From IMG/VR virus record IMGVR_UViG_3300009152_000030, positions 1-64,000 of that record: a DNA stretch of 64,000 nucleotides; one strand, 5' to 3'. The notes under the pieces are model-generated. The model searched no databases, was not told the DNA's origin, and was given only the letters and a program-made list of their open reading frames with translations. Source of the stretch: a virus. Both the position numbers and the translations under genes were made by a program. Positions 1 through 64,000 of this stretch are shown here, one piece after another; positions within the stretch are counted from its first letter, which is position 1, and the number at the start of each line of letters is the position of its first letter.

Positions 1-190
1 GTCTAAAGATTTAAGAATTTTTGAATTAGATTCCTGAGACAATGTATTGATTAAAAGACATTCTTCCTCAGAGATTTCAGAAGGTACCTTCTCTTCCCCT
101 TGAGGAAAGGAATCTACTTTGTCTTGAAGTGTTTTAACTTTGTCACTTAAACGTTCTTCCAAATTATTAAGAAAATTAAGTAACAAGTTC

Positions 191-1078
191 TTAACTTTCC
201 CCATTGGCTATCCTATTAAACTTCTCTTGAAACTCTAACAATTCGCCTTTGCTTAGTTTTGTTCCTTGACTTGCAGCATTAAAACTCTCACTGCCAGTGA
301 AGGGAATAAGATAGCGTAGAATATCTATCTCTTCTTTACTGAAAGAAACTCCACCTTGCCAGTAGTCTTCGAATGCTTCCCAAGTCCAAGGACAATGTAG
401 CTTTACAAACTCTGCAATTGCCTCTGCAAATACGCGAATTTCATACTGAGCATGAGGATCCAGGCGCAGTCTAAGCATCTTAAGAAGATTAAGCAAGTCA
501 CACTTCCACACAACACGTGTATAGAGATTGACAGGAAGTACCATGCGGGCTTGTTCACGGCTAACACCAGCTTCAATCAACTGTTGATAAAGCTTATAAG
601 CTTCATCAGTCTGATGATTCATAACTGCTGTTGCTGTTTCTTTAGGACCAATGAAAGGATTGAAATCTCCTTCTGCGCTGCCTTGCTTGTTAGTAGTGCT
701 TTGAGCTCTGAGAGTATCAGGTTCATAGAATACATCTTCCATGACACTGTAACGTGCACTCTCCTCGTTAAGACTAGCAGTTCTATGACGAACTAGCTGG
801 CGCATAACAAAGATAGGCAAACGCATCTCAAACTTAAACTCTACCATCTCAAATGGACTAGTATGCCAATGACGCATAAGATAACGTAGCAATTGCTTAT
901 CTGACTGTTTACGAGTAGTACCTGACTGGTAACTAACTCTAGCAGCATCAATAATTGCATAGTCAGCAATGTTAGTATTAAATGAAAGATCCTCTGCATC
1001 AGCATGAGGCATAACATCAATTAGTTTAACATAACCATGATCAAGACATGGAATTAAATCATTAGTTCTTTCCAGCAT
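191..1078 (-). CDS. thyX: Flavin-dependent thymidylate synthase
   Basis: ThyX motif RHRTASLNEESARY, plus AARVSY, HTSPFE, REQARMVLP and HAQYEIR; start moved to MLERTND. Confidence 0.95.
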   Translation of the reverse strand: MLERTNDLIPCLDHGYVKLIDVMPHADAEDLSFNTNIADYAIIDAARVSYQSGTTRKQSDKQLLRYLMRHWHTSPFEMVEFKFEMRLPIFVMRQLVRHRTASLNEESARYSVMEDVFYEPDTLRAQSTTNKQGSAEGDFNPFIGPKETATAVMNHQTDEAYKLYQQLIEAGVSREQARMVLPVNLYTRVVWKCDLLNLLKMLRLRLDPHAQYEIRVFAEAIAEFVKLHCPWTWEAFEDYWQGGVSFSKEEIDILRYLIPFTGSESFNAASQGTKLSKGELLEFQEKFNRIANGES

Positions 1079-1793
1079 CCTTTTTCTCCGACAAATGGGT
1101 AACATCCATTACTGGGGTTTTATTTGATAAATCATTATAAGCTTGGCCAATATTAAAGATAGTAGTTAATTCGCTTATAAGCTCACCAGTTTCTTTTGTA
1201 CCAACCTTCTTATAGACCATATAGTGTGTTCTATAGGAAAGATTAGACTTGTTTTCAATTACTAGCTTAACAAAAGCAGAGTAATCACTGGCAGATGAAA
1301 TGCGGATTTCTTTATCTTCTTGTAAATCCCATAAAGTATATTTTGTATATATGTTATAGGTATCAAGGCCATTCATCACACTAGGAAAATCAAACTTCTT
1401 AGCAGTTTTAAAAAGCTCAAGTTCTTCTGGATCATCAATGTATTCTTCTTCTGCATTCTGCAATGCGCCGATTACATTTCTATAACCCAAGAAGATGTCA
1501 ACAATCCCTGCTAGCAAGCTTGCATAGGGAACATAAACAGTTTCATTTTCACTAGCTGCAAATTGAAACCTTTCATGTAGATCATCTACTTCAATATCTT
1601 TTGAAAGAGTATCGCTAGTCAATGCTTCGTTGGGAAATTGAATATAAATTTCCTTAGGATTAACATAATCAACAAAGATAATCTCTCGCTCCCAGTAATA
1701 GATCGTTTTAATTACCTTATTAAGAGTAGATAAAAGAGTGTATGTAACACCAGCAACACCTAGTAATGCAATTATTAGTGTTAGCAAAGCCAT
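1062..1793 (-). CDS. Hypothetical protein with N-terminal TM helix
   Basis: ORF in the operon; hydrophobic N-terminus MALLTLIIALLGVAGV. Confidence 0.7.
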   Translation of the reverse strand: MALLTLIIALLGVAGVTYTLLSTLNKVIKTIYYWEREIIFVDYVNPKEIYIQFPNEALTSDTLSKDIEVDDLHERFQFAASENETVYVPYASLLAGIVDIFLGYRNVIGALQNAEEEYIDDPEELELFKTAKKFDFPSVMNGLDTYNIYTKYTLWDLQEDKEIRISSASDYSAFVKLVIENKSNLSYRTHYMVYKKVGTKETGELISELTTIFNIGQAYNDLSNKTPVMDVTHLSEKKDAGKN

Positions 1794-2335
1794 TACTTCT
1801 TCACATGCTCGAAGTATCCTGACCCATTGCAGATGTAACAAAGAGTTGTCGACTCAGGAGTAACATTAGGATCAATTCCTTCTCCGTAACATGCATGACA
1901 AACGTTGTTATACTTACGATAAAGGAAAGCACACTCTGCAGCTGCAGGCGTCTTCTTTACTGCGTTGTATACGAACTGCCAAAGCTGAAGGCCCCACTCC
2001 CATGCATAGTAAGCGTATTCGGCTTCTGCATTGGTCTCATATGTTCCCTTCTCATATACAGAACTTGAGAAAGGAAGAGTAGCAACAACAACCCTATCAG
2101 GATCGTTAATGCTTGTAAGAGAAACCCGCATGGTAAAGTCAGGAAAAGACAAGAGTCTTCCTTCTTGCCATTCTGCTACTACTGCCATAGAACCAAGTGG
2201 TTCTTTCTCAGATGTAGTAATTGTTTCATTGTTATAATGCCAACGATTATCTTTCGTATCTACTAGGATGCTCTTTGGATCAAACTTAATTTCAAAATTC
2301 TCAAAAAGATTTGCAAAATCAATTCTTTTAGTCAT
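1793..2335 (-). CDS. Hypothetical protein with C-terminal DnaJ-type CxxCxGxG zinc finger
   Basis: CHACYGEG and CYICNGSG. Confidence 0.7.
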   Translation of the reverse strand: MTKRIDFANLFENFEIKFDPKSILVDTKDNRWHYNNETITTSEKEPLGSMAVVAEWQEGRLLSFPDFTMRVSLTSINDPDRVVVATLPFSSSVYEKGTYETNAEAEYAYYAWEWGLQLWQFVYNAVKKTPAAAECAFLYRKYNNVCHACYGEGIDPNVTPESTTLCYICNGSGYFEHVKK

Positions 2336-2390
2336 GTATTCACTATGTATTAGGTAAAAAATAAACCCTTTCGGGCTTAATATTAAGATA

Positions 2391-4337
2391 TCAAATTAAA
2401 CTTGACTGTGCAAGTTGCACAGCCTTAATGCTGGGACCAAAATTAGAAATATATCGAAAGACATCGCTTGGATTATCAAAAATATAATCAAACATTAATT
2501 CAATCTTTAAATAATTTCCAACCTTAATCTCAGTATCACTAGCAAGACCAGCCTCAAAAAGTTTCTTAGCTTCGGCTTTATTAGTAATTTCGGTTTTCTC
2601 TAAGTTATATACAAAAGAAATATTGCGCATGTTCGCAATTTCCAAAAGAATATGCTTGGGAATCTTATTATTCTGAATCTGATATTCAAGAAAGTTTTTG
2701 ATTCTAGCATACAGTGGTTTGATTGAAGGACTATTTTGCTGAGTAGCAATGATAGCCTTGCCATACAAATCAAGACAGTTACTCATCAAATTGATTTGAG
2801 TGCGAGTAAATGGAATCTCAGCAAGAAGCCAACCATATTCTCTTAGGGTCTTTGGCCGAATAACTTTAACCTTATGGCTTATGTTATAAAGACAAACCAT
2901 CTCTTGCAATGACTTTGTTGTGTATTTGGATTTGTCAGAGGTAAGGAATTTAGTTGCTGCAATCTTCCAGCGTCTATACTCTTCACTGTCGTATCCGTAT
3001 TGTGTAATAGTATCCTCAAGGGAGCCAAGCTTTATGCGCATCTTCTCAGGAAGCATAAAGTAAAGAAGATCTTCAGCACTTCCAGTTTTAAACATATCAG
3101 CTAAAGTCTTATCAGGGGTTACAGCTACAGTTGTATTGCGGCCCACGTTAAGAACATAGTATGGAGTTTGGATTCTAGTTTCAATCTCTGCTTGAATCTT
3201 AGGAAAGTCTTCTAAAATTTTAGACATGCCGTCTTTGCCAATCTGTCTAGGCGTAATCCCTGATAGATTAAGCTCGCGTGCTGTGTCTCTAATTCCAGAA
3301 TAAATTCTATCCTTGCGAAGCTTTTTATCTAAAGTTTCCCAAAAGATATCTTCTTCTAGCTTTCTAATATGACCAACAATGCTGCCAGTAATGAAATTAG
3401 CTTCATGAATTGCATTAGCAAGCAAGGAGTAATTCTCTTTGGCATACTTAAGGTTGTCTAAAGTAATATCAGGATACTGGATTCGCTCTAGTTCCATCTT
3501 ACTATTAAAGATAGGAGTAATTGAGGCAGAGTGTAAAAGCTTATACATCTCCTCAAGTCTAAACTCTTGAGCCTTTGGCTCCCAAGTATTCTTACCCCTG
3601 TAAAATTTAATAGAGTTAATTTTCCCGCCGTAAGGTCCATAAGTCTTCTTGCCATCTTTTAAGGCAAAAGTATAAAGCCTACCCTTCTCCTGAAATGAAA
3701 TAGTATATTCATGATGAATATCTCTCATTGTCTCAATAGTATTGCCATCCGCGTAAGGAGCAGAGGAAATAACTCTTGCAGCTTGAGAGCCTTTAGGCAG
3801 GAATTCTTCAATTAGCTTTGTATGCTCTTCATTGTATGAATGCTCTTGGGAGTAGATAATAGCATCCATTGCCCAAGAAGGCGCGTGAATAAAGCCTTCC
3901 TCTTCGACTTGTCGATTGTTGTAATCTCTTGCTTCAGCAAGAAACTCAGACAAATGATTGTATCGTTCCGAGCCAACTTCAGTCTTGTTCATCTCCAAGA
4001 TAACCCATTCAATACCAGAGTCCTTCTCAAGATAACTTTTTACAGGATTGCCTGTGTCAGTGTCAGCATCAGGATGCTCCCATGGATATTGAATAAAACT
4101 AAGAGCTCTGTTACCAGGGTAAAGAGCTTCAAGTGCTTCATCTCCGAAAGGTAGTCTTCGAGCTTCTCTCCAGTCAGGATCGCCTACATCTCCGATACTA
4201 AGATAGTTTGCAGTTGCATAGATTGTCTCATATGCGCCATACTGACCACCGTAATTAAGAGTTGGAGGTGTCCAATACTTTTCAATAACTTCATTTTCAC
4301 TAATATCAGAAAAGTCAATAGAGTTTGACTTTGACAT
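2391..4337 (-). CDS. Hypothetical protein (~650 aa)
   Basis: Long ORF; AAGGGG SD before MSKSNS. Confidence 0.75.
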   Translation of the reverse strand: MSKSNSIDFSDISENEVIEKYWTPPTLNYGGQYGAYETIYATANYLSIGDVGDPDWREARRLPFGDEALEALYPGNRALSFIQYPWEHPDADTDTGNPVKSYLEKDSGIEWVILEMNKTEVGSERYNHLSEFLAEARDYNNRQVEEEGFIHAPSWAMDAIIYSQEHSYNEEHTKLIEEFLPKGSQAARVISSAPYADGNTIETMRDIHHEYTISFQEKGRLYTFALKDGKKTYGPYGGKINSIKFYRGKNTWEPKAQEFRLEEMYKLLHSASITPIFNSKMELERIQYPDITLDNLKYAKENYSLLANAIHEANFITGSIVGHIRKLEEDIFWETLDKKLRKDRIYSGIRDTARELNLSGITPRQIGKDGMSKILEDFPKIQAEIETRIQTPYYVLNVGRNTTVAVTPDKTLADMFKTGSAEDLLYFMLPEKMRIKLGSLEDTITQYGYDSEEYRRWKIAATKFLTSDKSKYTTKSLQEMVCLYNISHKVKVIRPKTLREYGWLLAEIPFTRTQINLMSNCLDLYGKAIIATQQNSPSIKPLYARIKNFLEYQIQNNKIPKHILLEIANMRNISFVYNLEKTEITNKAEAKKLFEAGLASDTEIKVGNYLKIELMFDYIFDNPSDVFRYISNFGPSIKAVQLAQSSLI

Positions 4338-4373
4338 TTGTACCCCTTTGGTGAGTAATTGGAAGAAAAATCC

Positions 4374-4397
4374 AAACAAAAAATGCGCGTTAGCGCA
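4374..4397 (-). terminator. Putative intrinsic terminator
   Basis: Minus strand TGCGC-TAAC-GCGCA followed by TTTTTTGTTT, downstream of the UDG gene. Confidence 0.5.
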
Positions 4398-4408
4398 CAG
4401 GATTATCT

Positions 4409-5071
4409 TTACATGTCATTGATTTCATTAATAAAATTATTAATATATTTAAACTTATGAGAGTAATTAAATTGAAAAAGTTCCCAATCTTGTTCTGTTA
4501 GAGCATTCTTCTGACGAAGATAGTAACTAGGATGGTAGATTGGAATAACAGGATAGTCTTGGCCATCCAGAGTAAAAGAAGATACAGCATCCGGCTTTTT
4601 CCAATCAACAGACTTTGGATCTTTAATTGTTCCGGTAATCTCTAAGCCAGCCATTGCACTTTTGCCAAGCGTAACAATTACCTTAGGCTTTAGATTAATA
4701 ATCTGCTTAGCAAGATATGGACTGCAATTAGAAAGCTCTTCAGGAGTAGGAGTTCGGTTCTTATGAGGTCGGCATTTAACAATGTTAGTTACATATGTTA
4801 AATCAATTAAATCATATTGCCTTAGATAGGTATCAAGAACTCTACCACTTACACCCATAAATGGAAGACCAACTTGATCTTCCGTCTCGCCAGGAGCTTC
4901 ACCGATTACTAGAATAGGTAAAGTCTTATGGTCCCATGGAGCTACTGTATTTTTGGTAAACTTATCAATTACGACACGGCTTCTTGAAGCACATAAATCC
5001 TTGCACTTAGTGCAGTCTTTAATTTCTTGCCTGCCAATAGCTGAATAAAAACTTTCTTTGTCAAAGATCAT
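4409..5071 (-). CDS. Uracil-DNA glycosylase, family 4 (Fe-S)
   Basis: CTKC..LC, GEAPGETED, PFMGVSG, TNIVKCRP, YHPSY. Confidence 0.92.
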   Translation of the reverse strand: MIFDKESFYSAIGRQEIKDCTKCKDLCASRSRVVIDKFTKNTVAPWDHKTLPILVIGEAPGETEDQVGLPFMGVSGRVLDTYLRQYDLIDLTYVTNIVKCRPHKNRTPTPEELSNCSPYLAKQIINLKPKVIVTLGKSAMAGLEITGTIKDPKSVDWKKPDAVSSFTLDGQDYPVIPIYHPSYYLRQKNALTEQDWELFQFNYSHKFKYINNFINEINDM

Positions 5072-5610
5072 AGATTCACATGAGGAATGATTAGTTCAAA
5101 ATCTTTAATAAATAATTTATCTATATCAGTTAGTTCTGACTTCGTAATCAAATCTGAATAATCAGATTTAATTTTGTCAAAAAGAACAGAAGTAACAATA
5201 GGATAAGCCTTTGGTTTTCTAAGTAAAAAAGAAAGCCAAACAAAATAGATATTACTATCTAGTGTAAAAATTAAGAATTTCTGACTAGGTTTCTGGTTGA
5301 GTTCATCCCGCCATACATAGTTATAATGACCAGGGAGTGTGCTTAGTGTAAATACACCTACAATTCCGAAGTCATCAAGAGCACTATATATTTGATCAGT
5401 CTTTAGAACCTTAGAAATATATATATCTAAATCTGAATTCTTATTAAGGATTTGATTTGCGCTATATTTGCTAAGCAAGAAATTAAAACAATCTACCCCA
5501 GTAAGACCTGGCTGTTTAGCCTTGCTTGAAGCTGAGATAGATGTTTTACTAATTGGTGTGCCAAACCTATCGGCAGGCTGGAATAGCTGCCAAAAATGTT
5601 TAGCAATCAC
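5068..5610 (-). CDS. Hypothetical protein
   Basis: ORF overlapping its neighbours in the operon. Confidence 0.6.
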   Translation of the reverse strand: MIAKHFWQLFQPADRFGTPISKTSISASSKAKQPGLTGVDCFNFLLSKYSANQILNKNSDLDIYISKVLKTDQIYSALDDFGIVGVFTLSTLPGHYNYVWRDELNQKPSQKFLIFTLDSNIYFVWLSFLLRKPKAYPIVTSVLFDKIKSDYSDLITKSELTDIDKLFIKDFELIIPHVNL

Positions 5611-6062
5611 TATAGAATTCTATTGACTAGGCTTGAGTAGATCTTCCGATCATTTCTTTGAGTCGAGGTTCTAAGTGAGTCAAAGTCCATAACCTGGGTT
5701 TGACCAAAAGACCAGTCAGACAAATCGGCAATCTCTAGATAAAGATTAACTTTATTGCAATACTTCTTACCACTATCAGTATAGTAATCAAACCAGCTAC
5801 TAACGTAAGACAAAGTCTCTACATCTGAATTGCTTGTAGGATAAATGCTAATAGCTGCATCTCTAGTAATAGTATCCTCAGTAGGATGAACAGCTGCCAC
5901 AAGATCTAAAGTAGAATTGTGTAGCTCTTCGTGTTCATACTTACCAAAATCTTCTTCTTCATCACTGTCAATTTTAAGTTCATCAGGAATAAAGACTGTA
6001 AGCGTATCTAGATCTTCATCGGCGTGATCGTCAATAAAGGCATTAATGTCAAATTCTTCCAT
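5610..6062 (-). CDS. Acidic hypothetical protein
   Basis: ORF, D/E rich. Confidence 0.65.
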   Translation of the reverse strand: MEEFDINAFIDDHADEDLDTLTVFIPDELKIDSDEEEDFGKYEHEELHNSTLDLVAAVHPTEDTITRDAAISIYPTSNSDVETLSYVSSWFDYYTDSGKKYCNKVNLYLEIADLSDWSFGQTQVMDFDSLRTSTQRNDRKIYSSLVNRIL

Positions 6063-6063
6063 T

Positions 6064-7137
6064 TTATCTCACTAGTGAAGTGTTATTTTCAACGGTAATA
6101 TTAGGAGAACAAATAAGCTTAGTACAGTTTTGAAGCTCAATAAGACTATGGCTATTAGTATAGCTCATAGCGCTACGAAGATTGCCTTCAATACCTTTAA
6201 GCATCTCTACAACAGATTCTGTCATAGGAATAAGCCCAGACTGGCCTTCAATGCTGCTCTTCTTATTATAGAAAGAGCTAGCAAGTCCTGCGTATTCCTT
6301 GTACCAGATACCAGTCTTTTCGTCTAGTACTGGGGCTGCGGCACTCTCAGATGTAGCAGTAAACATCTTTCCAAGCATTACAAGATCTGCCCCTGAAGCA
6401 AGAGCCTTGCAGATATCGCCATTATTCCGGATGCCACCGTCAGCCACAATATAAGCTGGAGCGGCGGCGTCCTTAGGATATGTATAGACTAGTCGCTTAC
6501 GCTCAGCATGACAACGTGCAAGTGCAGTAACATTACCAGCACCAACACCAGTATTAAGACGAGTAGTGCAAGCGCTACCCCCACCAATGCCTACACGAAT
6601 ATAATCGCAAAGACTAGCAATGCGACTATAAGCTAGCTCGTTGGTTACGTTTCCGGCCCAGATAAAGACACCTTCATCAAAGCGAAGGTTCTGTAGCTTT
6701 ACCAGATAGTCATACATACTATCTAGATTGCCATTAGCAATGTCAACTAGAACGTGAGCAATTTCATACTCGCTAACTTTATTAAGCAACTTGTCAATCG
6801 AATAATCAAGGCCAATGCTAATGCCACAGCCTCTCATATACATTTCGTCTAGCTCATGTTCCGGGCGAAACCTGTCAGCAAACACTGCAAAAGGCTTATA
6901 GCTGGAGTCAGTGATTGCGTCCATAAAATTATGGCCGGCAATGCCTGGCATAGGACTAGCAACAATTGGCAAAGCATCAAAAGGTTTCTGATAATACCCA
7001 TTTTCATTCCTGTGGTAAGGACTAATATTTGATCCATATCTACTATTGATATCAGACACTGGGGCCTGATTAAGCAAAACATCATCATAGGCAAGCTGAT
7101 AATTTGCAGCTACCGCATCCTCAAACTTAAAAAACAT
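6064..7137 (-). CDS. guaC: GMP reductase / IMPDH-family protein (GMP reductase favoured)
   Basis: Catalytic Cys loop VGIGGGSACTTR, ADGGIRNNGDICKALASGA, no CBS domains, YAGLAS rather than the IMPDH YRGMGS. Confidence 0.75.
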   Translation of the reverse strand: MFFKFEDAVAANYQLAYDDVLLNQAPVSDINSRYGSNISPYHRNENGYYQKPFDALPIVASPMPGIAGHNFMDAITDSSYKPFAVFADRFRPEHELDEMYMRGCGISIGLDYSIDKLLNKVSEYEIAHVLVDIANGNLDSMYDYLVKLQNLRFDEGVFIWAGNVTNELAYSRIASLCDYIRVGIGGGSACTTRLNTGVGAGNVTALARCHAERKRLVYTYPKDAAAPAYIVADGGIRNNGDICKALASGADLVMLGKMFTATSESAAAPVLDEKTGIWYKEYAGLASSFYNKKSSIEGQSGLIPMTESVVEMLKGIEGNLRSAMSYTNSHSLIELQNCTKLICSPNITVENNTSLVR

Positions 7138-7139
7138 TT

Positions 7140-7655
7140 TTACTCCGCGAAACGAGATAGGTCCAAAGTTCTACGGACCATATGAACACTTTTCTCAATA
7201 TCTTTTGAACCAGGAAAGAACATCCTGTCAAATATTTCTTCAACAAGCTTTGCATCAAAATCTTTGCACGAATAAACATCAGCGGTTACAAATCCCTGTT
7301 CGGGAAATGTATGGAATGCAATATGTGATTCTGCAATCATTGCAATAGTGCTATAGCCATAAGTTTGCTCAGCGCGTTCCTTCAAAGCACCAGCAATAAA
7401 CTGGGCAGTAGTAGAATTAGCAAGCCCTTCAGCATTTAAGCGCTGAAGGACTCGCTCTAGTTCACACTTATTATGTGGGAATTCTATAGTAAGTGGAGGA
7501 ACAATTAATGTCATATCAATTGCATCTACAAGGGCTGATACAACTTTATGACCCATACTTGGATCATTAAGAGGATTTAATCTATCAGTTGAAGGCACTG
7601 ACTTAGCGCCAGCATCATAAATTAAATGTAAGCCATTATATTTGTAGTTAGACAT
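7140..7655 (-). CDS. speD: S-adenosylmethionine decarboxylase proenzyme (class 1B, pyruvoyl)
   Basis: GLHLIYD, autocleavage site AESHIAFHTFPE, DVYSC. Confidence 0.88.
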   Translation of the reverse strand: MSNYKYNGLHLIYDAGAKSVPSTDRLNPLNDPSMGHKVVSALVDAIDMTLIVPPLTIEFPHNKCELERVLQRLNAEGLANSTTAQFIAGALKERAEQTYGYSTIAMIAESHIAFHTFPEQGFVTADVYSCKDFDAKLVEEIFDRMFFPGSKDIEKSVHMVRRTLDLSRFAE

Positions 7656-7657
7656 AA

Positions 7658-8557
7658 TTAATCAGATCCTTTCTTTTTCTTATCGGTTGTAGAATTCTTT
7701 TTTGATTTACCCTTAGTCTTCTTATTTGAAGCTGCCTTTGGAGTTGACTTTGTTTTAGGAGTATGAGACTTGCCATACTGTACAAATTGGTCATCAGTAT
7801 CATAAATGATTGATAGCTTATGAGGAAAAGGCTTAGTGAAAATAGTATCTACTTCACTGTAAGTTTCCTTTACAACATAGATTGTTTCTTTGGTTTCAGT
7901 ATTATATACTTGTTCGACCATACAGAATGGACCAGCTACTCCCATATGGATATCACAAACTGAATCCATAACGGTATCTAGTAGTTGTTCGCCGTCAAAC
8001 ATGACATGCGTCTCATCGTCGTCAGCTGGGTCAAGAAGACCCAAGCGTCTAGCTAGAGAGTATGCGCCAAGAGCTGTAGGTTGCCCACTACCTGTGGCCT
8101 GAAATGGCTCAGCTAGAAGGGTCACGCAAAGGAACGCGTCTACGTGATAAAGATTGCCACGATAACCAACAAGCAAATTAAGATTACTAGCTGGTAGTGG
8201 ATCCATATCGTCCATGCCACGACCTTTAGTAACTATCTTACTCTGCATACTTGCAGGAATAATTTCGTTAAGGACGTTGTGAATATAAGCAATATCGCTT
8301 ACATCATCAGGGCGAATGAGCTCGTAGTAAGTATGCTGAAATAGCTGGGCATCCTTAAGAACACCAGCATAACCAAACATAATATCATCACGAATGAAGA
8401 TCTTAGGTTGCTTAAGCATAAAACCATAATCAGCATAGCTAACACGGCTATCGGCTTTCAGTAAAACAGATTTAAGCAATGGATCAAGATCCATATTGGT
8501 AGGCATTCCGGTAGTAGTGTCGACGCCTGTATTTGAATATCCTAGGATACAAGTCAT
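7658..8557 (-). CDS. HslV/proteasome-beta-like Ntn peptidase
   Basis: N-terminal M-T-C-I after an AGAGGAG SD, ADSR, K, GYAG and ATGSG motifs; Lys-rich tail. Confidence 0.7.
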   Translation of the reverse strand: MTCILGYSNTGVDTTTGMPTNMDLDPLLKSVLLKADSRVSYADYGFMLKQPKIFIRDDIMFGYAGVLKDAQLFQHTYYELIRPDDVSDIAYIHNVLNEIIPASMQSKIVTKGRGMDDMDPLPASNLNLLVGYRGNLYHVDAFLCVTLLAEPFQATGSGQPTALGAYSLARRLGLLDPADDDETHVMFDGEQLLDTVMDSVCDIHMGVAGPFCMVEQVYNTETKETIYVVKETYSEVDTIFTKPFPHKLSIIYDTDDQFVQYGKSHTPKTKSTPKAASNKKTKGKSKKNSTTDKKKKGSD

Positions 8558-8559
8558 TG

Positions 8560-8862
8560 TTATTTCTCCTCTATTTCTGCATTTGAGTAAGCACTCATAA
8601 GAATTCCATAACCTGCAATATCTTGCCATGGGCTTTCGCCAAAGGCATCTTTACTGTTAGCAATTCGGAATAACTTATCAAGAATTCGAACTGTAACTAA
8701 GATATCAAGGTACTTATCCGTGGAAACACCATTCGGATATAAAATTTTTAATACTTCACCAGCTTTTGAAAAAGCATCACCATAGGCAAGATTTTTCTCA
8801 GCAACAAGATCGCCAATAGCATCTGCAGTATTGGTAATTGAGTCTGAATTTATATTTCTCAT
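8560..8862 (-). CDS. DUF1599 / nucleotide-modification-associated helical domain protein
   Basis: KNLAYGDAF...RILDKLFRI...WQDIAGY pattern. Confidence 0.6.
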   Translation of the reverse strand: MRNINSDSITNTADAIGDLVAEKNLAYGDAFSKAGEVLKILYPNGVSTDKYLDILVTVRILDKLFRIANSKDAFGESPWQDIAGYGILMSAYSNAEIEEK

Positions 8863-9128
8863 TCTGTGTCCCTTACATAGCAGACAGCCATTTTATTTGT
8901 TTTCTTGTCATAAAAAAAGTAGGAGGTCCTATATCCTAGAACGTCTCCTACTTTAATAGTTATGTCAAAAATTTCTCGATTCCAGATTTGCCTTTGAAAA
9001 TAAAGAAATAGATAATCTTCAAAATCTTCAAAAGAATCTAAAATAGAAAATCCAGGAGCTATTTCAATACTTTGTAAGTATGAAATAAAATCAGCAACTT
9101 TCTTATTAGATTCTAAGATAGTCGCCAT
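8859..9128 (-). CDS. Hypothetical protein
   Basis: ORF with GAGGAG SD. Confidence 0.6.
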   Translation of the reverse strand: MATILESNKKVADFISYLQSIEIAPGFSILDSFEDFEDYLFLYFQRQIWNREIFDITIKVGDVLGYRTSYFFYDKKTNKMAVCYVRDTE

Positions 9129-9139
9129 ATTTTACTCCT

Positions 9140-9349
9140 CTAGTCCGTAAGAGTTATAAAGCTCTCGCAGCTATAGCACTTAGAATTTCTAGCTAAATAA
9201 GTATAAGTTAAAAATCGCCTACATTTCGGACAAGATACTCCGTCCTCTTCTTCGGCAGGATTTGAATCCCTAGATTTGCGCTCATTCTTTTGAGCCTTAA
9301 AGCCTTTAATCTCATGATCTGAGAAATCTTCTCTATAATTCTTTGACAT
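9140..9349 (-). CDS. Small zinc-ribbon protein
   Basis: CPKC...CYSC. Confidence 0.6.
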   Translation of the reverse strand: MSKNYREDFSDHEIKGFKAQKNERKSRDSNPAEEEDGVSCPKCRRFLTYTYLARNSKCYSCESFITLTD

Positions 9350-9467
9350 AATTAATTTATTTATTTCCTAATGATAAGTAACTGTAAAGACACATTGATT
9401 ATCGGTTAGATAATTCTTCAATGCAAATGACAATTTCTTTTGATTAATATCCATTAATATCCTTTAT

Positions 9468-10097
9468 TTACTTCAATATAGTGCGATAGTCTGATAGATC
9501 GTATTTTGGATTTGCCTGTGAAACCTTATCAGAGATAAGCTTATAAGCAACTTTCGCAAGAGCTCTAAAGTCAGGTCTGTCTGGGGTACCAAATTGTAGA
9601 TCACAGGAATCTATAACCTCTTCATATATAGGATACTCCATTCTTGCCTGTGCAGTCAAAGGATGAATGCGAATTTTTGTTGTAGAATCAGTGACTGAAT
9701 AGTCAGCAATCCAAACAAACTTATCGGTATTTGGTCGACCAAGAAAAGCTCGCTTAAGCCTAGACAAAGCAACCTTTCTGCCCTCATGTTTATCATAAGG
9801 ATCTACAGGATTATGGACAGACAAAGCAAAAGCAAATTCAGAATCACCAAGACGAAAAGCCGCAGTAGTTACATACCTAACTGACAGGCCAGTCTCTATG
9901 CGATTCTTCTTTGAAAAAATTCCTCTATTCCGGTTATACAAAGTAGCAAGATAGCTTGCGTTGTCATACATATTAGAATTCTTTAGTTCTGAAATCTGAT
10001 AGACTTGACAAGAATGCTCACTGTAATCGTGCTTACGAACAAACAAAGCACTGGAAAAAGTAACCCTCTCATCTGACTTAAAAACATTAGTAGTCAT
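9468..10097 (-). CDS. Hypothetical protein
   Basis: ORF with AAGGAG SD. Confidence 0.7.
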   Translation of the reverse strand: MTTNVFKSDERVTFSSALFVRKHDYSEHSCQVYQISELKNSNMYDNASYLATLYNRNRGIFSKKNRIETGLSVRYVTTAAFRLGDSEFAFALSVHNPVDPYDKHEGRKVALSRLKRAFLGRPNTDKFVWIADYSVTDSTTKIRIHPLTAQARMEYPIYEEVIDSCDLQFGTPDRPDFRALAKVAYKLISDKVSQANPKYDLSDYRTILK

Positions 10098-10105
10098 AAT
10101 GCTCC

Positions 10106-10369
10106 TTATATAGTGTTATATAGTTGTTTCTTTCTTAAACTAAATAGGAATAAACAAGTAAATTCACTAATTACTCCTGCAGCTACTGCTGTAAATGACA
10201 TTGAAATGCCAGTTATAAACAATAGATTTGCAAATGTAACCGCAGCGTCAAATAGGAATTCATGTTTGAAGAAAAACAATTGAACTCTAATAGGTAATTT
10301 TGTAAATGTATGATAGGTTGAGTAACCTAGTAATATTCCAAAAAATACAGCGGCTAGTATAAGGCCCAT
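10106..10369 (-). CDS. Small membrane protein
   Basis: Two to three hydrophobic segments. Confidence 0.6.
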   Translation of the reverse strand: MGLILAAVFFGILLGYSTYHTFTKLPIRVQLFFFKHEFLFDAAVTFANLLFITGISMSFTAVAAGVISEFTCLFLFSLRKKQLYNTI

Positions 10370-10382
10370 AGCTTAAATCCTA

Positions 10383-10898
10383 CTACTTAGAGATATCTCT
10401 GGTATTGAAAGTATTTGGATTAATACTAGAAAGGTCAGTGAGAAAGGACTCGGCGTAACGGCGAGAGATCTCCTTACGCTCATGCTGAGTCCAGACACTA
10501 GCAGTGCTAGGTGAGATGCCACCTAGAGCAGCAGCCACACGAGTTGAATACTTGGTGGATACAGCATGGACTAGTGAGCGATGCATAGGATGCACCTTAC
10601 CAGTACGAGTACGGTACTCACGGGCCCGCACAAGCGTCGTAATGACGTTGTCAAACTTACCATCAGTCTTGTTACGATTACGAACAAGATTAGTAAGAGC
10701 AGTCGTCGTAATCTTAAGATCACGGCTCACTTGAGCAGTGGAAATCCCACATGAATGGCCAATATCACGTGCACGAACAGCAAAGATATCATTGCCAGTC
10801 GTGGTGTAAGTGTCAATGTTGCGCCAGTAAGCAGTAACATTGTACTCAGATGTAGAACGGATATTAGCTGAGGGATTTGAATTAGTTGTGTCTGACAT
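10383..10898 (-). CDS. Putative HTH DNA-binding protein
   Basis: Two HTH-like segments: STAQVSRDLKITTTAL and STRVAAALGGISPSTASVW. Confidence 0.5.
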   Translation of the reverse strand: MSDTTNSNPSANIRSTSEYNVTAYWRNIDTYTTTGNDIFAVRARDIGHSCGISTAQVSRDLKITTTALTNLVRNRNKTDGKFDNVITTLVRAREYRTRTGKVHPMHRSLVHAVSTKYSTRVAAALGGISPSTASVWTQHERKEISRRYAESFLTDLSSINPNTFNTRDISK

Positions 10899-10912
10899 TC
10901 TGTATCCTTTGA

Positions 10913-11548
10913 TTAGTTTTGATTAGAGTTAATATTAGACAATATAGTCATAAGCGAAAAAATATCTTTTATGTTTTCAGCACTAACAACCTTGGGCAAA
11001 TTAAACAAAAGGTCTTCAACATTGTCTCCTGAGTAAATTCCTTTAGTCCTACGAGAATACATATACGGAATAAGACACGATCTTTCACTTAGAAAAAACG
11101 TATAGTCATGTATATGGTCTAGTAGGTAATGAGATAGGTCTACAAATCTTCCATCGAAATAGAAAATATCAGAATACGGGCTATCTACAACCTTAAGTTT
11201 ATTAGCTTTAATTGCTTGTACACACATTAAATAGGCATATATATCACAATCAATAATTTGATAATTATATTGAATTGCGTATCTCTCATCTCCAAGAGGA
11301 GCAAAATTACTGGGATATGCTATAAGACAAAAATCACCAGGAATAGATTTCCTTATAAGTTTTGTAGTCTTATCAACACTTGCTTTAATATCAAGATCTT
11401 CAAGCGTCCCAGTTTCTTTAAAGTCAATATCATCTGGTCGGTTTTTAAGACCAAAAATTCCAATGTAATTACCAACAAGTCTAGTTCCATACAAAAGACT
11501 AGACAAATTTTCTTGTCTAATCCTTGCAATCAACTTTTCTATATCCAT
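10913..11548 (-). CDS. Hypothetical protein
   Basis: ORF with GAGGAG SD. Confidence 0.65.
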   Translation of the reverse strand: MDIEKLIARIRQENLSSLLYGTRLVGNYIGIFGLKNRPDDIDFKETGTLEDLDIKASVDKTTKLIRKSIPGDFCLIAYPSNFAPLGDERYAIQYNYQIIDCDIYAYLMCVQAIKANKLKVVDSPYSDIFYFDGRFVDLSHYLLDHIHDYTFFLSERSCLIPYMYSRRTKGIYSGDNVEDLLFNLPKVVSAENIKDIFSLMTILSNINSNQN

Positions 11549-11549
11549 T

Positions 11550-12134
11550 CTACTCCTCTAGATGTCTTGTTTTGTCATTCAAATCAGACAAACAAGAAAA
11601 ATCAAAAACAAAATGTTTAAACATTTTAGTCTTCTTAAAGTTTTTGTCTAAAGTTAATATTTTGTAGTGACATATTTTATGTTTTTTACTAAGATCAAGA
11701 ACAATATTCCTTATAGAATCATAGGTTGCATCGTCTCCATTTTTAATATAGTAGACAGTGTTTTCCTCCTCTATAAGGAATACGTTCTTTTTCCTAAAAC
11801 TTTCACTTGGATAAAAAACTATGTTATGACCTAACTTCATATGTAAATAAAAGAATATAGCTAACGTGAGTACAAAGAACGCTCTAGAGTCGGGATGTTG
11901 TTCACATTTTTTTGTATAGTCTTTTATAGCTGCATAAGTTTTTAAATCATAATAGTATTTATCTAAGTCTAAAGTATTTAGAGTTTCTGGAAAGGTAATA
12001 TCTTTCATGTCAACTAAAAGTGTATCACTGAAGTAATCAGTAATATTTAATACTTTAGTATAGAACCATATTACTATCTGCCAGATAACCTGATCATTAG
12101 TTAAGTTTAGCGTATCTATCTTGTTGACGCTCAA
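11550..12134 (-). CDS. Hypothetical protein
   Basis: ORF in the operon. Confidence 0.55.
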   Translation of the reverse strand: MSVNKIDTLNLTNDQVIWQIVIWFYTKVLNITDYFSDTLLVDMKDITFPETLNTLDLDKYYYDLKTYAAIKDYTKKCEQHPDSRAFFVLTLAIFFYLHMKLGHNIVFYPSESFRKKNVFLIEEENTVYYIKNGDDATYDSIRNIVLDLSKKHKICHYKILTLDKNFKKTKMFKHFVFDFSCLSDLNDKTRHLEE

Positions 12135-12642
12135 ACTGTCTCCTAAGTCGATAATGATTTTTTAGATAGGCATAGCCTCTAGCTCCGCATACAATACCTT
12201 GATTATAATGGCAAGGCCAATCTTCTTTGTAGCGTGTCTCAAGGTGCCTATAAGTATTTATGAACTCTTTAGTTCCACTATATGGATTCTTAAGAAGATC
12301 ACAAGCATCATTGTATTTCATTTTACGCAATTTTTTATTAGGTAGCCATTTAGGTATCTGTTGATACAGGCCGCATTCACCAGAAGAGCCAATTGCCTCT
12401 TTAGTAAATCTGCTTTCTTGGAATGCGACGGCCAGAACAATTGCTTTTTCTTGCTTGGATAACTTTTTGTCAATTGAAGTTTTTTCAATTGCATCCGAGA
12501 TTAAGTATTTATCTGAATCAGAGATGTATTCATATTTATCCAAGATCCGATATGTGTCTGTTGCCTTAATCGCATCGTACTCAATGAGATTTCTCATTGG
12601 CACAATCCAGAATGACAGCAACATTAGTATTTTCGTAAGCAT
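12097..12642 (-). CDS. SLT-family lytic transglycosylase with signal/anchor
   Basis: AVAFQESRF (catalytic Glu), GSSGECGLYQ, HYNQG; hydrophobic N-terminus. Confidence 0.8.
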   Translation of the reverse strand: MLTKILMLLSFWIVPMRNLIEYDAIKATDTYRILDKYEYISDSDKYLISDAIEKTSIDKKLSKQEKAIVLAVAFQESRFTKEAIGSSGECGLYQQIPKWLPNKKLRKMKYNDACDLLKNPYSGTKEFINTYRHLETRYKEDWPCHYNQGIVCGARGYAYLKNHYRLRRQFERQQDRYAKLN

Positions 12643-12654
12643 TTTCTCCTTGTA

Positions 12655-13050
12655 TTACAATGCGCTAAACAACCCTCCTCCATTAGAATAGATTACCTTT
12701 TTCAAAGGATACCAGCTAATGAGCTCTTCGCAGAGCGCACAAGGCTTACTATTCTTAAGCTCAAGAGTGTTAGGTTGAACCCTAACTACATACAAGCTAG
12801 CACCACTAAGGTCGCTAGTAGGGAATCCATGTAGACATGTCATCTCAGCGTGCATCGTATCTCTCAAGCTATTCGGGAAGTTATGCTTTAGGAATGGGGA
12901 ACCTTTGACCGTGTTAAAACCGGTACTAATGATTGTACCACCCTTAATGAGGACTGCGCCATGGCAGAACCTCTCATAACTGGATCGTCTAGCTTGTTTA
13001 ATAGCAACTCGAATATATCCTAGTTCTTTCTTACTGAGGTTATACTCCAT
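12655..13050 (-). CDS. Zn-dependent cytidine/dCMP deaminase-family protein
   Basis: HGAVL, GFN, HAE and SKPCALC. Confidence 0.85.
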   Translation of the reverse strand: MEYNLSKKELGYIRVAIKQARRSSYERFCHGAVLIKGGTIISTGFNTVKGSPFLKHNFPNSLRDTMHAEMTCLHGFPTSDLSGASLYVVRVQPNTLELKNSKPCALCEELISWYPLKKVIYSNGGGLFSAL

Positions 13051-13062
13051 AAATTATTTCCT

Positions 13063-14211
13063 TTATTCGTAGTCTCTTAATGCTTTTGCATATGGAAACC
13101 TAGGTACCCCATCAGGGGTAAGATTGAAATATTGAATAGTTACCTGCTTACCTATAAGTGAATCTTTGTTCTCCCATAGTCTCACAAGATAATCATGAGG
13201 GCCCATAATATTACTATTAAAGTGGCGACCGTCTGACATGACCAGAGTAAATGCCCCAGCCATGCCAGACTTGTTCCCCTCGCCCTCAACAACACTAACA
13301 ATCTCATACTCGCTATCGATAAACTTCTTAAGCTTTAGAAGATTCTTACTTCGCTTATTTTCATAAGCAGTATTTCTTCTAAGCATAAGACCTTCATATC
13401 CTTCCTTAAGATATGCACTAAGCTTAGCCTGGACTTCTTCCTGGCTGTTTACAGTGTGTGTTTCAACTGTTGTGACATATTTCATGTCGATCAGTTTCAT
13501 ACCAAACGTATTGTATTGCTTAAAGAACTTAAGACGGTCAATGAAGTTACCACTTACCATATTGTCGTAGCACCAAAATTGAATATACTTCTTGCTTTCA
13601 GCAAGCTGAGCATCGTCAATCTTCTGTCGTTTAACAAGCTCTACAATCCTATTAAAGTTATCCTTAAATTCATGATTGTAAAGCTCGCCATCTAGTTGTA
13701 CATCTGGGCATTTCTCAAAGAATGGCTCAAGAGCTGAGTTGATATGAGGGCATGAAACAATCTTTTCATTGTTTCTAGTCCACATACCATCCTTATTGAT
13801 CCGGCACCGAATGCCATCTAGCTTAGGCTGAGTATAAGCAGGCCAAGTAATGTCATCTGCGTAGTCATCGTAGTTCTTAGCGAGCATTACCTGGTAAGGT
13901 AGAGCCTCATCTACGTTTTCGACAGTCTCAGTATAACCTTTCTTGATCTGTTTATCCCATTTAGCCTTTGCTTCCTTAGCTGCCTGGTCAGCAGCAGTAG
14001 TCGCATTTTTCTTGCCAACATTCATTGGCCCACAAACAGTAGGCTTACTGGTAGTTTTAACACCATCAATATGCCCACTTGTTGTGTAAAATGAACCATT
14101 ACCTAAAACGGCAATAGTCCATTCCTCAATTTTATTGCCATTTACCTTCCTATAAAGGGTAGGCAAAAAGTAATTAGTTACACTATCATCAGTAGTTTCT
14201 ACTTGTTCCAT
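13063..14211 (-). CDS. ATP-dependent DNA ligase
   Basis: Adenylation motif KLDGIRC, LDGELY, EGLMLR, LLKLK, PRFP. Confidence 0.95.
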   Translation of the reverse strand: MEQVETTDDSVTNYFLPTLYRKVNGNKIEEWTIAVLGNGSFYTTSGHIDGVKTTSKPTVCGPMNVGKKNATTAADQAAKEAKAKWDKQIKKGYTETVENVDEALPYQVMLAKNYDDYADDITWPAYTQPKLDGIRCRINKDGMWTRNNEKIVSCPHINSALEPFFEKCPDVQLDGELYNHEFKDNFNRIVELVKRQKIDDAQLAESKKYIQFWCYDNMVSGNFIDRLKFFKQYNTFGMKLIDMKYVTTVETHTVNSQEEVQAKLSAYLKEGYEGLMLRRNTAYENKRSKNLLKLKKFIDSEYEIVSVVEGEGNKSGMAGAFTLVMSDGRHFNSNIMGPHDYLVRLWENKDSLIGKQVTIQYFNLTPDGVPRFPYAKALRDYE

Positions 14212-15269
14212 GGAAAATATTCCTCCCAATTAACAATTTCTGGATGATCAGAGAAAATCACCTCTTCCTGTAGAAGATTAGGACATTCTCTTTCAATAAT
14301 TCCTGCAATAGTATCCTGCATTTGCTTAAGCGCTTGGCAAACAACAAGCTCATTCTGATAATAAAATTTAAATGGATTACCATCCTGAATCCTATTAAGA
14401 ATATCGCCTTTGTTAATGACAACATTAGTTACACCAGACAGACGAATCGCAGAAATCATCTTATCAAGATTAAGATAATTAACAATTCTTTGACGTCCAG
14501 TAGTTGTACCCTGTTCCTTTCCAAGCCTGCCAATCTCAGCAAGAACTGGATCCGTCATAAGACTAACAGGAAACATAGGATCAGCACCACTCTTTGTATC
14601 GTACATCTTACCAACGCCAATAATACGATAAATATCTCTAGGAGAAAACCCAAGAGAACAAGCATTATATGGCAAGGTAGAACTACTAGTAACATATGGG
14701 TATGATCCATGATCAATATCCAACCAAACGCTCTGTGCACCTTCTGCAAGAATGCAACCAAAAAGTTTCTCATCCCAGATCCACTTAGGATCAAGTAGTT
14801 CAACTGCCCGAATTCCTTTACGTAACATCTTATCTGAGTAACACGGAGCAATACCTTGTCCTGTAGTACCAAGATGCGAAAGATAATTAGTGTCATAGCT
14901 AATGTGATCTTGAGTAATTACATGAGCCTTAGGCGAAACTTTAACAAGGCTTGTATCAAATCCATTAGCTTCAAGATAGGCAATCTCTGCCATAAACTTG
15001 CTAACGTTAATTACGCAAGCAGGGCCAATAATACTGGGAACGCCGTGGAATACACCACTAGGGATAAGGTGAGTCTTGTACTGCTTACCATCAAGGTAGA
15101 CAGTATGACCTGCATTAGGGCCACCATTAAAGCGACAAACAAAGTCATATTGTTGGTAGTCAACAAGTGAGCTAACAATCTTGCCTTTGCCTTCGTCTCC
15201 CCAGGCAAGTCCAACAACAATATCAACAAATTCTACTTCTCGAGAAGCAGAGTAATTATTAGATTCCAT
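14199..15269 (-). CDS. purA: Adenylosuccinate synthetase (short form)
   Basis: GLAWGDEGKG (catalytic Asp retained), GGPNAGHT, GTTGQGI, EGAQ, YPYVTSS, GTTTGRQR, NKGD. Confidence 0.9.
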   Translation of the reverse strand: MESNNYSASREVEFVDIVVGLAWGDEGKGKIVSSLVDYQQYDFVCRFNGGPNAGHTVYLDGKQYKTHLIPSGVFHGVPSIIGPACVINVSKFMAEIAYLEANGFDTSLVKVSPKAHVITQDHISYDTNYLSHLGTTGQGIAPCYSDKMLRKGIRAVELLDPKWIWDEKLFGCILAEGAQSVWLDIDHGSYPYVTSSSTLPYNACSLGFSPRDIYRIIGVGKMYDTKSGADPMFPVSLMTDPVLAEIGRLGKEQGTTTGRQRIVNYLNLDKMISAIRLSGVTNVVINKGDILNRIQDGNPFKFYYQNELVVCQALKQMQDTIAGIIERECPNLLQEEVIFSDHPEIVNWEEYFPWNK

Positions 15270-15277
15270 GAATCTCC

Positions 15278-16336
15278 TTAAAAGGCATAACGAACTTGGC
15301 ACCAAGGAATAAATTTCTTAATGCCAGAACAAAAAGCTTTGACATTCTCACCTTTAAGTCCGTACTTATAGCAAAGCACATCGGCTTTATTAGCTTTGAT
15401 TTGCTGATTCTCAGGAGTCCAGAGAAATTCTTCACCCTTGGGATTCCATTGCATGTTAATATCATGCAAGTCAGAGCTATGAGTTAGGAAAATAACCTCA
15501 GATTTCATCTGAAGCTTAGCTTTATCTGTTAGCTTGGAGTCCATAAGTTTCCAAAGCTCAACCCAATCTTTTTTCCACTGCTTATCTCCGTACATAATTA
15601 CAGGAGAAAAGTTAGCATGAACTTCATAGCCAGCCTCAACAAGTACATTCATTGCATCAATGCGATCTTCAATAGGTGAAGTCCTAATATCAACATACTT
15701 AGATACTGTTTGTGGCATTAGGCTATAACGAATTCTTGTACGATCTCTAGGATCAAACTTTAAGAATGGATCAATATTAACAGTTTTAGTTGCAAAAGTC
15801 AACTTACCATGCTTGGTGCTCTTAATAGCTTCCATTAGTACAAATGGATTATCGCTAATCATTGCGTCAATGCTAACATCATTATTATTACCAATGTCAT
15901 AAATCCAGTATTCCGGATCACATTGATTAGGTTCGTTCTTAGGGCCAAGGGCATTGCAATGATCTACAATGCTTTGTGCAACCTTTTCACTATTAAGAAA
16001 TACTGTCAAAGGATTACTGCCACCCTTGCGCCTAGCAACATAGCAATACTGACATGCACTTAAGCAGCCATTACTATGTGATGGAGCAATAAAGTCTGAA
16101 CTTCTACCGTTAACTGTGCTTTCTAGAATCTTAAGCTTACCAAGGACCAAGATGTGCTTCTTGGCCTTAATCCAATCAATAGGATCCATATCTACTAGAT
16201 CTGGAATCTTCCAGTGACTAGCAACTTTTTTAACCTGCGCATCAGGAAATCTATTTAGAATAGAATCAAGTCTGTTTTGCTCAGGCTGTGAATAGTTATT
16301 ATTCTCTACATAGATAGTCTTAAAGTCTAGTTTCAA
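15278..16336 (-). CDS. Spore photoproduct lyase-family radical SAM protein
   Basis: GCLSACQYCY (CxxxCxxC), FATK, RIRYSL, RIDAMN, NFSPVI, EVIFLTH; TTG start. Confidence 0.8.
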   Translation of the reverse strand: MKLDFKTIYVENNNYSQPEQNRLDSILNRFPDAQVKKVASHWKIPDLVDMDPIDWIKAKKHILVLGKLKILESTVNGRSSDFIAPSHSNGCLSACQYCYVARRKGGSNPLTVFLNSEKVAQSIVDHCNALGPKNEPNQCDPEYWIYDIGNNNDVSIDAMISDNPFVLMEAIKSTKHGKLTFATKTVNIDPFLKFDPRDRTRIRYSLMPQTVSKYVDIRTSPIEDRIDAMNVLVEAGYEVHANFSPVIMYGDKQWKKDWVELWKLMDSKLTDKAKLQMKSEVIFLTHSSDLHDINMQWNPKGEEFLWTPENQQIKANKADVLCYKYGLKGENVKAFCSGIKKFIPWCQVRYAF

Positions 16337-16339
16337 GCT

Positions 16340-16972
16340 TTACTCCACGGTTGTGAATTCTGTCATATAATGGTCGCTTGTCTGCATAGCACGCAGATCT
16401 TCGACGGAATAAATATTCATGTCAATGAAGTAGCCAGGATTATTACGAATTCGATTACTAACCCAAGCAGAATCAATCCAAATGCAGCGATTGTTCGGAT
16501 AGGCAAAATAGTTGCCATCCATACCTGCAAAGAAGTGAGCACACTTGTGCTCTGGAGTTTCTGAGAAGTTGACGTCTAGCGCGCCCGCCTTGTTCTCCCA
16601 AGACCAGTCTAAAGTAAATAGATACTTACCTGTACGTCTTGTACCAGTAGGGCCAATAAGCTCTGCTGAGAGTCCTGCTAGCCGCGCTCTAACCTGTACA
16701 TCAATGTATGGCGAGAAACAATCCCAGTAAACGTGCTCTGTCAAAGGCAAGATTGGCGCATCCTTCTTCCAACAAAAAGCTGTAATAGGACGACGAGTCC
16801 AATTTACTCCATTGTCAAGAAAAGCCTCAAACAATGGAACCCGTTTCTCAATAGAAGCTACTGAGTGTACGTCACAGGGAGTAAACTCCCCATGACCACT
16901 AGTATGATTGAACAAGTACTCGTTTCGAATCAGACAAGTAACTGTAGGGATATTATGGTTTAGATAAGACAT
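16340..16972 (-). CDS. Phage hypothetical protein
   Basis: ORF with WDCFS, YLFTLDW and YPNNR motifs. Confidence 0.7.
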   Translation of the reverse strand: MSYLNHNIPTVTCLIRNEYLFNHTSGHGEFTPCDVHSVASIEKRVPLFEAFLDNGVNWTRRPITAFCWKKDAPILPLTEHVYWDCFSPYIDVQVRARLAGLSAELIGPTGTRRTGKYLFTLDWSWENKAGALDVNFSETPEHKCAHFFAGMDGNYFAYPNNRCIWIDSAWVSNRIRNNPGYFIDMNIYSVEDLRAMQTSDHYMTEFTTVE

Positions 16973-16980
16973 TTTATACC

Positions 16981-17346
16981 TTAAGGAGCGCCATCCAATG
17001 CATCAATAAGAGCCAATCCTTCAAGAGGATAGCCCCAAGCATTACAAGCTCTGCCCTTAACTTCCCATCTGGGGATAGCATAGAGATCATCCATTGCTTT
17101 GCCTTCACCCATTCGTACATAAATACTATTGTCCTTGTAAGCTAAGCGGACAAGACTAAGTAGACATCCCACTGTTGCAGGGTCGCTAACATCTGGAAGT
17201 CCACCAGGAAGATCTTCGTATTCACCGTCAGGAATACGAATATAAGATTTAGTCTCAGGAAAATAGACGCGCATACCTCCAATCCATTTCCAATGCTTAG
17301 ACTTCATAGCCCTCTCAAGAGGCTCTCTAACTATAATTAGATCCAT
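16981..17346 (-). CDS. Hypothetical protein, paralog of 17517-17912
   Basis: Shared KHWxWxxGM and PDxSDPATxGCLLxxVR. Confidence 0.7.
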   Translation of the reverse strand: MDLIIVREPLERAMKSKHWKWIGGMRVYFPETKSYIRIPDGEYEDLPGGLPDVSDPATVGCLLSLVRLAYKDNSIYVRMGEGKAMDDLYAIPRWEVKGRACNAWGYPLEGLALIDALDGAP

Positions 17347-17516
17347 TAGTATTCCTCTCTATCGCCAGAAGGCGGCTCAAGATCATAACAATCATTAACA
17401 CCAGCAATACCATGAAGCATTGCTGTTTCCCAATAAGTTTCACTCTCTTCTAGATTCAAATCTTCCATAAAAGTCTCCAGTTATTATTTAGATCTTCAAT
17501 AGGGAGTAATAGATAT

Positions 17517-17912
17517 TTATGGCGCGGCTTCCAAGGCAACAATAAGAGCTTCTGCTTCGGTCGGGCCAACCCATTCACTAGAAAATGAAACGCCCATGCA
17601 ACGCCATTTGTCCCTAAGAAATGAGTATGCCTCAACGAACATTCGGGGGTCACGATGCGCATCTCGCACAACAGCCAGTAAGCAACCAAGCGTAGCAGGA
17701 TCTGAAAGATCTGGAATTGTATCTTGAGTTACCTGTGTTAGATAATTAATGTAGCTTTGATAGCCTAGAACATATCCATCAGAATCAATGCGAATAACAC
17801 GTTGATTACTACTAGTGGACATGCCAATTTTCCATTGCCAATGTTTGCAAGCAATAGCCCGCTGGCCTAACTTGTCAAAATAATCTAAAAGTTCATTTAG
17901 TTCATCTTTCAT
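17517..17912 (-). CDS. Hypothetical protein, paralog of 16981-17346
   Basis: Shared KHWxWxxGM, PDLSDPATLGCLLAVVR and C-terminal ALIxALxxAP. Confidence 0.7.
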   Translation of the reverse strand: MKDELNELLDYFDKLGQRAIACKHWQWKIGMSTSSNQRVIRIDSDGYVLGYQSYINYLTQVTQDTIPDLSDPATLGCLLAVVRDAHRDPRMFVEAYSFLRDKWRCMGVSFSSEWVGPTEAEALIVALEAAP

Positions 17913-17949
17913 TCTAGTAGAATCTCCAGTGATAAAGTAAATAAATAAG

Positions 17950-18031
17950 TGGGAGTAGATGGACTCGAACCAACGTAGACCGAAGTCGGGGGATTTACAG
18001 TCCCCTGCAATTGCCGCTATGCGATACTCCC
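17950..18031 (-). tRNA. tRNA-Tyr(GUA)
   Basis: Cloverleaf GGGAGTA..., anticodon arm GGGGA-CTGTAAA-TCCCC, long variable arm, GGTTCGAGTCC. Confidence 0.95.
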
Positions 18032-18086
18032 AATATAAGTGCTCAGGACGGGACTTGAACCCGTAATTCCAAGGAAGGCAGATTTT

Positions 18087-18774
18087 CTTACCACTATAGT
18101 TTTCACTACCAGCATATGCCGTTTGTGGTCTGGACTATACCTTTACCATAGTATTTCTACATTAGGTAACAACCGTCTAGTCTCTACACTTTCCTTAAAT
18201 GGTTTGCTTTTCTCCAAGAGTCTGTCATAGAATGGCAGTTTGGACAAAGCAACTGCAAGTTTTCTTCTACATTATTTGTCCTGTCTCCATCAATGTGATG
18301 TATTTCCAATTTTATCTGCTCAGAAAGCCATTCTGAAAGATTACATTGTTCGCATTGATGAGTACGCTTTTTTATTAAATGAGGTTTTAGATTAGCAGCT
18401 TTAGAATAAGAACTCCAGTCTTTCAACTGTTGATCTTTATTCCAACCTTTGCCAGTAAAGTGAGAGGTGTCACACAATAGTCTTTGGATGTTCCGTTGGA
18501 CATTTGCGTAATTACCTCCAGCTTGCTTTAGCCCAAGAACTTTAAGTACTTGAGAAATGCTTTTACTAGCCTTAACAGCATCTATTATTTGCTGATCTGT
18601 ATAATCTTTATATTTTCTCATATCAATATTATAGCATAGGTAATGGAGAATAAACTGTGCGTTTGCCATTTAAGGCTTAGCTCGGTATTAGCATGCTAGT
18701 AAACTAGTTTAGCCTTCACCGAATTTGATTGTCTTCACCTATAAGGTTTCCCCTATAGGGCTCAAATTTTCTAT
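18087..18774 (-). ncRNA. Group I intron in the tRNA-Leu(UAA) anticodon (trnL/IC3-like)
   Basis: Inserted after U34 and ends in G; IGS TTGAGCC; P AAATTCGGTGAA, Q AATACCGAGC, R GTGTAGAGACTAGACGG, S AAGGTATAGTCC. Confidence 0.9.
18184..18669 (-). CDS. Intron-encoded HNH homing endonuclease
   Basis: CEQC...LEIHHIDGDRTNN...LLCPNCH; lies between the intron Q and R elements; alternative start at MRKYKDY. Confidence 0.88.
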   Translation of the reverse strand: MANAQFILHYLCYNIDMRKYKDYTDQQIIDAVKASKSISQVLKVLGLKQAGGNYANVQRNIQRLLCDTSHFTGKGWNKDQQLKDWSSYSKAANLKPHLIKKRTHQCEQCNLSEWLSEQIKLEIHHIDGDRTNNVEENLQLLCPNCHSMTDSWRKANHLRKV

Positions 18775-18816
18775 AAGTCTGCTGCGTATGCCGATTTCGC
18801 CACCTGAGCAAAGGCA

Positions 18817-19956
18817 TTACGCCACAAGTTCTTTATACTTGTCACGCAATGCAAAATAAGCTAAGTCTTTAGCCTTAGCTTCAACTTCAAGACTAATATC
18901 AAAAGGTGCGTAAAGTAATAGCTCAGGAATCTCATTTACATAATCATGATGAGATCTATCGTATTCTTTATCTCTACCTTCTGAAATATGCATTAAAGGA
19001 CTATATGCTTTAGAACGCCAATAGTAGAAGTCTGTATATCGTCTAATATCCAGCTGAGAATAAGTATTGTTAATCTCAGAAGGATGATCTATTACAAACT
19101 GAATATTCTTAACATAAGGAGTACGTGTTTTCCACGTAGCAGCAGATGCTTCAAGAGCTTCAGTAAGCGATTCTCCTTCATTGTTAATCTTCCAGTGATG
19201 AACATCTAATGTAATAGGCATGCCAGGAAAATGTTTAATAAGTTTTTGCCATGTCCAGCAACCTTTATCCTCTGTTTCAAGAACAATTCGCTTAAAAGCA
19301 CTAGGAAAAATCTTAAGGAGATGTAGTAATCCAACATTAACATTATTTCCAGTAATAGCTGGGTCTTGAGCGCCTCTGCTAACATGAATATTCAAAGGGC
19401 AAGAGTAGTCTTCAGGAGCGCCAATCCAGTCAAGAAACATAGCATGAGCAATGAGCTCTGACTGAGATGCTAACTGAACAACAGGTGAAGCACCAAGACT
19501 AACAAACTCTGGAGGATGCATGCTTAATCGCCCGCCTCCTTCTAGATATTTTTGAACAGTCTTCTTCAGCTTAAGCTCAAGGCCATTAAAGGCACCGTCA
19601 AACCTACCTTTGATCATAGAGATAAAGACTTTAGATGGTTTAAAGTCGTGTATGCTAACGTTATAACTCCATAACGGGAAAAGGCTACTGCTAATTCTAT
19701 ACAACTTAATATTGTTAGCAATGTTGTAATCTAGAACAGCAATTAGCTCTTTAATATTATGAACATAGATATTGAAAAGAACTTTAGCGCCGCTTTCCAT
19801 ATGATCATAGTGCGCATACCAGTCATCAAGATGACGCCAACTGCCATCAAACGGAACTGGCCAAAAGTCAAGAGTCTTAATTTTCTTAAGAGTAATAGTC
19901 TTAAAGTTAGTTTTATGCGTCCCTATGCTATTACAACAATAGCCAAGTGTGATCAT
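18817..19956 (-). CDS. uvsE: UV-damage endonuclease (UVDE)
   Basis: LGYCC, YRISSSLFP, RLSMHP, NIHV, LETED, LDVHH, HISE, HHDY, EAKAKD. Confidence 0.9.
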   Translation of the reverse strand: MITLGYCCNSIGTHKTNFKTITLKKIKTLDFWPVPFDGSWRHLDDWYAHYDHMESGAKVLFNIYVHNIKELIAVLDYNIANNIKLYRISSSLFPLWSYNVSIHDFKPSKVFISMIKGRFDGAFNGLELKLKKTVQKYLEGGGRLSMHPPEFVSLGASPVVQLASQSELIAHAMFLDWIGAPEDYSCPLNIHVSRGAQDPAITGNNVNVGLLHLLKIFPSAFKRIVLETEDKGCWTWQKLIKHFPGMPITLDVHHWKINNEGESLTEALEASAATWKTRTPYVKNIQFVIDHPSEINNTYSQLDIRRYTDFYYWRSKAYSPLMHISEGRDKEYDRSHHDYVNEIPELLLYAPFDISLEVEAKAKDLAYFALRDKYKELVA

Positions 19957-20267
19957 AGTTCCTTAACAGGCCAGCTGTCTACCATGCCAGTAAGAAGGAA
20001 CTCACGCTCCTCTGATCTAAGCATAGGGAATGCGTCTTGTACCATCTTGCCCCCATTCCATTCTGCAACAGACATCATGAATGTGCTACTAGACATCTGA
20101 GGGTCAAGAACATAATACACTCGGCTAAACGGATCGCGCCGAATAAGTCTAATCTCATCAGTCTGCTCTACAATATAAGCCGTAAGCGGCCCTCTTGGAG
20201 TCTGAACTGTATGATAATCACCAGCAAGACTAGGAATCCAAAAAGTATCAGTGTGAGGATACAACAT
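19953..20267 (-). CDS. Hypothetical protein
   Basis: AAGGAG SD; VQDAFPMLRSEEREFLLTG motif. Confidence 0.7.
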   Translation of the reverse strand: MLYPHTDTFWIPSLAGDYHTVQTPRGPLTAYIVEQTDEIRLIRRDPFSRVYYVLDPQMSSSTFMMSVAEWNGGKMVQDAFPMLRSEEREFLLTGMVDSWPVKEL

Positions 20268-20315
20268 AATATATCTCCTTTGTTACAGATTAATTTTCAA
20301 ATAACTAATTATAAG

Positions 20316-20388
20316 TGCTTCAAGTAGGACTCGAACCTACGACCACTGGTTTACAAAACCAGGGCTCTACCAACTGAGCTATTGAAGC
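20316..20388 (-). tRNA. tRNA-Thr(UGU)
   Basis: Cloverleaf; CTGGT-TTTGTAA-ACCAG. Confidence 0.95.
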
Positions 20389-20389
20389 A

Positions 20390-20464
20390 TGGTCGGGATG
20401 ACAGGGATCGAACCTGCGACATCTTGCTCCCAAAGCAAGCGCGCTACCACTGCGCTACATCCCG
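20390..20464 (-). tRNA. tRNA-Pro(UGG)
   Basis: Cloverleaf CGGGATG...; CTTGC-TTTGGGA-GCAAG; encoded CCA. Confidence 0.95.
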
Positions 20465-20483
20465 ATTAACAATAAGATATCAG

Positions 20484-20556
20484 TACGACGGGAGGGGCTC
20501 GAACCCTCGACTGACGGATTAAAAGTCCGCTACTCTACCAACTGAGTTACCGTCGC
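20484..20556 (-). tRNA. tRNA-Lys(UUU)
   Basis: Cloverleaf; GCGGA-CTTTTAA-TCCGT. Confidence 0.95.
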
Positions 20557-20577
20557 AAAATAGCAGACAAAATAAAG

Positions 20578-20651
20578 TGGACCCACTAGGACTTGAACCT
20601 AGAACCAAACGGTTATGAGCCGTCTTCTCTGACCAATTGAGATATGAGTCC
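20578..20651 (-). tRNA. tRNA-Ile2(CAU), lysidine type
   Basis: GACGG-CTCATAA-CCGTT anticodon arm and GGAC...GTCCA acceptor resemble bacterial Ile2; G1-C72 pair and no triple G-C, so not fMet; adjacent to tilS. Confidence 0.8.
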
Positions 20652-20710
20652 AAAAGAGGGGATATCCCATCCCCAAGAAAAGCAAATTGCACCATAGTAC
20701 AATTACTTTT

Positions 20711-21385
20711 CTAAATGTATTCAAATAGTACTTTATTATTTGGTGGATAAAGAATCTTTTCCACTACAGTATATAGACCAGCATTTACGAATAGTGCGTG
20801 AGGCACAATGTTCTTCCTAATGTAAGATCTCATGTTTGAGCCATCAAAATTAGTTGGATCAACATAATAGCAAAGATTATTTTCTTTGCAATACATTAGT
20901 AAAGATTCTTTTTTGTTTCTAATGAAAGGTCTAACTACAAAGACATTTGAATCTTCTTTTAAACGACGACTGAATGGCATAGTATAAGCTTTGCCATTCA
21001 ATGTATTAAAAAGGTATGTTTCGACAGCATCATCTAAGTGATGAGCTGTAATAATTTTACAAGCGCTAAAACTCGCTGCTACTTGACCAAAAAGTCTGTA
21101 TCTCTCGTCGCGCCAGTACTCTTCTCGACTAGAAGCCATTGGTCTATCTGGATTGATAGCCAAGGACTTAAACTGCCAAGAATGAGCCTTACAATAATCT
21201 CTAACAATCTTTTCAGAAAGATCAGAGGTTACTGTGCCATGATGGATAAATACCACCATGCCATGCTGACTATGCTTACCCTTTGTTAAGAAGTGCAAGC
21301 AAGCCATACTATCTGGCCCACCTGAGCAGGCAAAAATAAATGGTTTGTCTTTTGAGAGTAATCTTTTGTCGTACTTAAGATACAT
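20711..21385 (-). CDS. tilS: tRNA(Ile)-lysidine synthetase, catalytic domain only
   Basis: PP-loop ACSGGPDS, HHG, RDERY, TAHHLDDAVET, VRPF, DPTN, RSYIR. Confidence 0.9.
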   Translation of the reverse strand: MYLKYDKRLLSKDKPFIFACSGGPDSMACLHFLTKGKHSQHGMVVFIHHGTVTSDLSEKIVRDYCKAHSWQFKSLAINPDRPMASSREEYWRDERYRLFGQVAASFSACKIITAHHLDDAVETYLFNTLNGKAYTMPFSRRLKEDSNVFVVRPFIRNKKESLLMYCKENNLCYYVDPTNFDGSNMRSYIRKNIVPHALFVNAGLYTVVEKILYPPNNKVLFEYI

Positions 21386-21393
21386 ACTTTCCT

Positions 21394-23673
21394 TTAAAGA
21401 TTAGCGATATAGTAGTCAAATACGTCTAGAATTTCAGTACACTGTACTGTAATATCAGGACGACCTTGAGTAATGATATTCTTAGGAAATCCTAGAAGGA
21501 ATGACTGATTAGCATAATCAGCAATTAACTCAGATCTATATCCAGAAAGACTATGAATATACTTTACTCGATAATCCGTCTCGTTCTTGATTAGAATTTC
21601 CATGTACTTGACAGGATTGGCAAGAGCCTTAGCCTTAGCTTGAATAAACTTCTTCTTATACTCACCGAAAATTGAGTTCATAAGCTTAGCATCGGCAGCA
21701 GCTGGGATATCGGCCCCACATTTGACATTTAAATCATAGCCAATATTATTGCTCTGACCAAGGTAGTATCTTGTAAATGTATACTCGACGTAATGTCTCA
21801 TAAACAATTGAAGATATCCAAGATTAATCTTTTCCTCTTGGGTAAGACTGTCTTCCCTGCTAGTAAGATCCACATACATTGCAGTGTATGCTTCAAAGGT
21901 CTTATTCTTTACAATAGAAATTGTAAAAGTATTAAAGTACTTAGGCATATGCTTTGTCTGCTCGTCAAAGTAAGCAGGAACAAGTTCATTAATAGCATTT
22001 ACGATCTCGTGCCACTTAGCCCTATCATCATAGGGCATTGCTGGATGAGCATCTTTCTCATTGAATCCACAGAATGAACGTCTATAGTTATTTACACCAT
22101 ACTGATAAGGAGTCGATGCATATCCATTTCTGGTTCTGCTACGACTATTAACCAGACTAGTAAGAGTCTCGCCAACCTTCTTTTGAACCCACTTGTTGAG
22201 ACTTGCGCCTGTAACATTAGAGTTAGCCACAAGATCCATAGCCATATGAAGAGCATAAGACTTAGGCTCTTCGGAATTTTGCCAAATAGATCCATTATAG
22301 TTTTGATCTGGAGCAAGTTCAGGTAAGTCAAAAGACTGAAGCATTTTACTTGCAGTCTTTCTAGTGTTTTGATCTTCGCTTCGGAGCATACCATACAAAG
22401 AATCATATGTTGTAAGATTCAAAGTAGGATTACTTTGCTTTAGCTGAGAGACAAACGTACTTTCACTTACAACCGTAATGTCAGGGTTCTCAGAAAGAAA
22501 TCCAAACAAACGGTCTAGTGAATCAAAATGAGTTTCCAGTGCAATGTATCTATCAGTATTTATAACTTCATAGTGATCAGTATCTAGAAGATCAATCTCT
22601 AGTTTTGCAGGAGTAACCTCAGAAGAAAATGATCCGCTGTTAAGACCATAGCTATTGCCATAGTATTGTCCAGCACTTTTTCTTTCCCACCTGGCCCCCC
22701 ACTCATTCCATTGAGCCAAAGGCATTTCAAGCTTAGGGCCATTCTTAAGATCTAGGATGTCTGCATCAGACATAAAAGACATATAAAGCATGGGAACATT
22801 ATATAGAACATTATATGCATATCCAGTTGGGTTATTAGATTTTGGAACATCTAGTCCTCTAAGGATGCGATTTTGCCATCCCCAGTCAAAAGCGAAATGA
22901 GGAGAAGTCAGTACGCGACCTCTACCTGTAATTTCCTCTATCTTCAAATCAGAATAAGGACTGCTATAAACAGGGCCAAGATAGCCATACTTAATAGTTT
23001 CAAGTATTGCTTCGTAAGGACTATGTTGATAATTGCCGCGGCTAGTAGCACCGCTAGAATCCATTGAACGAGTACCAACAAGTAGCTTAACAATGTTATC
23101 CTTGATTGCTGATTGATTGTCTAGAAAATGCCGCTCAAGAGCATTCTTAATAGCATGTGGTGTTGCAATAACTGCCTTAATAGGAGCAGCCTTCATCATA
23201 CCCTGAGGGTACTTTACAATATGATTAAGAGAACGCTCTTCATCGTTAGACAAAACATAATACTGTGTCTTGCTAGGGGCCTTTGCAACGCTACAATCAT
23301 ACTTTAAGGCAAAAGCCTTTTGCTCGTCATTGGAGTAATAGCCAGAGCCAAAAGCAATTGTAGAGTCATTAGGAATTGGCTTGGTTGAGATATCAACATA
23401 CTGCATTCCAAGACGACGCACTGCTTCTTCCTGAGTAACAACAAGATCACAAGATGAGCCTTCGTTGTAAAAAGGAATAGGCAATCTGGTACGACCACTA
23501 TAATGATGCCGGGTGCCCTGGTTGGGAATACAACAAGCTGTATCCCACTCGGACACCAAAATGTTATCTAGATTATACTTAATATTATTAAGAAAATAAG
23601 TACTAGAATCATTTGGTTTAGTTGCAACAATATCGAGAACAATAGACTTTAAATTAGACTTTCTCCCAATCAT
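21394..23673 (-). CDS. Large hypothetical protein (759 aa)
   Basis: Long ORF after the AAA/VWA pair. Confidence 0.75.
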   Translation of the reverse strand: MIGRKSNLKSIVLDIVATKPNDSSTYFLNNIKYNLDNILVSEWDTACCIPNQGTRHHYSGRTRLPIPFYNEGSSCDLVVTQEEAVRRLGMQYVDISTKPIPNDSTIAFGSGYYSNDEQKAFALKYDCSVAKAPSKTQYYVLSNDEERSLNHIVKYPQGMMKAAPIKAVIATPHAIKNALERHFLDNQSAIKDNIVKLLVGTRSMDSSGATSRGNYQHSPYEAILETIKYGYLGPVYSSPYSDLKIEEITGRGRVLTSPHFAFDWGWQNRILRGLDVPKSNNPTGYAYNVLYNVPMLYMSFMSDADILDLKNGPKLEMPLAQWNEWGARWERKSAGQYYGNSYGLNSGSFSSEVTPAKLEIDLLDTDHYEVINTDRYIALETHFDSLDRLFGFLSENPDITVVSESTFVSQLKQSNPTLNLTTYDSLYGMLRSEDQNTRKTASKMLQSFDLPELAPDQNYNGSIWQNSEEPKSYALHMAMDLVANSNVTGASLNKWVQKKVGETLTSLVNSRSRTRNGYASTPYQYGVNNYRRSFCGFNEKDAHPAMPYDDRAKWHEIVNAINELVPAYFDEQTKHMPKYFNTFTISIVKNKTFEAYTAMYVDLTSREDSLTQEEKINLGYLQLFMRHYVEYTFTRYYLGQSNNIGYDLNVKCGADIPAAADAKLMNSIFGEYKKKFIQAKAKALANPVKYMEILIKNETDYRVKYIHSLSGYRSELIADYANQSFLLGFPKNIITQGRPDITVQCTEILDVFDYYIANL

Positions 23674-23687
23674 TGTTATCCTTACCC

Positions 23688-24881
23688 TTACGCCCCAAGG
23701 ACGTAGCTAGAAAACTCTTGCTGCATTGCAAGACTTGCGAACTTATCATTATTCGCAATAAGAGACTGACAAATATGACGGGTCAGATCTTCCATAAAGA
23801 TCTTCTCCTTCACAATATGCGTAAGTCGATCCTTGGTTCCCTTATCAACAGGCTTCTTAGAGTGAAGCTGATTAAGGAAAATTACAAGACGAGTTGCAAG
23901 AATGCTTGCGATAGCGGCCTTATAGGTACCGTCAGTATTCGTAGCGCTGCGGATCTGATTGCCAAGGAAATCAACGTCCTTGTGATCATAGGCTGCACGA
24001 ATATCAGGAAGCTTATCTAGCTCATCGTTAATGAAGTTGATAAAGAGGCTGGTAGTCTCAGGACCACAGCTGGCATCACCGACAAGTCGAATGAACTTAA
24101 GCTGCTTCTTGAAGTCCTTGAAGTCGCTAATCTGATTAAAGAAATGCACGATTGAACGCGGATTAATCTTCTCAGGAGACATAATCTCAGGATGCTTAAG
24201 AACAAAGTTGATACAACGCTGATCTAGCGCATTCTGCTCTGCCCAGGTAGCCCAAGTCTCTGCATCAAAGCCATACTGAATCGTAATAAAACGAGTCTTC
24301 ATGGCATTGTCAATCTCCTGAACCATGTAATTATCATTAGCAGGATTGCTAGTTAGGATAATCGTCCAGCCCTTGGGAAGCTTGAAGCTAATGTATTCCT
24401 GACGGTCAATCAGCTCCATAACAGCCTGCATGTAACGGGGGTCTGCGCGAGTGTAGTCATCCAAGAGAAGGATGCCGCCCTTGTCAGTACGACCCTGAAT
24501 CCAAGCAGGAACGGCATAGCCCATGCGGACTTCACCAGTCAAGTTATTGGCGTCAAGACGGTCAGTGCTAACGACATTTAGATGATCACTAGTAATCCAA
24601 GTGCCATCTTCAAGCTTATATTCCTTCACAGGAAAGCCTACGATATCGCCAAGCTCCTCGCACTGCGCAAGATTGATCTTGACCATGTGAAGATCATTGC
24701 GCTGAGCAACCTGAAGAACAGTAGAAGTCTTACCGAGACCAGCGTGGCCCTCGATGTTAACAGCCGTAGGCATCATGCCACGGTCCTGAAGACCCCTATT
24801 GGTGCGAATTACGTGCTCGAGAAACGTAACAATTTCACGAGAGTTGAGAATGAGACTATCATCGATCTTAATTTGAGACAT
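23688..24881 (-). CDS. MoxR/dynein-related AAA+ ATPase
   Basis: Walker A GHAGLGKT, Walker B LLLDDYTR, TSNP, AMKTRF, NPRS. Confidence 0.85.
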   Translation of the reverse strand: MSQIKIDDSLILNSREIVTFLEHVIRTNRGLQDRGMMPTAVNIEGHAGLGKTSTVLQVAQRNDLHMVKINLAQCEELGDIVGFPVKEYKLEDGTWITSDHLNVVSTDRLDANNLTGEVRMGYAVPAWIQGRTDKGGILLLDDYTRADPRYMQAVMELIDRQEYISFKLPKGWTIILTSNPANDNYMVQEIDNAMKTRFITIQYGFDAETWATWAEQNALDQRCINFVLKHPEIMSPEKINPRSIVHFFNQISDFKDFKKQLKFIRLVGDASCGPETTSLFINFINDELDKLPDIRAAYDHKDVDFLGNQIRSATNTDGTYKAAIASILATRLVIFLNQLHSKKPVDKGTKDRLTHIVKEKIFMEDLTRHICQSLIANNDKFASLAMQQEFSSYVLGA

Positions 24882-24965
24882 TTATTTATCCTTGGTTATA
24901 AGGTATTAGGATAAATAGTAAAGAATACTTTAATCTGTTTTACTTTAATTAATAATCAAAAAGTT

Positions 24966-26345
24966 CTAAAGAACTTCCTTCATAATAACAACATCGCCAG
25001 GAAATTTTTGTTCTTTGTATTGCTCACGTTCACCGCGAGTCATAACCCAAAGAATGGGCTTAGTTGTCTTAATAGACGGAGGAGTACATGCTCCATCACT
25101 AAAATAAACAAGACAAGTATACTTGCTCTTATTCTTATTCATATACTCAACAGGAGGATCAAAGTCAGTGCCACCACGGCCATAAACCGTAACAGTGTTC
25201 TTCTTAGAGTATTCTTCAACCTTTGCAATTGCAGCATCGCAATGAAGAAGAGTCATCTTTGCGCCACTCTTAGAGATAAACTCTAGCTCTGCCATAAAGT
25301 TTGCCAACTCCTGATCGCTAACGCTACCGCTAGTGTCAATCGCAATAAGCAACTTATGCTTAGGATTGAACTTTAGACCAGGCTGACCGACAAAGCGAAT
25401 CGATTCCTTACGCTTAGTCTTCTTTACAATTACACTAGTACTCGCAGCAATGAATCTTCTGAAGTAAGCTTTCCAGTTAGTAACTGGATCCTTCTTTTCA
25501 AGAAGACGATCAATCTCTGAAAGTAGATTACCAGGGATATAGCCGCGAGCAGTAGATCCAGACTGACGAATAGTCTCATGGTAAGCTCTACGAACCTGCT
25601 GACGACGGATCTCATCAACCGCTTCCCAGTAGCCCGTAGAATCTTCACCAGGCTCAAGGTCTGGCTTGTCCCACTGACTATGACTAGGATCGCCCTGGCC
25701 ATACATATCCATTAGATTCTGATCTGCCTTTGAAGGACCTTTCCCAGGCTGACTTTCGGAGTCACTATCTTTATCTCCTGATGGAGCAGGAGAAGATCCT
25801 TCTTGCTCATCCTGACCGCCATCAGGACTATCACCAGGATTCTTAGGCCCTTGGTCTGGCCCATTACCAGGACAAGGATCGCCGTAGAACTCATCAGGAT
25901 ACTCTCCCTTTAGATCTTCAATCTTCTGCTTTAGAAAATCATAGTAGAAGACAGTACCCGCCTTTTCAGGCAAGTCGTAATCTGGGAAGGTATCCATCTG
26001 GATACAGCCTTCTGGGAGTTCTGATCTTTCAATGTACTGATTGATCTCAAGATCAGCAGCAATATTAAAGATCTTATGATCTGGACAACGGTTACGATAG
26101 TAAGGACTCAAGTGGCCAAGCGAGATATGAAGAATCTCATGCTTTAGTACGCCAACCTGATGCTCAGGGGGCATATCAAGATATCTCCCCTTTCTAAGCA
26201 ACAACTTAAAGTTGTATCCCTCCATCGCAACTGCCGCGATAGGAATCGAATGATCGACCTCATACTTATTGACACCCAATAAATACAATCCAAAGAAAGG
26301 ATTGTCGTTCATCAATAGCCGAAACGGCTTAGTATATTGCTGCAT
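24966..26345 (-). CDS. DUF2201-type metallopeptidase-like + VWA domain protein
   Basis: HEILH zincin motif, NIAADLEIN, MIDAS DTSGS, GRGGTDF, FSDG. Confidence 0.85.
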   Translation of the reverse strand: MQQYTKPFRLLMNDNPFFGLYLLGVNKYEVDHSIPIAAVAMEGYNFKLLLRKGRYLDMPPEHQVGVLKHEILHISLGHLSPYYRNRCPDHKIFNIAADLEINQYIERSELPEGCIQMDTFPDYDLPEKAGTVFYYDFLKQKIEDLKGEYPDEFYGDPCPGNGPDQGPKNPGDSPDGGQDEQEGSSPAPSGDKDSDSESQPGKGPSKADQNLMDMYGQGDPSHSQWDKPDLEPGEDSTGYWEAVDEIRRQQVRRAYHETIRQSGSTARGYIPGNLLSEIDRLLEKKDPVTNWKAYFRRFIAASTSVIVKKTKRKESIRFVGQPGLKFNPKHKLLIAIDTSGSVSDQELANFMAELEFISKSGAKMTLLHCDAAIAKVEEYSKKNTVTVYGRGGTDFDPPVEYMNKNKSKYTCLVYFSDGACTPPSIKTTKPILWVMTRGEREQYKEQKFPGDVVIMKEVL

Positions 26346-26368
26346 TTTTACCTTATTTTATATTTAAC

Positions 26369-27058
26369 TTATCGGCGAAATCCCTTAAAGATTGCCTCAA
26401 GTTCCTTAGTCAACTTTTCAATATCATTAATATCGCCATCAAACCCATAACCTACACCAAAAGGTAGGTTAGTTTTTACCCAACCCTTAGGTTTTCCCTT
26501 GCAACATGGATCCTGCTGCTTACAACAGACATCCTTATTGCGCATTTCATTGGTATTATCACCGTCATAATCTGAAGATTGCTTAGTCCACACAGGCGGA
26601 CGCACAGCAGGCTTATTAAGATCAATCTTAGGCTTATCTCGACGAACTCCTTCAAGGGTCCAAAAATACTTGTCAGCTGTCATAAACGCAGAAATAATCT
26701 TTCCTGTAAGCTCAGTGTACTGAGGTGTACGCTTCTCATCTTCAGCCAAGGTAAGCTCTCTACGGGCTTCGTAGCAAGCAGCCTCTAGCAATGCAATACC
26801 ATTGCTAATCAACGCATGTTTACTAGCATCACGAAAGTCAAGAAGACGATCAGCCTTTGCGTCATAGATCAAAGACGGATCTTTCTCATAAACAAAGTGA
26901 TATTCTGGGAATAGCGAACAAAGCTCTCTGAGAACAATAGCAAAATGCTTACCACTGACTGTCATGGAACGATCAGTATTGGGCAGATGCACAGTGTAGC
27001 AGCCCACAGTGGGCGCATCATAAATGATAATCTGGGGACGGCGAGTATTTACTTCCAT
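26369..27058 (-). CDS. Hypothetical protein
   Basis: ORF with AAGGAG SD. Confidence 0.7.
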   Translation of the reverse strand: MEVNTRRPQIIIYDAPTVGCYTVHLPNTDRSMTVSGKHFAIVLRELCSLFPEYHFVYEKDPSLIYDAKADRLLDFRDASKHALISNGIALLEAACYEARRELTLAEDEKRTPQYTELTGKIISAFMTADKYFWTLEGVRRDKPKIDLNKPAVRPPVWTKQSSDYDGDNTNEMRNKDVCCKQQDPCCKGKPKGWVKTNLPFGVGYGFDGDINDIEKLTKELEAIFKGFRR

Positions 27059-27115
27059 TTTATTCTCCTTGTTTAAAAACCAATTATAAAATACAAATTA
27101 AAAAAATCAAAAAGT

Positions 27116-27496
27116 CTATCCTAGAGAGTCAACAAGGTCATCCATTTGTTGACTGGTAAAAGACTGCTGTTTGGTAGTCTTTCCCTGCATATTCGGACAA
27201 ATAATGTCTTCTACATGCACAATATGATTGTATGTAACTCGAATTGCCTCTGTTTGTCCCTTTGGAACAAAGGGCTTAGTTACATATGGTTCCCCAAGCC
27301 TGCAATTGTGAAGACCAATAACGCTTCCAGCAGGAACACCCTTAAGTTTGTCACTAAGGGAACCCTTTTGAATTCGAACCATAAACGTTGTAAAACTTTT
27401 ATTTGGCTCAGAACTTACAATCTTAATATACATATAATCTGGATTCTCAACATTATAAGTGCCAAGCACTCCTGAGAGATACATCGAATGTGCCAT
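27116..27496 (-). CDS. Hypothetical protein (possible OB fold)
   Basis: Beta-rich ORF with an acidic tail. Confidence 0.55.
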   Translation of the reverse strand: MAHSMYLSGVLGTYNVENPDYMYIKIVSSEPNKSFTTFMVRIQKGSLSDKLKGVPAGSVIGLHNCRLGEPYVTKPFVPKGQTEAIRVTYNHIVHVEDIICPNMQGKTTKQQSFTSQQMDDLVDSLG

Positions 27497-27711
27497 TATT
27501 CCTCTATTAGTTCAACGTAAATTAAAACTGCAGTCATCCGATTAATTAGATATACTGCATTATCAATACGAATTCGAATACCAAGACTATTATTAGCTAT
27601 TACATACAATTTTCTATCTACTATAAACCCCATCTCAGACAAACGTCTAGACCAAGGTTTTGTAGATTTAATTGTGTATTTGCCTGGAGCACAAAATATT
27701 AAACATTTCAT
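27496..27711 (-). CDS. FeoA-like SH3-fold protein
   Basis: RRLSEMGF..RKLYVI..SLGIRIRIDN..YLINR..A..IYVE matches the FeoA pattern. Confidence 0.65.
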   Translation of the reverse strand: MKCLIFCAPGKYTIKSTKPWSRRLSEMGFIVDRKLYVIANNSLGIRIRIDNAVYLINRMTAVLIYVELIEE

Positions 27712-27716
27712 TAATC

Positions 27717-27995
27717 TTAATTTTCTGTTCCATCAATAGCATACTCAACTTTAAACTGATGAATAGCTTTAAGTAGCGAGACAAACGCATTTAGAATGCA
27801 AAGACAAGAAGTATCATTGACTGCTTCTGCCATTTGATTAGACAAATACCACATTGTTGACAATAGATGCCCAGGAAGCTGGCCATTCAAGTCATGAAGA
27901 ATCATGTCATACAATTCGCTCTTGCTAATCTGATCAATTTGTTGAAGTCTGTAGACTTGAAAAATAAGATCTGAATTAATCGAAGGACCAGTCAT
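27717..27995 (-). CDS. Hypothetical protein
   Basis: ORF with AAGGAG SD. Confidence 0.6.
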   Translation of the reverse strand: MTGPSINSDLIFQVYRLQQIDQISKSELYDMILHDLNGQLPGHLLSTMWYLSNQMAEAVNDTSCLCILNAFVSLLKAIHQFKVEYAIDGTEN

Positions 27996-28005
27996 TATTA
28001 ACTCC

Positions 28006-28710
28006 TTAAGCTAAAGCTTTTTCCATTTGATTACCATGTGCAATAAATGCAATAATAGGTGCAGCTTTCTTGCTACCATTACAAAGCCTACACTGATTAC
28101 AAGTAATACTGCTTTTGGTTTGCGCTGGACAGACAACTACTTTATTACCAGCTGGACTAGTAAATGCATGAGGACTATCTTCACCTACAATCGTTGTAGC
28201 TCTCCATCCCTGGGCAACAGCAAGATCTGCGTCATTAATCTTTTCGCAACTTGCCATAAGAGAACCGCGCCAATTCTTAGCTACTTTTTCTTCTCTCCAG
28301 TGATGGGTATACCCTACTAGTTCAAGCTTTGTTTTGCCAATAGTTTCTTTGATCTCAGATGCTTGCGTTGCTGAGCATCTTCCAATGTCTCCAATGGCGG
28401 ATACACGAACCATTCTAGCGGTCTTGTGTCTATTCTGCAAAGCGTAAGATAAGGTCTTATCAGCGCCTCTTGCATAGGCACGCCTAGTTGAACTAGATCC
28501 AATATTGACGCTACCACTCCACGCATAACAGCCGTTACCTCTGAGCTTACATCCATTGCAACTCTCCCATGCTTCTTGCTTAGTATAGCCAATATATAGA
28601 GTAGGAACATTGCCAGTCTTTACATTAACAGCCTGAGCATTCCAAATAAGGTTGAAGTCTGCTTCTTGTGAAGATGACTCTAGTGATTCTAAAATATTAT
28701 CGTAATTCAT
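28006..28710 (-). CDS. Cys-rich phage protein (possible metal/Fe-S binding)
   Basis: NVKTG, SCNGC..CYA, GYTH, VVCPA, TCNQCRLC, AHG. Confidence 0.7.
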   Translation of the reverse strand: MNYDNILESLESSSQEADFNLIWNAQAVNVKTGNVPTLYIGYTKQEAWESCNGCKLRGNGCYAWSGSVNIGSSSTRRAYARGADKTLSYALQNRHKTARMVRVSAIGDIGRCSATQASEIKETIGKTKLELVGYTHHWREEKVAKNWRGSLMASCEKINDADLAVAQGWRATTIVGEDSPHAFTSPAGNKVVVCPAQTKSSITCNQCRLCNGSKKAAPIIAFIAHGNQMEKALA

Positions 28711-28836
28711 ATAAATATCCTAATATGAATAATTAAAAATCAAATATCAAAGAATACATTGTAAACAAATACAGATAAACAAAAAGTCCCAAGCATTTCT
28801 ACTTGGAACTTCTTTATTACTTATATTTGAATATTG

Positions 28837-29280
28837 CTATTCTAAAGTTTTCTTAGCTATTTTCTTTGGTGCATAACTAACTTTATGTTTGCCATGTTTA
28901 ATCCCAGCTTCTTCTCCCCAATTAGAAACACCTTGATAAACATACCAAGCTCTAATTGCCCACATACCATCTTCTTTGCACATTTCTTGAAGAAGACGGT
29001 CTGCTTTCTCTCTGTAAGAAAGGGGAAGGTGCTTTTCTCTGATAAGCTGATAGAGAACATCATGAACTAAAGATCCACGCATAAAATTCTTAGTATCAAT
29101 AGTTGGACCTGAAGGTCCATCCCATGCATAGCCATGACGAATCGTCAATGTGCCATCACCAAGAAGTTCTATATATTCGGTCTTGACATTCAAAGGAGGA
29201 ATTACATTTATTTTACAAGTGTAATCCTCTGCCAGTTGATATTTCCAACCATCTGTATATGTAATGTAACCTTCAGTCAT
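28837..29280 (-). CDS. DUF1353-like protein
   Basis: GYAWDGPS, SLVHDVLY, REKADRLL. Confidence 0.7.
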   Translation of the reverse strand: MTEGYITYTDGWKYQLAEDYTCKINVIPPLNVKTEYIELLGDGTLTIRHGYAWDGPSGPTIDTKNFMRGSLVHDVLYQLIREKHLPLSYREKADRLLQEMCKEDGMWAIRAWYVYQGVSNWGEEAGIKHGKHKVSYAPKKIAKKTLE

Positions 29281-29331
29281 GATGCTTCCTTAGTAATAAT
29301 TCCTACTTAGACACAGGAATCATACCAAGTT

Positions 29332-29730
29332 CTACTTAGCGTCAGCCTCAGCAGCAGTAGCTGCATCAGCAGGATGAGCAGGATGAGAAACCTCACCGGT
29401 ACCACTAAGAGGACCAACAACAGCCTCTGCGGCCACACTCTTAGCATCGTAAGGAACAGTCCGAACCTCAGGGGTAGCTGCACTGCCCGATCCAGAGCCA
29501 ACACCTGAACCAGCTGGAGCCTCAACGGCAGCAGGAGCAGTAGTAGCACGGCCAGTCATAAAACCGACAACGCCACCCAGAAGGGGAAGGACCAATGCAA
29601 GAACTGCAGCAGCTACACGAGACAGGAACCAGCCAGCTCTAGGAGCAGCGGCAGCAATCGCAGCCTCGGCGATAACCTTCATACTATCACTAGAAATCTT
29701 TGAAAGATCAGTACCATCAACATCACTCAT
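29332..29730 (-). CDS. Ala-rich membrane protein
   Basis: Central TM helix; AGGAG SD. Confidence 0.65.
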   Translation of the reverse strand: MSDVDGTDLSKISSDSMKVIAEAAIAAAAPRAGWFLSRVAAAVLALVLPLLGGVVGFMTGRATTAPAAVEAPAGSGVGSGSGSAATPEVRTVPYDAKSVAAEAVVGPLSGTGEVSHPAHPADAATAAEADAK

Positions 29731-29732
29731 AA

Positions 29733-29978
29733 TTATTCTCCTTTGTCAAAATTTGAGGCCTGAGCTGCCTCGTTTAGAATTGTTATAATCTCAGCGTAAA
29801 CAGTGTAAACATCGCAATCATCTAGATTGTAGCCCTTAGCTAAAAATCTAGAATCTAGCATTTTTGCAATAGACCAACCAGTTTCAATATCAGGATAGAA
29901 ACCAGCACCCCTGCTCATAAGCAAGGAAAATTGACCCATTGTAGAACCAATATCAATGTCTGTATAAAAACTATCCAT
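29733..29978 (-). CDS. Hypothetical protein
   Basis: ORF with GAGGA SD. Confidence 0.55.
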   Translation of the reverse strand: MDSFYTDIDIGSTMGQFSLLMSRGAGFYPDIETGWSIAKMLDSRFLAKGYNLDDCDVYTVYAEIITILNEAAQASNFDKGE

Positions 29979-30109
29979 TAGTTATCCTCTCTTTGCATAC
30001 TCAATAGATGTTGAATATCTTCACGGATGTCTTCAACCTTTGTAATAAGATCTTCAACTTGTCTTTCAAGCTGAGTAATCTTAAATTCTAGATCATATTC
30101 ATCAGGCAT
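29978..30109 (-). CDS. Small coiled-coil peptide (43 aa, not in ORF track)
   Basis: MPDEYDLEFKITQLERQVEDLITKVEDIREDIQHLLSMQREDN fills the gap between its neighbours. Confidence 0.5.
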   Translation of the reverse strand: MPDEYDLEFKITQLERQVEDLITKVEDIREDIQHLLSMQREDN

Positions 30110-30392
30110 TGTCATCTTCCTCTTCTGCATCTAGATCTAGATCGGCAAAATCTTCTAGAACAAGAATAGGCTTGCTAAGAGCATCTCTCATTTGATTAAG
30201 TACTTTTTCAAGTTCATCAAGAGATTCAGCGCTTGTAAAAGGCTCACAGTAAGTAGAAACTAATCTATTTCTATATTGGACTTCTACGATGCGAAAGTCC
30301 TCATAAACAGACCCTTCGATCTCACTGGTAGTCTTCAAAACTCTATGGTTCCAAGTAAAGCTGTAATCCACATCATCTTCATAATCAGTCAT
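30102..30392 (-). CDS. Hypothetical protein
   Basis: WNHRV...EVQY pattern; acidic tail. Confidence 0.65.
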   Translation of the reverse strand: MTDYEDDVDYSFTWNHRVLKTTSEIEGSVYEDFRIVEVQYRNRLVSTYCEPFTSAESLDELEKVLNQMRDALSKPILVLEDFADLDLDAEEEDDNA

Positions 30393-30460
30393 CTAAATTC
30401 CTATAAAGTAGTATTGCTGTGTACGTAAATAATCCAATCATAAATAAACAGAGTAAAACA

Positions 30461-30931
30461 TTACTCAACATCTGGCTCGTCTTGCTCTTCATCTTCCTCA
30501 TAGTCAAGCTCTACAAGCTTATTCCCAGTACGTGCAATATGCTCATCACTGTGAGTCTTGCACATGGTCATCCACCATCCTTTGTAGGAACCGCAGTGTC
30601 CAGGCTCACCACAGACGTCACAAGTCTTAGCGCTAAGAGCTCTTGCTTCTGAGATAAACTTATCAACAGTAGGTTGACTATAGTCTAGATAAAAGCACAA
30701 ACTTCCAAACTTTTCTTTAACCTGAACAGCCTCAATAGTGTACTTAGGATACGTAAGCTTAGTCTCATCAACATGAGCCTTAATCTTTGCACAAAGATCA
30801 TCAATCAACTGATACCAACCATCACCAGTATCAATGCCCCAGCACATACATGTCTGGCTCATTGGAAGATGCCGCTGGCAAAAGATATCAGGATATTTCT
30901 TATAAAGTTCGTCTTGTAGTTCTTGTTTCAT
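30461..30931 (-). CDS. Phage hypothetical protein with Zn finger
   Basis: GDGWY, QVKEKFGSL, TCDVCG..C..H. Confidence 0.75.
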   Translation of the reverse strand: MKQELQDELYKKYPDIFCQRHLPMSQTCMCWGIDTGDGWYQLIDDLCAKIKAHVDETKLTYPKYTIEAVQVKEKFGSLCFYLDYSQPTVDKFISEARALSAKTCDVCGEPGHCGSYKGWWMTMCKTHSDEHIARTGNKLVELDYEEDEEQDEPDVE

Positions 30932-31072
30932 TAGTCATCCTGTTCTGTAAAAAGATAATCGTCTTCAACATACCAAGACTCTTCATCTTCCAAGTATTCA
31001 GCAGAAGACTGAGATGACTCGTCAGCCAGTCTATTAAGCTCATCAATAGCAAGGTCTTTCATTCTTCCCATG

Positions 31073-31471
31073 TTACCACCAACAGATATAGTAAACTTTC
31101 TTTCCAAGAATAACTTCTACACAAGCCTTAGAAACGGCTTCAAGATCATATGCAAGTCTATCTAGATTAGATGCATTAGCAGTATGAAAAGGCCCAGTAG
31201 CAACTGGTAAACTTTGGGCAATCAAATCATCAAAAAGTTCTTGCAGATCCTCTAGATCTAAATAAACTTTTTCAACATTAAATGCACTAATGTCAAAATA
31301 GTCGTCGCCAAACTTAATTGTACGAGTAGTTTCTTCTGGCATATACTTAGTAAGCCATAGCCTTTCGAACCAAGCATTAAGATCGCCATGTTTGCGCCAA
31401 GTTGCAATCTCATCATCGTTTGCTTCAGGATTGTCAAGATTTTCAATCCTAAGATACATATCAAGTCCCAT
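31073..31471 (-). CDS. Phage hypothetical protein (MGLDMY-type)
   Basis: MGLDMY...WRK...YYICWW; GAGGTG SD. Confidence 0.7.
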   Translation of the reverse strand: MGLDMYLRIENLDNPEANDDEIATWRKHGDLNAWFERLWLTKYMPEETTRTIKFGDDYFDISAFNVEKVYLDLEDLQELFDDLIAQSLPVATGPFHTANASNLDRLAYDLEAVSKACVEVILGKKVYYICWW

Positions 31472-31819
31472 ATTGTCACCTCTTATTAAGTGTTACTTAA
31501 TAGGTAAAAATATTATTTAAACTGCAAAATTAGATTATGAGTTGTTGCGTAATCAGCAAGTTCTTGACCATCATTAAACTGTTTAAACTTAGATAAATCG
31601 GGACCAAAAAGTATATACTGTTTAATCCCATCTTTCATAAAAGTATAGACAACACAATGATTCATCTCTGTTACGTTATGCCATTGAGACATTACTTCTC
31701 AGGTTCTTGAGGCTTTACCTCTTTAAACTTATCAAGAGAATTCGTTGAATTCATCTTAGAAATAAGAATAATCTCTTGAATCTTTTGTTTAACTCTATCA
31801 AGACCAGTCATAGTTTTCC

Positions 31820-32080
31820 TTAATCAATATAATTTCTAAAATTAGAATCAATAATTAATGTTTTCCCAAGCTTAGTAAGAACTCCATCTTTCCAAGCAAT
31901 TAAATTATCCATACGTTCTCTAACTTCTTGTTCTGAAAGATCAGAAGTATCTTCACCTTCTTCACTGTCATCAGTTAGATAGATAATTCCATTGCCTTTT
32001 GAAATTGCAATAGCATCAAGAATATCGCTAGACTCAACAACCTCACAGGTCTTGTTCCTAGTGTTAGCATACACGTACAT
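31820..32080 (-). CDS. Hypothetical protein
   Basis: ORF with AAGGAG SD. Confidence 0.6.
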   Translation of the reverse strand: MYVYANTRNKTCEVVESSDILDAIAISKGNGIIYLTDDSEEGEDTSDLSEQEVRERMDNLIAWKDGVLTKLGKTLIIDSNFRNYID

Positions 32081-32143
32081 ATATTATCTCCTTATTATTA
32101 ATTACAAATAATAACTAATAATAAGAAATAATCAAAAAGTACC

Positions 32144-32719
32144 TTAAATTAATAAAAAGATCTTCTTATAAATTCGAGAGTCTTCTATGTACTCTTGATC
32201 TTTATAATAGGATCCTGTGTCTCTATCTTGTATTTGTTGTTGAACAGCTTTTGCTACTTCATTTTTAAATAAACTTGCAAAACCAAGAATCAATCCACCA
32301 AAAAGTAAACCAATTATTGTTCTAACTATAGTTCTATTTAGCCATTCGCGATTTTCTGAGTCTTTTTTCTCTTTCTCTGTGCGAATATCCGCTTTTACTC
32401 GTTCGATCTCTTTAGCTATACGGTCATTCTGATCAATAGTAAATCGAGTAAGTAATTTCTCATTTTCAGTTCTGTTTAGCTCTATAGTCTTATTAATTGC
32501 TTCTATTTGCTGGCGCTGAAGCTCAGCAAGCGAATCTAAGTCTTTTTCTACGTCCCTGAGACGCATATTTATTCCAGGATTTCCGTCATAAGATCCAAGG
32601 ACTATTGTCTTTAGATCATCGATTGCTTTATCATGTTTCTCATGACTTTTCTTTAAATCATCAAGCTTAGTGTTGATGGAGTCAAGTAAAGAATTAGGGC
32701 AATCGGTTGAGTTTGACAT
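32144..32719 (-). CDS. Coiled-coil protein with C-terminal TM helix
   Basis: Heptad-rich body followed by IIGLLFGGLILGFASLF. Confidence 0.65.
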   Translation of the reverse strand: MSNSTDCPNSLLDSINTKLDDLKKSHEKHDKAIDDLKTIVLGSYDGNPGINMRLRDVEKDLDSLAELQRQQIEAINKTIELNRTENEKLLTRFTIDQNDRIAKEIERVKADIRTEKEKKDSENREWLNRTIVRTIIGLLFGGLILGFASLFKNEVAKAVQQQIQDRDTGSYYKDQEYIEDSRIYKKIFLLI

Positions 32720-33045
32720 CGGAGAATCCTCTATAAATAAATAGTATTGTTAGAACATTTTCACCACCTGTATAGAGGGAACTAGATAGTTATGTCTACC
32801 CCTAAATCATAGTGTAATTATACTAGACTTTACAGTATCTTATACTTTTGATGTATTTTTCAGAATTAAAAAACCCTAGGTTCTACGCGGTATTTTAAGA
32901 TCTCTATTTCACCACTTAAGGGCAAAATAAAAATACTTAAAATTAGCATAAAACCTAAGGTTTTCTTTCTTTTAGCCTAAATTGGCAAACAAATTAAAAT
33001 AAAAGCAACGATTATAAAGAAGATGAAAGGTGCTTCAATTTCCAT

Positions 33046-33267
33046 TTAGTATCCAGCACGAGTTACGCTTGCAATTTCGTAATGATCTTTATCATAAAGA
33101 CGCCAAGCGCTCCAATCATCTCCAGGATCACTAAAAGAACTATGAACTAGATGAAATGTTTCAGCTTTCTGAAGTGCAATTTCATCAAAGTTCAATTCGG
33201 CGCGTTCACTCTTAAGATACTCACGAATATTCTTATTACCAGTAACAGTAGCTCCAATGTAGGACAT
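33046..33267 (-). CDS. Hypothetical protein
   Basis: ORF with AGGAG SD. Confidence 0.6.
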   Translation of the reverse strand: MSYIGATVTGNKNIREYLKSERAELNFDEIALQKAETFHLVHSSFSDPGDDWSAWRLYDKDHYEIASVTRAGY

Positions 33268-33280
33268 TTAGTTCTCCTAT

Positions 33281-34681
33281 TTAGTAGGGTGCATCAATCA
33301 TTTCGTAACCATATGCAGGAATAGCAAATTTAACTTTCTTTGGGGCAGGAGCAGGATATTCCAACTTAGCCTTCTTAATCTCAGCGTTGAGATAAGAAAA
33401 GAAGCTCTTACTAGCTGGAGTTTTCTTATTGTTCCGGTCAAAGCACTGAACAATTTGACCATTAGTCATGCTGACCATAGCACAGAGATTTCCCTTACGG
33501 AAAAACATATGGCTTCTATCATCATAGTAGCTACCAATACAGTGTGCACATTCTTGGCCCGCAATTCTCATCTCATTAGAGGTCTTGATCCGGATCGTCT
33601 CAAGATGTTCCGGCAAAGTAAGAGTAGGCATATCACGGTCAGGAACATTAACATCATACTTAAGCAGTGCAAGACGATTCTGTTCCGCCGCAATTCTATG
33701 ATTATTAACACTTGCATTGATCATTTCAAGAATACTCATATTCTCGTAATCAATAGCACTAAGACGCTCATCTCTAGCTCGAAGACCAGGAAGGCCCATA
33801 CGATAACCATCCTTGATAAACTTGTCTACAGCCTCTGGGAGACCAGTACCAACATTAACAGGATGAAGATCCTTCATAGCCTTTACCCAGCCATCAAGAA
33901 TCTTAACATCGTTAACTTTGCTCATCTTTGTATAAAGAGTAGCTTGATTCTTATCAATATCAGCAATCAACTTAGGAATAGTATCGCCACTCATACTCTC
34001 AGTCCGATTAATAGGAATCAACTGGATATACTCTGCAGCAAGACCAGAATGGAACCAACTAAGCCGCCGATTACTAAAGGTACGGTACTTGTAAGCTTGA
34101 ACAAATTCTGCATTAATAGGATGGTTCTGAATCAAGGACAAAATATCCTTAGAATTATCAGACCCAACAGGCCAGACTTTAAGAGAATGCCAAGCCTTCA
34201 AAGTTCTAATAGACTGAGGAATCTTATTAAGAACCGCCCGCCTATCAGTATACTTCAAAGACGAGTATCCAACATTAAAAGCCTGCTTTACAGTAAACTT
34301 TTCCCAAGGGGTACGGGCATTATAAAGATCCTTAAGAGCCCAAGTAAGATCAACAAGATCATTAGACTGGCCAGACCATGTTCTGTTACCATCAATCATC
34401 TCAGTAGTCTGATGACAAGCAGAGATAGTACTGATAGCAGCATCAAGCTTATCTTGCATATCCTTATGCCAGTAAGCAAGGCCGGCAACCAAGTTAATAA
34501 TAGTCTTGTGCCGAGACATCATAGGCTTAATATAGTGCCACTTACTACTTGTCTTAAAAGCCCCACTCTTACTTTTTCTACTGTAGTGCCGCGGCATATT
34601 CCTTATCTTGATATCAAGACGCTCAATCATATTAGTCCACAAGTAGTGCTTATCCTCAACAAACGCATTAAAGTCATACAT
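33281..34681 (-). CDS. PcfJ-like domain protein
   Basis: C-terminal EMRIAGQECAHCIGSY...IVQC..RNN. Confidence 0.65.
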   Translation of the reverse strand: MYDFNAFVEDKHYLWTNMIERLDIKIRNMPRHYSRKSKSGAFKTSSKWHYIKPMMSRHKTIINLVAGLAYWHKDMQDKLDAAISTISACHQTTEMIDGNRTWSGQSNDLVDLTWALKDLYNARTPWEKFTVKQAFNVGYSSLKYTDRRAVLNKIPQSIRTLKAWHSLKVWPVGSDNSKDILSLIQNHPINAEFVQAYKYRTFSNRRLSWFHSGLAAEYIQLIPINRTESMSGDTIPKLIADIDKNQATLYTKMSKVNDVKILDGWVKAMKDLHPVNVGTGLPEAVDKFIKDGYRMGLPGLRARDERLSAIDYENMSILEMINASVNNHRIAAEQNRLALLKYDVNVPDRDMPTLTLPEHLETIRIKTSNEMRIAGQECAHCIGSYYDDRSHMFFRKGNLCAMVSMTNGQIVQCFDRNNKKTPASKSFFSYLNAEIKKAKLEYPAPAPKKVKFAIPAYGYEMIDAPY

Positions 34682-35047
34682 CTAGTAAACCTCTACATGA
34701 TTAAAGAGAAGATCTTAATAGGAGAGAGAAGACTTAAAAAAATCAAAAGGCATGTCATACTCTGCATCGTACCTGCATGATACCCTGCAAACACTGCATA
34801 ATACCTACCCCGCTTCTCCAATAAGTATATATCTTTTATATATCCCTATATAGGCTCGCGGGTAACTCCGGCCTCTTTTGACCCTTTTAAGTTTAAACTC
34901 TTTTTACTCGTTATATACCCCTATAGGGCAAAACCTGCCAAAGTAATCTCCGGCCTCTTTTTTGTCAGTATCCGTGTTGCAGGAATCCCGCAGGAGCTCA
35001 ACACCCTTGAGACCCTAAAGTCTCTCAGGTGTTGGCCCCCACGAAGA

Positions 35048-35413
35048 TTAGACGGTAGCGCTGGTCCTGGAGCTATTGCCCTTTGCCTTGCGCTTCTTCT
35101 GGCTAAGTGCCTCTAGCCTTGCCTGAAGCTCCATCTCTTCTCGTTCTGCATTGATAGCATCCAACTTGCGCTGGTACTCTCGCTGAGACTTAGACATCTT
35201 GTTTGGCTCTTGCTTTGCTTTTGAGTTGACCTGATCAACCTTATTGTTCAGCGAAGCCTGTGCCTTCTTTGCGAAGGGGAACAGGATGCCGCCGATAAGG
35301 GCAGGAATCAAAAGGAATGCAGTAGCGAAGAGACCCCAGAGGGCTCCAGCCATACCTGCACTTGCAGCCTTAGCACCAAGTGTTACTGCTTGTTCTCCAC
35401 CAAGATCAGCCAT
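35048..35413 (-). CDS. Membrane protein with coiled-coil basic tail
   Basis: TM segment; GGAGG SD. Confidence 0.65.
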   Translation of the reverse strand: MADLGGEQAVTLGAKAASAGMAGALWGLFATAFLLIPALIGGILFPFAKKAQASLNNKVDQVNSKAKQEPNKMSKSQREYQRKLDAINAEREEMELQARLEALSQKKRKAKGNSSRTSATV

Positions 35414-35415
35414 GA

Positions 35416-35742
35416 TTAACCCTCCACACGACGAAAGGCACCCGCATTGGGCGCGTGAATCTGAATTGAGCGGTAACCAGGATGAATTGGCTTGCCGTCA
35501 GCACCCTTGTTGTGGCGCTTGAGAAATACAGGAAGATTCTGGAAGCTCAGGCTAAAGCCATCGGCACCAATCTCTCCTGGGGCCCAGACCTCTGCGTCTG
35601 CACCTGCTTCGGATCCATTCATGATCTTGCATCGGGTAACCACAAAACTTCCACGCTCAGTAGTAACTCGAGCCGTGACAGGTCCAGCGGTGTTGCCGAT
35701 CTTGATTGTCCCACTACACGTAAACGGAATCTTCATTCTCAC
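35416..35742 (-). CDS. Hypothetical protein
   Basis: ORF with GAGGTG SD. Confidence 0.6.
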   Translation of the reverse strand: MRMKIPFTCSGTIKIGNTAGPVTARVTTERGSFVVTRCKIMNGSEAGADAEVWAPGEIGADGFSLSFQNLPVFLKRHNKGADGKPIHPGYRSIQIHAPNAGAFRRVEG

Positions 35743-35788
35743 ACCTCTTTTTGTTGGCTCTGAAATAGAGCGTTAATGTTTTTAACAG

Positions 35789-35863
35789 TGTGCCCGACTG
35801 GACTTGAACCAGTGACCTACGGCTTAGAAGGCCGTTGCAACTATCCAACTGTGCTACGGGCAC
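35789..35863 (-). tRNA. tRNA-Arg(UCU)
   Basis: Cloverleaf GTGCCCG/CGGGCAC; ACGGC-CTTCTAA-GCCGT. Confidence 0.93.
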
Positions 35864-35891
35864 GCAGCCTAGGTTTTACCCTAGTAGTTGG

Positions 35892-36281
35892 TTAGAACGG
35901 ATCAATGTCCGTTACAGTTTCGATGACAGGCTCTGACGACTCTGCCTTCTTAGGGGCCTCACCGTACCGAACTACATCAGCGATGATCTCCGTGATCCAC
36001 CGACGCTCACCTGCTTCGGTCTTGTACTCACGAGTTTCACTGCGACCATCGATTTCTACCTGATGACCTTTACCGAGATACTTTGCAGCATTCTCGGCAT
36101 TGGTGCCAAAGACAACGACGCGATGGTATGAAGGCTTGGAGACCTTCTCACCCTTGGCATTTGTGTACCGATAGTTGGTACAGACGTTGAGAACCGCGCG
36201 CGACTGCGACGATTCGGAGCTCGTAAGCTCGGGATTCTTGGTAAGACGACCACGGACTCTAGACTCATTAAGATCTTGCAT
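35892..36281 (-). CDS. ssb: Single-stranded DNA-binding protein
   Basis: LN..GRLTKNPEL, HRVVVFG..AEN..KYLGKG, TEIIA, and a bacterial SSB-like DIDPF tail. Confidence 0.92.
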   Translation of the reverse strand: MQDLNESRVRGRLTKNPELTSSESSQSRAVLNVCTNYRYTNAKGEKVSKPSYHRVVVFGTNAENAAKYLGKGHQVEIDGRSETREYKTEAGERRWITEIIADVVRYGEAPKKAESSEPVIETVTDIDPF

Positions 36282-36347
36282 ATCTATCTCCTTTCCGTTT
36301 TTCTACGGACAATTGGTTACTAATATTAGTAAATTTCACACAAGAAA

Positions 36348-36361
36348 GGGGCGATAGCCCC
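36348..36361. repeat. Conserved hairpin GGGGC-GATA-GCCCC, copy 1 of 4
   Basis: Identical 14-mer at 36348, 36900, 39869 and 40556. Confidence 0.85.
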
Positions 36362-36755
36362 TCTAGCGGCTACACAGGGCCCATGCTGCAACTACTGGCC
36401 AAAACATGCTGGCACAGAAATACAGGATTGTATACCAGACAGGAACTACAATGCTTGCAGTTCCATTGGCATGGCTCATACTAAAAGACGCACTGCTCAT
36501 CAGAATGTTTCGCATTGGTTCTCCTTCTCTTGGTTATCCAGAATAGTTCTGGCTGCTTTCATAAGTGTATTGATACGCTCAGAACCCCATGTCAGTTCAA
36601 GTCTTGCAACTAGATAACTGATGTTGTCTGCGTCTCTATAGTCAACATTGAACAGATTCGGGTCAGGGTTATACACAGGATCTCCTAATTGAGGAATTTG
36701 ATCAACCAGACTAACTTAAACATCAAACCTAATAGGAACAATAGGAATCGTACTT

Positions 36756-36866
36756 CTACCACAGAAACATATCTAATACTGTTAGCATCTTGCTAAAGTC
36801 AAGCATTAGAAGTTTTGTTGTAAGTAGAAGCAGCATCACAAAGATAAACGTATTTTTGTCGGCCAC
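36756..36866 (-). CDS. Small hydrophobic peptide (36 aa, not in ORF track)
   Basis: AAGGAGG SD + GTG; MADKNTFIFVMLLLLTTKLLMLDFSKMLTVLDMFLW. Confidence 0.5.
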   Translation of the reverse strand: MADKNTFIFVMLLLLTTKLLMLDFSKMLTVLDMFLW

Positions 36867-36899
36867 TTTTCCTCCTTGGAATTGGTTCCAAACAAAGAA

Positions 36900-36913
36900 G
36901 GGGCGATAGCCCC
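36900..36913. repeat. Conserved hairpin GGGGC-GATA-GCCCC, copy 2 of 4
   Basis: Identical 14-mer preceded by AAAGAA. Confidence 0.85.
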
Positions 36914-37435
36914 CTCTGGTTTTATAAAGGTTGGGGCCCCTCCCGTTCTATCTCTAGAGGAGAGGGGCCTTTGCGTTCCAGGTTAACCTAGACGTACCAC
37001 CTAGTTATTTTTTGAACTAGGACAGTTGCCCATGATCCAGTGAACCAGATCTGGCAGGACTGTTATGGGAGCCCACCCCCAGCCTATTTGAAGAGTGGCT
37101 GGTCTCTTATTGGGGGTCTAACGCGTTTTTCCCAATTTCTTCTCTCCAGTCGAACTTCCGAGTTTCCTCGATCTCGTTCTGCTTACGCTTATCGCCATGG
37201 TTGGCGTTATGCATATTCTGGAGCTGATAACTCTTGACTTCTTTCTTGTCGAATCTGAAGCTCTTGCTCATTATATCCTACTTACCGATACTGATGGTCC
37301 AACGACCACCAAGGTTGTTTGCGAGAACTACTCCACGGTCCATTGCCGTATCAATATTGTTATACTTCTCATTGATAACAATACCCTTGTTTACGACAAA
37401 CACTCTAAGATTGATATGCTTCATTAGTTTTCTCG

Positions 37436-37891
37436 TTACAGTTTGTGGAGGTAAGTCTCATACTGTTGATTGATGTACCACTCAAAGTTGCGGTCATCAT
37501 CGCCGAGTCCTTGGCGGGAACTTTCGAATTCTCCCATAAGGCGATCCTCATTGGCATCCCACCAGGTTTCCTCAACTACTTTGTTGAGGTATCTGTTCAG
37601 GATCTCTTTGCCGACCTTTGACAGGTCCCTAGAGGTCCATTCACCAAGACCTGTTTCCAGGAATCTACGGTGACCTGTGGCCCACTCCCACATCTGCATG
37701 CAGTTGAAGTAGTTGTCCACGACCACTTTGTAGACTCTCCAATACTCCTGTTGGTCTTTGTAATGCCATCCAGCCGTATCTTTCTCTTCTCGCAAGTCGT
37801 AGTTGACCTTGTTCTCCTCAAGTTTGGGATTGAGGATAGCAAGCACCTTATCCATGTCCTGAACCGTTTCCATTGCAAACTGCTTTTCCAT
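37436..37891 (-). CDS. Hypothetical protein
   Basis: ORF with GAGGT SD. Confidence 0.7.
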   Translation of the reverse strand: MEKQFAMETVQDMDKVLAILNPKLEENKVNYDLREEKDTAGWHYKDQQEYWRVYKVVVDNYFNCMQMWEWATGHRRFLETGLGEWTSRDLSKVGKEILNRYLNKVVEETWWDANEDRLMGEFESSRQGLGDDDRNFEWYINQQYETYLHKL

Positions 37892-38048
37892 GACAAACCT
37901 CTATATAAGGGGGTAAAAGTCTTCCTGACAGGATTCGAACCCATCTATTACCATAAGGAAGTGATGCAGCCTTTGTGGCTACCAGACATGACATCTGATA
38001 GGTTAGCCTACCGACAGGCAGGTTGCAGACTGTTGACCTATTGGACTA

Positions 38049-38630
38049 CTAGGACGAGACAGAGTTGCCCAGTTCCACCAGGAGATTGTTGAACTCCTCG
38101 ATGGGGCAGTCGGCGTCCTCAATCTTTGTCAGGAGGCTCTTGTGTCCCCAGAAAAGATTGATGAGGCCGTCCATGTCAGCCTTGACGTTCTTGACCGTGA
38201 AGTCAAAGTGCTTCGTCAAGGTGGGGATTGCGGCGTAGAAAGCATACGTCCCTCCAAACCGCTCCGAGTACACTTCCATTGTCGGGATGTGGTACAGGGT
38301 CTCGTTGATCTCCAGAGAGTCACGGAGGCGGATCCTATTGATCTTCGCGCTGACCCACTCCGAGACATATCCGTTTTCGGGATTGGGGAGGCCAATCGTG
38401 AAATTGACCTCGAACCCCTTGTGCGCATCATGGAACATCCCGTGCTCCACAATGTAGTACCCTTCCCCCTCAGCATTGTTGCCCCTGACGGCAGCGCTGA
38501 TCGTGGGGCCGCTGAACTCCGTGAGAGACACAGAGTAGGTGGTGTCGTACCCGAGATGGTTCATCCTCTTGGCGACCTCGGTCGCGAAAAGGATAACGGC
38601 TTCAAAGTCAAAGATCATCTGTTTTTTCAT
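38049..38630 (-). CDS. Hypothetical protein
   Basis: AGGTGA SD before MKKQMIF. Confidence 0.7.
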   Translation of the reverse strand: MKKQMIFDFEAVILFATEVAKRMNHLGYDTTYSVSLTEFSGPTISAAVRGNNAEGEGYYIVEHGMFHDAHKGFEVNFTIGLPNPENGYVSEWVSAKINRIRLRDSLEINETLYHIPTMEVYSERFGGTYAFYAAIPTLTKHFDFTVKNVKADMDGLINLFWGHKSLLTKIEDADCPIEEFNNLLVELGNSVSS

Positions 38631-38788
38631 CTTGTCACCTGTTGGTGGGTGTGGGTAGTGCCTCTGTGCTTGATTGCACAGTCTTTGTGTTGAACTCTCC
38701 AAGTTCCGATGTGACGCTCAAAGTGTCCTTCTTTAGCAGGAACGGTTTTGCCACACCGATAGCAGGTTCCGGGATACTGGTTCCTCAT
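38627..38788 (-). CDS. Small Zn-finger protein
   Basis: MRNQYPGTCYRCG...H..C; GGAG SD. Confidence 0.65.
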   Translation of the reverse strand: MRNQYPGTCYRCGKTVPAKEGHFERHIGTWRVQHKDCAIKHRGTTHTHQQVTR

Positions 38789-39000
38789 GAGTTCTCCGAA
38801 TTTTGGATGATAATGTCCTCTTGGAAGAACTCGGCAAAGTGTCTTGCTCCGTGGAACTTCTTGTAGGAGCACACCATGTAACCTGGCTCTTTTCTGAACC
38901 AGAACCCGCACTTCCGAATGCGCTTTTGGATCCGACGCGCTGCAGCTAAGTTAGGGGTTGTATGAAGATAGACGTGAAAGTCAAGGCTTACATGATACAT
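38785..39000 (-). CDS. Hypothetical protein
   Basis: AAGGAGG SD. Confidence 0.65.
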   Translation of the reverse strand: MYHVSLDFHVYLHTTPNLAAARRIQKRIRKCGFWFRKEPGYMVCSYKKFHGARHFAEFFQEDIIIQNSENS

Positions 39001-39020
39001 CTTGTCCTCCTTTAGGACGG

Positions 39021-39107
39021 TGGTAATTCAATCATATGGGAATCGAACCTATAACTATGTACTAGAACCGCAACTGCGGCATACATAGCGTCACCAGACT
39101 GATCAAA
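39021..39107 (-). ncRNA. tRNA-like element without a canonical anticodon arm
   Basis: Acceptor-like TTTGATCA/TGATTGAA, D-like GTC-TGGT-GAC, long stem GCTATGTA/TACATAGT, T arm GG-TTCGATT-CC, then TTACCA. Confidence 0.55.
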
Positions 39108-39125
39108 GGCCCGCTGCAGCAGACC

Positions 39126-39490
39126 ACCCATGTCTTTACCTCGGCACTAGTGGCAGGGCTCCACTAGCGACAAAGCCCATGTCTATCTCGTCACTAGTAG
39201 CAGGGCTCTACTAGTAACCACCTCATGTTCATCTTCTCCATTAGTGGCAGGGGTCCACTAACAGCCAGCCCATCGCTATAACCAGGTTTGCAACCCTGAC
39301 TACCTCTAGGTTCCCAATAAGTGGCAGGCTCACCTATGGTTTTTCTAGAGGATTTGAAGCCCATGTTTATCTCGTTACTAGCGGCAGGGCTCCAACTAGT
39401 AACCAGCCTTTTTATATAGCCAGGGTTACAACCCTAACTCTCACTAGGTTCCCATAAGCGGCAGGCGCACTTATGATTGTACTAGTAAAC
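39126..39490 (-). ncRNA. Tandem array of six structured RNA units (hairpin with conserved CCUG loop, putative pseudoknot)
   Basis: Four ~46-nt A units and two ~85-nt B units; compensatory stem changes; G-U pairs only in the minus-strand reading. Confidence 0.7.
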
Positions 39491-39610
39491 TCTCAAAGGA
39501 TGACGTCTTGCAGTACGAACAATAGGGTTTACATCCCCTATTATTCGCAATGTAACCTGCGTGACGCCGTAAACTTGTGAGCATTTTAGAGACCTACTCA
39601 GGTCTGAGGA

Positions 39611-39847
39611 TTATACGAAGAAGCGACGGGCCGTATGCACTGCCTCGATAAGAGAATCAGAGCCAGTGTTGGCGTCGCTCTCGTACTTCTTCTCATCGAG
39701 ACGCTCATTGATGGCATCCCACGGGTCATAAGACTCATGGTTCACGTCATCCAGGCTCAGAGTCTCCTTCTGAACCTCTTCGAAACTATCAGTCAAGATC
39801 GTAGCAGCACTAAACAACATGATATACCTCTTTGCATTGGTAGACAT
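39611..39847 (-). CDS. Hypothetical protein
   Basis: GGTGAG SD; ATG 21 nt after hairpin copy 3. Confidence 0.6.
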   Translation of the reverse strand: MSTNAKRYIMLFSAATILTDSFEEVQKETLSLDDVNHESYDPWDAINERLDEKKYESDANTGSDSLIEAVHTARRFFV

Positions 39848-39868
39848 TACCAATTCTCACCGAAAGAA

Positions 39869-39882
39869 GGGGCGATAGCCCC
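39869..39882. repeat. Conserved hairpin GGGGC-GATA-GCCCC, copy 3 of 4
   Basis: Identical 14-mer preceded by AAAGAA. Confidence 0.85.
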
Positions 39883-40007
39883 TCAGGATTTGTACTGTAG
39901 CGGAGTGGGACCCATAATTATTTGGGCCTATTTTCACTCAGCTGGCCCAGGAGCCGAAACCCCCCGACGCCCGTTAGGGCGAAGGGGGGTTGAGCTGGAC
40001 CTGCGAC

Positions 40008-40430
40008 CTAGAAGGTGCCGTCGTCCGCAGTGGCCGTCTCGCGAAGCGCCGCAAGGGCCTCCGCAGCGGCATCTGCACCAGCGGATGAGGCCGCGGGAGC
40101 CGAAGCGCCAGCGGGGGAGCCAGTCTTGACGACGACGTTGGCGAGGATCTTGACGGCGAAGCCCTTGGAGCCATCCTTGCGGAGGAACTCTTCGTCTTCG
40201 GGGGTTCCGTCCACGAACACGGTGTCGCCCTTCTTGAGGATCTTCGCCATGTTCTCCGCGAGTGCGCCGAAGCACACGACGTCCCGCCACTTCACGACAG
40301 CGACGCCCTTGACCTTGCGGTTGACAGCGACGCGCATGGCGCAGATGGAAGTTCCCGACTGGCCCGTCAGGAGAATAGGGTCGGCTCCAAGGTTGCCGAC
40401 GACCTGAGTACGCTCAAAGCCCATGCTCAT
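40008..40430 (-). CDS. ssb: Single-stranded DNA-binding protein (second, GC-rich copy)
   Basis: VVGNLGADP, RVAVN, WRDVVCFGALAEN..KKGDTVFVDG; acidic tail DDGTF. Confidence 0.9.
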   Translation of the reverse strand: MSMGFERTQVVGNLGADPILLTGQSGTSICAMRVAVNRKVKGVAVVKWRDVVCFGALAENMAKILKKGDTVFVDGTPEDEEFLRKDGSKGFAVKILANVVVKTGSPAGASAPAASSAGADAAAEALAALRETATADDGTF

Positions 40431-40555
40431 GGGTGCGCTCCAGTGTGGAGAGAAGGACCATCCCTCTCTCCGCACAAACAAGGGCCGTTAGGCCCTCTGG
40501 CGATCCATCTCGTTGGATCAACGGGAGCCAGGACATCTGGACTCCGCAGAAAGAA

Positions 40556-40569
40556 GGGGCGATAGCCCC
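40556..40569. repeat. Conserved hairpin GGGGC-GATA-GCCCC, copy 4 of 4
   Basis: Identical 14-mer, followed by GAGCGAAGCGAG at 40571 and again at 40621. Confidence 0.85.
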
Positions 40570-40664
40570 CGAGCGAAGCGAGCTCTACAAGCGAAGAACT
40601 AAGGAACAAACGGACGGCGCGAGCGAAGCGAGCGGCAGCGGAGTAATTGGACCTTTTTTGGATG

Positions 40665-40703
40665 AAAGAAAAAAATAGCCCACCCATGATGGGCAGGCTA
40701 TTC
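40665..40703 (-). terminator. Intrinsic terminator after the polymerase operon
   Basis: AATAGCCTGCCCA-TCA-TGGGTGGGCTATT followed by TTTTTCTTT. Confidence 0.75.
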
Positions 40704-40704
40704 T

Positions 40705-40998
40705 CTAGTTATTGCCGTTCTTCTTTCTGTTTGCTTCTAGCATTTCCAGAAGACCGCGAGCCATCTTTGCATTGTGCTCATTCTCCTTTTGGGTAACCCA
40801 TTTTGGAGGAGGATCTTTGATGTCAAAGAAGATTTGAATTTCATGGCGAAGTACATAGTAACCTTTGTTGATACGTAAATCAACACAGATCACAACTTCT
40901 CCTGCTCCAACCAACGTCCCGTCCCATGCCCTAATAGTGCCGGTTGGCTTTGGTTTGCGGTTTGTTTCAATGATGTGGCCATTAAATGACTTTTTCAT
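40705..40998 (-). CDS. Hypothetical protein
   Basis: ORF between the polymerase gene and the terminator. Confidence 0.6.
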   Translation of the reverse strand: MKKSFNGHIIETNRKPKPTGTIRAWDGTLVGAGEVVICVDLRINKGYYVLRHEIQIFFDIKDPPPKWVTQKENEHNAKMARGLLEMLEANRKKNGNN

Positions 40999-41033
40999 TG
41001 TTGCCTATTCCTTACGTGCAGTGTTATGTTCTG

Positions 41034-44000
41034 CTACTTCTTTGCAAGGTCGTTCGGGTTGATGATAATCATCGGACGATTGACCTTCTTGGCGTAGTTG
41101 ACACAGTTGGATGTGCCACTCGGAGAACCATCCCAGATTGCGACAACCGCCTCGCAGTTATCAACCATCCAGTAGTTCCGTGCGTGGAGACACTTCTCTT
41201 TGCCTGCAAGGTCGTAGCCTTTCTTATTGACAAGCACAACTTGATGAGCAAGAGCAAGCATCTTCTTGTAACGCATCTTAGCTTCGTCACCCTTGAAGTA
41301 ATCACCATGGTCGCTGCAAGGACGAGCCACGATGAACTTGAGGCCAAGCTTGTGAGCCTCACGTGCGGCATCAGTGTCAACGCCAAGAGCACCACCAGTA
41401 ACGACGATGATCTCACGAGTTGCACTGTACTTGGCAATGGCACGCTTTAATGCATCTGCGATTGCATTCTTTACAGCAACACGCAGAGGATGATTCTCGT
41501 CATAGCCGCCAATCTTTTCGGGGCGATGACCAGTGAATGCAATCCTGTAGGGCTTTGCTTCCACGGCAACAACAGGCACAGCAGGAGCAGGCTTGGCTTC
41601 AACAGCAGGAGCGTCAACCGGGACCCAATTGACATCTGCCATGTTCTTAGGCTGCCACTTGCCGTTGACCATTACAAGTTGTACAGGCTGTGCCGCAGTG
41701 TACGTGCCTTCAAGTACTTCACTGAAGATTTGAGTCTCAGACTCTTCCTCGTCACTGTCGTACTCGCTAGCATACTGCTCCAGCTCTTCAGCGCTGACTG
41801 GATTCTCAGAACCAAAGGCATCTTCAAAGTTGAAGTCTGCCATGCCTGCGCTCTCCAGCATCTTGTCGTAGTCGATATTCTCAGAGACAGAGATATCGAA
41901 GAACTCCTTCTCGGGAGGAGGCTCGGGCTTGACCGGCTCTTGACCCTTGAAGGTCAGCCAGACGAAGTTACGAGTGTAGGTCTTGCCGTTGGCACCATGA
42001 CCGTCACGCTTCTCCACTTCGCTTGCCTCAACGGTAGCACCGCTGAAGAAGTTGTTGAGAGTACCGTGGTAGCCCATCATGCCGGCAATCTGCCACTGAG
42101 TCTTGCCCTTGAAGGCACCGTTGTTCTCGAATGCCTTGCGCGTCTCGCTGGTCTTGCGGAAGACCAAGTAAGCAACTGCGGCGGCGCGATGGTCCTGGTC
42201 AGGGTTACCGCGCTGTCCACCGTATGCAAGCTGAATGCGGTTGTCGCTGAGGAGCTGCTGGATGTTGAGGCCAACAAGCGACTGAGGATCAACAGTCTTG
42301 CCATCCTTGCTCTCACGAATGAGGAAGGCGGCGCGAACGTCGGCAGCAAGAAGCTTATCCTGAGTCTTCTTCACGGCAGCATCCTCAAGGAACTTGCAGA
42401 GAACTTCTGCGTAGCCCTTGTAGTTACCGGTCGAGGCAAAGTACATCTTGCGGCTGTAACCACCGCTGGAGGTAAGCTCACCCTGCGCGTCGATGGCGTC
42501 AGAGTCGATGATCTTTGTCTTGTTGCCTTCTTCGTCATCAAGGAACTCGACCTTACCCTTGCCCATGGACAGAGTAATAGGCTTTTCCGCAGACGTACCG
42601 AGAGCGGACATCAGCTCAGAAAGCACGAACATTTCGTACTTGTACTCAGCCTTATCCTCGTAGACCTCTTCGAAGAGAGGCCAGAGATCCTCGTGACGTG
42701 CTGCGAAGGCTGCATGGATGGGCTTCTGAGCGTAAACCCGACGAAGGGTCTTGAGCTCTTCAGCGTTCATCATGTAGCGAACCTTGTCGATTTCCTCGTA
42801 ACGATGCTTCATTGCCTCAGGCACAGTCATCATGTGACCATTGTCCTGGCTGTAGCGATTGACCGCATGATACTTACGGAACATGAAGGAGCCGAAGGTC
42901 GTGAGATTGAACTCACCCTCGTATTGCTCCTGCTCATCCCGGTAGTGCTTGCTGATCAGCTCATCAAGCTCATGCGAGTGCTCTTCAAGGAACGCCTGAA
43001 GATTGGAGGTCAGGAGAGTAGCAGTCTGAGTGCTGTGACCCTCATCGATGAACGACTTGAGGTTCGAGGTCATCGTCTTCCAGTAGCGTGTGAAGCTGCG
43101 GATGATGGGATGCTCAACCTTGACAGACCGACCATCTGCCGTGACAACCGTCTGACGAAGGCTCTGGCAGATCTTAGCGGTCATCGGGATCTTGCCCTCT
43201 TCGTCCTTGAACAAGGCAGGAGCAATGATGTTCTCGCCCGTGATCTCGGAGATTTCTCCCGTGTAACGCACAGCAACAGGTGCAGTTACAAGCGAAAGAA
43301 GGCTGACACCAAGCCGCTTGCGCACAGGCTTAAGGGCCGTCATCTTGCTAGGCTTAGCATCGGGATTCTCACGCATCGCATTGCGGTCGTTGAGTACCCA
43401 GCTGACAGCAATCATCGTCATGATAGCGTCGATGTTGTGCCATGCACGCCAAGCGCCGGGGAAGTCAGTGCCGCTCTGAGCAGCATCGACCACCAGCGAG
43501 ATCTCACCTTCCATCATGCAAGCTGCAAGAAGGGCGGATGGAGTCTTGACTACCGACGGCAGAATGATCAGGTCAGCAAGCAGATAGCTGCCGAACATCT
43601 GAGCATTTGCCATTGCGCCAACGATGGGCATGAACTCGTTATCACCAGGAAGGTGAATCATGTCCCACTTCTCTTCAGCAGTCTTGTCGGCAACCGAAGG
43701 ATCTGCAGGCTGAGCCTTCTCAGCAAGGGCCGTAATGTTGTACTTGATCAAGCCAGAAGGCGAGACAGTCTCGACCGTCTTGACATCAAAGTACGACGAC
43801 AGCAGCTTGTGACCATTCGGAATGGTGTTCACAAGATCAAGCTTTTCAGGAAGCTTAGCAAGGAAGGTGTGTGCCTTCTCGTAAGTATCCTGGACCTGCT
43901 GAACGGTGAACTGGCTCAGCTTGTAGTTACGCAGGTTCATAGAACGCAGCGCAAGCAAGCCAAGCTTACCGCACAGGAAGAACGCCTTGTCGTCAGCGTC

Positions 44001-45527
44001 ACCGCCGTCCATGCTAACAAGGACAGCCTTCTGCATGATCTCCGTGCTGCCGAAGTATGCAGTAGCGTGCAGGAACATGTCGTCCTTAAGGACAACATAG
44101 ATAACCCGCACATCGACCTTAGCCGAAGTAGGCCAACGAGCCGCAGCGCCAAGGCTATCCCGATGGTTGACGGCAAGCTCCTTCTCGTTCTCACCCTTCA
44201 CATCATGGATGTTAAGAGCAGGAACGTTGAGGTTCTTCGCAGCTTCTGCCGTGATAGCAATTGCCGCAAATCCCGTCTTGGCAAGGATCTGTTCCGACTT
44301 GGCGTTGAACGCTTCCTCGATCTTTGCCTTGCGGTCAAGCTCAGCCATGATGAGAAGACGACGCTTCTTCAGGCCAGCGGTTTCGTTTGCAAAGGCACCC
44401 TGCTTCTCCTCATGGAGCCACAGGTCACGGAACATACGCCAGACAAGAGCGCGGGGATACGAGGTAAAGCCACAAGGGCCGTCCTTTGTAACCGCGTTGA
44501 TGCGAAGCTTGCTCTGCGTAACGTCTTCGCTGACACTGTTGACTAGAGTAGTCACAGTAGCAGGAATTGCGCCAGGGTGAACACCAAGGCTAAGAAGCAT
44601 CTTGGTGATCTTTGCCTTGAATGTTGAGGACGTTTCCGTTGCCTCAAGGACGTCGCCATCGAGACCCTTAAGGGCATTCTTGACGTAGTCATCCCAGTGC
44701 GAGATGTTCCAGTCAATCATCTCGTTGAGGATCGCATGGAACTTCGGGTCGTTGAGCACCTGACCAAACAGGGCGCTCAAGTTCTGGACGCCGAGAAGGA
44801 CACCAGGCTCAGACTTCATCTCACCAACGGTCGGCTGCACCATAAGCGCAACATCGGGAGAGAGATCAGGCTTGAGATCCTGCTTGCCTTCGGAGCTCAG
44901 CAGGAAGACATGGGGCGGAAGCCAAAGCTTGACCGCACCCATTGCGCCCTTATAGTACGCTTCGAGCTTAACCACACGGCGAACCTGCATGCCCTGCGTC
45001 ATGGGGCCAGGGGTGAGCTCTGCAGTGCCCATGTAGTGGACACCGTCCTGGATTGCCTTGTAGGCAGGATCCAAGTCAGCCATGTCTACAACCTTGCCAG
45101 TTGCAGATACGATGGCGCTGTAGGTGGCCGTCATCATGGAACGCGCATACTTGCGGCCCTTCTGAGCGGTCTTGCTGGTATACCCAACAGAACCCACAAG
45201 CTTTGCCTTCAGCGCCTTAGGCACCATCAGCGTCTCCATGCTGCTAACAGCAAAGAGGGCAACGTGACCGTCCGGGCATTTCTGCCCTTTCTCAACCACA
45301 GGGTGGTCGAGGAGGCTTTCAAAGCCCGGAAGATCGGAATAGGGGCTCTTAACCCCGGAATACTCGAGATGCTCTCGATAGCTACGGTACATAGTACCCT
45401 CCTTGTCAGTAACCAAAATGGTTACGTTCTGTTTCATGTTTTCTACCATTCGCCCATATCCATTGTAACAACAGGAAGAGTCGGAGCAACTACTGATACT
45501 GTCTCCATCTTGAAGCCAGAGTCCCAA
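41034..45527 (-). CDS. Putative single-chain two-barrel RNA polymerase (YonO/cellular RdRP-like) fused to a C-terminal YspA-type SLOG domain
   Basis: Ordered motifs QDG, QVR..YKG, RWP, GGDADD; SLOG: IAFTGHRP, GGALGVD, RNYWMVD, WDGSPSGT. True start probably 45449 or 45437. Confidence 0.65.
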   Translation of the reverse strand: MGLWLQDGDSISSCSDSSCCYNGYGRMVENMKQNVTILVTDKEGTMYRSYREHLEYSGVKSPYSDLPGFESLLDHPVVEKGQKCPDGHVALFAVSSMETLMVPKALKAKLVGSVGYTSKTAQKGRKYARSMMTATYSAIVSATGKVVDMADLDPAYKAIQDGVHYMGTAELTPGPMTQGMQVRRVVKLEAYYKGAMGAVKLWLPPHVFLLSSEGKQDLKPDLSPDVALMVQPTVGEMKSEPGVLLGVQNLSALFGQVLNDPKFHAILNEMIDWNISHWDDYVKNALKGLDGDVLEATETSSTFKAKITKMLLSLGVHPGAIPATVTTLVNSVSEDVTQSKLRINAVTKDGPCGFTSYPRALVWRMFRDLWLHEEKQGAFANETAGLKKRRLLIMAELDRKAKIEEAFNAKSEQILAKTGFAAIAITAEAAKNLNVPALNIHDVKGENEKELAVNHRDSLGAAARWPTSAKVDVRVIYVVLKDDMFLHATAYFGSTEIMQKAVLVSMDGGDADDKAFFLCGKLGLLALRSMNLRNYKLSQFTVQQVQDTYEKAHTFLAKLPEKLDLVNTIPNGHKLLSSYFDVKTVETVSPSGLIKYNITALAEKAQPADPSVADKTAEEKWDMIHLPGDNEFMPIVGAMANAQMFGSYLLADLIILPSVVKTPSALLAACMMEGEISLVVDAAQSGTDFPGAWRAWHNIDAIMTMIAVSWVLNDRNAMRENPDAKPSKMTALKPVRKRLGVSLLSLVTAPVAVRYTGEISEITGENIIAPALFKDEEGKIPMTAKICQSLRQTVVTADGRSVKVEHPIIRSFTRYWKTMTSNLKSFIDEGHSTQTATLLTSNLQAFLEEHSHELDELISKHYRDEQEQYEGEFNLTTFGSFMFRKYHAVNRYSQDNGHMMTVPEAMKHRYEEIDKVRYMMNAEELKTLRRVYAQKPIHAAFAARHEDLWPLFEEVYEDKAEYKYEMFVLSELMSALGTSAEKPITLSMGKGKVEFLDDEEGNKTKIIDSDAIDAQGELTSSGGYSRKMYFASTGNYKGYAEVLCKFLEDAAVKKTQDKLLAADVRAAFLIRESKDGKTVDPQSLVGLNIQQLLSDNRIQLAYGGQRGNPDQDHRAAAVAYLVFRKTSETRKAFENNGAFKGKTQWQIAGMMGYHGTLNNFFSGATVEASEVEKRDGHGANGKTYTRNFVWLTFKGQEPVKPEPPPEKEFFDISVSENIDYDKMLESAGMADFNFEDAFGSENPVSAEELEQYASEYDSDEEESETQIFSEVLEGTYTAAQPVQLVMVNGKWQPKNMADVNWVPVDAPAVEAKPAPAVPVVAVEAKPYRIAFTGHRPEKIGGYDENHPLRVAVKNAIADALKRAIAKYSATREIIVVTGGALGVDTDAAREAHKLGLKFIVARPCSDHGDYFKGDEAKMRYKKMLALAHQVVLVNKKGYDLAGKEKCLHARNYWMVDNCEAVVAIWDGSPSGTSNCVNYAKKVNRPMIIINPNDLAKK

Positions 45528-47419
45528 CCCTCACGAGTTGATGTATGCTTTGAGTTGCAGTCTGTGTAGTTAAGCATTGCACGTTCTTCGGCAGTCATCA
45601 TCCGATGAGGATTAGCTTTTGCAATCTCAGGATGAACCAACATAAAGCCGCACTTGGTCTTCATCCAGTCGTAACCGAAGTCGAAAAAGAGCTTTATCGC
45701 CAGATCTAGTCCGGCTAATTGCTTCCTAGACGAACCCTTCTTGTTGTCCGATACATCCGTCTGCACCATGGACAAACGAAGATTCATGTCGATTTTATCG
45801 AACATGTGAACCTGAGCTCGCAACTCAGAGTTTGCCATTGGTAGTTTTGTCTTCAGCGAGTAGACAGCACGCGAGGCTTTGCTTTCTTGAAGCTCTGCAT
45901 GGTACCGAGCCTTGAATTCCGGGAAAGACAGACCAGCAAGGTGCGGAAGCATCCCATATTCTGTTGTTTCCCACTTTTGACGATACTCGTCTTCGAAGTA
46001 CCCCCAATCCAAGTCCGGACGGTTGCAGTCAGTCCAAAGGGTACCACTCTGCTCATTCGCAAGATTATGCAAGTCATAAGCATACATACCATTACATTCA
46101 CTAGCTTTGAAAAGCTGCAGATACCGTAGCATATGATAATATGCTTGGCTCGTGCTGTCCACATTGGTCAGATAGAACCTTTGGTACCTTTTGTTCTGAG
46201 GTACAGCCTGTTCTACAAAGCCAGTTGCGGTTACCACAACACGATTAACGAGTTCGACTCTAAATACACCCTTGTCGCACAGGTATGTATTCCGAACTGC
46301 TCTTCCACAGGCAAGGTTTTGAATGCAAGTCTTACCAGTTTTTGACCAAGTAAGAACTTCCTCTCTTTTGCCAAAGTGAGCAATCTCGCCACTTTCGTAC
46401 ACGTCAGTGGTTTTTGCAAACTCTGTAATGCGTTCGATTTCCGATACCCATTCGTTATAGGTCATCTTCCGCATCTTGTACCAGGACGTAAGGATCATTC
46501 TGATCCACTTCTCTTCAGGGCCATTGGGGTTGAGTTTGGCCTCTCCAAACACCTGCTTGGCAAGTTGCTCTTCTTGGCCATCCCAGCGGTTTTCATTGCC
46601 AAAGCCCCAGTCAGAGACACCACCGCCAGCAGTCAGGACAAAGCCAAACGAGAACTTATTCCCGTTGCCATCGGTGCCCGTCTTGGCATCTACTGTTTTA
46701 TCAACAATATAGCCGTGGTATTGTCCAGACTTCATCTGCTGTTGATAGGTGCCACCACCAACGCAGAAGTGCCCCTTGTAGCGTGAATTGATGCTCTTGC
46801 ATTCATCCCACGCCTGCTGGGGATCAACCCAGCGGAAGTAATACGTCTCCTTGTTGAAGAGAGCCGTTACTTCACAGGTCTTGAGGGATGCCTCGCCGAT
46901 GACCGCGCCCAGGAACTTGACAGACAAGCTATTCACAAGCTCAACTGTGCTAGTGTACCGATTGCGAACAACGTGCCATTCGGCAGCTGACCATGTTTCA
47001 ATACAATTCTTCTTCTTGGCCAGCTTGGCAATGTCCTGGAAGAAGGTCTCCCAGGTAGGCTCATGAGTAACCTCCTTGAACCAGGCCATCATTTCCTTAT
47101 TGGCAAGGAGGATACTGGCAAACTTGTTGAATGCCGCAACATTCATGACCTTTACCTTGATCACCTTGGTCCGGCCCGTCGGCGGCGACCACTTAACCTG
47201 ACGCTCAGAGCCAAAGCACCGAATGCGGTACATGTCAACTCCCTGCTCCTTTAGAGCAATGATGCGCTTACGCACACTCATCAGGTTTGACAGCGAGAAC
47301 CCAGGCATTTCAGGCTGGATCTCATTGGCAATATATTGCCGCTGTTCGAGACGCATTTGCTTGGCCTTCATAAGGGCCTCCTTCTGTTCGGTGGTCATGT
47401 TTTTGGTCATCTTACTCAT
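45443..47419 (-). CDS. Hypothetical protein (658 aa) overlapping the polymerase start
   Basis: Long ORF; AAGGGG SD. Confidence 0.75.
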   Translation of the reverse strand: MSKMTKNMTTEQKEALMKAKQMRLEQRQYIANEIQPEMPGFSLSNLMSVRKRIIALKEQGVDMYRIRCFGSERQVKWSPPTGRTKVIKVKVMNVAAFNKFASILLANKEMMAWFKEVTHEPTWETFFQDIAKLAKKKNCIETWSAAEWHVVRNRYTSTVELVNSLSVKFLGAVIGEASLKTCEVTALFNKETYYFRWVDPQQAWDECKSINSRYKGHFCVGGGTYQQQMKSGQYHGYIVDKTVDAKTGTDGNGNKFSFGFVLTAGGGVSDWGFGNENRWDGQEEQLAKQVFGEAKLNPNGPEEKWIRMILTSWYKMRKMTYNEWVSEIERITEFAKTTDVYESGEIAHFGKREEVLTWSKTGKTCIQNLACGRAVRNTYLCDKGVFRVELVNRVVVTATGFVEQAVPQNKRYQRFYLTNVDSTSQAYYHMLRYLQLFKASECNGMYAYDLHNLANEQSGTLWTDCNRPDLDWGYFEDEYRQKWETTEYGMLPHLAGLSFPEFKARYHAELQESKASRAVYSLKTKLPMANSELRAQVHMFDKIDMNLRLSMVQTDVSDNKKGSSRKQLAGLDLAIKLFFDFGYDWMKTKCGFMLVHPEIAKANPHRMMTAEERAMLNYTDCNSKHTSTREGWDSGFKMETVSVVAPTLPVVTMDMGEW

Positions 47420-49854
47420 TGATTTACCCCCTTTGCCACTTTGGCACAGTTAACAATTCCATGATTAATCTTCCGGCTAACTTGGATGTCATTGCGCAGT
47501 TCGGTCTTCTTACCGATCACTACGTCAATGAACAAGTCAGCAGCCTGTTCAATCGTGAGCGCTGTAGGCGCAGGATTGACCGCAGGAAGCAACTCGAACA
47601 GTCGCAGAAGCAAGGAAGGACGCGGCTCTGCGTCGGCCATAGGCACAGTTGCAACCACAGGCTTGCGGAACTTGGCCACAGCCTTGAGGTCAGACATGGT
47701 CACCTGGGCATGCTCACGTGCAGGCGCAGCAGGTCGACCGAACTTCACCACAGCGATCTCCTTCCGGAGGTTGTGAGGAAGCGAGACGAACGAACAGCCG
47801 GTGCCCAGACGGGGCTTGGCGGGTGCGTTGGCGGGTGCGTTGACGGCAGGCTTGACCTCAGCCTTGGGAGCGGCCTCAGGCTTGGTCATGACGACCATAA
47901 CCTTGGCAGCAGCAGGCTTAGCAGTCGGCGCAACCGTGGTGACCGTCGTGATGCCAGCCTTGGCCTTGATCACGGCCTTGACCTTTGCCTTTGCCTTCGC
48001 AGCCTTGGCCTTGCGAGTTGCCGCCTTGGCGCTCTTGGCAGCGCGAGCCTCCGAGAGCTCCTGTGCCTTGCGTGCAGCGATTGCAGCGCGGATTGCCGTG
48101 ACCTTGGCCTTGACGGCCTTCTTCTCGGCGTCCACCTTGGCGAGGACTGCAGCCTGTGCAGCCTTTACCTCGGCTTCGACAGCAAGACGCGCAGCCTTGG
48201 CAGTGGCACTCTGGTTGGCGATCTGGGCAGGGTTCTGATCAGCCCAGCGCACCCCGACCTCATTGACGTTCCAAAAACGGCAGAAGGAGCTGAGCCGTGC
48301 GGCAGCAGCACGACGAGCGGTGCGAACGGTCTTGTCGAGGGTCTTGACCCCCGTGTTCGCCGAACGAGGCCCGAATGCTGCCTTGACGAGGCGGGTGGCA
48401 TCCAAGTAGTCGTTGTTACGGACGACCTTGACCTTTGCGGCGCTCTTGACCACAGGCTTTGCCACGAACGGCTTGGCCTGTGCACGAAGGATGGGAAGCT
48501 CGTTGCGCTTGGCCTTAGCCTTGCGCTGAGCAACCTCGATCTTCACCGCAGTCTCGGGGCGAGTGTAGCGGTTGGCGCGGTTTGCCTTCTTGGCGAGCAG
48601 CTTCCGAAGGGCAGTGCCAGGTCGATTGTTCGCCGGCCCCGTTGCTTTCTCTTTCTGGCGCTGACCAATGAGGCCAATCGACCAGCCGCCGACGTGACCG
48701 CTCTTGCGGCCACCCCCAACCTTGTAGCTCTCGGTGTAGATGTATTGGACCTCGGGGCGGGGGACCGACACGCCGTGGAAGCGGATGCCGGCACGCTTGC
48801 GCCAGAGGTGAAGGAGGCGACGGCGAGACCGGCGGGACATACGAGACTGACGCATGACGAGATCCTTTGGAGGACGGGGGGATTTGGACTTGTTACGCAT
48901 GACGATATCCTTGGGTGGACGGGACTTCTTGTTCTTCATGGGGCGCTCCGTGTAGTGCGGGTTTCCGGTGTCGCTGATGCCACACATTGCGGCAATCTTG
49001 ACATCGTGGGTAAGCATGCGGATGAGTGCGTCGAGCGCGATCTTCATTGCCATTGTAGTCTCCAGTGGCGGTGGGGGTGTTGGTTCAGGTTGGTTCACAA
49101 TCTCACTCATCTTGTCCTCCTCTAGCACATAGACACAACCAGGACCACCTTTTTTGGCATCCCAGTCAATAAGGCGCACATGATCCCAAGAGCATTGCCC
49201 CTGAGGAATCTTTGAACGACGAGTATGACCAACAATAGCAAGCCCGTGCTTACCCTTGTAATCTTTGGCCCAGAAGTTATCAGGGTCAGTGTTATCAACA
49301 AGCTCGATCTGGGCTGCAGTCGGCTTACCTTTGACAAACCTAGGAGGCAATTTACCAGCTGGAAGTTTGGCATGGACAGCCGTCCAGGTTGTGTCCTTGA
49401 CCCATAGAGGCCGAGAGCGCAACCAGACCATATCGTCCTCCGTAAGTAGAGCACGAAGCTTGCACCACTCATTCCAGATGCGTACATAGTCTTCGTCTGC
49501 CAGGTTATAGTGCAGGCTCCAAGCCTTTGTCAATTCTTCCTGGCTATTGCCAAAGAAGAGAGGATACAGCTCATGGTTGCCCAAGATGAGCTCCGAGCCA
49601 GAGGCACGAATGATGTCAAGGCAATCCTTGGCACCCTGTGCGCCACCTTCCCCATCGAAGATATCTCCGAGGAAGATAATGTCTCTGCCGTTTGCCATCT
49701 CAATGGCAGAAGTGACGAGAGAGGGACGTGCGTGAATATCGCCAACGAAAACCTTTTCCATTTTAATCTCCTTGGTAGGCCTATCAATCTTCATATCATT
49801 CATTGGAACAACCTTTGTAATAGTACAAATAGATACATTCATTTGCTTATCCAT
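47416..49854 (-). CDS. Calcineurin-like metallophosphoesterase fused in frame to a long Lys/Arg/Ala-rich region
   Basis: GDIH, LGDIFD, GNHE, VHA, GHT; then a Pro linker and ~550 basic low-complexity residues. Confidence 0.8.
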   Translation of the reverse strand: MDKQMNVSICTITKVVPMNDMKIDRPTKEIKMEKVFVGDIHARPSLVTSAIEMANGRDIIFLGDIFDGEGGAQGAKDCLDIIRASGSELILGNHELYPLFFGNSQEELTKAWSLHYNLADEDYVRIWNEWCKLRALLTEDDMVWLRSRPLWVKDTTWTAVHAKLPAGKLPPRFVKGKPTAAQIELVDNTDPDNFWAKDYKGKHGLAIVGHTRRSKIPQGQCSWDHVRLIDWDAKKGGPGCVYVLEEDKMSEIVNQPEPTPPPPLETTMAMKIALDALIRMLTHDVKIAAMCGISDTGNPHYTERPMKNKKSRPPKDIVMRNKSKSPRPPKDLVMRQSRMSRRSRRRLLHLWRKRAGIRFHGVSVPRPEVQYIYTESYKVGGGRKSGHVGGWSIGLIGQRQKEKATGPANNRPGTALRKLLAKKANRANRYTRPETAVKIEVAQRKAKAKRNELPILRAQAKPFVAKPVVKSAAKVKVVRNNDYLDATRLVKAAFGPRSANTGVKTLDKTVRTARRAAAARLSSFCRFWNVNEVGVRWADQNPAQIANQSATAKAARLAVEAEVKAAQAAVLAKVDAEKKAVKAKVTAIRAAIAARKAQELSEARAAKSAKAATRKAKAAKAKAKVKAVIKAKAGITTVTTVAPTAKPAAAKVMVVMTKPEAAPKAEVKPAVNAPANAPAKPRLGTGCSFVSLPHNLRKEIAVVKFGRPAAPAREHAQVTMSDLKAVAKFRKPVVATVPMADAEPRPSLLLRLFELLPAVNPAPTALTIEQAADLFIDVVIGKKTELRNDIQVSRKINHGIVNCAKVAKGVNQ

Positions 49855-49871
49855 GACGTTCTCCCTAGGCA

Positions 49872-50042
49872 CTAGTGGATACGCCGGCCAATGCGGCCGA
49901 TGCGGGAGTGACGGAAACGGCGAGCCACTGCCTTCTTGACAGCAGCCTTTTCAATAGCCTTGGCCTCAGCGTTAGCTGCAACCTTGGCGGTCATCTCCCC
50001 CTTAATAAGGAGGAAAATTAGGACAAACAGGACGACAATCAT
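49872..50042 (-). CDS. Small membrane-anchored basic peptide (56 aa, not in ORF track)
   Basis: MIVVLFVLIFLLIKGEMTAKVAANAEAKAIEKAAVKKAVARRFRHSRIGRIGRRIH fills the gap exactly. Confidence 0.55.
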   Translation of the reverse strand: MIVVLFVLIFLLIKGEMTAKVAANAEAKAIEKAAVKKAVARRFRHSRIGRIGRRIH

Positions 50043-50043
50043 G

Positions 50044-51195
50044 TTACTTCTCCCAGTTGCTGATAGTCTCCTGCCCGTATTTAAGCAGGAACTGTTGATA
50101 AAGGTCCTTGTACCATTCCATGTTTTCCTTGGCGTAAGCCAGGTTTACCGTATCCTTGCTGCGGTCCAAGCTACCCCAGCAGTCAGTTTGGCCAATGTAC
50201 AAGGCATCATTGTACTTGACTTGAAAGTCTTCAGCATCACCTGTGCCAAGGGCTTGGCGCTGAGGGCTTTCCGCATAAGATACGAAGCCAATCACTTCAT
50301 CGCCGGCCATCAAAGGCCCACCAGAGTCACCATGGTCAGGAGAAACTTCAAGGCTGAGGCTGGCAGCACAGATAAAGCGTTGGTTGCTAGCGCCTGCAAT
50401 GTACCTCTTGTAGGTATCAACAAGATTCTTGAAGATAACCTCGGGGCTTTTCAGACTTACATCCTCAAGTGCTTTTCTGGCATCAATGAATGCCCATCTC
50501 ATGTCATTCTGCTCTTTCATGCTAGGCGTACCCTTCTTCATGTGGTCAAAGACCTGCTCAAAAGGCACATAACCCCACATGTCTGTGGTCTTACCCCACC
50601 AACGGAAGTCAGTGCTGCACTCAAGACCAATCTCATAGAGATCTTCCTTGATTTCGTTAGGATAATGGTCAGCCGGCACAACGATATCGCCAGCGTTTTC
50701 ACGGTAACCGTTACGTGTGCAGTGCTCTGCCGTGTAGATCTTACCTTTCCACTTCCATGCAGTGCAGTTCCCGCTCTCATCAAGGGGGCCTTCATTTTCC
50801 CTGGTGTTGACAGGACCAATTCCAGGGTGGATGTTGTTCTCTGCCCGGTACTTCTCTTCCAGGAATTCTTCCACTTCCTGAACAACCTCGTAATAGTCGC
50901 TGTTAGCAACCCACTCTGCCTGACGGATTTCCTCCTTCCGTGCCGCAGCAGCTTCTTCCTGGCGAAGGCGGGTGTTATTACCCGTCATGGTCACAAAGAT
51001 ACCAGCAAAGGCTGCAAAGATTGCAACCATTGCCAGCACAAAGAGGATGTTCTCGCGGCGGTCTGCCTTCTTCATCTTGTCCTCCCTCTCACGGTACGCC
51101 TTAAGCTCGGCCTGTTGCATTTCTTCCCAGTTGTCCATGACCTTCTCCTTGTTTGTTGAGTTAGCAGCAATGTCTAGAACAGTAACGTTATTCAT
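50044..51195 (-). CDS. Membrane-anchored trypsin-like (S1) serine protease
   Basis: CTAW...YTAEHC (His), GDSGGP (Ser); TM segment ILFVLAMVAIFAAFAGIFV. Confidence 0.75.
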   Translation of the reverse strand: MNNVTVLDIAANSTNKEKVMDNWEEMQQAELKAYREREDKMKKADRRENILFVLAMVAIFAAFAGIFVTMTGNNTRLRQEEAAAARKEEIRQAEWVANSDYYEVVQEVEEFLEEKYRAENNIHPGIGPVNTRENEGPLDESGNCTAWKWKGKIYTAEHCTRNGYRENAGDIVVPADHYPNEIKEDLYEIGLECSTDFRWWGKTTDMWGYVPFEQVFDHMKKGTPSMKEQNDMRWAFIDARKALEDVSLKSPEVIFKNLVDTYKRYIAGASNQRFICAASLSLEVSPDHGDSGGPLMAGDEVIGFVSYAESPQRQALGTGDAEDFQVKYNDALYIGQTDCWGSLDRSKDTVNLAYAKENMEWYKDLYQQFLLKYGQETISNWEK

Positions 51196-52531
51196 GAGTC
51201 CACCCCAGCATTTCAATGATGTCAAAGACATTCGTGTAATCGCTAAAGATATCCGAGTAGCTTGACGCCATTTCATCAATGAACGGCGATGCAACCGGCT
51301 TATTGTCAACCATAGCAAAGCAAGAGACCTGATAGTTGCTATGAGCTTCCGGATAGAAGTCATCAAACATCTGGTTGTCGGTCCGAACGAAAAACGAGAC
51401 ACTACCAATGACTTCGTCACCAAGCATGATGGGGCCACCAGAGTCACCCTTCTTGATGCTATCTTCCGCCACAGAAGAAGCACAGAGATACTCTTGGCTT
51501 GTGTAGTGCTCTTTGATGTACTTCAACTGGTTGTAGAATTTGTTGAACGCTGCATGTGCTTTTTCTTTTGCTTTCTTCGTATTATCGCTATTAGTCTTCA
51601 TGCTGTTCTCTTCGATTGTGTACTTGTAATCGTTAAGAGCGGCAATAGCCTTATACTTAGAGTCAATAAGCTCTTGTTGCATTTCGTAAGGAGCACCAAG
51701 ATAGTTTCTTGTCTTCTTGAAGATCTGCTCCATAGGAATAGTTACCCACTTATTGGTGGTTGTGCCCCACCAGCGGATATCAGGGCTGCACTCTGTACCT
51801 TCCTTGTAGAAGTCACCAGAGATAGTGTTATCGGCTGTTGACTGCTGGACGCGGTCTGTGTTGCCGTGCTTTTCCAGGTAGTCATTGCAGTGCTGGATGG
51901 TGTAGGTCTTACCGTTCCATTTCCATGCGCTGCAGGTGCCGTACAGAACTTCACCGTCCTTGTATACAGGAGACTCAATTTTGCCATAGGCCTTAGCAGT
52001 ATTATCAACCTGCTCATAATTAGTAACAGCATTAGCGGTCGACTGCGCATTTTCAATCTCAGGCTTAGCATCGGTACCGCAAGCCGTAGTGATTACGAGG
52101 AGAAGGAAGGTTGCAATCTTTGCCATCATTTCCGCATAGTTAGCTTTCACAAGAGCCTCGTTAACCTTCAGATTATGGAAGGCGTTGGTTGCAAGTGCAA
52201 TGCTGCGCACATCGTCATGGTACTCAACGTGGATGAGGATATCAATGGCAGTAAATGCCAAGGGGGCAAGTGCGAGAGTGCACACGACCATATCCTGGAA
52301 CGTAGCCACAAGGGCGTAGGGAATGAAGAGAGCTGCAGTGCAGACAATGCTGAACGCAAGCCCAATGGACCTCTTGCTAACGACAAGCATGACGGACTCC
52401 TTGTTGGCAACAAACTTGTTCATGACAGACCCCTTCCAGACAGCGGTGATGATAGCCAGGATGGCAAAAATGACGAATGCAATTGACATAGCAGACTCCT
52501 TGTTGACGACAGAATTGTCGATGGTGTTCAT
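51188..52531 (-). CDS. Membrane-anchored trypsin-like serine protease, paralog
   Basis: CSAW...YTIQHC, GDSGGP; several TM segments and an internal lipobox-like TTAC. Confidence 0.75.
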   Translation of the reverse strand: MNTIDNSVVNKESAMSIAFVIFAILAIITAVWKGSVMNKFVANKESVMLVVSKRSIGLAFSIVCTAALFIPYALVATFQDMVVCTLALAPLAFTAIDILIHVEYHDDVRSIALATNAFHNLKVNEALVKANYAEMMAKIATFLLLVITTACGTDAKPEIENAQSTANAVTNYEQVDNTAKAYGKIESPVYKDGEVLYGTCSAWKWNGKTYTIQHCNDYLEKHGNTDRVQQSTADNTISGDFYKEGTECSPDIRWWGTTTNKWVTIPMEQIFKKTRNYLGAPYEMQQELIDSKYKAIAALNDYKYTIEENSMKTNSDNTKKAKEKAHAAFNKFYNQLKYIKEHYTSQEYLCASSVAEDSIKKGDSGGPIMLGDEVIGSVSFFVRTDNQMFDDFYPEAHSNYQVSCFAMVDNKPVASPFIDEMASSYSDIFSDYTNVFDIIEMLGWTHE

Positions 52532-53280
52532 TAGTACACCTTTACGATTTCGCAGGCGAAAAGGTCGATAAAGTCAAAGTTGTCATCCTTTGTGCCAATG
52601 GAACGGTTGCGAGCGAGGCTATAGTCGTCGCAAAGACCAAAGCGCTGAGCGTACCCTTCGAACAGGTAGTCACCGACGCGAGAACAAGCAGGACAACCGC
52701 CTTCCCAGTCAAGTCCAGTCGGCTTCCAGTCGCGAAAAGGAGGAGACTTTCTGATTTCTCGTGCAAGCATAATTTCAGGCTTGTAGATTTCAACTGCATA
52801 GTTGACCTCAACAATCCACTCATGCTTGATACCTTCAGAGCAGATCAGGCCGTTGTCGTTGTCCATCATAAGCTCAGCAAGCTCACGAAAGATAACAGGG
52901 TCATTGCAACGATCAAGATTGAACTTAATCGGGAATCCTTCCTTCATGACTTTGATAGTGGAGATCGGAACGTCCGCGATTACCTGTACAGCACTCGAAG
53001 AGTGCTTCTTGGTAATGTATGCAGCCCAGAAAGCATCCAGATTGGCATTTGCCGGAACAGCCCAAGTGCCCATCACTTTCTTTCCTTCCGGGTGAAGGTG
53101 ATTGGTGACTTCCATTGCGGGAACGCCATCCTTAGCAATGATGTCGCCAAAGTTAGGCGCAGTCCAGTGAATAACACGCATAGTCTTCATGGTTTCCTCC
53201 ATCTTAGCCGAAACGGCGATTTCTTCAGTAATCTTATTCATGACGTTCACCTTGTTGGTGTTGAGGGTGTTGATTTTCAT
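52531..53280 (-). CDS. Hypothetical protein
   Basis: ORF with several candidate starts; C-terminal CPAC. Confidence 0.65.
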   Translation of the reverse strand: MKINTLNTNKVNVMNKITEEIAVSAKMEETMKTMRVIHWTAPNFGDIIAKDGVPAMEVTNHLHPEGKKVMGTWAVPANANLDAFWAAYITKKHSSSAVQVIADVPISTIKVMKEGFPIKFNLDRCNDPVIFRELAELMMDNDNGLICSEGIKHEWIVEVNYAVEIYKPEIMLAREIRKSPPFRDWKPTGLDWEGGCPACSRVGDYLFEGYAQRFGLCDDYSLARNRSIGTKDDNFDFIDLFACEIVKVY

Positions 53281-53284
53281 TGTA

Positions 53285-55444
53285 TTACCAGACATCGTTG
53301 TAGCTATCGGCAGCAAGCTTAGCCTTGATCTGCGCCACAACATGGTTGATATTGAATTCACGCTGGATAAACCAGGTGTTAGAGATTTTCATGGCCTCAA
53401 TCTGACCCGGGGTCTTCTTGGTCTCCGAGCTTTCGCCGTCACCAAACATACCAATCAGAATAGGACGGTGCTTGCTACTGCGGTTGTTATCGCCCATACC
53501 GAAGTCAACAACACCAGCACTGTTCGTAAGGATAACGCCAAAGTTATCCCATTCGCCGTTGATCTGGATGTCTGCAATCCAGGGGATATTCGTACCATTG
53601 AGGAACTTCTCCTGGTAGTAACCATGGCTCTGCTGAGTGCCATGACCGGTGCAGAACTTACCCGTGTACTTGCTGTTGATCTGCTGAGACTCATTCCACA
53701 TACCAGCGGCATCCGTACGACGAATACGAAGAACCTGATCGTAGCCAGCAGCAAGAATCTTCTCAACCTGCTCAGTGTCAGCTACGTCACAGCTCTTGAA
53801 TTCTTTGCTACCAAACTTGAAGCCAACAACAACGTCAGTCGTAAGCTTGCAGATTGCAACTTCCTCAAGAGCAAAGATAGGCATCAAGTCTTCCTTGAGC
53901 TGCTTGACCTTGTTATAGCGCTGAGCATAAGTCTTCCACTGATTAGCCTTCCAGAGGTTTTTCTCAGCATTCATTTCTTTGCTGCACCAGAAGTTTTCCT
54001 CAGTCTTCATTGCATGCATTTCGTCAGCAAAAGCAGCGTCTTTGCTCATAGCAACGAGCAAACCACCTGTTGCCGCGTCATTAAGCGGCAAGCACCAGCG
54101 GCTAAAGAATTGAATGGTCTTCTTCTCAATGAGCAACTTTGCCGCTTGCCACTCAGCCTTCGTGAGAATACGATAGGCCTGCCAGTTGTAACCATGCTGC
54201 CAATTTGTTTGGCAGATAAAGTGGTAGTATTCATTTTCGCTATTTCTCATGGCTTTTTCGAGAGCGCGAGCAAATTCTGAGAACTTGATGGCCAAATTGT
54301 TATAGGCCGCAGCATTACGATTGCTTTCGTCAACGTTAGCCAGCATTAGCCAGTACGAACGGATGCCTTGAATACTAGCATTCTTGTAGAAGAAACTGTA
54401 GTCCGCAGACTCTTGAAGATTCTTTTCAGCCTTGATAAAGGACTCAAAAGTAATCTCTTCCTTGAGTTGCGTATCAAACATAGTCCAGAGGGCATTAATA
54501 TCGGTAGCGTTTTCGATCGATTTGATAAAGTCCTGGTACTTCATCGTCTCTGCGCTCTGCTTACAGCCAAGTTCTGCTTGCATCTCAAGATTTTTGCGCT
54601 GTCTTTCTGCGATTTCAAGGGAAAGCCGGGCATTGCGTGCAATTCGCTGAGCTTCGCGCTCTTCCTCCTGGCGGCACCACGCCTCATGCTCAGCAGCTTC
54701 ACGCTCAAGACGAGCAATGCGCTCTGCCTGATCCAACGCCTGCTGACGCGCATATGCAATGTTACGCTCACGACGCTCCATCATGTAGAAGGCGTCATGC
54801 ATGCGCTGCTGCTCACTCTCAGCAGCCATCTTGCGCACTTGCTTAGCAAGCTTATCAGTCTTCTGCTTGTTCTCATACCAGAACATAGCAACAACTGCAG
54901 CAATCATTGCGACAACCATGGCAATCAACGCGATAACAATCATGATCCTATCCTGAGTCATGTTTGCACTAGCAATGGCCAACACAGGTACAATACTAAA
55001 CATCTTATTCTCCTCGTTCTTCATGACATCCTCTTCATTAACGTCGGAATTGACGTTGTTATTGACATCCTTCTTAACCCAAGCCTGCTGTGCAGCAAAG
55101 GCCATGATAGCCTCCATGCTAGCAGTGCTCATCACAGGCATCTCGCTGTCATCCTCGTACAGGGCCTCAATCTCAGCCTCAAACTGCGCATCTTCGGTAA
55201 CATCACTGTACACCGGGTGATTATTATTGAGGTCAACCTCATACTCATTCGTATACTGAATCTTATTCGACATGGCGTCCACCTCGTTATCAGCCTGGTA
55301 GCTGGGGTTATTGCTATTGAAAAGAACGTTGATCAGGCTAGTCATGACAGTCACCTTGTTGTTGCTATGAGTGTTATTATTCATAGTCTTGTTATTGATG
55401 ATGGTGTTGGTGATGGTGGTAGGGGTTTGTGCGAGCGTGCACAT
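53285..55444 (-). CDS. Hypothetical membrane-anchored coiled-coil protein
   Basis: TM segment IMIVIALIAMVVAMIAAVVAMFW, coiled coil; many internal SD-ATG sites. Confidence 0.7.
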   Translation of the reverse strand: MCTLAQTPTTITNTIINNKTMNNNTHSNNKVTVMTSLINVLFNSNNPSYQADNEVDAMSNKIQYTNEYEVDLNNNHPVYSDVTEDAQFEAEIEALYEDDSEMPVMSTASMEAIMAFAAQQAWVKKDVNNNVNSDVNEEDVMKNEENKMFSIVPVLAIASANMTQDRIMIVIALIAMVVAMIAAVVAMFWYENKQKTDKLAKQVRKMAAESEQQRMHDAFYMMERRERNIAYARQQALDQAERIARLEREAAEHEAWCRQEEEREAQRIARNARLSLEIAERQRKNLEMQAELGCKQSAETMKYQDFIKSIENATDINALWTMFDTQLKEEITFESFIKAEKNLQESADYSFFYKNASIQGIRSYWLMLANVDESNRNAAAYNNLAIKFSEFARALEKAMRNSENEYYHFICQTNWQHGYNWQAYRILTKAEWQAAKLLIEKKTIQFFSRWCLPLNDAATGGLLVAMSKDAAFADEMHAMKTEENFWCSKEMNAEKNLWKANQWKTYAQRYNKVKQLKEDLMPIFALEEVAICKLTTDVVVGFKFGSKEFKSCDVADTEQVEKILAAGYDQVLRIRRTDAAGMWNESQQINSKYTGKFCTGHGTQQSHGYYQEKFLNGTNIPWIADIQINGEWDNFGVILTNSAGVVDFGMGDNNRSSKHRPILIGMFGDGESSETKKTPGQIEAMKISNTWFIQREFNINHVVAQIKAKLAADSYNDVW

Positions 55445-55839
55445 GGCGTTCCTTACTGCCCTTGTGGGGGCGATGTCCAAAGCTAGCGGAATCGCTAGCA
55501 GTTGGTGAGAGTTGGAAAGACCCTCATCCCTTAGTACATAGTCTTAAAAGGGGGTGGGCTAAAAACGAATAGGGTATGGGTAAGTATAGGGGCCCAGGAG
55601 TATAAGTACCCGCTCTTTTCCGAAAAAAAAATATATATATAAATAGAGGCTGTACCTATACCTTAATACTTGGCCTTTCACTCTTTTCTATAAAAAATAT
55701 ATATAAATATATAAAAATATATATAAAGGCCTTTTGCCCTAAGCCTATGACCCTTTCCCCCTCACGTAGTTCTTTTTCCCATGTATAGCGTTTCTTATGG
55801 TTTCTTATGGTATCAAGTTAGTAAAGTTTAAACTTTAGT

Positions 55840-57165
55840 TTGATTACTAGTAAGAAGAATTCTGTTTTGGCTCATTACAATGATATAAACAAGGCTAATA
55901 GGAATAAACCTAGATCCTCACACGACAACAGTGCAGGGCGTGGAGCCGATAATCCCTATAAGAATGCACCGCGTTTAGAGAACCCTACTTATACTGGTAC
56001 TATGACTGGACAAGTTATAGATCCTTATACATTGTCTAGTAAGCTATCTAATAGATTGGAGTTCTCCTCAAAGGAGGAAGGGATGCCTTTTGATTTAAAT
56101 GCATTAGAGGAAAATGTAGACATTAGTTCTAGTGCTAAGGGACTACCTACTAGGCAAATGGAAATATCTGAGGATAAAGCCTTTGATAAGACCTCACCCC
56201 TCCTGAAAGACTCTAGTATGATTTCAGGTAATAGAAATGCTAATGGTCTCGGCGGCGTGGAGGCTAATACCCAAGTTCTACTTGACAGAGTAGGTGAGCT
56301 TTTAGATAACGATGAAACACTATTGGAAAGAGTTGAGCCCCTTGATAATACTTCTTCTACTAGTATTAGCTTACGTGATGCTTTTCAAAGTGCCTTAGAT
56401 AGTAGTGATCTTGGCACTGTAGATGCTGCTAACTTTTTTTCTAATAGTAGTTTAGGGGCGTTTCTTGGTAGTGACCCTGATTTATATAGAGACTTACATA
56501 TAACACCTCAGAGTGCTGCTAGAATGAGGTCGCATCTTGCCGCTGTTAAGCATGGAACTTATGCTAGTGTACCCTTAATCTGTAAAGGCTATGAGAGTTG
56601 TCCAATCCGTAGTTCTTGTTGGTTTGCTGTTAAGAGAGATAACGGTAGTGTTGATCTTGCTGCTAGTAAATTCCCCTTGCTTCAACCTTGCCCCGTAGAA
56701 GCAAGTATTCTTCAGGTTAAGGTTAAGCAATACTGTAGTGAAAACTTTCATAATTTAAATTACATTACTCCTACTATTGTTAGCTTAGCTACTAAGTTGG
56801 CTGAGTTAGATATCTATGAGATTCGAGTTAATATGCTATTAAGTCAAGGTGATAGCCTTGGTGAAGGTCGAGACCTAATGCAGGAAGCCGTACTAAGCAA
56901 TGATATGCATGGTAATCCTGTTAAGACTGCGATGAAGGAACATCCTGCCTTTGCATTGAAAGAGCGTTTTCAGAAAATGCGTAGTCAACTAATGAAGGAG
57001 CTATTAAGTACCCCAGAAGCCAAGCTAAATGCCAGAGCAAAGATAGAAGCTACTAAGGCTGAGAGCGTTAGTTCAACTATGACAAAAATGTCTGCTGCAT
57101 TAAGCAAGATTAATAGTTTAATAAGGGATAATACTGTAGATCCAATGGACTTTGACGATGACTAA
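55840..57165 (+). CDS. Hypothetical protein, possible terminase small subunit-like C-terminus
   Basis: Cys cluster C..CP..C..CPVE; KEHPAF...QLMKELLSTPEAK resembles P27-type TerS; start uncertain. Confidence 0.45.
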   Translation: MITSKKNSVLAHYNDINKANRNKPRSSHDNSAGRGADNPYKNAPRLENPTYTGTMTGQVIDPYTLSSKLSNRLEFSSKEEGMPFDLNALEENVDISSSAKGLPTRQMEISEDKAFDKTSPLLKDSSMISGNRNANGLGGVEANTQVLLDRVGELLDNDETLLERVEPLDNTSSTSISLRDAFQSALDSSDLGTVDAANFFSNSSLGAFLGSDPDLYRDLHITPQSAARMRSHLAAVKHGTYASVPLICKGYESCPIRSSCWFAVKRDNGSVDLAASKFPLLQPCPVEASILQVKVKQYCSENFHNLNYITPTIVSLATKLAELDIYEIRVNMLLSQGDSLGEGRDLMQEAVLSNDMHGNPVKTAMKEHPAFALKERFQKMRSQLMKELLSTPEAKLNARAKIEATKAESVSSTMTKMSAALSKINSLIRDNTVDPMDFDDD

Positions 57166-57174
57166 GGTTAAGTT

Positions 57175-60100
57175 ATGGCAGATGGGAAAGGAGATAAGGT
57201 ATATACCTTAAAGGATTACTTTGTTAATCCTGATGCTGATCCTATTAAAGCTATCACTGCGCTTAAAGGCAAGTACGACCATACTAACTTTATATCTGGT
57301 GTAGATGCTGCGGTTCGTGGAACTTTTACTCTTTCTACGTCAATACTTAAGGGTACCTATAAGGCAACTCTTGGTGCTACAAAGTTTATCAATGACATAA
57401 GTGGTGCCAATAAAAAGATTGTCACAACTATGGAAACCTTGATAGGAACAGAGAATACTGATAATTTCTTTTCTTACACAGATGAGGTAAAGAAAGATGC
57501 AGTAAGAATGTACAGAGAAGTTGGCAAGCAAATGGCTAATTTCTCCGTTGGCAAAGATAAGGCAAGGCCTTCTGAGATGATTGGTGGACTAACAAGCACA
57601 GCTATTAAGCAATTAAAACTTGAAGCTATGGCAATGGCAGGATTTAATTTTAAGTTAGATGATATTGTCAAGAATGCTTTAATTATTGACATTGAAACTG
57701 GTGGTCTTTTTAAGGATGCTCCAATTCTTCAGATAGCTATGGGTGACATGGCTAGACTTGACGAGTTAAAGAAAACAGTTGGTGCAAGTGATCATACTGC
57801 TACACTTGGCGCAACAGACGCCATTGAGAGAATGTCTCCTAAAGAGCAAATGGCACAAGGTTTTCTTTCAATGAATCTTGTACCTGAGGCAATTATTAGA
57901 GATGTAGAAGATGCCCCAGACGGAAGTAGAAAAGCTACGTTTAGAAGCTTTAGTTATATTCCAAGAAGCGAGGCTGAGTTTAAGCAAAGATTTGGTACCT
58001 GGGCTAGTGGCAAGTTTCCTTGGCTTAGTGAATTTTATGAAGAATACGGAGAAGGTCCCACAGGGGACAAGATTATAAGCGAAGCTAGAATTCAAGAACT
58101 ACAAAAGCAACTCCAAGATAAGGGTTATGTAGAGTTAAAGTCTGGACAAAGAGTTTACAGCCAGAAAGAAGGCGCAAAGTATTCTATGCTATTTGCGAAG
58201 GAAGGAAGTAAGCAAGGCAGAACCCTTATGGCTGCTAATTTGCCGTATGAATCTTTTCGAGTAGGCAAGTTATGGGAGCATTTCTTAACACAGAAAGGTA
58301 GTGGTGTTCAGGACGCGTTTGAGCCTTCACTAGAAAATCATGGCAACTATTTAAACAAAGATAAAGACGTTGTAAAAGCCTTTGGTGGAAAAATTACTAG
58401 CCTTAGAGATATGAGAAGTATGCTTTCCGCAACTTGGCGCAGTGAGAGAAAAAGAAATATTCTTGATGCTAATAATTTCTTCTTTACAGAACAGGCTAGA
58501 GTCTTAAAAGAACAGGGCAAGAATGAAGATTTAATTTCTCTATTACCTGCTTATGTGAAGAATGTGTCAGCTGGATTGAATACAAGAGACCAGCTTGATT
58601 TAACAAAGATGGCTTTTTCCGGACTAATGCAGACTGGATTAATTGAGACAAGTGGCGACGTTGCCTCTGGAACTAACATTAACTTAGCTTCGCAGATAAT
58701 ACTTGGGTTTGATGAAGCTCACAAAGCTTTGTCTGACGTTATGGTCCAGGGTCGGCTATTACAGGAAGGAAAGCTAGGAGAAGTTGTTAGCGATATTTCT
58801 AATATATATAGAGGAAAAGAGTCTGGGTCGGCACTTGATCAGGTCAGATCTGTTATCTCTTCGCTGTCAATACTAGGTGATTCTAAGAAATTAGGATGGT
58901 TAGAACTTGCTAAGGTTAAGGATACAAATTTAGAGATTGATAGTTCTTGGCTAGGAGATGACCCTTTGGGTAGTCGGCAAGGAAGCGTTAAAACTAGTCA
59001 ATTACGTGGAGTCACCAGAGGTACACACTCGGAGCTAACAAGATCTTACAATCTTGATAAAGAGCTTTTACGACTAAGTGAGACGGTTGATAGTTATACT
59101 GGGGTAAGTGGAGGATTATACGCACCTAATCCTGCTAAGATGATTACGCATACATACACCGATGAAGCAGGTGCCTTGCAAACTATCAATGTAAACCCAG
59201 CAATGCATGAAGCATTTTCTATGCCAATGGCCGTTGGGAAAGTAAAACACACAATGTTAACTGGATCTGGTACAGAAGTCAGTGTTTTAAAAACTCAGTC
59301 AGATTGGAATATTCAGAACTTTATAAGAGACGAATACCAAAGAGAACTTTCTAGTGCTACTAGTAGTGAAGTTGACTTAAGGTTTGGGCCAGGAACTTTT
59401 GAGAATCTCCAAGGACTAGGCCACTCAACCGAAGACATTATTAGTAACTACTTGAATACGCCTGGTCCATCGAGTCCAGTTTTAACTCTTGAAGAAATGC
59501 AAACTTCAGCTAGGTCCAAAGTAAAAAAGACTTTAATTAAAAGATATGCAGAAGGAGATAATCTCAAAGCAAAAGGAATAAATGCTGAAGATCTTGAGAC
59601 CCGGCTTGGTACTTTAAAAAGTGGTCTTAGCTCAAGACATGCTGCCGGGACTTTATTTTCACAAGAGCAAATTAAAACCCTAGGTGAACAAGGTATATCT
59701 GTTACTCCTAATATGTCAGAAGATGAAGTTTCTAGAGCCTCCCTAGCATTAAGGATGTCTGGCGCTGATGGTTTTAAAAAGGATATGGATAGCGCTTTAA
59801 TGCCTGTTTTGCAAGGTATCAAGGACAGGCTTGGACCTACTTCAGTTGCACAGAGAGCTAGTTCTGCAGCTGATTTTCTGTATGAAGCTATCTCAGAAAG
59901 AAAAAAAGAACTTGTAGCCACAGGAGAGTATTCAACTCCTAAAGTCCAAACGCCAAACTATGAAACAGTTGGAAAAGTTTACAATTTTGCTACTTCCGCA
60001 AAAGATAAATTAAAACTTGGAATTGATACGCTAGGGTCAGTTCTTTTCAGCCCTAGAGGATTAGAAAGTGGACTGTTAAGCAAGATGTCAGGGGCAAGTC

Positions 60101-61131
60101 CTGAGATATCTGAATATATAATGAAGAATGCCGGTAGAGGAATTCGTATGATGGGAGGTGCTGGCATTATAGCGGCTGGGGTTTCAGGTAATTATATGCT
60201 TGATATGCCTAGCTACAAGCCAACGACAAAAGATATATTAAAAATGTCTGGTGATGAAAGAAAAATTTATAACCCTGAAGATGTAAGAGGTAGCCAAAGC
60301 GGAGGAATGAAGAACGTGATGGTAGCTACCAACACAAATATAGATAAAATGAATCCTGCAGGATTTGCTGTTTCTGCTATTGATTCCAGTAAAGTTGACT
60401 ATGCAGTTGGTGACGCAGATACTGTTGAAATTATTAGCAAAGGTTTTATGGGTATAGGCCAACGTAAACTTGGAAGTGTGCGTCTTTCTGGCATAGATGC
60501 GCCTGAAACTGCACATGAAGGCTTTGGTGGCCCAGGAGAAATGCCGTTCTCTCAACCTGGCAAACAATACTTGTCTAACGTTCTTTCAGCAAGAAGTGGA
60601 GCTACTGTTGCCGTAGGTCAAGGTAGTACTTTTGGTCGTTCAGTTGGTATCGTCACAGACGATTCTGGGATTAACTACTCTTATGAAATGGTAAACCAAG
60701 GCTTAGCAACTATACTATATAGAAATAGTGCACAAGAAGATCTTGTAAGTCAGAAGCAATTTAATGCAGCTGAAAGAGTTGCCAGAGCGTCTAATAAGGG
60801 ATTATTTGCCGATCCATTCTACGCGGGCGTACACGTGGGCGTAGGAGGAAAAGAACGAAAAGGTTACAACGTTTTAAGTCCGTCAAACGCTTATAAATTC
60901 AAATTTGATAGAAGTCCTGGTACGTCAAAACAACAGGCAATAGAGGCTTCACAGGCAAGAAATGAAGAAATGAGCTATGCAATGGATATGTCTTATAATG
61001 ATTACAATGAAATATTCCATTCTGTAAATGCACTTTCTAGTAATAGAAAAAATGTTATGGCTGATATGCAAACTGTAGCAATGGCTGGAGGCTTAGAGCG
61101 AAACAGAGGTAGACGCAAGGAGCGGAGATAA
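57175..61131 (+). CDS. Large protein with a DEDDh exonuclease-like domain and a C-terminal thermonuclease (SNase) domain
   Basis: IIDIETGGL..ILQIA, AHKALSDV; DADTVEI, VRLSGIDAPE, FGRSVG, MVNQGLA, AERVAR..KGLF. Confidence 0.75.
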   Translation: MADGKGDKVYTLKDYFVNPDADPIKAITALKGKYDHTNFISGVDAAVRGTFTLSTSILKGTYKATLGATKFINDISGANKKIVTTMETLIGTENTDNFFSYTDEVKKDAVRMYREVGKQMANFSVGKDKARPSEMIGGLTSTAIKQLKLEAMAMAGFNFKLDDIVKNALIIDIETGGLFKDAPILQIAMGDMARLDELKKTVGASDHTATLGATDAIERMSPKEQMAQGFLSMNLVPEAIIRDVEDAPDGSRKATFRSFSYIPRSEAEFKQRFGTWASGKFPWLSEFYEEYGEGPTGDKIISEARIQELQKQLQDKGYVELKSGQRVYSQKEGAKYSMLFAKEGSKQGRTLMAANLPYESFRVGKLWEHFLTQKGSGVQDAFEPSLENHGNYLNKDKDVVKAFGGKITSLRDMRSMLSATWRSERKRNILDANNFFFTEQARVLKEQGKNEDLISLLPAYVKNVSAGLNTRDQLDLTKMAFSGLMQTGLIETSGDVASGTNINLASQIILGFDEAHKALSDVMVQGRLLQEGKLGEVVSDISNIYRGKESGSALDQVRSVISSLSILGDSKKLGWLELAKVKDTNLEIDSSWLGDDPLGSRQGSVKTSQLRGVTRGTHSELTRSYNLDKELLRLSETVDSYTGVSGGLYAPNPAKMITHTYTDEAGALQTINVNPAMHEAFSMPMAVGKVKHTMLTGSGTEVSVLKTQSDWNIQNFIRDEYQRELSSATSSEVDLRFGPGTFENLQGLGHSTEDIISNYLNTPGPSSPVLTLEEMQTSARSKVKKTLIKRYAEGDNLKAKGINAEDLETRLGTLKSGLSSRHAAGTLFSQEQIKTLGEQGISVTPNMSEDEVSRASLALRMSGADGFKKDMDSALMPVLQGIKDRLGPTSVAQRASSAADFLYEAISERKKELVATGEYSTPKVQTPNYETVGKVYNFATSAKDKLKLGIDTLGSVLFSPRGLESGLLSKMSGASPEISEYIMKNAGRGIRMMGGAGIIAAGVSGNYMLDMPSYKPTTKDILKMSGDERKIYNPEDVRGSQSGGMKNVMVATNTNIDKMNPAGFAVSAIDSSKVDYAVGDADTVEIISKGFMGIGQRKLGSVRLSGIDAPETAHEGFGGPGEMPFSQPGKQYLSNVLSARSGATVAVGQGSTFGRSVGIVTDDSGINYSYEMVNQGLATILYRNSAQEDLVSQKQFNAAERVARASNKGLFADPFYAGVHVGVGGKERKGYNVLSPSNAYKFKFDRSPGTSKQQAIEASQARNEEMSYAMDMSYNDYNEIFHSVNALSSNRKNVMADMQTVAMAGGLERNRGRRKERR

Positions 61132-63608
61132 TGGCAAATGCAATTGTTAATTTTTTCAAGCACGCAGGTGGAACCTTAGGTTTAGCTGGAGTTGGCGCTG
61201 TTGCTAATGCTGCTAGATCTGCCTATAACTATAACCCAGAAGAGGATGAAGTTTTAGGAGCAACTCCTGTTGCCGGAAGATTAGGAGCAGCAGTTTCTGG
61301 TGCTGCAGTTGGTGCAGCGGCCGGTGTAGTGTTACAAGGTGGAGACTATGCATTAAGAGGCATAGGTAGATCAATGATGAGCTCTGAAGGATTAAAGGCT
61401 TACGATGCTGTTAATCCTAATAGACCAAAGACTTTATTTGGAGCACTTAGACAAGGATTTCAAAGAGTAGCTGGTGGAGATGTTACAGACTTTGAAGGAT
61501 ACACTGACTCCGTAATGGAAGCTGTTGGAAGTACTCCAACTATGGCAGTACAGAGACAGAAGCAAGCAGCAGCCGCTGTCGAGAAAGTTAAAGGTAAATT
61601 GCCAGGAGTTGATAGAGATATCCACGCTGCTAGTCAAGCGGCACAAGCAGCAAAAGCCAAACAAGAAGAAGTAGTAAAGAAATGGCAACCAAGACCTGCT
61701 ACTCCGGCTACTGCGCCTACTGTTATAAGTCGACCAACGGATCAGATTGATCGTGAATTAAATCAAGTTAATCGTGAAATAGGTGGAATTAATAAGCATC
61801 TTGGAAGTGCACCTAAACTTACGCCAGAAGAAATGGAAAAACAAGCGATTGAAGCTCGCAACCTAATGAGGAGAAGAGCTCGATTGGCAAAAAGTGTAGG
61901 GTTAGATAATAATGCACATGATGCCGATATTCAAAAACTTTTAACTGATCCAAATCAAAAAGCCGAGATTGGAACAATTACCTCATCATTGAATAATAAC
62001 CAAGCTCATTTAAATGAAAGACTTGAAGGATTAAATTCAAGGCAAGCAAAGCTTACAGAGGAATTAGAGGGCAATAGAGCTGCAGCTAAGAATGGGGTAA
62101 AAGTAGCAACTCCAGAAGAGTTAGAGGCTCGGAAAGAGAGAATGGCAAATTTAGAATCTAGGATTGATCCCACAAATCCAGAAAATTTTGAAGGGGCTGA
62201 CAGTGCTAACCCTTTTAAAGGTGAGAGTCAGGATTGGGCAAGGCAACAACTAGACGAAATGAATCGACAAGTAAAGGGTACACCAGCTAGTCCTGCATAT
62301 ACTCCTCCTGAAATTAAGTATGAAGCTCCAAAGCGAGGAAGATCTGCAAAGGCTCCGACACCTGCTTCAGCGCCGACCTCCCCACCGTTGCCTATGTCAA
62401 ACACACCTGTGGGTCCATCTTCTGCGTACCCATCTCCAATGACAGATGCACAGAGGCAAGCAGAGACAGCCCGACTGGATAAACTTGGACCTGCTTTTGG
62501 TGGTGGGTTTCCTTCAAAGCCACCTAAACCTCCTGCGCCACCGCCGCCTCCTCCTCCAGCGCCTCCTACTCATACTCTTCCTGGTCACAGAAGGCCGAGA
62601 CCTGCAGGCAAAGGTGCAGAAGAATTTAGCCAAGATTATGAGGAACATGCTGTTGCGGCTAGCGAAGAAACAGCAGCCAGAGAACAATTAAAGGCAGCAC
62701 AGAACTCGAAGAAAGAAATGTTGGCCCAACAAAAAAAGAATACACCTATTGCTGAGAATGCAGAAACTAGTAAATTAGCAAAAATATTTGAAAAGACTGA
62801 TAAGAATGCAATTGTTGATCCTGGATCAGTAGACCTAGGAGGTGCGGCATTGCAAGATATTGGAAGAATTGGTGCAGGTGCAGCTGGTATGGCGGCTGGT
62901 GCTCCTATTTATCTTGGTAGATATGCTGCCCATACTTATGAAAATGATGTTCTTAAACCTTATCGTGAAAGGGATGTACAGAGTCCTACTGTTGCACAAA
63001 GACAATTGCAACTAGACGATATAGGCAAAAATAGTCGTAAACTTACTGCAGTTGAGAAAAATGAATTAAATGTTTTACAGCAATACAGAGATGGAAGTAA
63101 ACTTCCTGGTAGAGCTTTTGATCGAGTAAATAGATCATACGAATTTGATCCTGCGAAACCTGGCATTCATACTGTTACTCCTGCTGCTAAAGCTGCAAAG
63201 CCTGGACAACCTGCGAAGGCACCGGCAGCGCCTGCTGGGGTGCCTATTCAACCTGCAATGGGAAAAGATATAACTAATGGTCTATTGTTTGGATTAGGAG
63301 GCGCAGGGGCCGCAGCTGGATTTGTAGGTGCAGCAACAAAAGCTTCTGCCTATGGTGCACCTGCGGATCATCCTATTAATGCATTAGGAGGCATGACCAA
63401 ACAAAATATTAGCGCAGAAGCTCAAATGCAAGCAGATAACTCTAATAGAGTTAGGATGACAAACCCATCAATGATCGGACTTAATGATGCGGATGAGTTG
63501 TATTTCCAAAATCCAAGCCTTAAACCTACTAGAAGTAGATCTAGACCGGGCCAGTATCATGATGATGGTAATCTAACCCTTGCCTTGAGTGCACTAAGAA
63601 GAGGATAA
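61131..63608 (+). CDS. Ala/Pro-rich low-complexity protein, probable virion component
   Basis: Gly/Ala hydrophobic ends, coiled coil, poly-Pro tract; AAGGAG SD. Confidence 0.7.
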   Translation: MANAIVNFFKHAGGTLGLAGVGAVANAARSAYNYNPEEDEVLGATPVAGRLGAAVSGAAVGAAAGVVLQGGDYALRGIGRSMMSSEGLKAYDAVNPNRPKTLFGALRQGFQRVAGGDVTDFEGYTDSVMEAVGSTPTMAVQRQKQAAAAVEKVKGKLPGVDRDIHAASQAAQAAKAKQEEVVKKWQPRPATPATAPTVISRPTDQIDRELNQVNREIGGINKHLGSAPKLTPEEMEKQAIEARNLMRRRARLAKSVGLDNNAHDADIQKLLTDPNQKAEIGTITSSLNNNQAHLNERLEGLNSRQAKLTEELEGNRAAAKNGVKVATPEELEARKERMANLESRIDPTNPENFEGADSANPFKGESQDWARQQLDEMNRQVKGTPASPAYTPPEIKYEAPKRGRSAKAPTPASAPTSPPLPMSNTPVGPSSAYPSPMTDAQRQAETARLDKLGPAFGGGFPSKPPKPPAPPPPPPPAPPTHTLPGHRRPRPAGKGAEEFSQDYEEHAVAASEETAAREQLKAAQNSKKEMLAQQKKNTPIAENAETSKLAKIFEKTDKNAIVDPGSVDLGGAALQDIGRIGAGAAGMAAGAPIYLGRYAAHTYENDVLKPYRERDVQSPTVAQRQLQLDDIGKNSRKLTAVEKNELNVLQQYRDGSKLPGRAFDRVNRSYEFDPAKPGIHTVTPAAKAAKPGQPAKAPAAPAGVPIQPAMGKDITNGLLFGLGGAGAAAGFVGAATKASAYGAPADHPINALGGMTKQNISAEAQMQADNSNRVRMTNPSMIGLNDADELYFQNPSLKPTRSRSRPGQYHDDGNLTLALSALRRG

Positions 63609-63613
63609 AAAGT

Positions 63614-64000
63614 ATGAATAAGCTTTTAAATTTTCTTCGTAACAATATTAGCACAAAGATTACCAATAAGGTAAAAGATTTTTTTGGGCCCGATAAGATA
63701 TCAGAACTCCACCCTCCACAAATGACAGACAGGAATGAAAGTTCCTTAATACGACAGAATGGTAGTGTGTCGCTTAATCCAAAAAGTCTATCACCAAAAG
63801 TTGACTATAGAGCTAATAGAAAGTTTTATGCAGACATAGCAGAGATGCATCAGCAAGCAAGGCGTTTTCCTTATATGATGACTAGTGTATTAGGAAGTCT
63901 AAATCCTGATACACGTAGGTCTGGTAAAGCATTTACGAATAAGCTTATGGCATTTAAGCCTCTTGATGGAAGTTCGGCAAGAGATCTGGCTAATGATTTC
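63614..64000 (+). CDS. Partial CDS truncated by the window end
   Basis: GAGGA SD + ATG AAT AAG; frame open to the end of the window. Confidence 0.6.
   Translation, partial: MNKLLNFLRNNISTKITNKVKDFFGPDKISELHPPQMTDRNESSLIRQNGSVSLNPKSLSPKVDYRANRKFYADIAEMHQQARRFPYMMTSVLGSLNPDTRRSGKAFTNKLMAFKPLDGSSARDLANDF

What the first reader, a model, noticed from the sequence alone, without database searches (positions are those of the whole stretch)
39126..39490. Tandem array of covarying hairpin-pseudoknot RNA units
Seen (minus strand, 5'->3' order B-A-B-A-A-A). A units lie at ~39358-39403, 39220-39265, 39174-39219 and 39126-39172. Each is a 10-11 bp stem with loop AGCCCUG (once ACCCCUG), a purine-rich linker (GAGAUAAA-like), then CAUGGGCU. 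Stems covary (GUGG/CCAC vs GUAG/CUAC; CUAG/CUAG vs UUAG/CUAA) and G-U wobbles work only on the minus strand. Loop AGCCC pairs with downstream GGGCU. In the unit whose loop is ACCCC the tail is GAGGU, a compensatory G-C to C-G change (with one mismatch) that supports an H-type pseudoknot. B units (~39405-39488, 39267-39352) keep a GCCUGC loop, add a second hairpin (AGGGUUGYAA.CCUG) and end in AGGC/GGGCU. The AUGs open no consistent reading frame. Established: tandem pseudoknot repeats are the hallmark of type III toxin-antitoxin RNAs (ToxI/AntiQ/CptI), and phages can use mimics of them as anti-defence decoys. Inference: an undescribed phage ncRNA array, possibly an antitoxin mimic or protein sponge, a nuclease-resistant RNA, or a template for the neighbouring polymerase. 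No toxin gene is adjacent.
Basis: partly seen in the sequence, partly recalled or inferred. Interest (0 to 1): 0.85.

Follow-up and report, generated by a model that had tools for sequence, protein, structure and literature searches.

The report
Expandable phage pseudoknot RNA with tRNA-mimic
An uncultured 174-kb phage carries an uncatalogued early non-coding RNA made of small knot-shaped folds packed end to end, whose number changes between close relatives and which ends in a tRNA look-alike; it is most likely a decoy for a host protein, but no function has been shown.

Summary
The array is real: six H-type pseudoknot units (B-A-B-A-A-A) on the minus strand (fold z -3.05; plus strand -0.22), single-copy in the genome, no Rfam match. 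Across 21 distinct A units from this phage and relatives, the loop-tail helix is paired in 82 of 84 cells, with compensatory swaps no shuffle reached; B units pair at 97%. The units are the middle of a larger early ncRNA: a conserved 5' domain, 0-2 B and 0-5 A units depending on the phage, then a covarying tRNA-like element without CCA. In two relatives it has its own copy of a repeated phage promoter-like motif, in one of them behind a terminator. It is nearly unchanged in phages whose polymerases are 23% identical, so it is not that enzyme's template. The fold has CptI/TenpI geometry, but units abut (0-5 nt), lack the single-stranded tails those toxins bind, and no type III toxin was found. 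Best reading: an uncut, copy-number-tuned protein decoy (0.38); rivals are an RNA stabiliser or a true antitoxin mimic. Expression could not be tested. The scan noted this family before, in a 176-kb relative (e1-5645070).

The parts
39869..39882 (-). Hairpin repeated four times before early genes; likely phage early promoter driving the acidic ORF and the RNA (inferred)
   Evidence: Four identical copies at 36348, 36900, 39869, 40556
39611..39820 (-). 69-aa acidic ORF of no known family, directly upstream of the RNA in most relatives
   Evidence: Homologues 63-94% identical; no NCBIfam family; Atlas leads only
39578..39605 (-). Optional small H-type pseudoknot (module C), not in all relatives
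   Evidence: Hairpin with loop complementary to a downstream 5-mer; G-U to A-U variant in L016
39497..39573 (-). Conserved multi-stem 5' domain (module D); exact fold unresolved
   Evidence: Found in 9 loci, two subtypes
39405..39488 (-). B1: two-part stem, 7-nt loop, hairpin inside the long loop, pseudoknot tail
   Evidence: the inner hairpin carries a ~110-nt insertion in L001 and L017
39358..39403 (-). A1 pseudoknot unit
39267..39351 (-). B2 pseudoknot unit
39220..39265 (-). A2 pseudoknot unit (C-G at loop position 2; one mismatch that is a perfect pair in L001 and L004)
39174..39218 (-). A3 pseudoknot unit
39125..39171 (-). A4 pseudoknot unit
39108..39124 (-). Short linker hairpin, replaced by other modules in relatives
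39027..39107 (-). tRNA-like element: 8-bp acceptor-like stem, mini D arm, variable arm, T arm with canonical T loop; no anticodon arm, no CCA
   Evidence: 97% of cells paired, 7 pairs changed on both sides; Rfam tRNA match below threshold in L021; not called by ARAGORN

Best explanation
The region is a phage early non-coding RNA. Shown: a conserved 5' domain, a variable number of abutting H-type pseudoknots (9-12 bp first stem, one-base first loop, about 6-bp second stem with an invariant unpaired A, A-rich long loop), and a tRNA-like 3' end. Inferred: it is made early from a phage promoter; the tRNA-like end is cut by host tRNA-processing enzymes or protects the end; the pseudoknots stay joined and each shows the same small junction surface to a host RNA-binding defence or nuclease protein, titrating it. 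Adding or dropping units sets the dose, and the stems have drifted apart while the core is kept.
For: Structure kept while stems change: A units 88.5% of cells paired, 7 pairs with two-sided change, 0/500 shuffles; hand-registered pseudoknot helix 82/84 paired, Watson-Crick at the two variable positions 39/42 against 26.6 in shuffles, 0/20000; B 96.9%. A small invariant core (closing G-C, loop 3, loop 7 with tail 1, tail A) sits in variable stems, as expected of a repeated binding surface. Unit number differs among relatives: A 1 (L013, L021), 2 (L008, L017), 3 (L001, L006), 4 (window, L009), at least 5 (L004), none (L002); B 0-2. In L013 and L008 a motif repeated about 10 times at regular intervals along the early region also stands directly before the RNA, in L013 behind a terminator that ends the acidic ORF, so it is probably a gene of its own. 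It lies in the early region after the polymerase and SSB genes. Same geometry as CptI and TenpI, which are protein-binding RNAs (PMC4627078, PMC13682666); repeat expansion of a pseudoknot RNA is a proven phage counter-defence (PMC3475682).
Against: No partner protein is known and none was found: no ToxN, CptN, TenpN or Ro60 in the phage, no match of the A model above noise in 151 Myxococcota genomes. Copy-number change also fits a stabilising or spacer role. L002 lacks A, B and D altogether and has other folds in the slot, so the modules are dispensable. The host is only a weak lead.
Confidence: 0.38

Rival explanations
1. Stabiliser or roadblock: the stacked pseudoknots block exoribonucleases, protecting the tRNA-like element, the upstream ORF message (after RNase P cuts at the tRNA-like end) or the downstream early message; more units give a longer half-life.
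For: Units abut and could stack into a rigid rod; unrelated sequences with the same H-type design fill the same slot in L001 and L002, so shape may matter more than sequence; pseudoknots upstream of a tRNA-like end recall the TMV 3' region (PMC4683447) and, from my own knowledge, MALAT1 with mascRNA.
Against: In L013 and L008 there is no upstream message to protect; an invariant unpaired A and fixed loop bases are more than a plain block needs; no match to Rfam xrRNA families.
Confidence: 0.22
2. True type III antitoxin mimic: a CptN/TenpN-like host RNase cuts the array into about 46-nt monomers and is inhibited by them, as with PhiTE pseudo-ToxI.
For: Unit length 45-48 nt against 45 nt for CptI; one-base L1, long first stem, A-rich long loop and non-identical repeats as in TenpI (PMC4627078, PMC13682666, PMC12283969); expansion and contraction as in PhiTE (PMC3475682).
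Against: All solved type III complexes bind single-stranded 5' and 3' tails (PMC13682666), but the spacers here are 0-5 nt, mostly U and G, with no conserved A-rich site, and the base of stem 1 covaries, so it is paired. No bacterial locus with such units; ToxN, TenpN and CptN not found in 301 Myxococcota genomes (no positive control rang, and the host is uncertain).
Confidence: 0.12
3. Translation-machinery binder: the pseudoknot run plus tRNA-like end binds ribosomes, elongation factors or tRNA-processing enzymes, favouring phage translation or soaking up tRNA-targeting nucleases.
For: Conserved tRNA-like element in every relative, even where the pseudoknots are replaced; TMV has three consecutive pseudoknots before a tRNA-like structure and they bind eEF1A (PMC4683447).
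Against: No CCA and no anticodon arm; the TMV likeness is architectural only, in a plant RNA virus; here the element is internal to an early transcript.
Confidence: 0.12
4. Each unit is a small-molecule aptamer (a sponge for a nucleotide signal) or a self-cleaving ribozyme.
For: Invariant unpaired A beside a U-U or A-G/A-C opposition at the helix junction; from my own knowledge, small H-type pseudoknots with A-rich long loops form the preQ1-I and SAM-II pockets, and the same A-minor twist occurs in SAM-II and CptI (PMC4627078).
Against: No Rfam riboswitch or ribozyme match even at E up to 10; a one-base L1 cannot form the SAM-II triplex; no expression platform; self-cleavage would release units with no cargo.
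Confidence: 0.1
5. Template, primer or promoter for the neighbouring QDE-1-like polymerase, or a single-stranded DNA signal.
For: It lies 1.5 kb downstream of the polymerase gene, and this phage seems to use hairpins as promoters.
Against: Cassette 89% identical in L006, whose polymerase is 23% identical; absent in L002, whose polymerase is 94% identical; G-U pairs, GNRA and UUCG loops and a T loop are RNA features; no reverse transcriptase in the genome.
Confidence: 0.03

Closest known systems
CptI and TenpI, type III antitoxin RNAs (PMC4627078, PMC13682666)
   Same: Tandem H-type pseudoknots of about 45 nt; one-base L1; coaxial stems; long A-rich loop along stem 1; non-identical repeats (TenpI).
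   Different: No toxin gene, no promoter-array-terminator-toxin layout, no single-stranded tails or A-rich cut site between units, stem 1 about twice as long as in CptI, a second unit type with an extra hairpin, a tRNA-like 3' end.
PhiTE pseudo-ToxI (PMC3475682)
   Same: Intergenic phage ncRNA of pseudoknot repeats whose number varies; no toxin in the phage.
   Different: Pseudo-ToxI is a near copy of a host antitoxin with near-identical repeats; here no host counterpart was found, the fold is not ToxI-like and the units are diverged, shuffled modules.
TMV upstream pseudoknot domain plus tRNA-like structure (PMC4683447)
   Same: Consecutive pseudoknots followed by a tRNA mimic.
   Different: Plant RNA virus 3' end, aminoacylated, pseudoknotted acceptor; here a DNA phage, internal element, no CCA, no sequence likeness tested or claimed.
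tmRNA tRNA-like domain and bacterial Y RNA YrlA (own knowledge)
   Same: D-like loop and T loop kept, anticodon arm replaced by an extensible helix.
   Different: No CCA, no G-U alanine mark, no tag frame (ARAGORN finds no tmRNA); arm order is that of tRNA, not the permuted order of YrlA, and no Ro60 is encoded.

Membership tests
Type III toxin-antitoxin antitoxin (ToxI/AntiQ/CptI/TenpI) | Tandem repeats each folding into an H-type pseudoknot | tested here: met
Type III toxin-antitoxin antitoxin (ToxI/AntiQ/CptI/TenpI) | Cognate toxin gene downstream of the array, behind a terminator | tested here: not met
   No ToxN, TenpN or CptN in the genome; no terminator after the array
Type III toxin-antitoxin antitoxin (ToxI/AntiQ/CptI/TenpI) | Single-stranded 5' and 3' tails with an A-rich toxin cut site between pseudoknots | tested here: not met
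   Spacers before A units are 0-5 nt, mostly U/G; base of stem 1 covaries
Type III toxin-antitoxin antitoxin (ToxI/AntiQ/CptI/TenpI) | Match to Rfam ToxI or related models | tested here: not met
Type III toxin-antitoxin antitoxin (ToxI/AntiQ/CptI/TenpI) | Processed by, and inhibits, a type III toxin | not testable with these tools
   needs co-expression assays
Phage antitoxin mimic (pseudo-ToxI type) | Sequence likeness to a host antitoxin | tested here: inconclusive
   No bacterial or plasmid counterpart found, but the host is unknown
Phage antitoxin mimic (pseudo-ToxI type) | Repeat number varies between related phages | tested here: met
   0 to at least 5 A units
Phage antitoxin mimic (pseudo-ToxI type) | Expressed during infection | not tested
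tRNA / tmRNA (3' element) | Acceptor-like stem, D-like loop and T arm | tested here: met
   sub-threshold Rfam tRNA hit in L021
tRNA / tmRNA (3' element) | Anticodon arm or tag frame, 7-bp acceptor and CCA | tested here: not met
Known riboswitches, self-cleaving ribozymes and xrRNAs in Rfam | Covariance-model match | tested here: not met
VIPR vrRNA (10.64898/2026.04.26.720920) | 9-16 tandem five-base repeats of alternating fixed and variable positions | tested here: not met
   Repeat units here are 45-85 nt folded modules

The most novel reading that the evidence does not exclude
A new class of phage counter-defence RNA: a modular cassette, swapped between phages with different polymerases, in which each pseudoknot type traps a different host defence component without being cut, possibly a small nucleotide signal rather than a protein, with the tRNA mimic as a further decoy.
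Probability: 0.15. Interest if true: 0.88.

Novelty: new variant of a known kind. Interest (0 to 1): 0.58.

Why it matters
RNA-based counter-defence is known from few cases, and the type III example copies a host antitoxin. A natural, copy-number-variable array of diverged pseudoknots with a tRNA-like end, moving between phages as a cassette, would widen that class and point to an unknown host defence. The natural variants (0 to at least 5 units, compensatory pairs) give ready-made constructs for probing, pull-down and toxin-rescue tests. If it proves to be a stabiliser instead, it is a compact bacterial RNA-protection module.

Tried and rejected
Rfam at gathering and at E up to 10: nothing on the array. 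BLASTN against cultured phages and plasmids: nothing. Bacterial genome patterns: none for B; 30 hits for a tandem-A pattern were all rejected by the A model; one D-pattern hit lay in a coding region and is chance. A model in 151 Myxococcota genomes: four single hits of 21-23 bits matching mainly the tail, against 33-68 bits for true units. Type III toxins in 301 Myxococcota genomes: none, but no control rang. Myxococcus phage Mx1 is not a relative (only the SLOG domain matches, capsid does not). Read-through or frameshift of the acidic ORF into the array: no conserved frame. A wider T-arm pattern brought only ordinary tRNAs. One search used a mis-registered structure string and is superseded. 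Paper searches found no description of this RNA, within a library that lacks most subscription journals.

Full report
Setting. The window is the first 64 kb of a single 174,117-base phage contig, 39.7% G+C. The finding lies in the early region, downstream of a 1,471-aa polymerase-like protein with a SLOG tail, an SSB gene and a 69-aa acidic ORF, all on the minus strand. A 14-base hairpin is repeated four times before early genes, one copy just upstream of the acidic ORF. No cultured phage is close. The host is unknown; one protein resembles Myxococcota surface proteins at lead level only (score 0.84).

The observation. The minus strand folds better than all 100 shuffles (z -3.05) and the plus strand does not (z -0.22); each unit alone is more stable on the minus strand. 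The motif is found only here in the genome. Rfam has no match at gathering scores or at E up to 10. No reading frame is conserved through the region in relatives.

Relatives. Protein and pattern searches gave related loci in IMG/VR, JGI, ENA, NCBI and Logan. They yield 21 distinct A units and 10 B units. For A, 88.5% of cells pair, seven pairs change on both sides, and no shuffle or slid register comes near. Registered by hand, the pseudoknot helix (loop positions 2-5 with tail positions 7-4) is paired in 82 of 84 cells; position 2 is G-C in 8 units and C-G in 10, position 5 is C-G in 19 and U-A in 2; Watson-Crick pairs at these two positions number 39 of 42 against 26.6 in shuffled tails, 0 of 20,000. 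These counts are of sequences, not independent events, but the G-C/C-G swap occurs within single arrays and the U-A swap in two different unit subtypes. Loop position 1 varies against a nearly fixed U and is best read as a one-base L1. Loop position 7 pairs with tail position 1: G-C in all 21 A units, C-G in 7 of 10 B units, leaving an invariant unpaired A in the tail. B units pair in 96.9% of cells with six two-sided changes, one of them in the pseudoknot; their second hairpin lies inside the long loop and takes a 110-nt insertion in L001 and L017. A and B are therefore two versions of one design.

The larger RNA. The array sits between a conserved 5' domain and a tRNA-like element with an 8-bp acceptor-like stem, a mini D arm, an extensible variable arm and a canonical T loop; 97% of its cells pair and seven pairs change on both sides. 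It has no anticodon arm and no CCA. The number of units between these ends differs: one A unit in L013 and L021, two in L008 and L017, three in L001 and L006, four in the window and L009, at least five in L004, where a second tRNA-like element interrupts the run. L002, whose polymerase is 94% identical, has none: other folds, one an H-type pseudoknot of unrelated sequence, precede the same tRNA-like end. L006 has a polymerase only 23% identical and a different SSB-slot gene, yet 89% identity over 441 bases of the cassette. So the cassette moves and is rebuilt by module exchange, independently of the polymerase. In L013 and L008 a motif repeated about ten times along the early region also stands just before the 5' domain, in L013 behind a terminator that closes the acidic ORF. 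That makes it probably a transcription unit of its own there (inference); in the window it is probably co-transcribed with the acidic ORF. An earlier AI note (e1-5645070) says the fold is present in RNA libraries; I did not verify this and do not count it.

How it most likely works. Shown: a repeated fold with a small invariant core and free stems, a variable copy number, an early position and a tRNA-like end. Inferred: the RNA is made early and in quantity, stays in one piece because the units abut, and presents several copies of one binding surface to a host protein, most plausibly an RNA-binding defence or nuclease protein; the number of units tunes the dose. I give this 0.38. The stabiliser reading (0.22) explains abutting units and interchangeable pseudoknots, but less well the invariant junction bases and the stand-alone gene. 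A true type III mimic (0.12), a translation-machinery binder (0.12), an aptamer or ribozyme (0.10) and a polymerase template (0.03) follow.

Comparison with known systems. It works like, if anything, PhiTE pseudo-ToxI, where expansion of a pseudoknot repeat suppresses ToxN (PMC3475682). Its fold matches the CptI/TenpI geometry: one-base L1, coaxial stems, long A-rich loop, and in TenpI non-identical repeats (PMC4627078, PMC13682666, PMC12283969). It is not a member of that family: there is no toxin in the genome, no terminator after the array, and the spacers before A units are 0-5 nt, mostly U and G, whereas type III toxins bind single-stranded tails on both sides of the pseudoknot (PMC13682666). 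No bacterial or plasmid counterpart was found, and no type III toxin in 301 Myxococcota genomes, a weak negative. Consecutive pseudoknots before a tRNA mimic also describe the TMV 3' region (PMC4683447); this is an architectural likeness only. No paper describing this RNA was found.

Verdict. A real, uncatalogued, modular phage ncRNA with good structural support and no demonstrated function, seen so far in a small group of related aquatic phage contigs. I class it as a new variant of a known kind (phage repeat-expanded pseudoknot RNA), interest 0.58. The scan found the same family before in a 176-kb relative (e1-5645070).

Noticed in passing
window 36348-36361, 36900-36913, 39869-39882, 40556-40569: Four identical 14-base hairpins before early genes; relatives L013 and L008 use a different repeated motif along their early regions. 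Likely promoters of a phage polymerase.
   Followed up: partly
window 37918-38050 (minus): A second conserved structured intergenic stretch with hairpins and a T-loop-like arm, also in L001, L002 and L006.
   Followed up: no
window 41034-45449 (minus): Polymerase-like protein with a DGGDADD motif fused to a YspA-type SLOG domain; no cultured phage matches outside the SLOG part.
   Followed up: no
L036 4973-5524 (genome 148973-149524, minus): 183-aa secreted protein with a MYXO-CTERM-like tail; only a lead for a Myxococcota host (Atlas 0.84, no NCBIfam hit).
   Followed up: partly
window 39283-39297 (B2 inner hairpin) and L001 16150-16160: The inner hairpin loop of most B units holds the five-base site cut by Myxococcus MazF-mx (PMC5408214), kept even in the insertion variant; B1 of the window has a one-base change, and the loop also fits a GNRA tetraloop, so this may be chance.
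   Followed up: no
L001 15852-16002 and 16500-16612; L002 15726-15925: Further exchangeable structured modules in the same slot, several with H-type pseudoknot potential.
   Followed up: partly
window 35892-36281 and 40008-40430: Two SSB genes, about 35% identical, each behind a copy of the hairpin.
   Followed up: no
window 39578-39605: Module C has the one-base-L1 design that, from my own knowledge, is shared with the T4 gene 32 autoregulatory pseudoknot; it lies downstream, not upstream, of the SSB gene.
   Followed up: no

Follow-up and report, generated by a model that had tools for sequence, protein, structure and literature searches.

A phage protein with a predicted single-chain two-barrel RNA polymerase core, a shortened DxDD catalytic loop and an optional SLOG domain

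The minus strand of the window (the 64,000-nt stretch analysed here, from the 174-kb genome of an uncultured phage) encodes a large protein (41034..45527) that is best read, on the evidence of a structural model, as a member of a phage-specific family of single-chain two-barrel RNA polymerases, DNA-dependent and predicted to be active. The fuller account that we favour, in which this active enzyme is made early, stays out of the virion, starts at hairpins and carries a SLOG domain as cargo, draws on the model and on analogy with known systems, and we consider it likely as a whole. The open reading frame has 1497 aa as called, and the motifs IQDG (45030-45053), MQVRR (44976-44990), YKGAM (44940-44954), ARWP (44130-44141) and GGDADD (43977-44012) follow one another as in the preliminary description, with the acidic/Pro linker also described there. 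Translation probably begins with the ATG at 45449 (residue 27, giving 1471 aa), because the Atlas record and two of three close homologues start there. An antisense frame of 1018 aa (41490-44546) overlapping the gene is taken as a shadow frame.

The polymerase core occupies residues 40-790 (43158..45410, minus strand, as are all parts of the protein). It contains the motifs on the side of the DPBB-B barrel (D161-G, V-x-R184, K193-G, E-x-K215 and Q248; 44781..45053), which are invariant in 14 homologues, and the DPBB-A barrel (residues 352-523; 43959..44474), defined by structural alignment to DPBBs, which carries R464-x-P466 and the catalytic loop D507-G-G-D510-A-D512-D513 (43977..44012; family pattern [DE]-G-x-D-x-D-D). 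Residues 791-1197 (41937..43157) are kept in homologues without SLOG and are probably a clamp or accessory region. The linker (41544..41936), where variable domains insert in homologues, and the YspA/YpsA-type SLOG domain (41046..41543) complete the chain.

The AlphaFold model covers the N-terminal 750 residues (the core, residues 40-790) with a pLDDT of 82.5. All 14 of its Foldseek matches in the PDB with E<0.001 are single-chain two-barrel RNA polymerases, namely QDE-1, RDR2, gp64/gp96 of phage P23-45 and crAss gp66, and the single-chain two-barrel reading of the preliminary description is thus supported by the model. In VIA comparisons, ZmRDR2 and QDE-1 reach Z 11.4 (414-442 residues aligned, rmsd 5.1), followed by gp62 (Z 9.7) and gp96 (Z 9.6), with other folds well below. 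The whole-chain alignments to QDE-1, RDR2 and gp62 cover model residues 2-697. For DPBB-A, which was aligned separately, 86 of 86 residues superpose on designed and natural DPBBs (rmsd 2.2), so that the double-psi beta-barrel sought in the predicted structure is present there; DPBB-B is seen only within the whole-chain alignments. Together, the model and alignments give the architecture of the superfamily, two DPBBs sharing one active site. The best structural matches in BFVD and the Atlas are viral proteins, P23-45 gp64 among them.

By sequence, the core stands apart. The RdRP profile PF05183 fails to match anything in the genome at E 10, while the Bacillus subtilis control is positive; Pfam, PDB sequence and profile searches and PHROGs likewise give no match for the core, nor do tblastn against 50,697 annotated phage records or a word-index search with the core alignment. 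ESM Atlas feature searches return nothing for either the core or the “YGDHGPY” insert found in homologues, an IMG/VR search with one homologue (P0010) is empty, and no sequence kinship is seen with the non-virion polymerases resembling P23-45 gp64. Because it has neither a PF05183 match nor a DxDGD loop, we place the protein outside the YonO/cRdRP sequence family; of the earlier label “YonO/cRdRP-like”, the fold and residue order hold, being shared with QDE-1, but the family membership does not.

The most distinctive feature of the core is its metal-binding loop. In the window protein and all 14 homologues (15 of 15 sequences) it reads G-x-D-x-D-D, and DxDGD occurs in none; the Gly is deleted family-wide, as first described for this protein, and the loop is one residue shorter than DxDGD. 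The three Asp of the canonical DxDxD signature are therefore present with another spacing, and an acidic residue at 507 is nearly invariant. Across the homologues (21-95% identity, 751 alignment columns) only 28 columns are invariant, with all predicted catalytic residues (D161, R184, K193, K215, Q248, R464, P466, D510, D512 and D513) among them, which argues that conservation of the active-site constellation is beyond chance. Within the QxR..KG motif noted earlier, V-x-R and KG are conserved, but the Q of “QxR” is not. The Asp and two Lys that the superfamily places in DPBB-B (D161, K193, K215) and the R-x-P of DPBB-A (R464-x-P466) are all found. Mapped by order and spacing, D161, R184, K193, K215 and Q248 would be the equivalents of QDE-1 D709, R738, K743, K767 and Q797; the distance from RxP to the first Asp is 46 residues (45 in QDE-1), and that between the two Lys is 22 (24 in QDE-1). 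The dN/dS of 0.12-0.18 indicates purifying selection on the core.

QDE-1 and RDR2 (PDB 2J7N, 7Y7R, 7W84; PMC9508822) provide the best whole-chain structural match, and QDE-1 R962-x-P964 and Asp triad also have invariant, similarly spaced counterparts here. They differ in having DYDGD rather than DxDD; the window protein lacks a PF05183 match, is phage-encoded and is only 11-12% identical to them. On the QDE-1 precedent, D510, D512 and D513 of the shortened loop would bind the catalytic Mg, perhaps assisted by the acidic residue 507, D161 would help to hold a second metal, K193, K215 and R184 would bind phosphates, and R464-x-P466 would select ribonucleotides. P23-45 gp64 and its P74-26 counterpart gp62 (PDB 8F72, 8F5M; 10.1101/2022.12.01.518664) share the single-chain two-barrel fold (Foldseek E 4e-5 to 6e-5), but gp64 has DxDxD in ∼600 aa, whereas the window protein has DxDD in ∼1100 aa plus cargo, with 9-11% structural identity. 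SPbeta YonO and YonO-like polymerases (PMC5467207, PMC2919709) are similar as single-chain phage enzymes with cRdRP-type motifs; YonO, however, retains the DxDxD triad, belongs with PF05183, transcribes late genes and is not among the PDB matches. The crAss-like phi14:2 gp66 (PDB 6VR4; 10.1101/2020.03.07.982082), which transcribes ssDNA, is likewise a two-barrel phage polymerase with a non-canonical loop (DFDID). In gp66, which is packaged in the virion, the Gly is replaced and the five-residue spacing is kept, whereas here a residue is deleted and the gene lies outside the virion operon.

QDE-1, YonO and gp66 all depend on an aspartate triad with DxDxD spacing; this spacing has been termed invariant in two-barrel polymerases (PMC2919709), and the literature searched describes no RNA polymerase with a DxDD loop. 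One might therefore suppose that the shortened loop marks a catalytically dead protein or a non-templated nucleotidyltransferase, acting as a scaffold for counter-defence domains. We regard this as very improbable: the active-site constellation stays invariant down to ∼21% identity, including in members without SLOG, and gp66 and PolD show that activity is compatible with variation of the loop, PolD departing from DxDxD and still counting in the two-barrel superfamily.

The SLOG domain, described earlier as complete and YspA-type, is a full-length match to PF06908 (45.4 bits, cut-off 27.7, E 1e-11, profile positions 1-168 of 168). DxDD is universal among the homologues; the SLOG fusion is found in half of them, being absent from 7 of 14 (P0006-P0012), and the SLOG-less members retain the whole constellation. 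Other homologues carry DUF4326, HIRAN or PIF1 alongside SLOG, and insertions in the linker comprise DUF4326 and the unnamed “YGDHGPY” domain. Iyer and Aravind reportedly described SMF/DprA-like domains on cyanobacterial RdRP-like RNA polymerases in 2012. The available text of PMC9503650 describes sporadic SLOG fusions to nucleic-acid enzymes and phage YpsA-clade fusions that similarly pair a YpsA SLOG with DUF4326; RNA polymerase is not among the partners given there, whereas here SLOG is fused to one. The same text predicts that phage YpsA-type SLOGs act on ADP-ribose or NAD derivatives, not on ssDNA. The preliminary description took SLOG for a nucleotide- or ssDNA-sensing module of the polymerase. 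A sensor integral to the enzyme, turning it on or off in response to ssDNA or host NAD/ADPr signals, would agree with the repeated appearance of the fusion on different branches of the tree (P0001-5, P0013, P0014 weakly, and L026), with strong purifying selection on SLOG (dN/dS 0.07-0.10) and with the sensing role that PMC9503650, in the available text, proposes for fused phage SLOGs. We nevertheless consider a core sensor unlikely, because half of the homologues lack SLOG, which forms part of a variable cargo region at the C-terminus, behind a long acidic linker; a further SLOG-DUF4326 gene stands alone in locus L008. SLOG is more likely optional cargo with a counter-defence role: a detachable module that would most likely act against host defence signals derived from ADP-ribose or NAD, and would at most tune the polymerase.

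Upstream, the same GC-rich operon (45443..55480, minus strand) encodes paralogues of 658 and 731 aa, a metallophosphoesterase and two trypsin-like proteins; homologues of several of these form a single 2836-aa polyprotein with the polymerase (P0005). AT-rich repeats (55620..55720, minus strand), conserved in distant relatives, separate this early operon from the divergent virion operon and are possibly a genome-end or packaging region. The polymerase would be made early as a non-virion enzyme, because its gene sits in the early region and not in the virion operon. From this position, it would transcribe the next early block, with two SSB genes, a tRNA and small ORFs. A better candidate for a virion RNA polymerase is a protein of the tail operon (98642-105661 of the genome), in which D[FY]DGD is invariant among 10 homologues, with Q-N-P ∼57 residues upstream; judged by these motifs, it may be such an enzyme. 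When the profile of the DxDD core is set against that of this protein's folded part, no kinship is seen. P23-45 has a similar arrangement, with an early-region polymerase gene and a second polymerase candidate in the tail operon, but the window phage differs in carrying genes for a tail sheath and a sigma factor.

Downstream, the polymerase operon ends at an intrinsic terminator with a 17-bp stem and T tail (40670..40706, minus strand). About 100 nt beyond it lies a mini-hairpin on the template (plus) strand with a C-GATA-G loop (40556..40569), a candidate promoter, and then one with a C-GTTA-G loop (40481..40496), both preceding SSB1 (40008..40430, minus strand; PF00436, E 3e-17). Further C-GATA-G mini-hairpins on the plus strand lie ∼85 nt past the SSB1 terminator and ∼20 nt before an ATG (39868..39883), before a small ORF with an RBS (36900..36913), and before SSB2 (36347..36362; SSB2 at 35892..36281, minus strand; PF00436, E 1e-21). 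An RNA array is present at 39.1-39.5 kb. Genome-wide, seven C-GN(N)A-G hairpins occur, and six of these lie in the 5 kb that follow the polymerase gene. In the regions downstream of the gene at six loci, 25 such hairpins are on the template strand and one is on the coding strand (0.26 expected); they recur near SSB genes in five lineages, with variable stems and a constant loop rule, the loops having 3 or mostly 4 nt. Locus L024 has a different hairpin and L026 none in 5.7 kb. Most lie a short distance before start codons, SSB genes lie alongside in most loci whose downstream sequence is long enough, and no sigma-70-like site is found within 6.3 kb on the hairpin-bearing strand.

These template-strand hairpins, with a C:G closing pair and loop bases 5'G and 3'A, resemble N4 early promoters (PMC4496689), and we regard them by analogy as candidate N4-like promoters; a nearby SSB adds to the likeness, as does, in the window clade, an A-rich spacer on the side of the gene. 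N4 differs in its T7-like virion polymerase as reader, host SSB and 3-nt loops, as opposed to a candidate reader, phage-encoded SSBs and mostly 4-nt loops here. Plain terminators are disfavoured, because real terminators precede the hairpins, U tails are absent in three lineages (L008, L010, L012) and the RNA loops are not UUCG or GNRA. In the window clade, T-rich tracts follow the hairpins and one hairpin makes up a terminator's loop. A caveat for the promoter reading is the long terminator-like hairpin that follows SSB1 (39955..39990, minus strand), whose loop is also C-GTTA-G on the template strand. In distant relatives, the polymerase gene is preceded by a second motif, rich in AT, which is not found ahead of the operon in this genome or in the window clade; in those relatives, the two motifs may represent AT-rich and GC-rich promoter classes like those of P23-45 (10.1101/2022.12.01.518664).

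Judging from gene position, we tentatively take SSB-assisted initiation at these hairpins as the most likely mode of action of the DxDD polymerase, and the proposed role in an early transcription system is to that extent plausible, in an early region and not in the virion operon. That an active Mg site built on the DxDD loop goes together with sigma-free initiation at SSB-presented hairpins is somewhat more doubtful. Alternatively, the tail-operon protein could be the reader of the hairpins, as a virion polymerase is in N4 (PMC4496689), leaving the active DxDD enzyme to use other promoters or to transcribe middle or late genes like YonO. The invariant D[FY]DGD and Q-N-P, weak matches of the tail protein to single DPBBs only (Z 5.3-6.0; one of Z 5.4 with rmsd 2.5 over 73 residues) and co-occurrence of the two genes in three phage records speak for such a division of labour. 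We find it rather unlikely, however: the early region does not begin with the hairpins, which follow the polymerase gene and its terminator; the different AT-rich motif of relatives precedes the polymerase gene, and a pre-existing enzyme is therefore needed there; and the tail-protein model, built from eight sequences, is of low confidence (pLDDT 60) and has no Foldseek match. A primase-like role is also conceivable, the enzyme making RNA on ssDNA for replication, with the hairpins marking origins or priming sites on SSB-coated DNA, and with HIRAN, the PIF1 helicase and a DprA-like SLOG coupling it to forks. RdRP-like enzymes of selfish elements have been proposed as primases (PMC3417536), and PIF1 and HIRAN on homologues and the adjoining SSB genes would suit this role, but most hairpins lie just before start codons on the template strand of genes, and the closest characterised phage relatives (gp64, YonO and gp66) are transcriptases, making it improbable.

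Searches for two-barrel RNA polymerases rely on the DxDxD loop, which is treated as their sole invariant signature, so that DxDD enzymes escape motif and Pfam screens. A DxDD family with all other catalytic residues in place would show an alternative construction of the Mg site. If the hairpins are promoters, the family offers a testable enzyme-promoter pair with natural stem variants, and insight into promoter recognition, which a published study of YonO leaves open, by single-chain two-barrel polymerases, relatives of the eukaryotic RNAi polymerases. Hairpin initiation by the DxDD enzyme, if true, would mean that a polymerase of cellular-type fold has independently reached the N4 promoter mechanism, as part of a phage programme with two polymerases in which promoter stems and enzyme vary together.

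The DxDD polymerase gene occupies positions 41034-45527 of the minus strand as a 1497-aa open reading frame fused to a SLOG domain, and its motifs fall in the order and at the positions given in the preliminary description. Translation more likely starts at the ATG at 45449 (residue 27), to judge from the sequences, because the Atlas record and two close homologues begin at that residue. A 1018-aa antisense open frame lies under the gene (41490-44546, plus strand) and is probably a codon-use shadow. The first 1200 residues have no match in Pfam, PHROGs, PDB sequences or annotated phage genomes, and the homologues are all of metagenomic origin: three are close (62-92% identity), ten are more distant (23-35%), and one additional family member was located in an IMG/VR record. 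The polymerase core has a dN/dS of 0.12-0.18.

In a 14-row alignment of these proteins, 28 of 751 columns are invariant, including D161-G162, V182-x-R184, K193-G194, E213-x-K215, Q248, R464-x-P466, G508, D510, D512 and D513. Mapped by order and spacing (PMC9508822) rather than by superposition, the invariant residues appear to correspond to D709, R738, K743, K767, Q797, R962-x-P964 and the D1007/1009/1011 triad of QDE-1. The catalytic loop reads G-x-D-x-D-D in all 15 family sequences and DxDGD in none, with an acidic residue three positions before the first loop Asp in 14 of the 15. The Gly-less loop originally proposed is thus a fixed character of the family, but the Q of the proposed QxR motif varies among homologues.

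The AlphaFold2 model of residues 40-790 (pLDDT 82.5, pTM 0.76) resembles single-chain two-barrel RNA polymerases, which account for all 14 Foldseek matches in the PDB with E <0.001 (QDE-1, P74-26 gp62, P23-45 gp64 and phi14:2 gp66). An independent structural aligner placed ZmRDR2 and QDE-1 at the top (Z 11.4, >400 residues aligned, rmsd 5.1), followed by gp62 and gp96 (Z 9.4-9.7), and superposed model residues 313-484 on isolated DPBB domains with an rmsd of 2.2. In the model, the DxDD loop sits between a helix and the final strand of the barrel, which is where the catalytic loop is described to lie. Both the two-barrel fold and the loop conservation anticipated in the preliminary description are borne out by these structural matches and by the invariant loop.

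The DxDxD signature has been termed invariant (PMC2919709; 10.1101/2022.12.01.518664). Two known enzymes depart from it, the crAss RNAP with its spacing kept (DFDID) and PolD with two Asp retained, and a full-text search of an incomplete literature library found no two-barrel RNAP with DxDD. The Pfam RdRP profile has no match anywhere in the 174-kb genome. The suggested YonO/cRdRP-like identity therefore holds as a likeness of predicted fold and motifs and fails as family membership: the enzyme would act like YonO, gp64 and QDE-1, yet we do not file it with those families, since the RdRP profile finds nothing and the loop is without precedent in the literature search. With the model as guide, we regard these proteins as a real, conserved and structurally supported family of predicted single-chain two-barrel RNA polymerases with a shortened catalytic loop, and the DxDD protein is quite probably an active DNA-dependent RNAP.

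Residues 1329-1494 form a complete YspA SLOG (E 1e-11, over the Pfam cut-off), as had been described. This domain is carried by homologues P0001-P0004 and P0013 and by the member at locus L026, gives a weak match in P0005 and P0014, and was not found by domain search in P0006-P0012. The polymerase tail is otherwise variable, with DUF4326 in P0003, a PIF1 helicase in P0014 and HIRAN in the L026 protein (L026:7636-14166; 2176 aa), where the GGDDDD loop is followed by SLOG, an unnamed YGDHGPY domain and HIRAN. A domain of ~130 aa with the YGDHGPYIE motif, which has no match in Pfam or Atlas, comes and goes in the linker or C-terminus of P0002, P0004, P0008 and the L026 protein. A separate SLOG-DUF4326 gene lies close to the polymerase at locus L008. 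SMF/DprA-like domains are reportedly fused to cyanobacterial RdRP-like enzymes. PMC9503650 records sporadic fusions of SLOG to nucleic-acid enzymes and predicts host ADP-ribose signals as the targets of viral YpsA SLOGs and DUF4326. Most simply, the SLOG would be counter-defence cargo that an early-expressed protein can carry or lack; a role in regulating the polymerase is possible. The fusion matters less than other features of the enzyme.

The polymerase is the last gene of a GC-rich minus-strand operon, divergent from the virion genes, in a 174-kb record (the window is its first 64 kb) that encodes a major head protein and tail sheath. An AT-rich repeat lies where the early and virion operons diverge (window 55620-55720; L006:780-911; L012:7348; L026:6400-6520); it is conserved in distant relatives, and possibly marks a genome end, a packaging site or a promoter. 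One relative has homologues of several operon genes joined in the 2836-aa polyprotein P0005 (L012:10001-18511), a single chain that combines metallophosphoesterase and trypsin-like parts, a homologue of the 658-aa neighbour, the polymerase and a SLOG-like domain. The 658-aa and 731-aa operon proteins (45443-47419 and 53285-55480) share a paralogous domain of ~200 aa (26% identity, E 2e-15), and two tandem proteins of this early operon (50044-52531) have trypsin-like GDSGGP segments and N-terminal hydrophobic stretches. The virion operon includes a 1318-aa protein (57175-61131) whose N-terminal part is exonuclease-like and which also has a staphylococcal nuclease domain. At L008:10494-11720, a Poly(A) polymerase/CCA-adding family gene (PF01743) directly follows the polymerase-PIF1 fusion. 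Tandem repeats of ~47 nt with hairpins (39126-39490), without an Rfam match, are conserved in L024 (10138-10417), a distant relative that has no SLOG.

A strong terminator (40670-40706) follows the polymerase gene, and downstream of it are GC-rich mini-hairpins that show the pattern stem-C-GN(N)A-G-stem on the template strand. The 174-kb genome has seven, all on a single strand and six of them within 5 kb of the polymerase gene; in six loci, 25 are on the template strand versus one on the coding strand (0.26 expected from shuffles). The loop rule is constant across lineages and the stems vary. The hairpins have the closing pair and loop bases required in N4 promoters (PMC4496689), the copies in L008, L010 and L012 have no U tails, two copies in the window directly follow real terminators and precede SSB1 or a small ORF, and the template-hairpin strand has no sigma-70-like site in the 6.3 kb examined. 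Against a promoter reading, the window-clade hairpins bear T-rich tails, one of them is a terminator loop, the L024 hairpin has a different loop, and no C-GN(N)A-G hairpin occurs in 5.7 kb downstream of the L026 polymerase. That the DxDD enzyme reads the mini-hairpins is a tenable proposal, somewhat less likely than not.

At loci L006, L008, L009 and L024, every small gene upstream of the polymerase has in front of it an RNA-type terminator and a common AT-rich motif, TACTTAAA-x-AGTAT followed by GGGCTAA, in up to 15 copies (arrays at L006:1400-7700, L009:300-8600, L024:60-4800 and L008:1700-2300). The motif, a candidate pre-early promoter, was not found upstream in the window's clade. As promoters of the polymerase gene itself, these sites would have to be read by an enzyme already present. 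A 2339-aa tail-operon protein (98642-105661 of the record; L015:1643-8662) shares three phage records with the DxDD gene, and Q-N-P, with Gln for the Arg of R-x-P, and D[FY]DGD are invariant in 10 homologues. Since its model is poor and its DPBB matches are weak, it is only a candidate virion RNA polymerase. The phage also encodes a sigma-70-family factor (156110-157207; PF04542, E 2e-21), which may add a third layer of transcription control. In P23-45, AT-rich promoters are served by a virion RNAP, whose targets include the gene of a second, non-virion RNAP that in turn uses GC-rich promoters (10.1101/2022.12.01.518664), a layout paralleled here by the AT-rich motif, the tail-operon protein and the DxDD polymerase. 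From this parallel we infer that the DxDD enzyme would be the early polymerase outside the virion, and the likelier of the two to read the hairpins.

Follow-up and report, generated by a model that had tools for sequence, protein, structure and literature searches.

Both nested in-frame starts and mosaic gene exchange are familiar phenomena, and phage genes with dual starts include lambda S107/S105, P22 sieB/esc and T7 4A/4B. In phage endolysin genes, an in-frame internal start likewise gives rise to two polypeptides (PMC9430671). In Escherichia coli, ribosome profiling with retapamulin has identified 5'-proximal in-frame internal initiation sites such as Met-26 of speA, of which 22 are conserved genome-wide, each of them isolated (bioRxiv 10.1101/520783); the resulting isoforms are missing a few residues at the N-terminus or a portion of a targeting signal. 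Three further systems bear on the organization that we describe here, i.e. the PeSLs, which are mobile regulatory cassettes of T4-type phages with a promoter and a terminator stem-loop between genes (PMC2839356, PMC4122927), translational coupling in nature (PMC12548453) and the synthetic translation elements of the bicistronic design (BCD) (bioRxiv 10.1101/2023.02.09.527918; PMC6302717).

The locus lies in a 64,000-nt stretch of DNA (the window) from an uncultured phage with a 174-kb genome, within a single GC-rich operon. Like the E. coli sites, its putative initiation sites are in-frame AUG codons with a Shine-Dalgarno (SD)-like motif near gene starts, clustered at 5' ends; unlike those isolated sites, they number two to six per gene in five consecutive genes, form repeated cassettes and are also recombination joints. 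The stack shares with endolysin-type genes a second in-frame SD and ATG, often at an interdomain linker (cf. 49110 in g5), but the known phage dual-start genes have one extra start with a defined role and make a full-length and a shorter product, while here there are several starts per gene. Neither does the stack resemble holin-type genes: holin dual starts, such as those of lambda S107/S105, are 1–3 codons apart at the N-terminus of a small protein encoded beside lysis genes, whereas adjacent starts in the stack are 7–56 codons apart (mostly 11–33, with 56 reached in g1), the stack genes encode 236–812 aa, and no lysis genes were seen nearby.

The stacked putative initiation sites

We refer to the consecutive minus-strand open reading frames (ORFs) that hold the sites as g1–g5 (Table 1). 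The original prediction had listed 20 ATGs in these genes as in-frame starts behind SD-like motifs, and all 20 are indeed in frame, on the minus strand and preceded by such a motif. At 15 of them the motif matches at least 5 nt of TAAGGAGGTGAT 3–11 nt upstream of the ATG; the remaining five (55024, 52423, 49854, 49053 and 48939) have a 4-nt SD core only. Some listed sites are simply ordinary gene starts, e.g. 53241, 52489 and 51138, which lie 41–49 nt past an upstream stop codon. The clustering at N-termini and domain boundaries that had been described holds as well, with sites in the first 20–200 codons and, in g5, directly after the phosphatase domain.

Table 1 Features of the stacked operon and its downstream neighbours
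Feature	Position	Strand	Full ORF	Remarks
g1, membrane protein	53285..55444	-	53285-55480	Acidic N-terminal region, one TM helix, coiled coil, C-terminal domain
g1 in-frame SD and ATG	55444, 55345, 55273, 55105, 55024, 55003	-		Plus leader ATG 55384
g1 double-ATG leader cassette	55343..55386	-		ATG 55384, 13 codons, ACAAGGTG, 6 nt, ATG 55345
Junction A, g1-g2 spacer and leader	53239..53282	-		Ends in ATG 53241
g2, protein of unknown function	52531..53241	-	52531-53361	Starts 53241, 53190
g2 in-frame leader ATGs	53295, 53280	-		Around g1 stop
g3, multi-TM N-terminal module and trypsin-like protease	51188..52531	-	51188-52531
g3 in-frame SD and ATG	52531, 52489, 52423, 52390	-		52531 overlaps g2 stop
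g4, TM-anchored trypsin-like protease	50044..51195	-	50044-51483	ATG 51195 overlaps g3 end
g4 SD and ATG	51138, 51075	-
Small ORF, 56 codons	49872..50042	-		One hydrophobic helix; between g4 and g5
g5, metallophosphatase fused to basic region of ~560 aa	47416..49854	-	47416-49872
g5 N-terminal sites	49854, 49803, 49761	-
g5 internal cluster	49110, 49053, 48939, 48900, 48855	-		Directly after phosphatase domain
g6	45443..47419	-		ATG 47419 overlaps g5 stop; SD and ATG 47371, 16 codons further
g7, large protein with C-terminal SLOG domain	41034..45449	-		ATG 45449 overlaps g6 stop
g7 second site	45392	-		ACAAGGAG and ATG, 19 codons past ATG 45449

PHROGs contain no family for g1–g4, and a sequence search against solved structures gave no match for g1, g2 or g6; the C-terminal domain of g1 also occurs in g6. 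Variation per codon position suggests that g1 is coding from about 55345. In both g3 and g4 only the C-terminal part of the PF00089 model is matched (27.1 and 30.9 bits, respectively, against a gathering cut-off of 20.6), and the catalytic His, the Asp and the Ser of Gly-Asp-Ser-Gly-Gly-Pro are invariant in 11 sequences. In the g3 family, public gene calls fall on three of these four ATGs and yield proteins of 447, 433 and 400 aa. Isoforms of g3 that flip the membrane topology were considered and rejected; helices 1 and 2 are separated by a loop rich in Lys/Arg, which suggests from the sequence that the first helix could be added without altering the rest. The N-terminal domain of g5 matches the calcineurin-like metallophosphatases of PF00149 marginally (residues 41–220, 23.2 bits with a gathering cut-off of 21.5). 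In one relative (L006), gene calling places a gene of 56 aa where the small ORF lies between g4 and g5. The upstream extensions of the g4 ORF beyond 51195 and of the g2 ORF beyond 53295 only overlap the end of the preceding gene in another frame, and we place them outside the stack. The block also contains long antisense ORFs, which in one relative have already misled a gene caller.

Excess over chance and properties of the sites

The stacks are far from chance and conserved. Strong combinations of SD and ATG are found in frame at 21 of the 96 Met codons of g1–g5, and the excess over codon-shuffled sequence implied by the original prediction is borne out, with 7.3 ± 2.7 expected under whole-gene codon permutation and none of 500 permutations reaching 21. 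Permutation within windows of 10–40 codons gives 10.8–11.5 ± 2.7, and at most 1 in 1000 reaches the observed count. The excess is also specific to frame and place: out of frame, 6–7% of ATGs carry an SD, the rate seen elsewhere in the genome, with one such site only within the N-terminal zones, while the remainder of the 174-kb genome has fewer sites than expected (60 vs 76). Chance combined with base composition would predict many SD-like hexamers in a block with a GC3 of 0.59 (vs 0.28 elsewhere), which prefers the codons AAG and GAG; this explanation is nevertheless largely refuted and retains hardly any likelihood, because permutation at either scale reaches roughly 50% of the observed count at best and because the neighbouring g6 and g7, with the same composition, have no overall excess.

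SD pairing energies at the sites range from -4 to -12 kcal/mol, where real starts have a median of -5.8, and 12% of in-frame Mets in g1–g5 have an energy of -8 or stronger vs 1.3% of internal Mets elsewhere. Predicted mRNA folding at the sites is weak (median -8.7 vs -13.4 kcal/mol, p = 1e-5), though strong at 55105 in g1, which is also unconserved. The relatives available for comparison are few and close (63–97% identity), which limits the power of the conservation tests, and they share ancestry. Among them, 16 of 17 SD-preceded sites have a fully conserved Met vs 30 of 52 plain Met sites (p = 0.007). The SD persists in 51 of 60 comparisons, and at 55003 it is retained despite a change from Glu-Glu to Lys-Asp.

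Synonymous codons contribute modestly to the signal. Synonymous shuffling gives 14.9 ± 2.5 sites, with 8 of 500 shuffles reaching 21; near Met, GAG and GAA occur 23:10 compared with 83:71, and a pooled test of Lys/Glu codon choice is not significant. Much of the signal thus lies in the order of amino acids: two to four codons ahead of Met, Glu is enriched twofold and Asp 1.5-fold. This, together with the two trypsin-like proteases encoded in the operon, could be taken to mean that peptides of the Asn-Lys-Glu-x-Val-Met type are protein-level signals, i.e. protease cleavage sites or targeting tags, whose likeness to an SD is incidental. We consider this very improbable: the peptides are diverse (NKESVM, EEDKM, MEETM, PKDIVM) and have in common only purine-rich nucleotides and an ATG at SD spacing, the SD at 55003 survives the amino acid change, and both low mRNA folding and DNA breakpoints are found at the sites. 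The position of the final site directly ahead of a hydrophobic helix in g1, g3 and g4 would fit another idea, that SD-like motifs cause elongation pauses that aid membrane targeting, the ATGs being incidental. However, the local permutations show that SD and ATG are coupled at start-site spacing, g2 and g5 are stacked but have no TM helix, and ribosome pausing at SD-like motifs is itself disputed, which makes this explanation a very poor candidate too.

Junction leaders and recombination joints

Five of the six gene junctions have a common build consisting of a first ATG at the upstream stop codon or at most 8 nt from it, an in-frame leader of 13–19 codons without a stop, ACAAGGWG, 6 nt and a second ATG. 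The junction spacers are 41–50 nt long. Among six spacers examined (five junction spacers and the g1 leader), none has a stop in the gene's frame, while four and six, respectively, have stops in the other two frames. Simulation yields P = 0.03 per junction; the build is found at 6 of 141 ORF ends, all six inside the GC-rich block, and g6 has it without a further stack. No SD precedes the leader ATGs around the g1 stop. As in BCD, a short leader ORF, presumably translated, holds the downstream SD within its codons, here at five junctions, an arrangement that would make the gene cassette portable between contexts. In BCD the leader stop overlaps the gene start, whereas the phage leaders run on into the gene with no stop overlapping its start codon, giving a longer protein if translated. 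The second-ATG sites are already predicted to be unfolded, so that a helicase-type role for leader translation would be unneeded.

Several observations indicate that leaders have been copied and moved. The g1 and g2 leaders are identical at 38 of 51 nt without gaps, two g3 sites are identical to each other at 20 of 29 nt, and short leaders with an ATG at either end turn up ahead of unrelated genes; the g2 leader, for one, is found again on an unrelated gene. An 84-nt two-ATG leader is 85% identical between two phages, with both flanks at the random level of ~28%. Junction A was compared among seven related loci from at most five distinct phages: identity is ~91% over the 120 nt up to ATG 53241 and ~34% past it in the five loci with a different gene downstream, with three different downstream genes in all. 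In distant g2 homologues the start corresponds to 53190 or 53181, and in relatives the g2 domain is preceded by three different in-frame leaders; by this comparison the ancestral start of g2 is the second site. ATGs 55444, 53241, 53190, 52531 and 49854 each have a rearrangement breakpoint at most 3 nt away, and the breakpoints of g5 are at 49852/49847 and 49814. On these sequence comparisons, the stacks mark the exact points at which related phages have swapped genes and short leaders. In this they resemble PeSLs, i.e. short repeated and conserved expression signals flank variable genes and act as modular shuffling points among close relatives, with the joints falling at the motif. Unlike the sigma-70 promoter and terminator of a PeSL, the repeated unit here is a translated in-frame ribosome-binding leader. 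Scans for sigma-70-like promoters (12 vs 12.1 expected) and terminator-like sites (12 vs 10.5 expected) found chance numbers and none at the junctions, leaving internal transcripts that feed inner starts without support.

A scan of viral contigs for the leader-cassette pattern gave 23 single matches, about the chance number estimated from the pattern's specificity, and by the exact pattern used the cassette was not seen beyond this group of phages; a metagenome scan added one close relative, L033, while DNA and protein searches of a phage collection with the region and g1 as queries found no matches.

Selection on viable recombinants is expected to leave joints at gene starts, irrespective of what the sites do. 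It is conceivable that one start is used per gene and that the other sites are neutral recombination scars, tolerated because of their frame but without a role. We regard this as unlikely, though well above the alternatives considered so far. The coincidence of mosaic joints with sites, the leader added ahead of the ancestral g2 start, the weak synonymous signal and the folded, unconserved 55105 are all in its favour. Against it, SD-preceded Mets are conserved more than plain Mets, the SD at 55003 outlasts a non-synonymous change, the upstream-stop ATG at five of five junctions, each with P = 0.03, does not readily pass for a scar, and a strong SD and ATG in open mRNA should recruit ribosomes anyway.

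A proposed model of portable initiation cassettes

Altogether, we favour, with moderate confidence, a model in which the stacks are portable in-frame initiation cassettes that were piled up by recombination and probably give rise to N-terminally nested isoforms. In this model, every gene of the GC-rich operon would carry a self-contained cassette that begins with an ATG suited to re-initiation by ribosomes terminating on the upstream gene, continues through an open, A/C-rich and weakly folded in-frame leader, and ends with the stereotyped SD and the second ATG for fresh ribosome binding. Cassettes and short two-ATG leader pieces would be the units of recombination among related phages, and repeated exchange would add further sites ahead of an older start. 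Stacks would survive only when in frame, because a ribosome starting at any site still makes the protein. The likely output would be nested isoforms, most differing by 11–33 residues and those of g1 by up to ~114; g5 might make an additional C-terminal product of ~563 aa. We infer both that several sites are used per gene and that the upstream-stop ATG serves coupling.

The original prediction had offered three readings of the stacks. Nested isoforms are plausible, given SDs at least as strong as those of real starts, weakly folded mRNA and unusually conserved Mets. Boosted ribosome loading would fit in part with the ATG found at each upstream stop, which would suit re-initiation. Growth by duplication of initiation regions is directly supported by comparison, through the likeness of the g1 and g2 leaders and of the two g3 sites, the recurrence of leaders and the start of g2 homologues at the second site, but the accompanying stop loss found no support: the two parts of g5 are fused in every relative and split into two genes in none, and the C-terminal 563 aa were not found as a separate protein among proteins of 449–1432 aa (best 8000 candidates scored).

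More tentatively, we consider it possible that the double-ATG leaders correspond, in a natural and in-frame form, to engineered insulating translation elements, combining shuffling, coupling, an optional N-terminal tag and recombination linkers. On this reading, early genes would be shuffled between phages with their expression kept, the upstream-stop ATG would couple neighbours, and each protein would be made with and without a short N-terminal tag.

Here, nested starts and mosaic exchange seem to come together in a single translated leader bounded by start codons, which acts as expression signal and as recombination unit at once. If several sites are used, five adjacent genes would each give a family of N-terminal isoforms, which ordinary annotation merges into one product; public pipelines already split on the start of g3. 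The finding also calls for practical caution in the annotation of such blocks. If the cassette gives context-independent expression, it would amount to a design principle found in nature for making genes portable within strongly folded, GC-rich mRNA, and engineers would have in it a ready-made part.

The GC-rich minus-strand block

The window covers the first 64 kb of one 174,117-bp phage contig and holds a run of minus-strand genes between 55.5 kb and 41 kb, which we call g1 to g7 in their order of transcription. GC content reaches 48-54% in the block at 36-56 kb compared with ~38% elsewhere, and the composition gap of this block (36000-56000, with g1-g7 at 41034-55543) lies almost solely in third codon positions (GC3 0.59 versus 0.28 in the rest of the genome; GC2 0.39 in both), marking either a foreign module or another selection regime on putatively early mRNA. 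The same block has 49-52% GC in relatives, as in the window. g1 and g6 have in common a ~210-aa domain without known family (window 53285-54000 and 46400-47000; 26% identity, E = 1e-15), with a conserved Cys-x-Gly-x-Gly-Thr and a Gly-rich motif. An unlisted 56-codon ORF starts 2 nt past the g4 stop, and the related locus L006 has an equally long gene call at this position. Antisense ORFs of great length (the longest has 1018 codons) cross the block and are an annotation hazard; a public gene caller took the antisense strand at the g2 position in loci L008 and L009 (L008 2608-3468).

Genes and other features of the GC-rich block
Feature	Coordinates	Strand	Description
g1	53285-55480	minus	without family
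g2	52531-53361	minus	without family
g3	51188-52531	minus	trypsin-like protease behind TM helices
g3 N-terminal module	52190-52531		multi-TM, ~110 aa
g4	50044-51483	minus	trypsin-like protease behind TM helices
56-codon ORF	49872-50042	minus	one hydrophobic helix; between g4 and g5
g5	47416-49872	minus	metallophosphatase fused to long basic region
g5 linker	48850-48945	minus	~15-codon tandem duplication
g6	45443-47419	minus	without family
g7	41034-45527	minus	SLOG domain at end
Antisense ORF	41490-44546	plus	
Antisense ORF	47419-49125	plus	
Antisense ORF	53189-54280	plus	

In-frame Shine-Dalgarno sites in g1 to g5

All 20 ATGs that the original prediction singled out in g1-g5 are in frame with a Shine-Dalgarno (SD)-like motif upstream. 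Counting as strong those sites that match TAAGGAGGTGAT over 5 nt or more, 3-11 nt ahead of the ATG, we found 21 among the 96 Met codons of the five genes. Permuting codons over whole genes yields 7.3 +/- 2.7 strong sites (0 of 500 shuffles reach 21) and synonymous shuffling 14.9 +/- 2.5 (8 of 500), so that the synonymous-site signal is modest; permutation confined to 10-, 20- or 40-codon windows, so that local composition is preserved, yields 10.8-11.5 (at most 1 in 1000). The observed count exceeds the mean of all three controls. The excess is therefore no artefact of codon usage, and because it survives windowed permutation it reflects local coupling of SD and ATG rather than a side effect of acidic, Lys-rich N-termini. 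Only the reading frame shows this excess: an SD precedes 6-7% of out-of-frame ATGs, which is the rate found elsewhere in the genome, and just one of six out-of-frame SD+ATG sites lies in an N-terminal zone. g6 and g7 have the composition of g1-g5 yet no site excess, and the remaining genome is depleted in sites (60 observed versus 76 expected). As had been proposed, the sites cluster at N-termini and at a domain boundary, occupying the first 20-200 codons of genes and, in g5, forming a second group immediately past the phosphatase domain. The tandem duplication in the g5 linker (Pro-Pro-Lys-Asp-Ile/Leu-Val-Met twice), present in 4/4 relatives compared, explains two of the listed sites.

Genuine gene starts throughout the genome carry an AAGGAG-type SD 5-8 nt ahead of the ATG, from which it follows that SD motifs are read by the host. 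Anti-SD pairing energy at the sites is -4 to -12 kcal/mol, compared with a median of -5.8 at genuine starts elsewhere, and pairing of -8 or stronger is found at 12% of in-frame Mets in the five genes versus 1.3% of internal Mets elsewhere. A 61-nt stretch around the sites is predicted to fold weakly (median -8.7 versus -13.4 kcal/mol for the region; p = 1e-5), and 10 of the 22 sites rank among the 10% of positions with the weakest folding. This comparison is circular in part, since weak folding is expected of purine- and A-rich motifs in any case.

Junctions and mosaic joints at start codons

Five of the six junctions of the operon are built alike. A spacer of 41-50 nt separates the upstream stop from the SD-led ATG, and another ATG, overlapping that stop or at most 8 nt from it, shares the frame of the SD-led ATG, which follows 13-19 codons downstream. 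The gene's frame is free of stops in all six stretches (five spacers plus the g1 leader, i.e., the in-frame stretch ahead of its SD-led ATG), while the other two frames contain stops in 4/6 and 6/6; in a simulation with the spacers' own composition, the probability per junction is 0.40 that the frame is open, and it falls to 0.03 once an ATG at the stop is required as well. A stereotyped ACAAGGWG, 6 nt, ATG arrangement recurs at 55345, 53241, 52489, 52390, 51138 and 45392. Genome-wide, this junction build is found at 6 of 141 ORF ends, all inside the GC-rich block. Each gene's stack is made up of an ATG at the stop, an SD-led ATG and one to four downstream sites. Given this regularity, 53241, 52489 and 51138, although in-frame SD+ATG sites as predicted, are ordinary SD-led gene starts. 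In g1, variation among relatives is concentrated at third codon positions only from about 55345 on, and 55444-55345 may therefore be leader instead of protein.

Related loci change partners at these ATGs. Upstream of 53241, seven loci are ~91% identical to the window over 120 nt; past this ATG, L001 and L002 remain near-identical while L005 to L009 fall at once to ~34%, the random level. Counting the window's own g2, this ATG is followed by one of three genes, the other two being a protease and an unrelated gene. Rearrangement breakpoints, chosen by eye from the BLAST HSP table, lie within 3 nt of ATGs 55444, 53241, 53190, 52531 and 49854, while at 51195 and 49803 the distance is up to 16 nt; three further joints lie away from sites, two at the g4 end and one inside g3 between TM module and protease domain. 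Joints at gene starts are expected anyway from selection on viable recombinants. L008 has a 54-codon ORF inserted precisely at 55444 and flanked by a duplicated SD-ATG segment of ~20 nt. The g2 leader (ATG, 17 codons, SD, ATG) is copied ahead of an unrelated gene in L002, with homology stopping 6 nt past the second ATG, and an 84-nt leader bounded by two ATGs has 85% identity between L006 and L008, compared with ~28%, the random level, on either flank. The window's own g1 and g2 leaders are identical at 38 of 51 nt, ungapped, and its two g3 sites at 20 of 29. In an exhaustive protein search, distant g2 homologues start at the residue matching the second site (53190 or 53181), and the 17-codon leader was therefore added later.

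The g3 multi-TM module, with its joint at about 52190-52203, is near-identical in relatives whose protease domains are 42-49% identical (P0012-P0015), and in one relative it is joined to a g4-type protease; internally, just ahead of the protease domain, g3 has a lipoprotein-like signal (a hydrophobic run ending Thr-Ala-Cys). Upstream of g1, 192 nt are 100% identical between the window (55437-55628) and L008 (73-264) while flanking genes are at 80-95%, which suggests that exchange was recent or that a control region at this divergent junction is under strong constraint.

Conservation and proposed portable initiation cassettes

Our comparisons cover nine related loci from at most six phages, few and close (L001-L004, which are two IMG/VR contigs each fetched twice, together with L005 to L009 and L033), with 63-97% protein identity to the window's genes and varying gene order. 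Among these, Met is fully conserved at 16 of 17 SD-preceded versus 30 of 52 plain sites (p = 0.007) at similar surrounding identity, and the SD is preserved in 51 of 60 comparisons; at 55003, Glu-Glu changes to Lys-Asp with the SD intact. Public gene calls use three of the four starts in the g3 family.

The closest described systems are the 5'-proximal in-frame initiation sites of E. coli (10.1101/520783), phage endolysin genes with two products (PMC9430671), the PeSL shuffling cassettes of T4-type phages (PMC2839356) and synthetic bicistronic leaders (10.1101/2023.02.09.527918). The stacked in-frame leaders differ from each of the four in a defining feature and therefore belong to none of them.

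Altogether, our results fit a model whereby portable initiation cassettes recombine at start codons and accumulate in frame. The frame bias is simply explained by survival of the in-frame sites: ribosomes would be diverted by an SD+ATG placed out of frame before a start, while one in frame would merely lengthen the protein. Three sequence features argue that part of the stack, if not all of it, is in use and not merely tolerated: an ATG is conserved at each upstream stop, SD-led Met codons are conserved, and start-like SD strength goes together with open folding.
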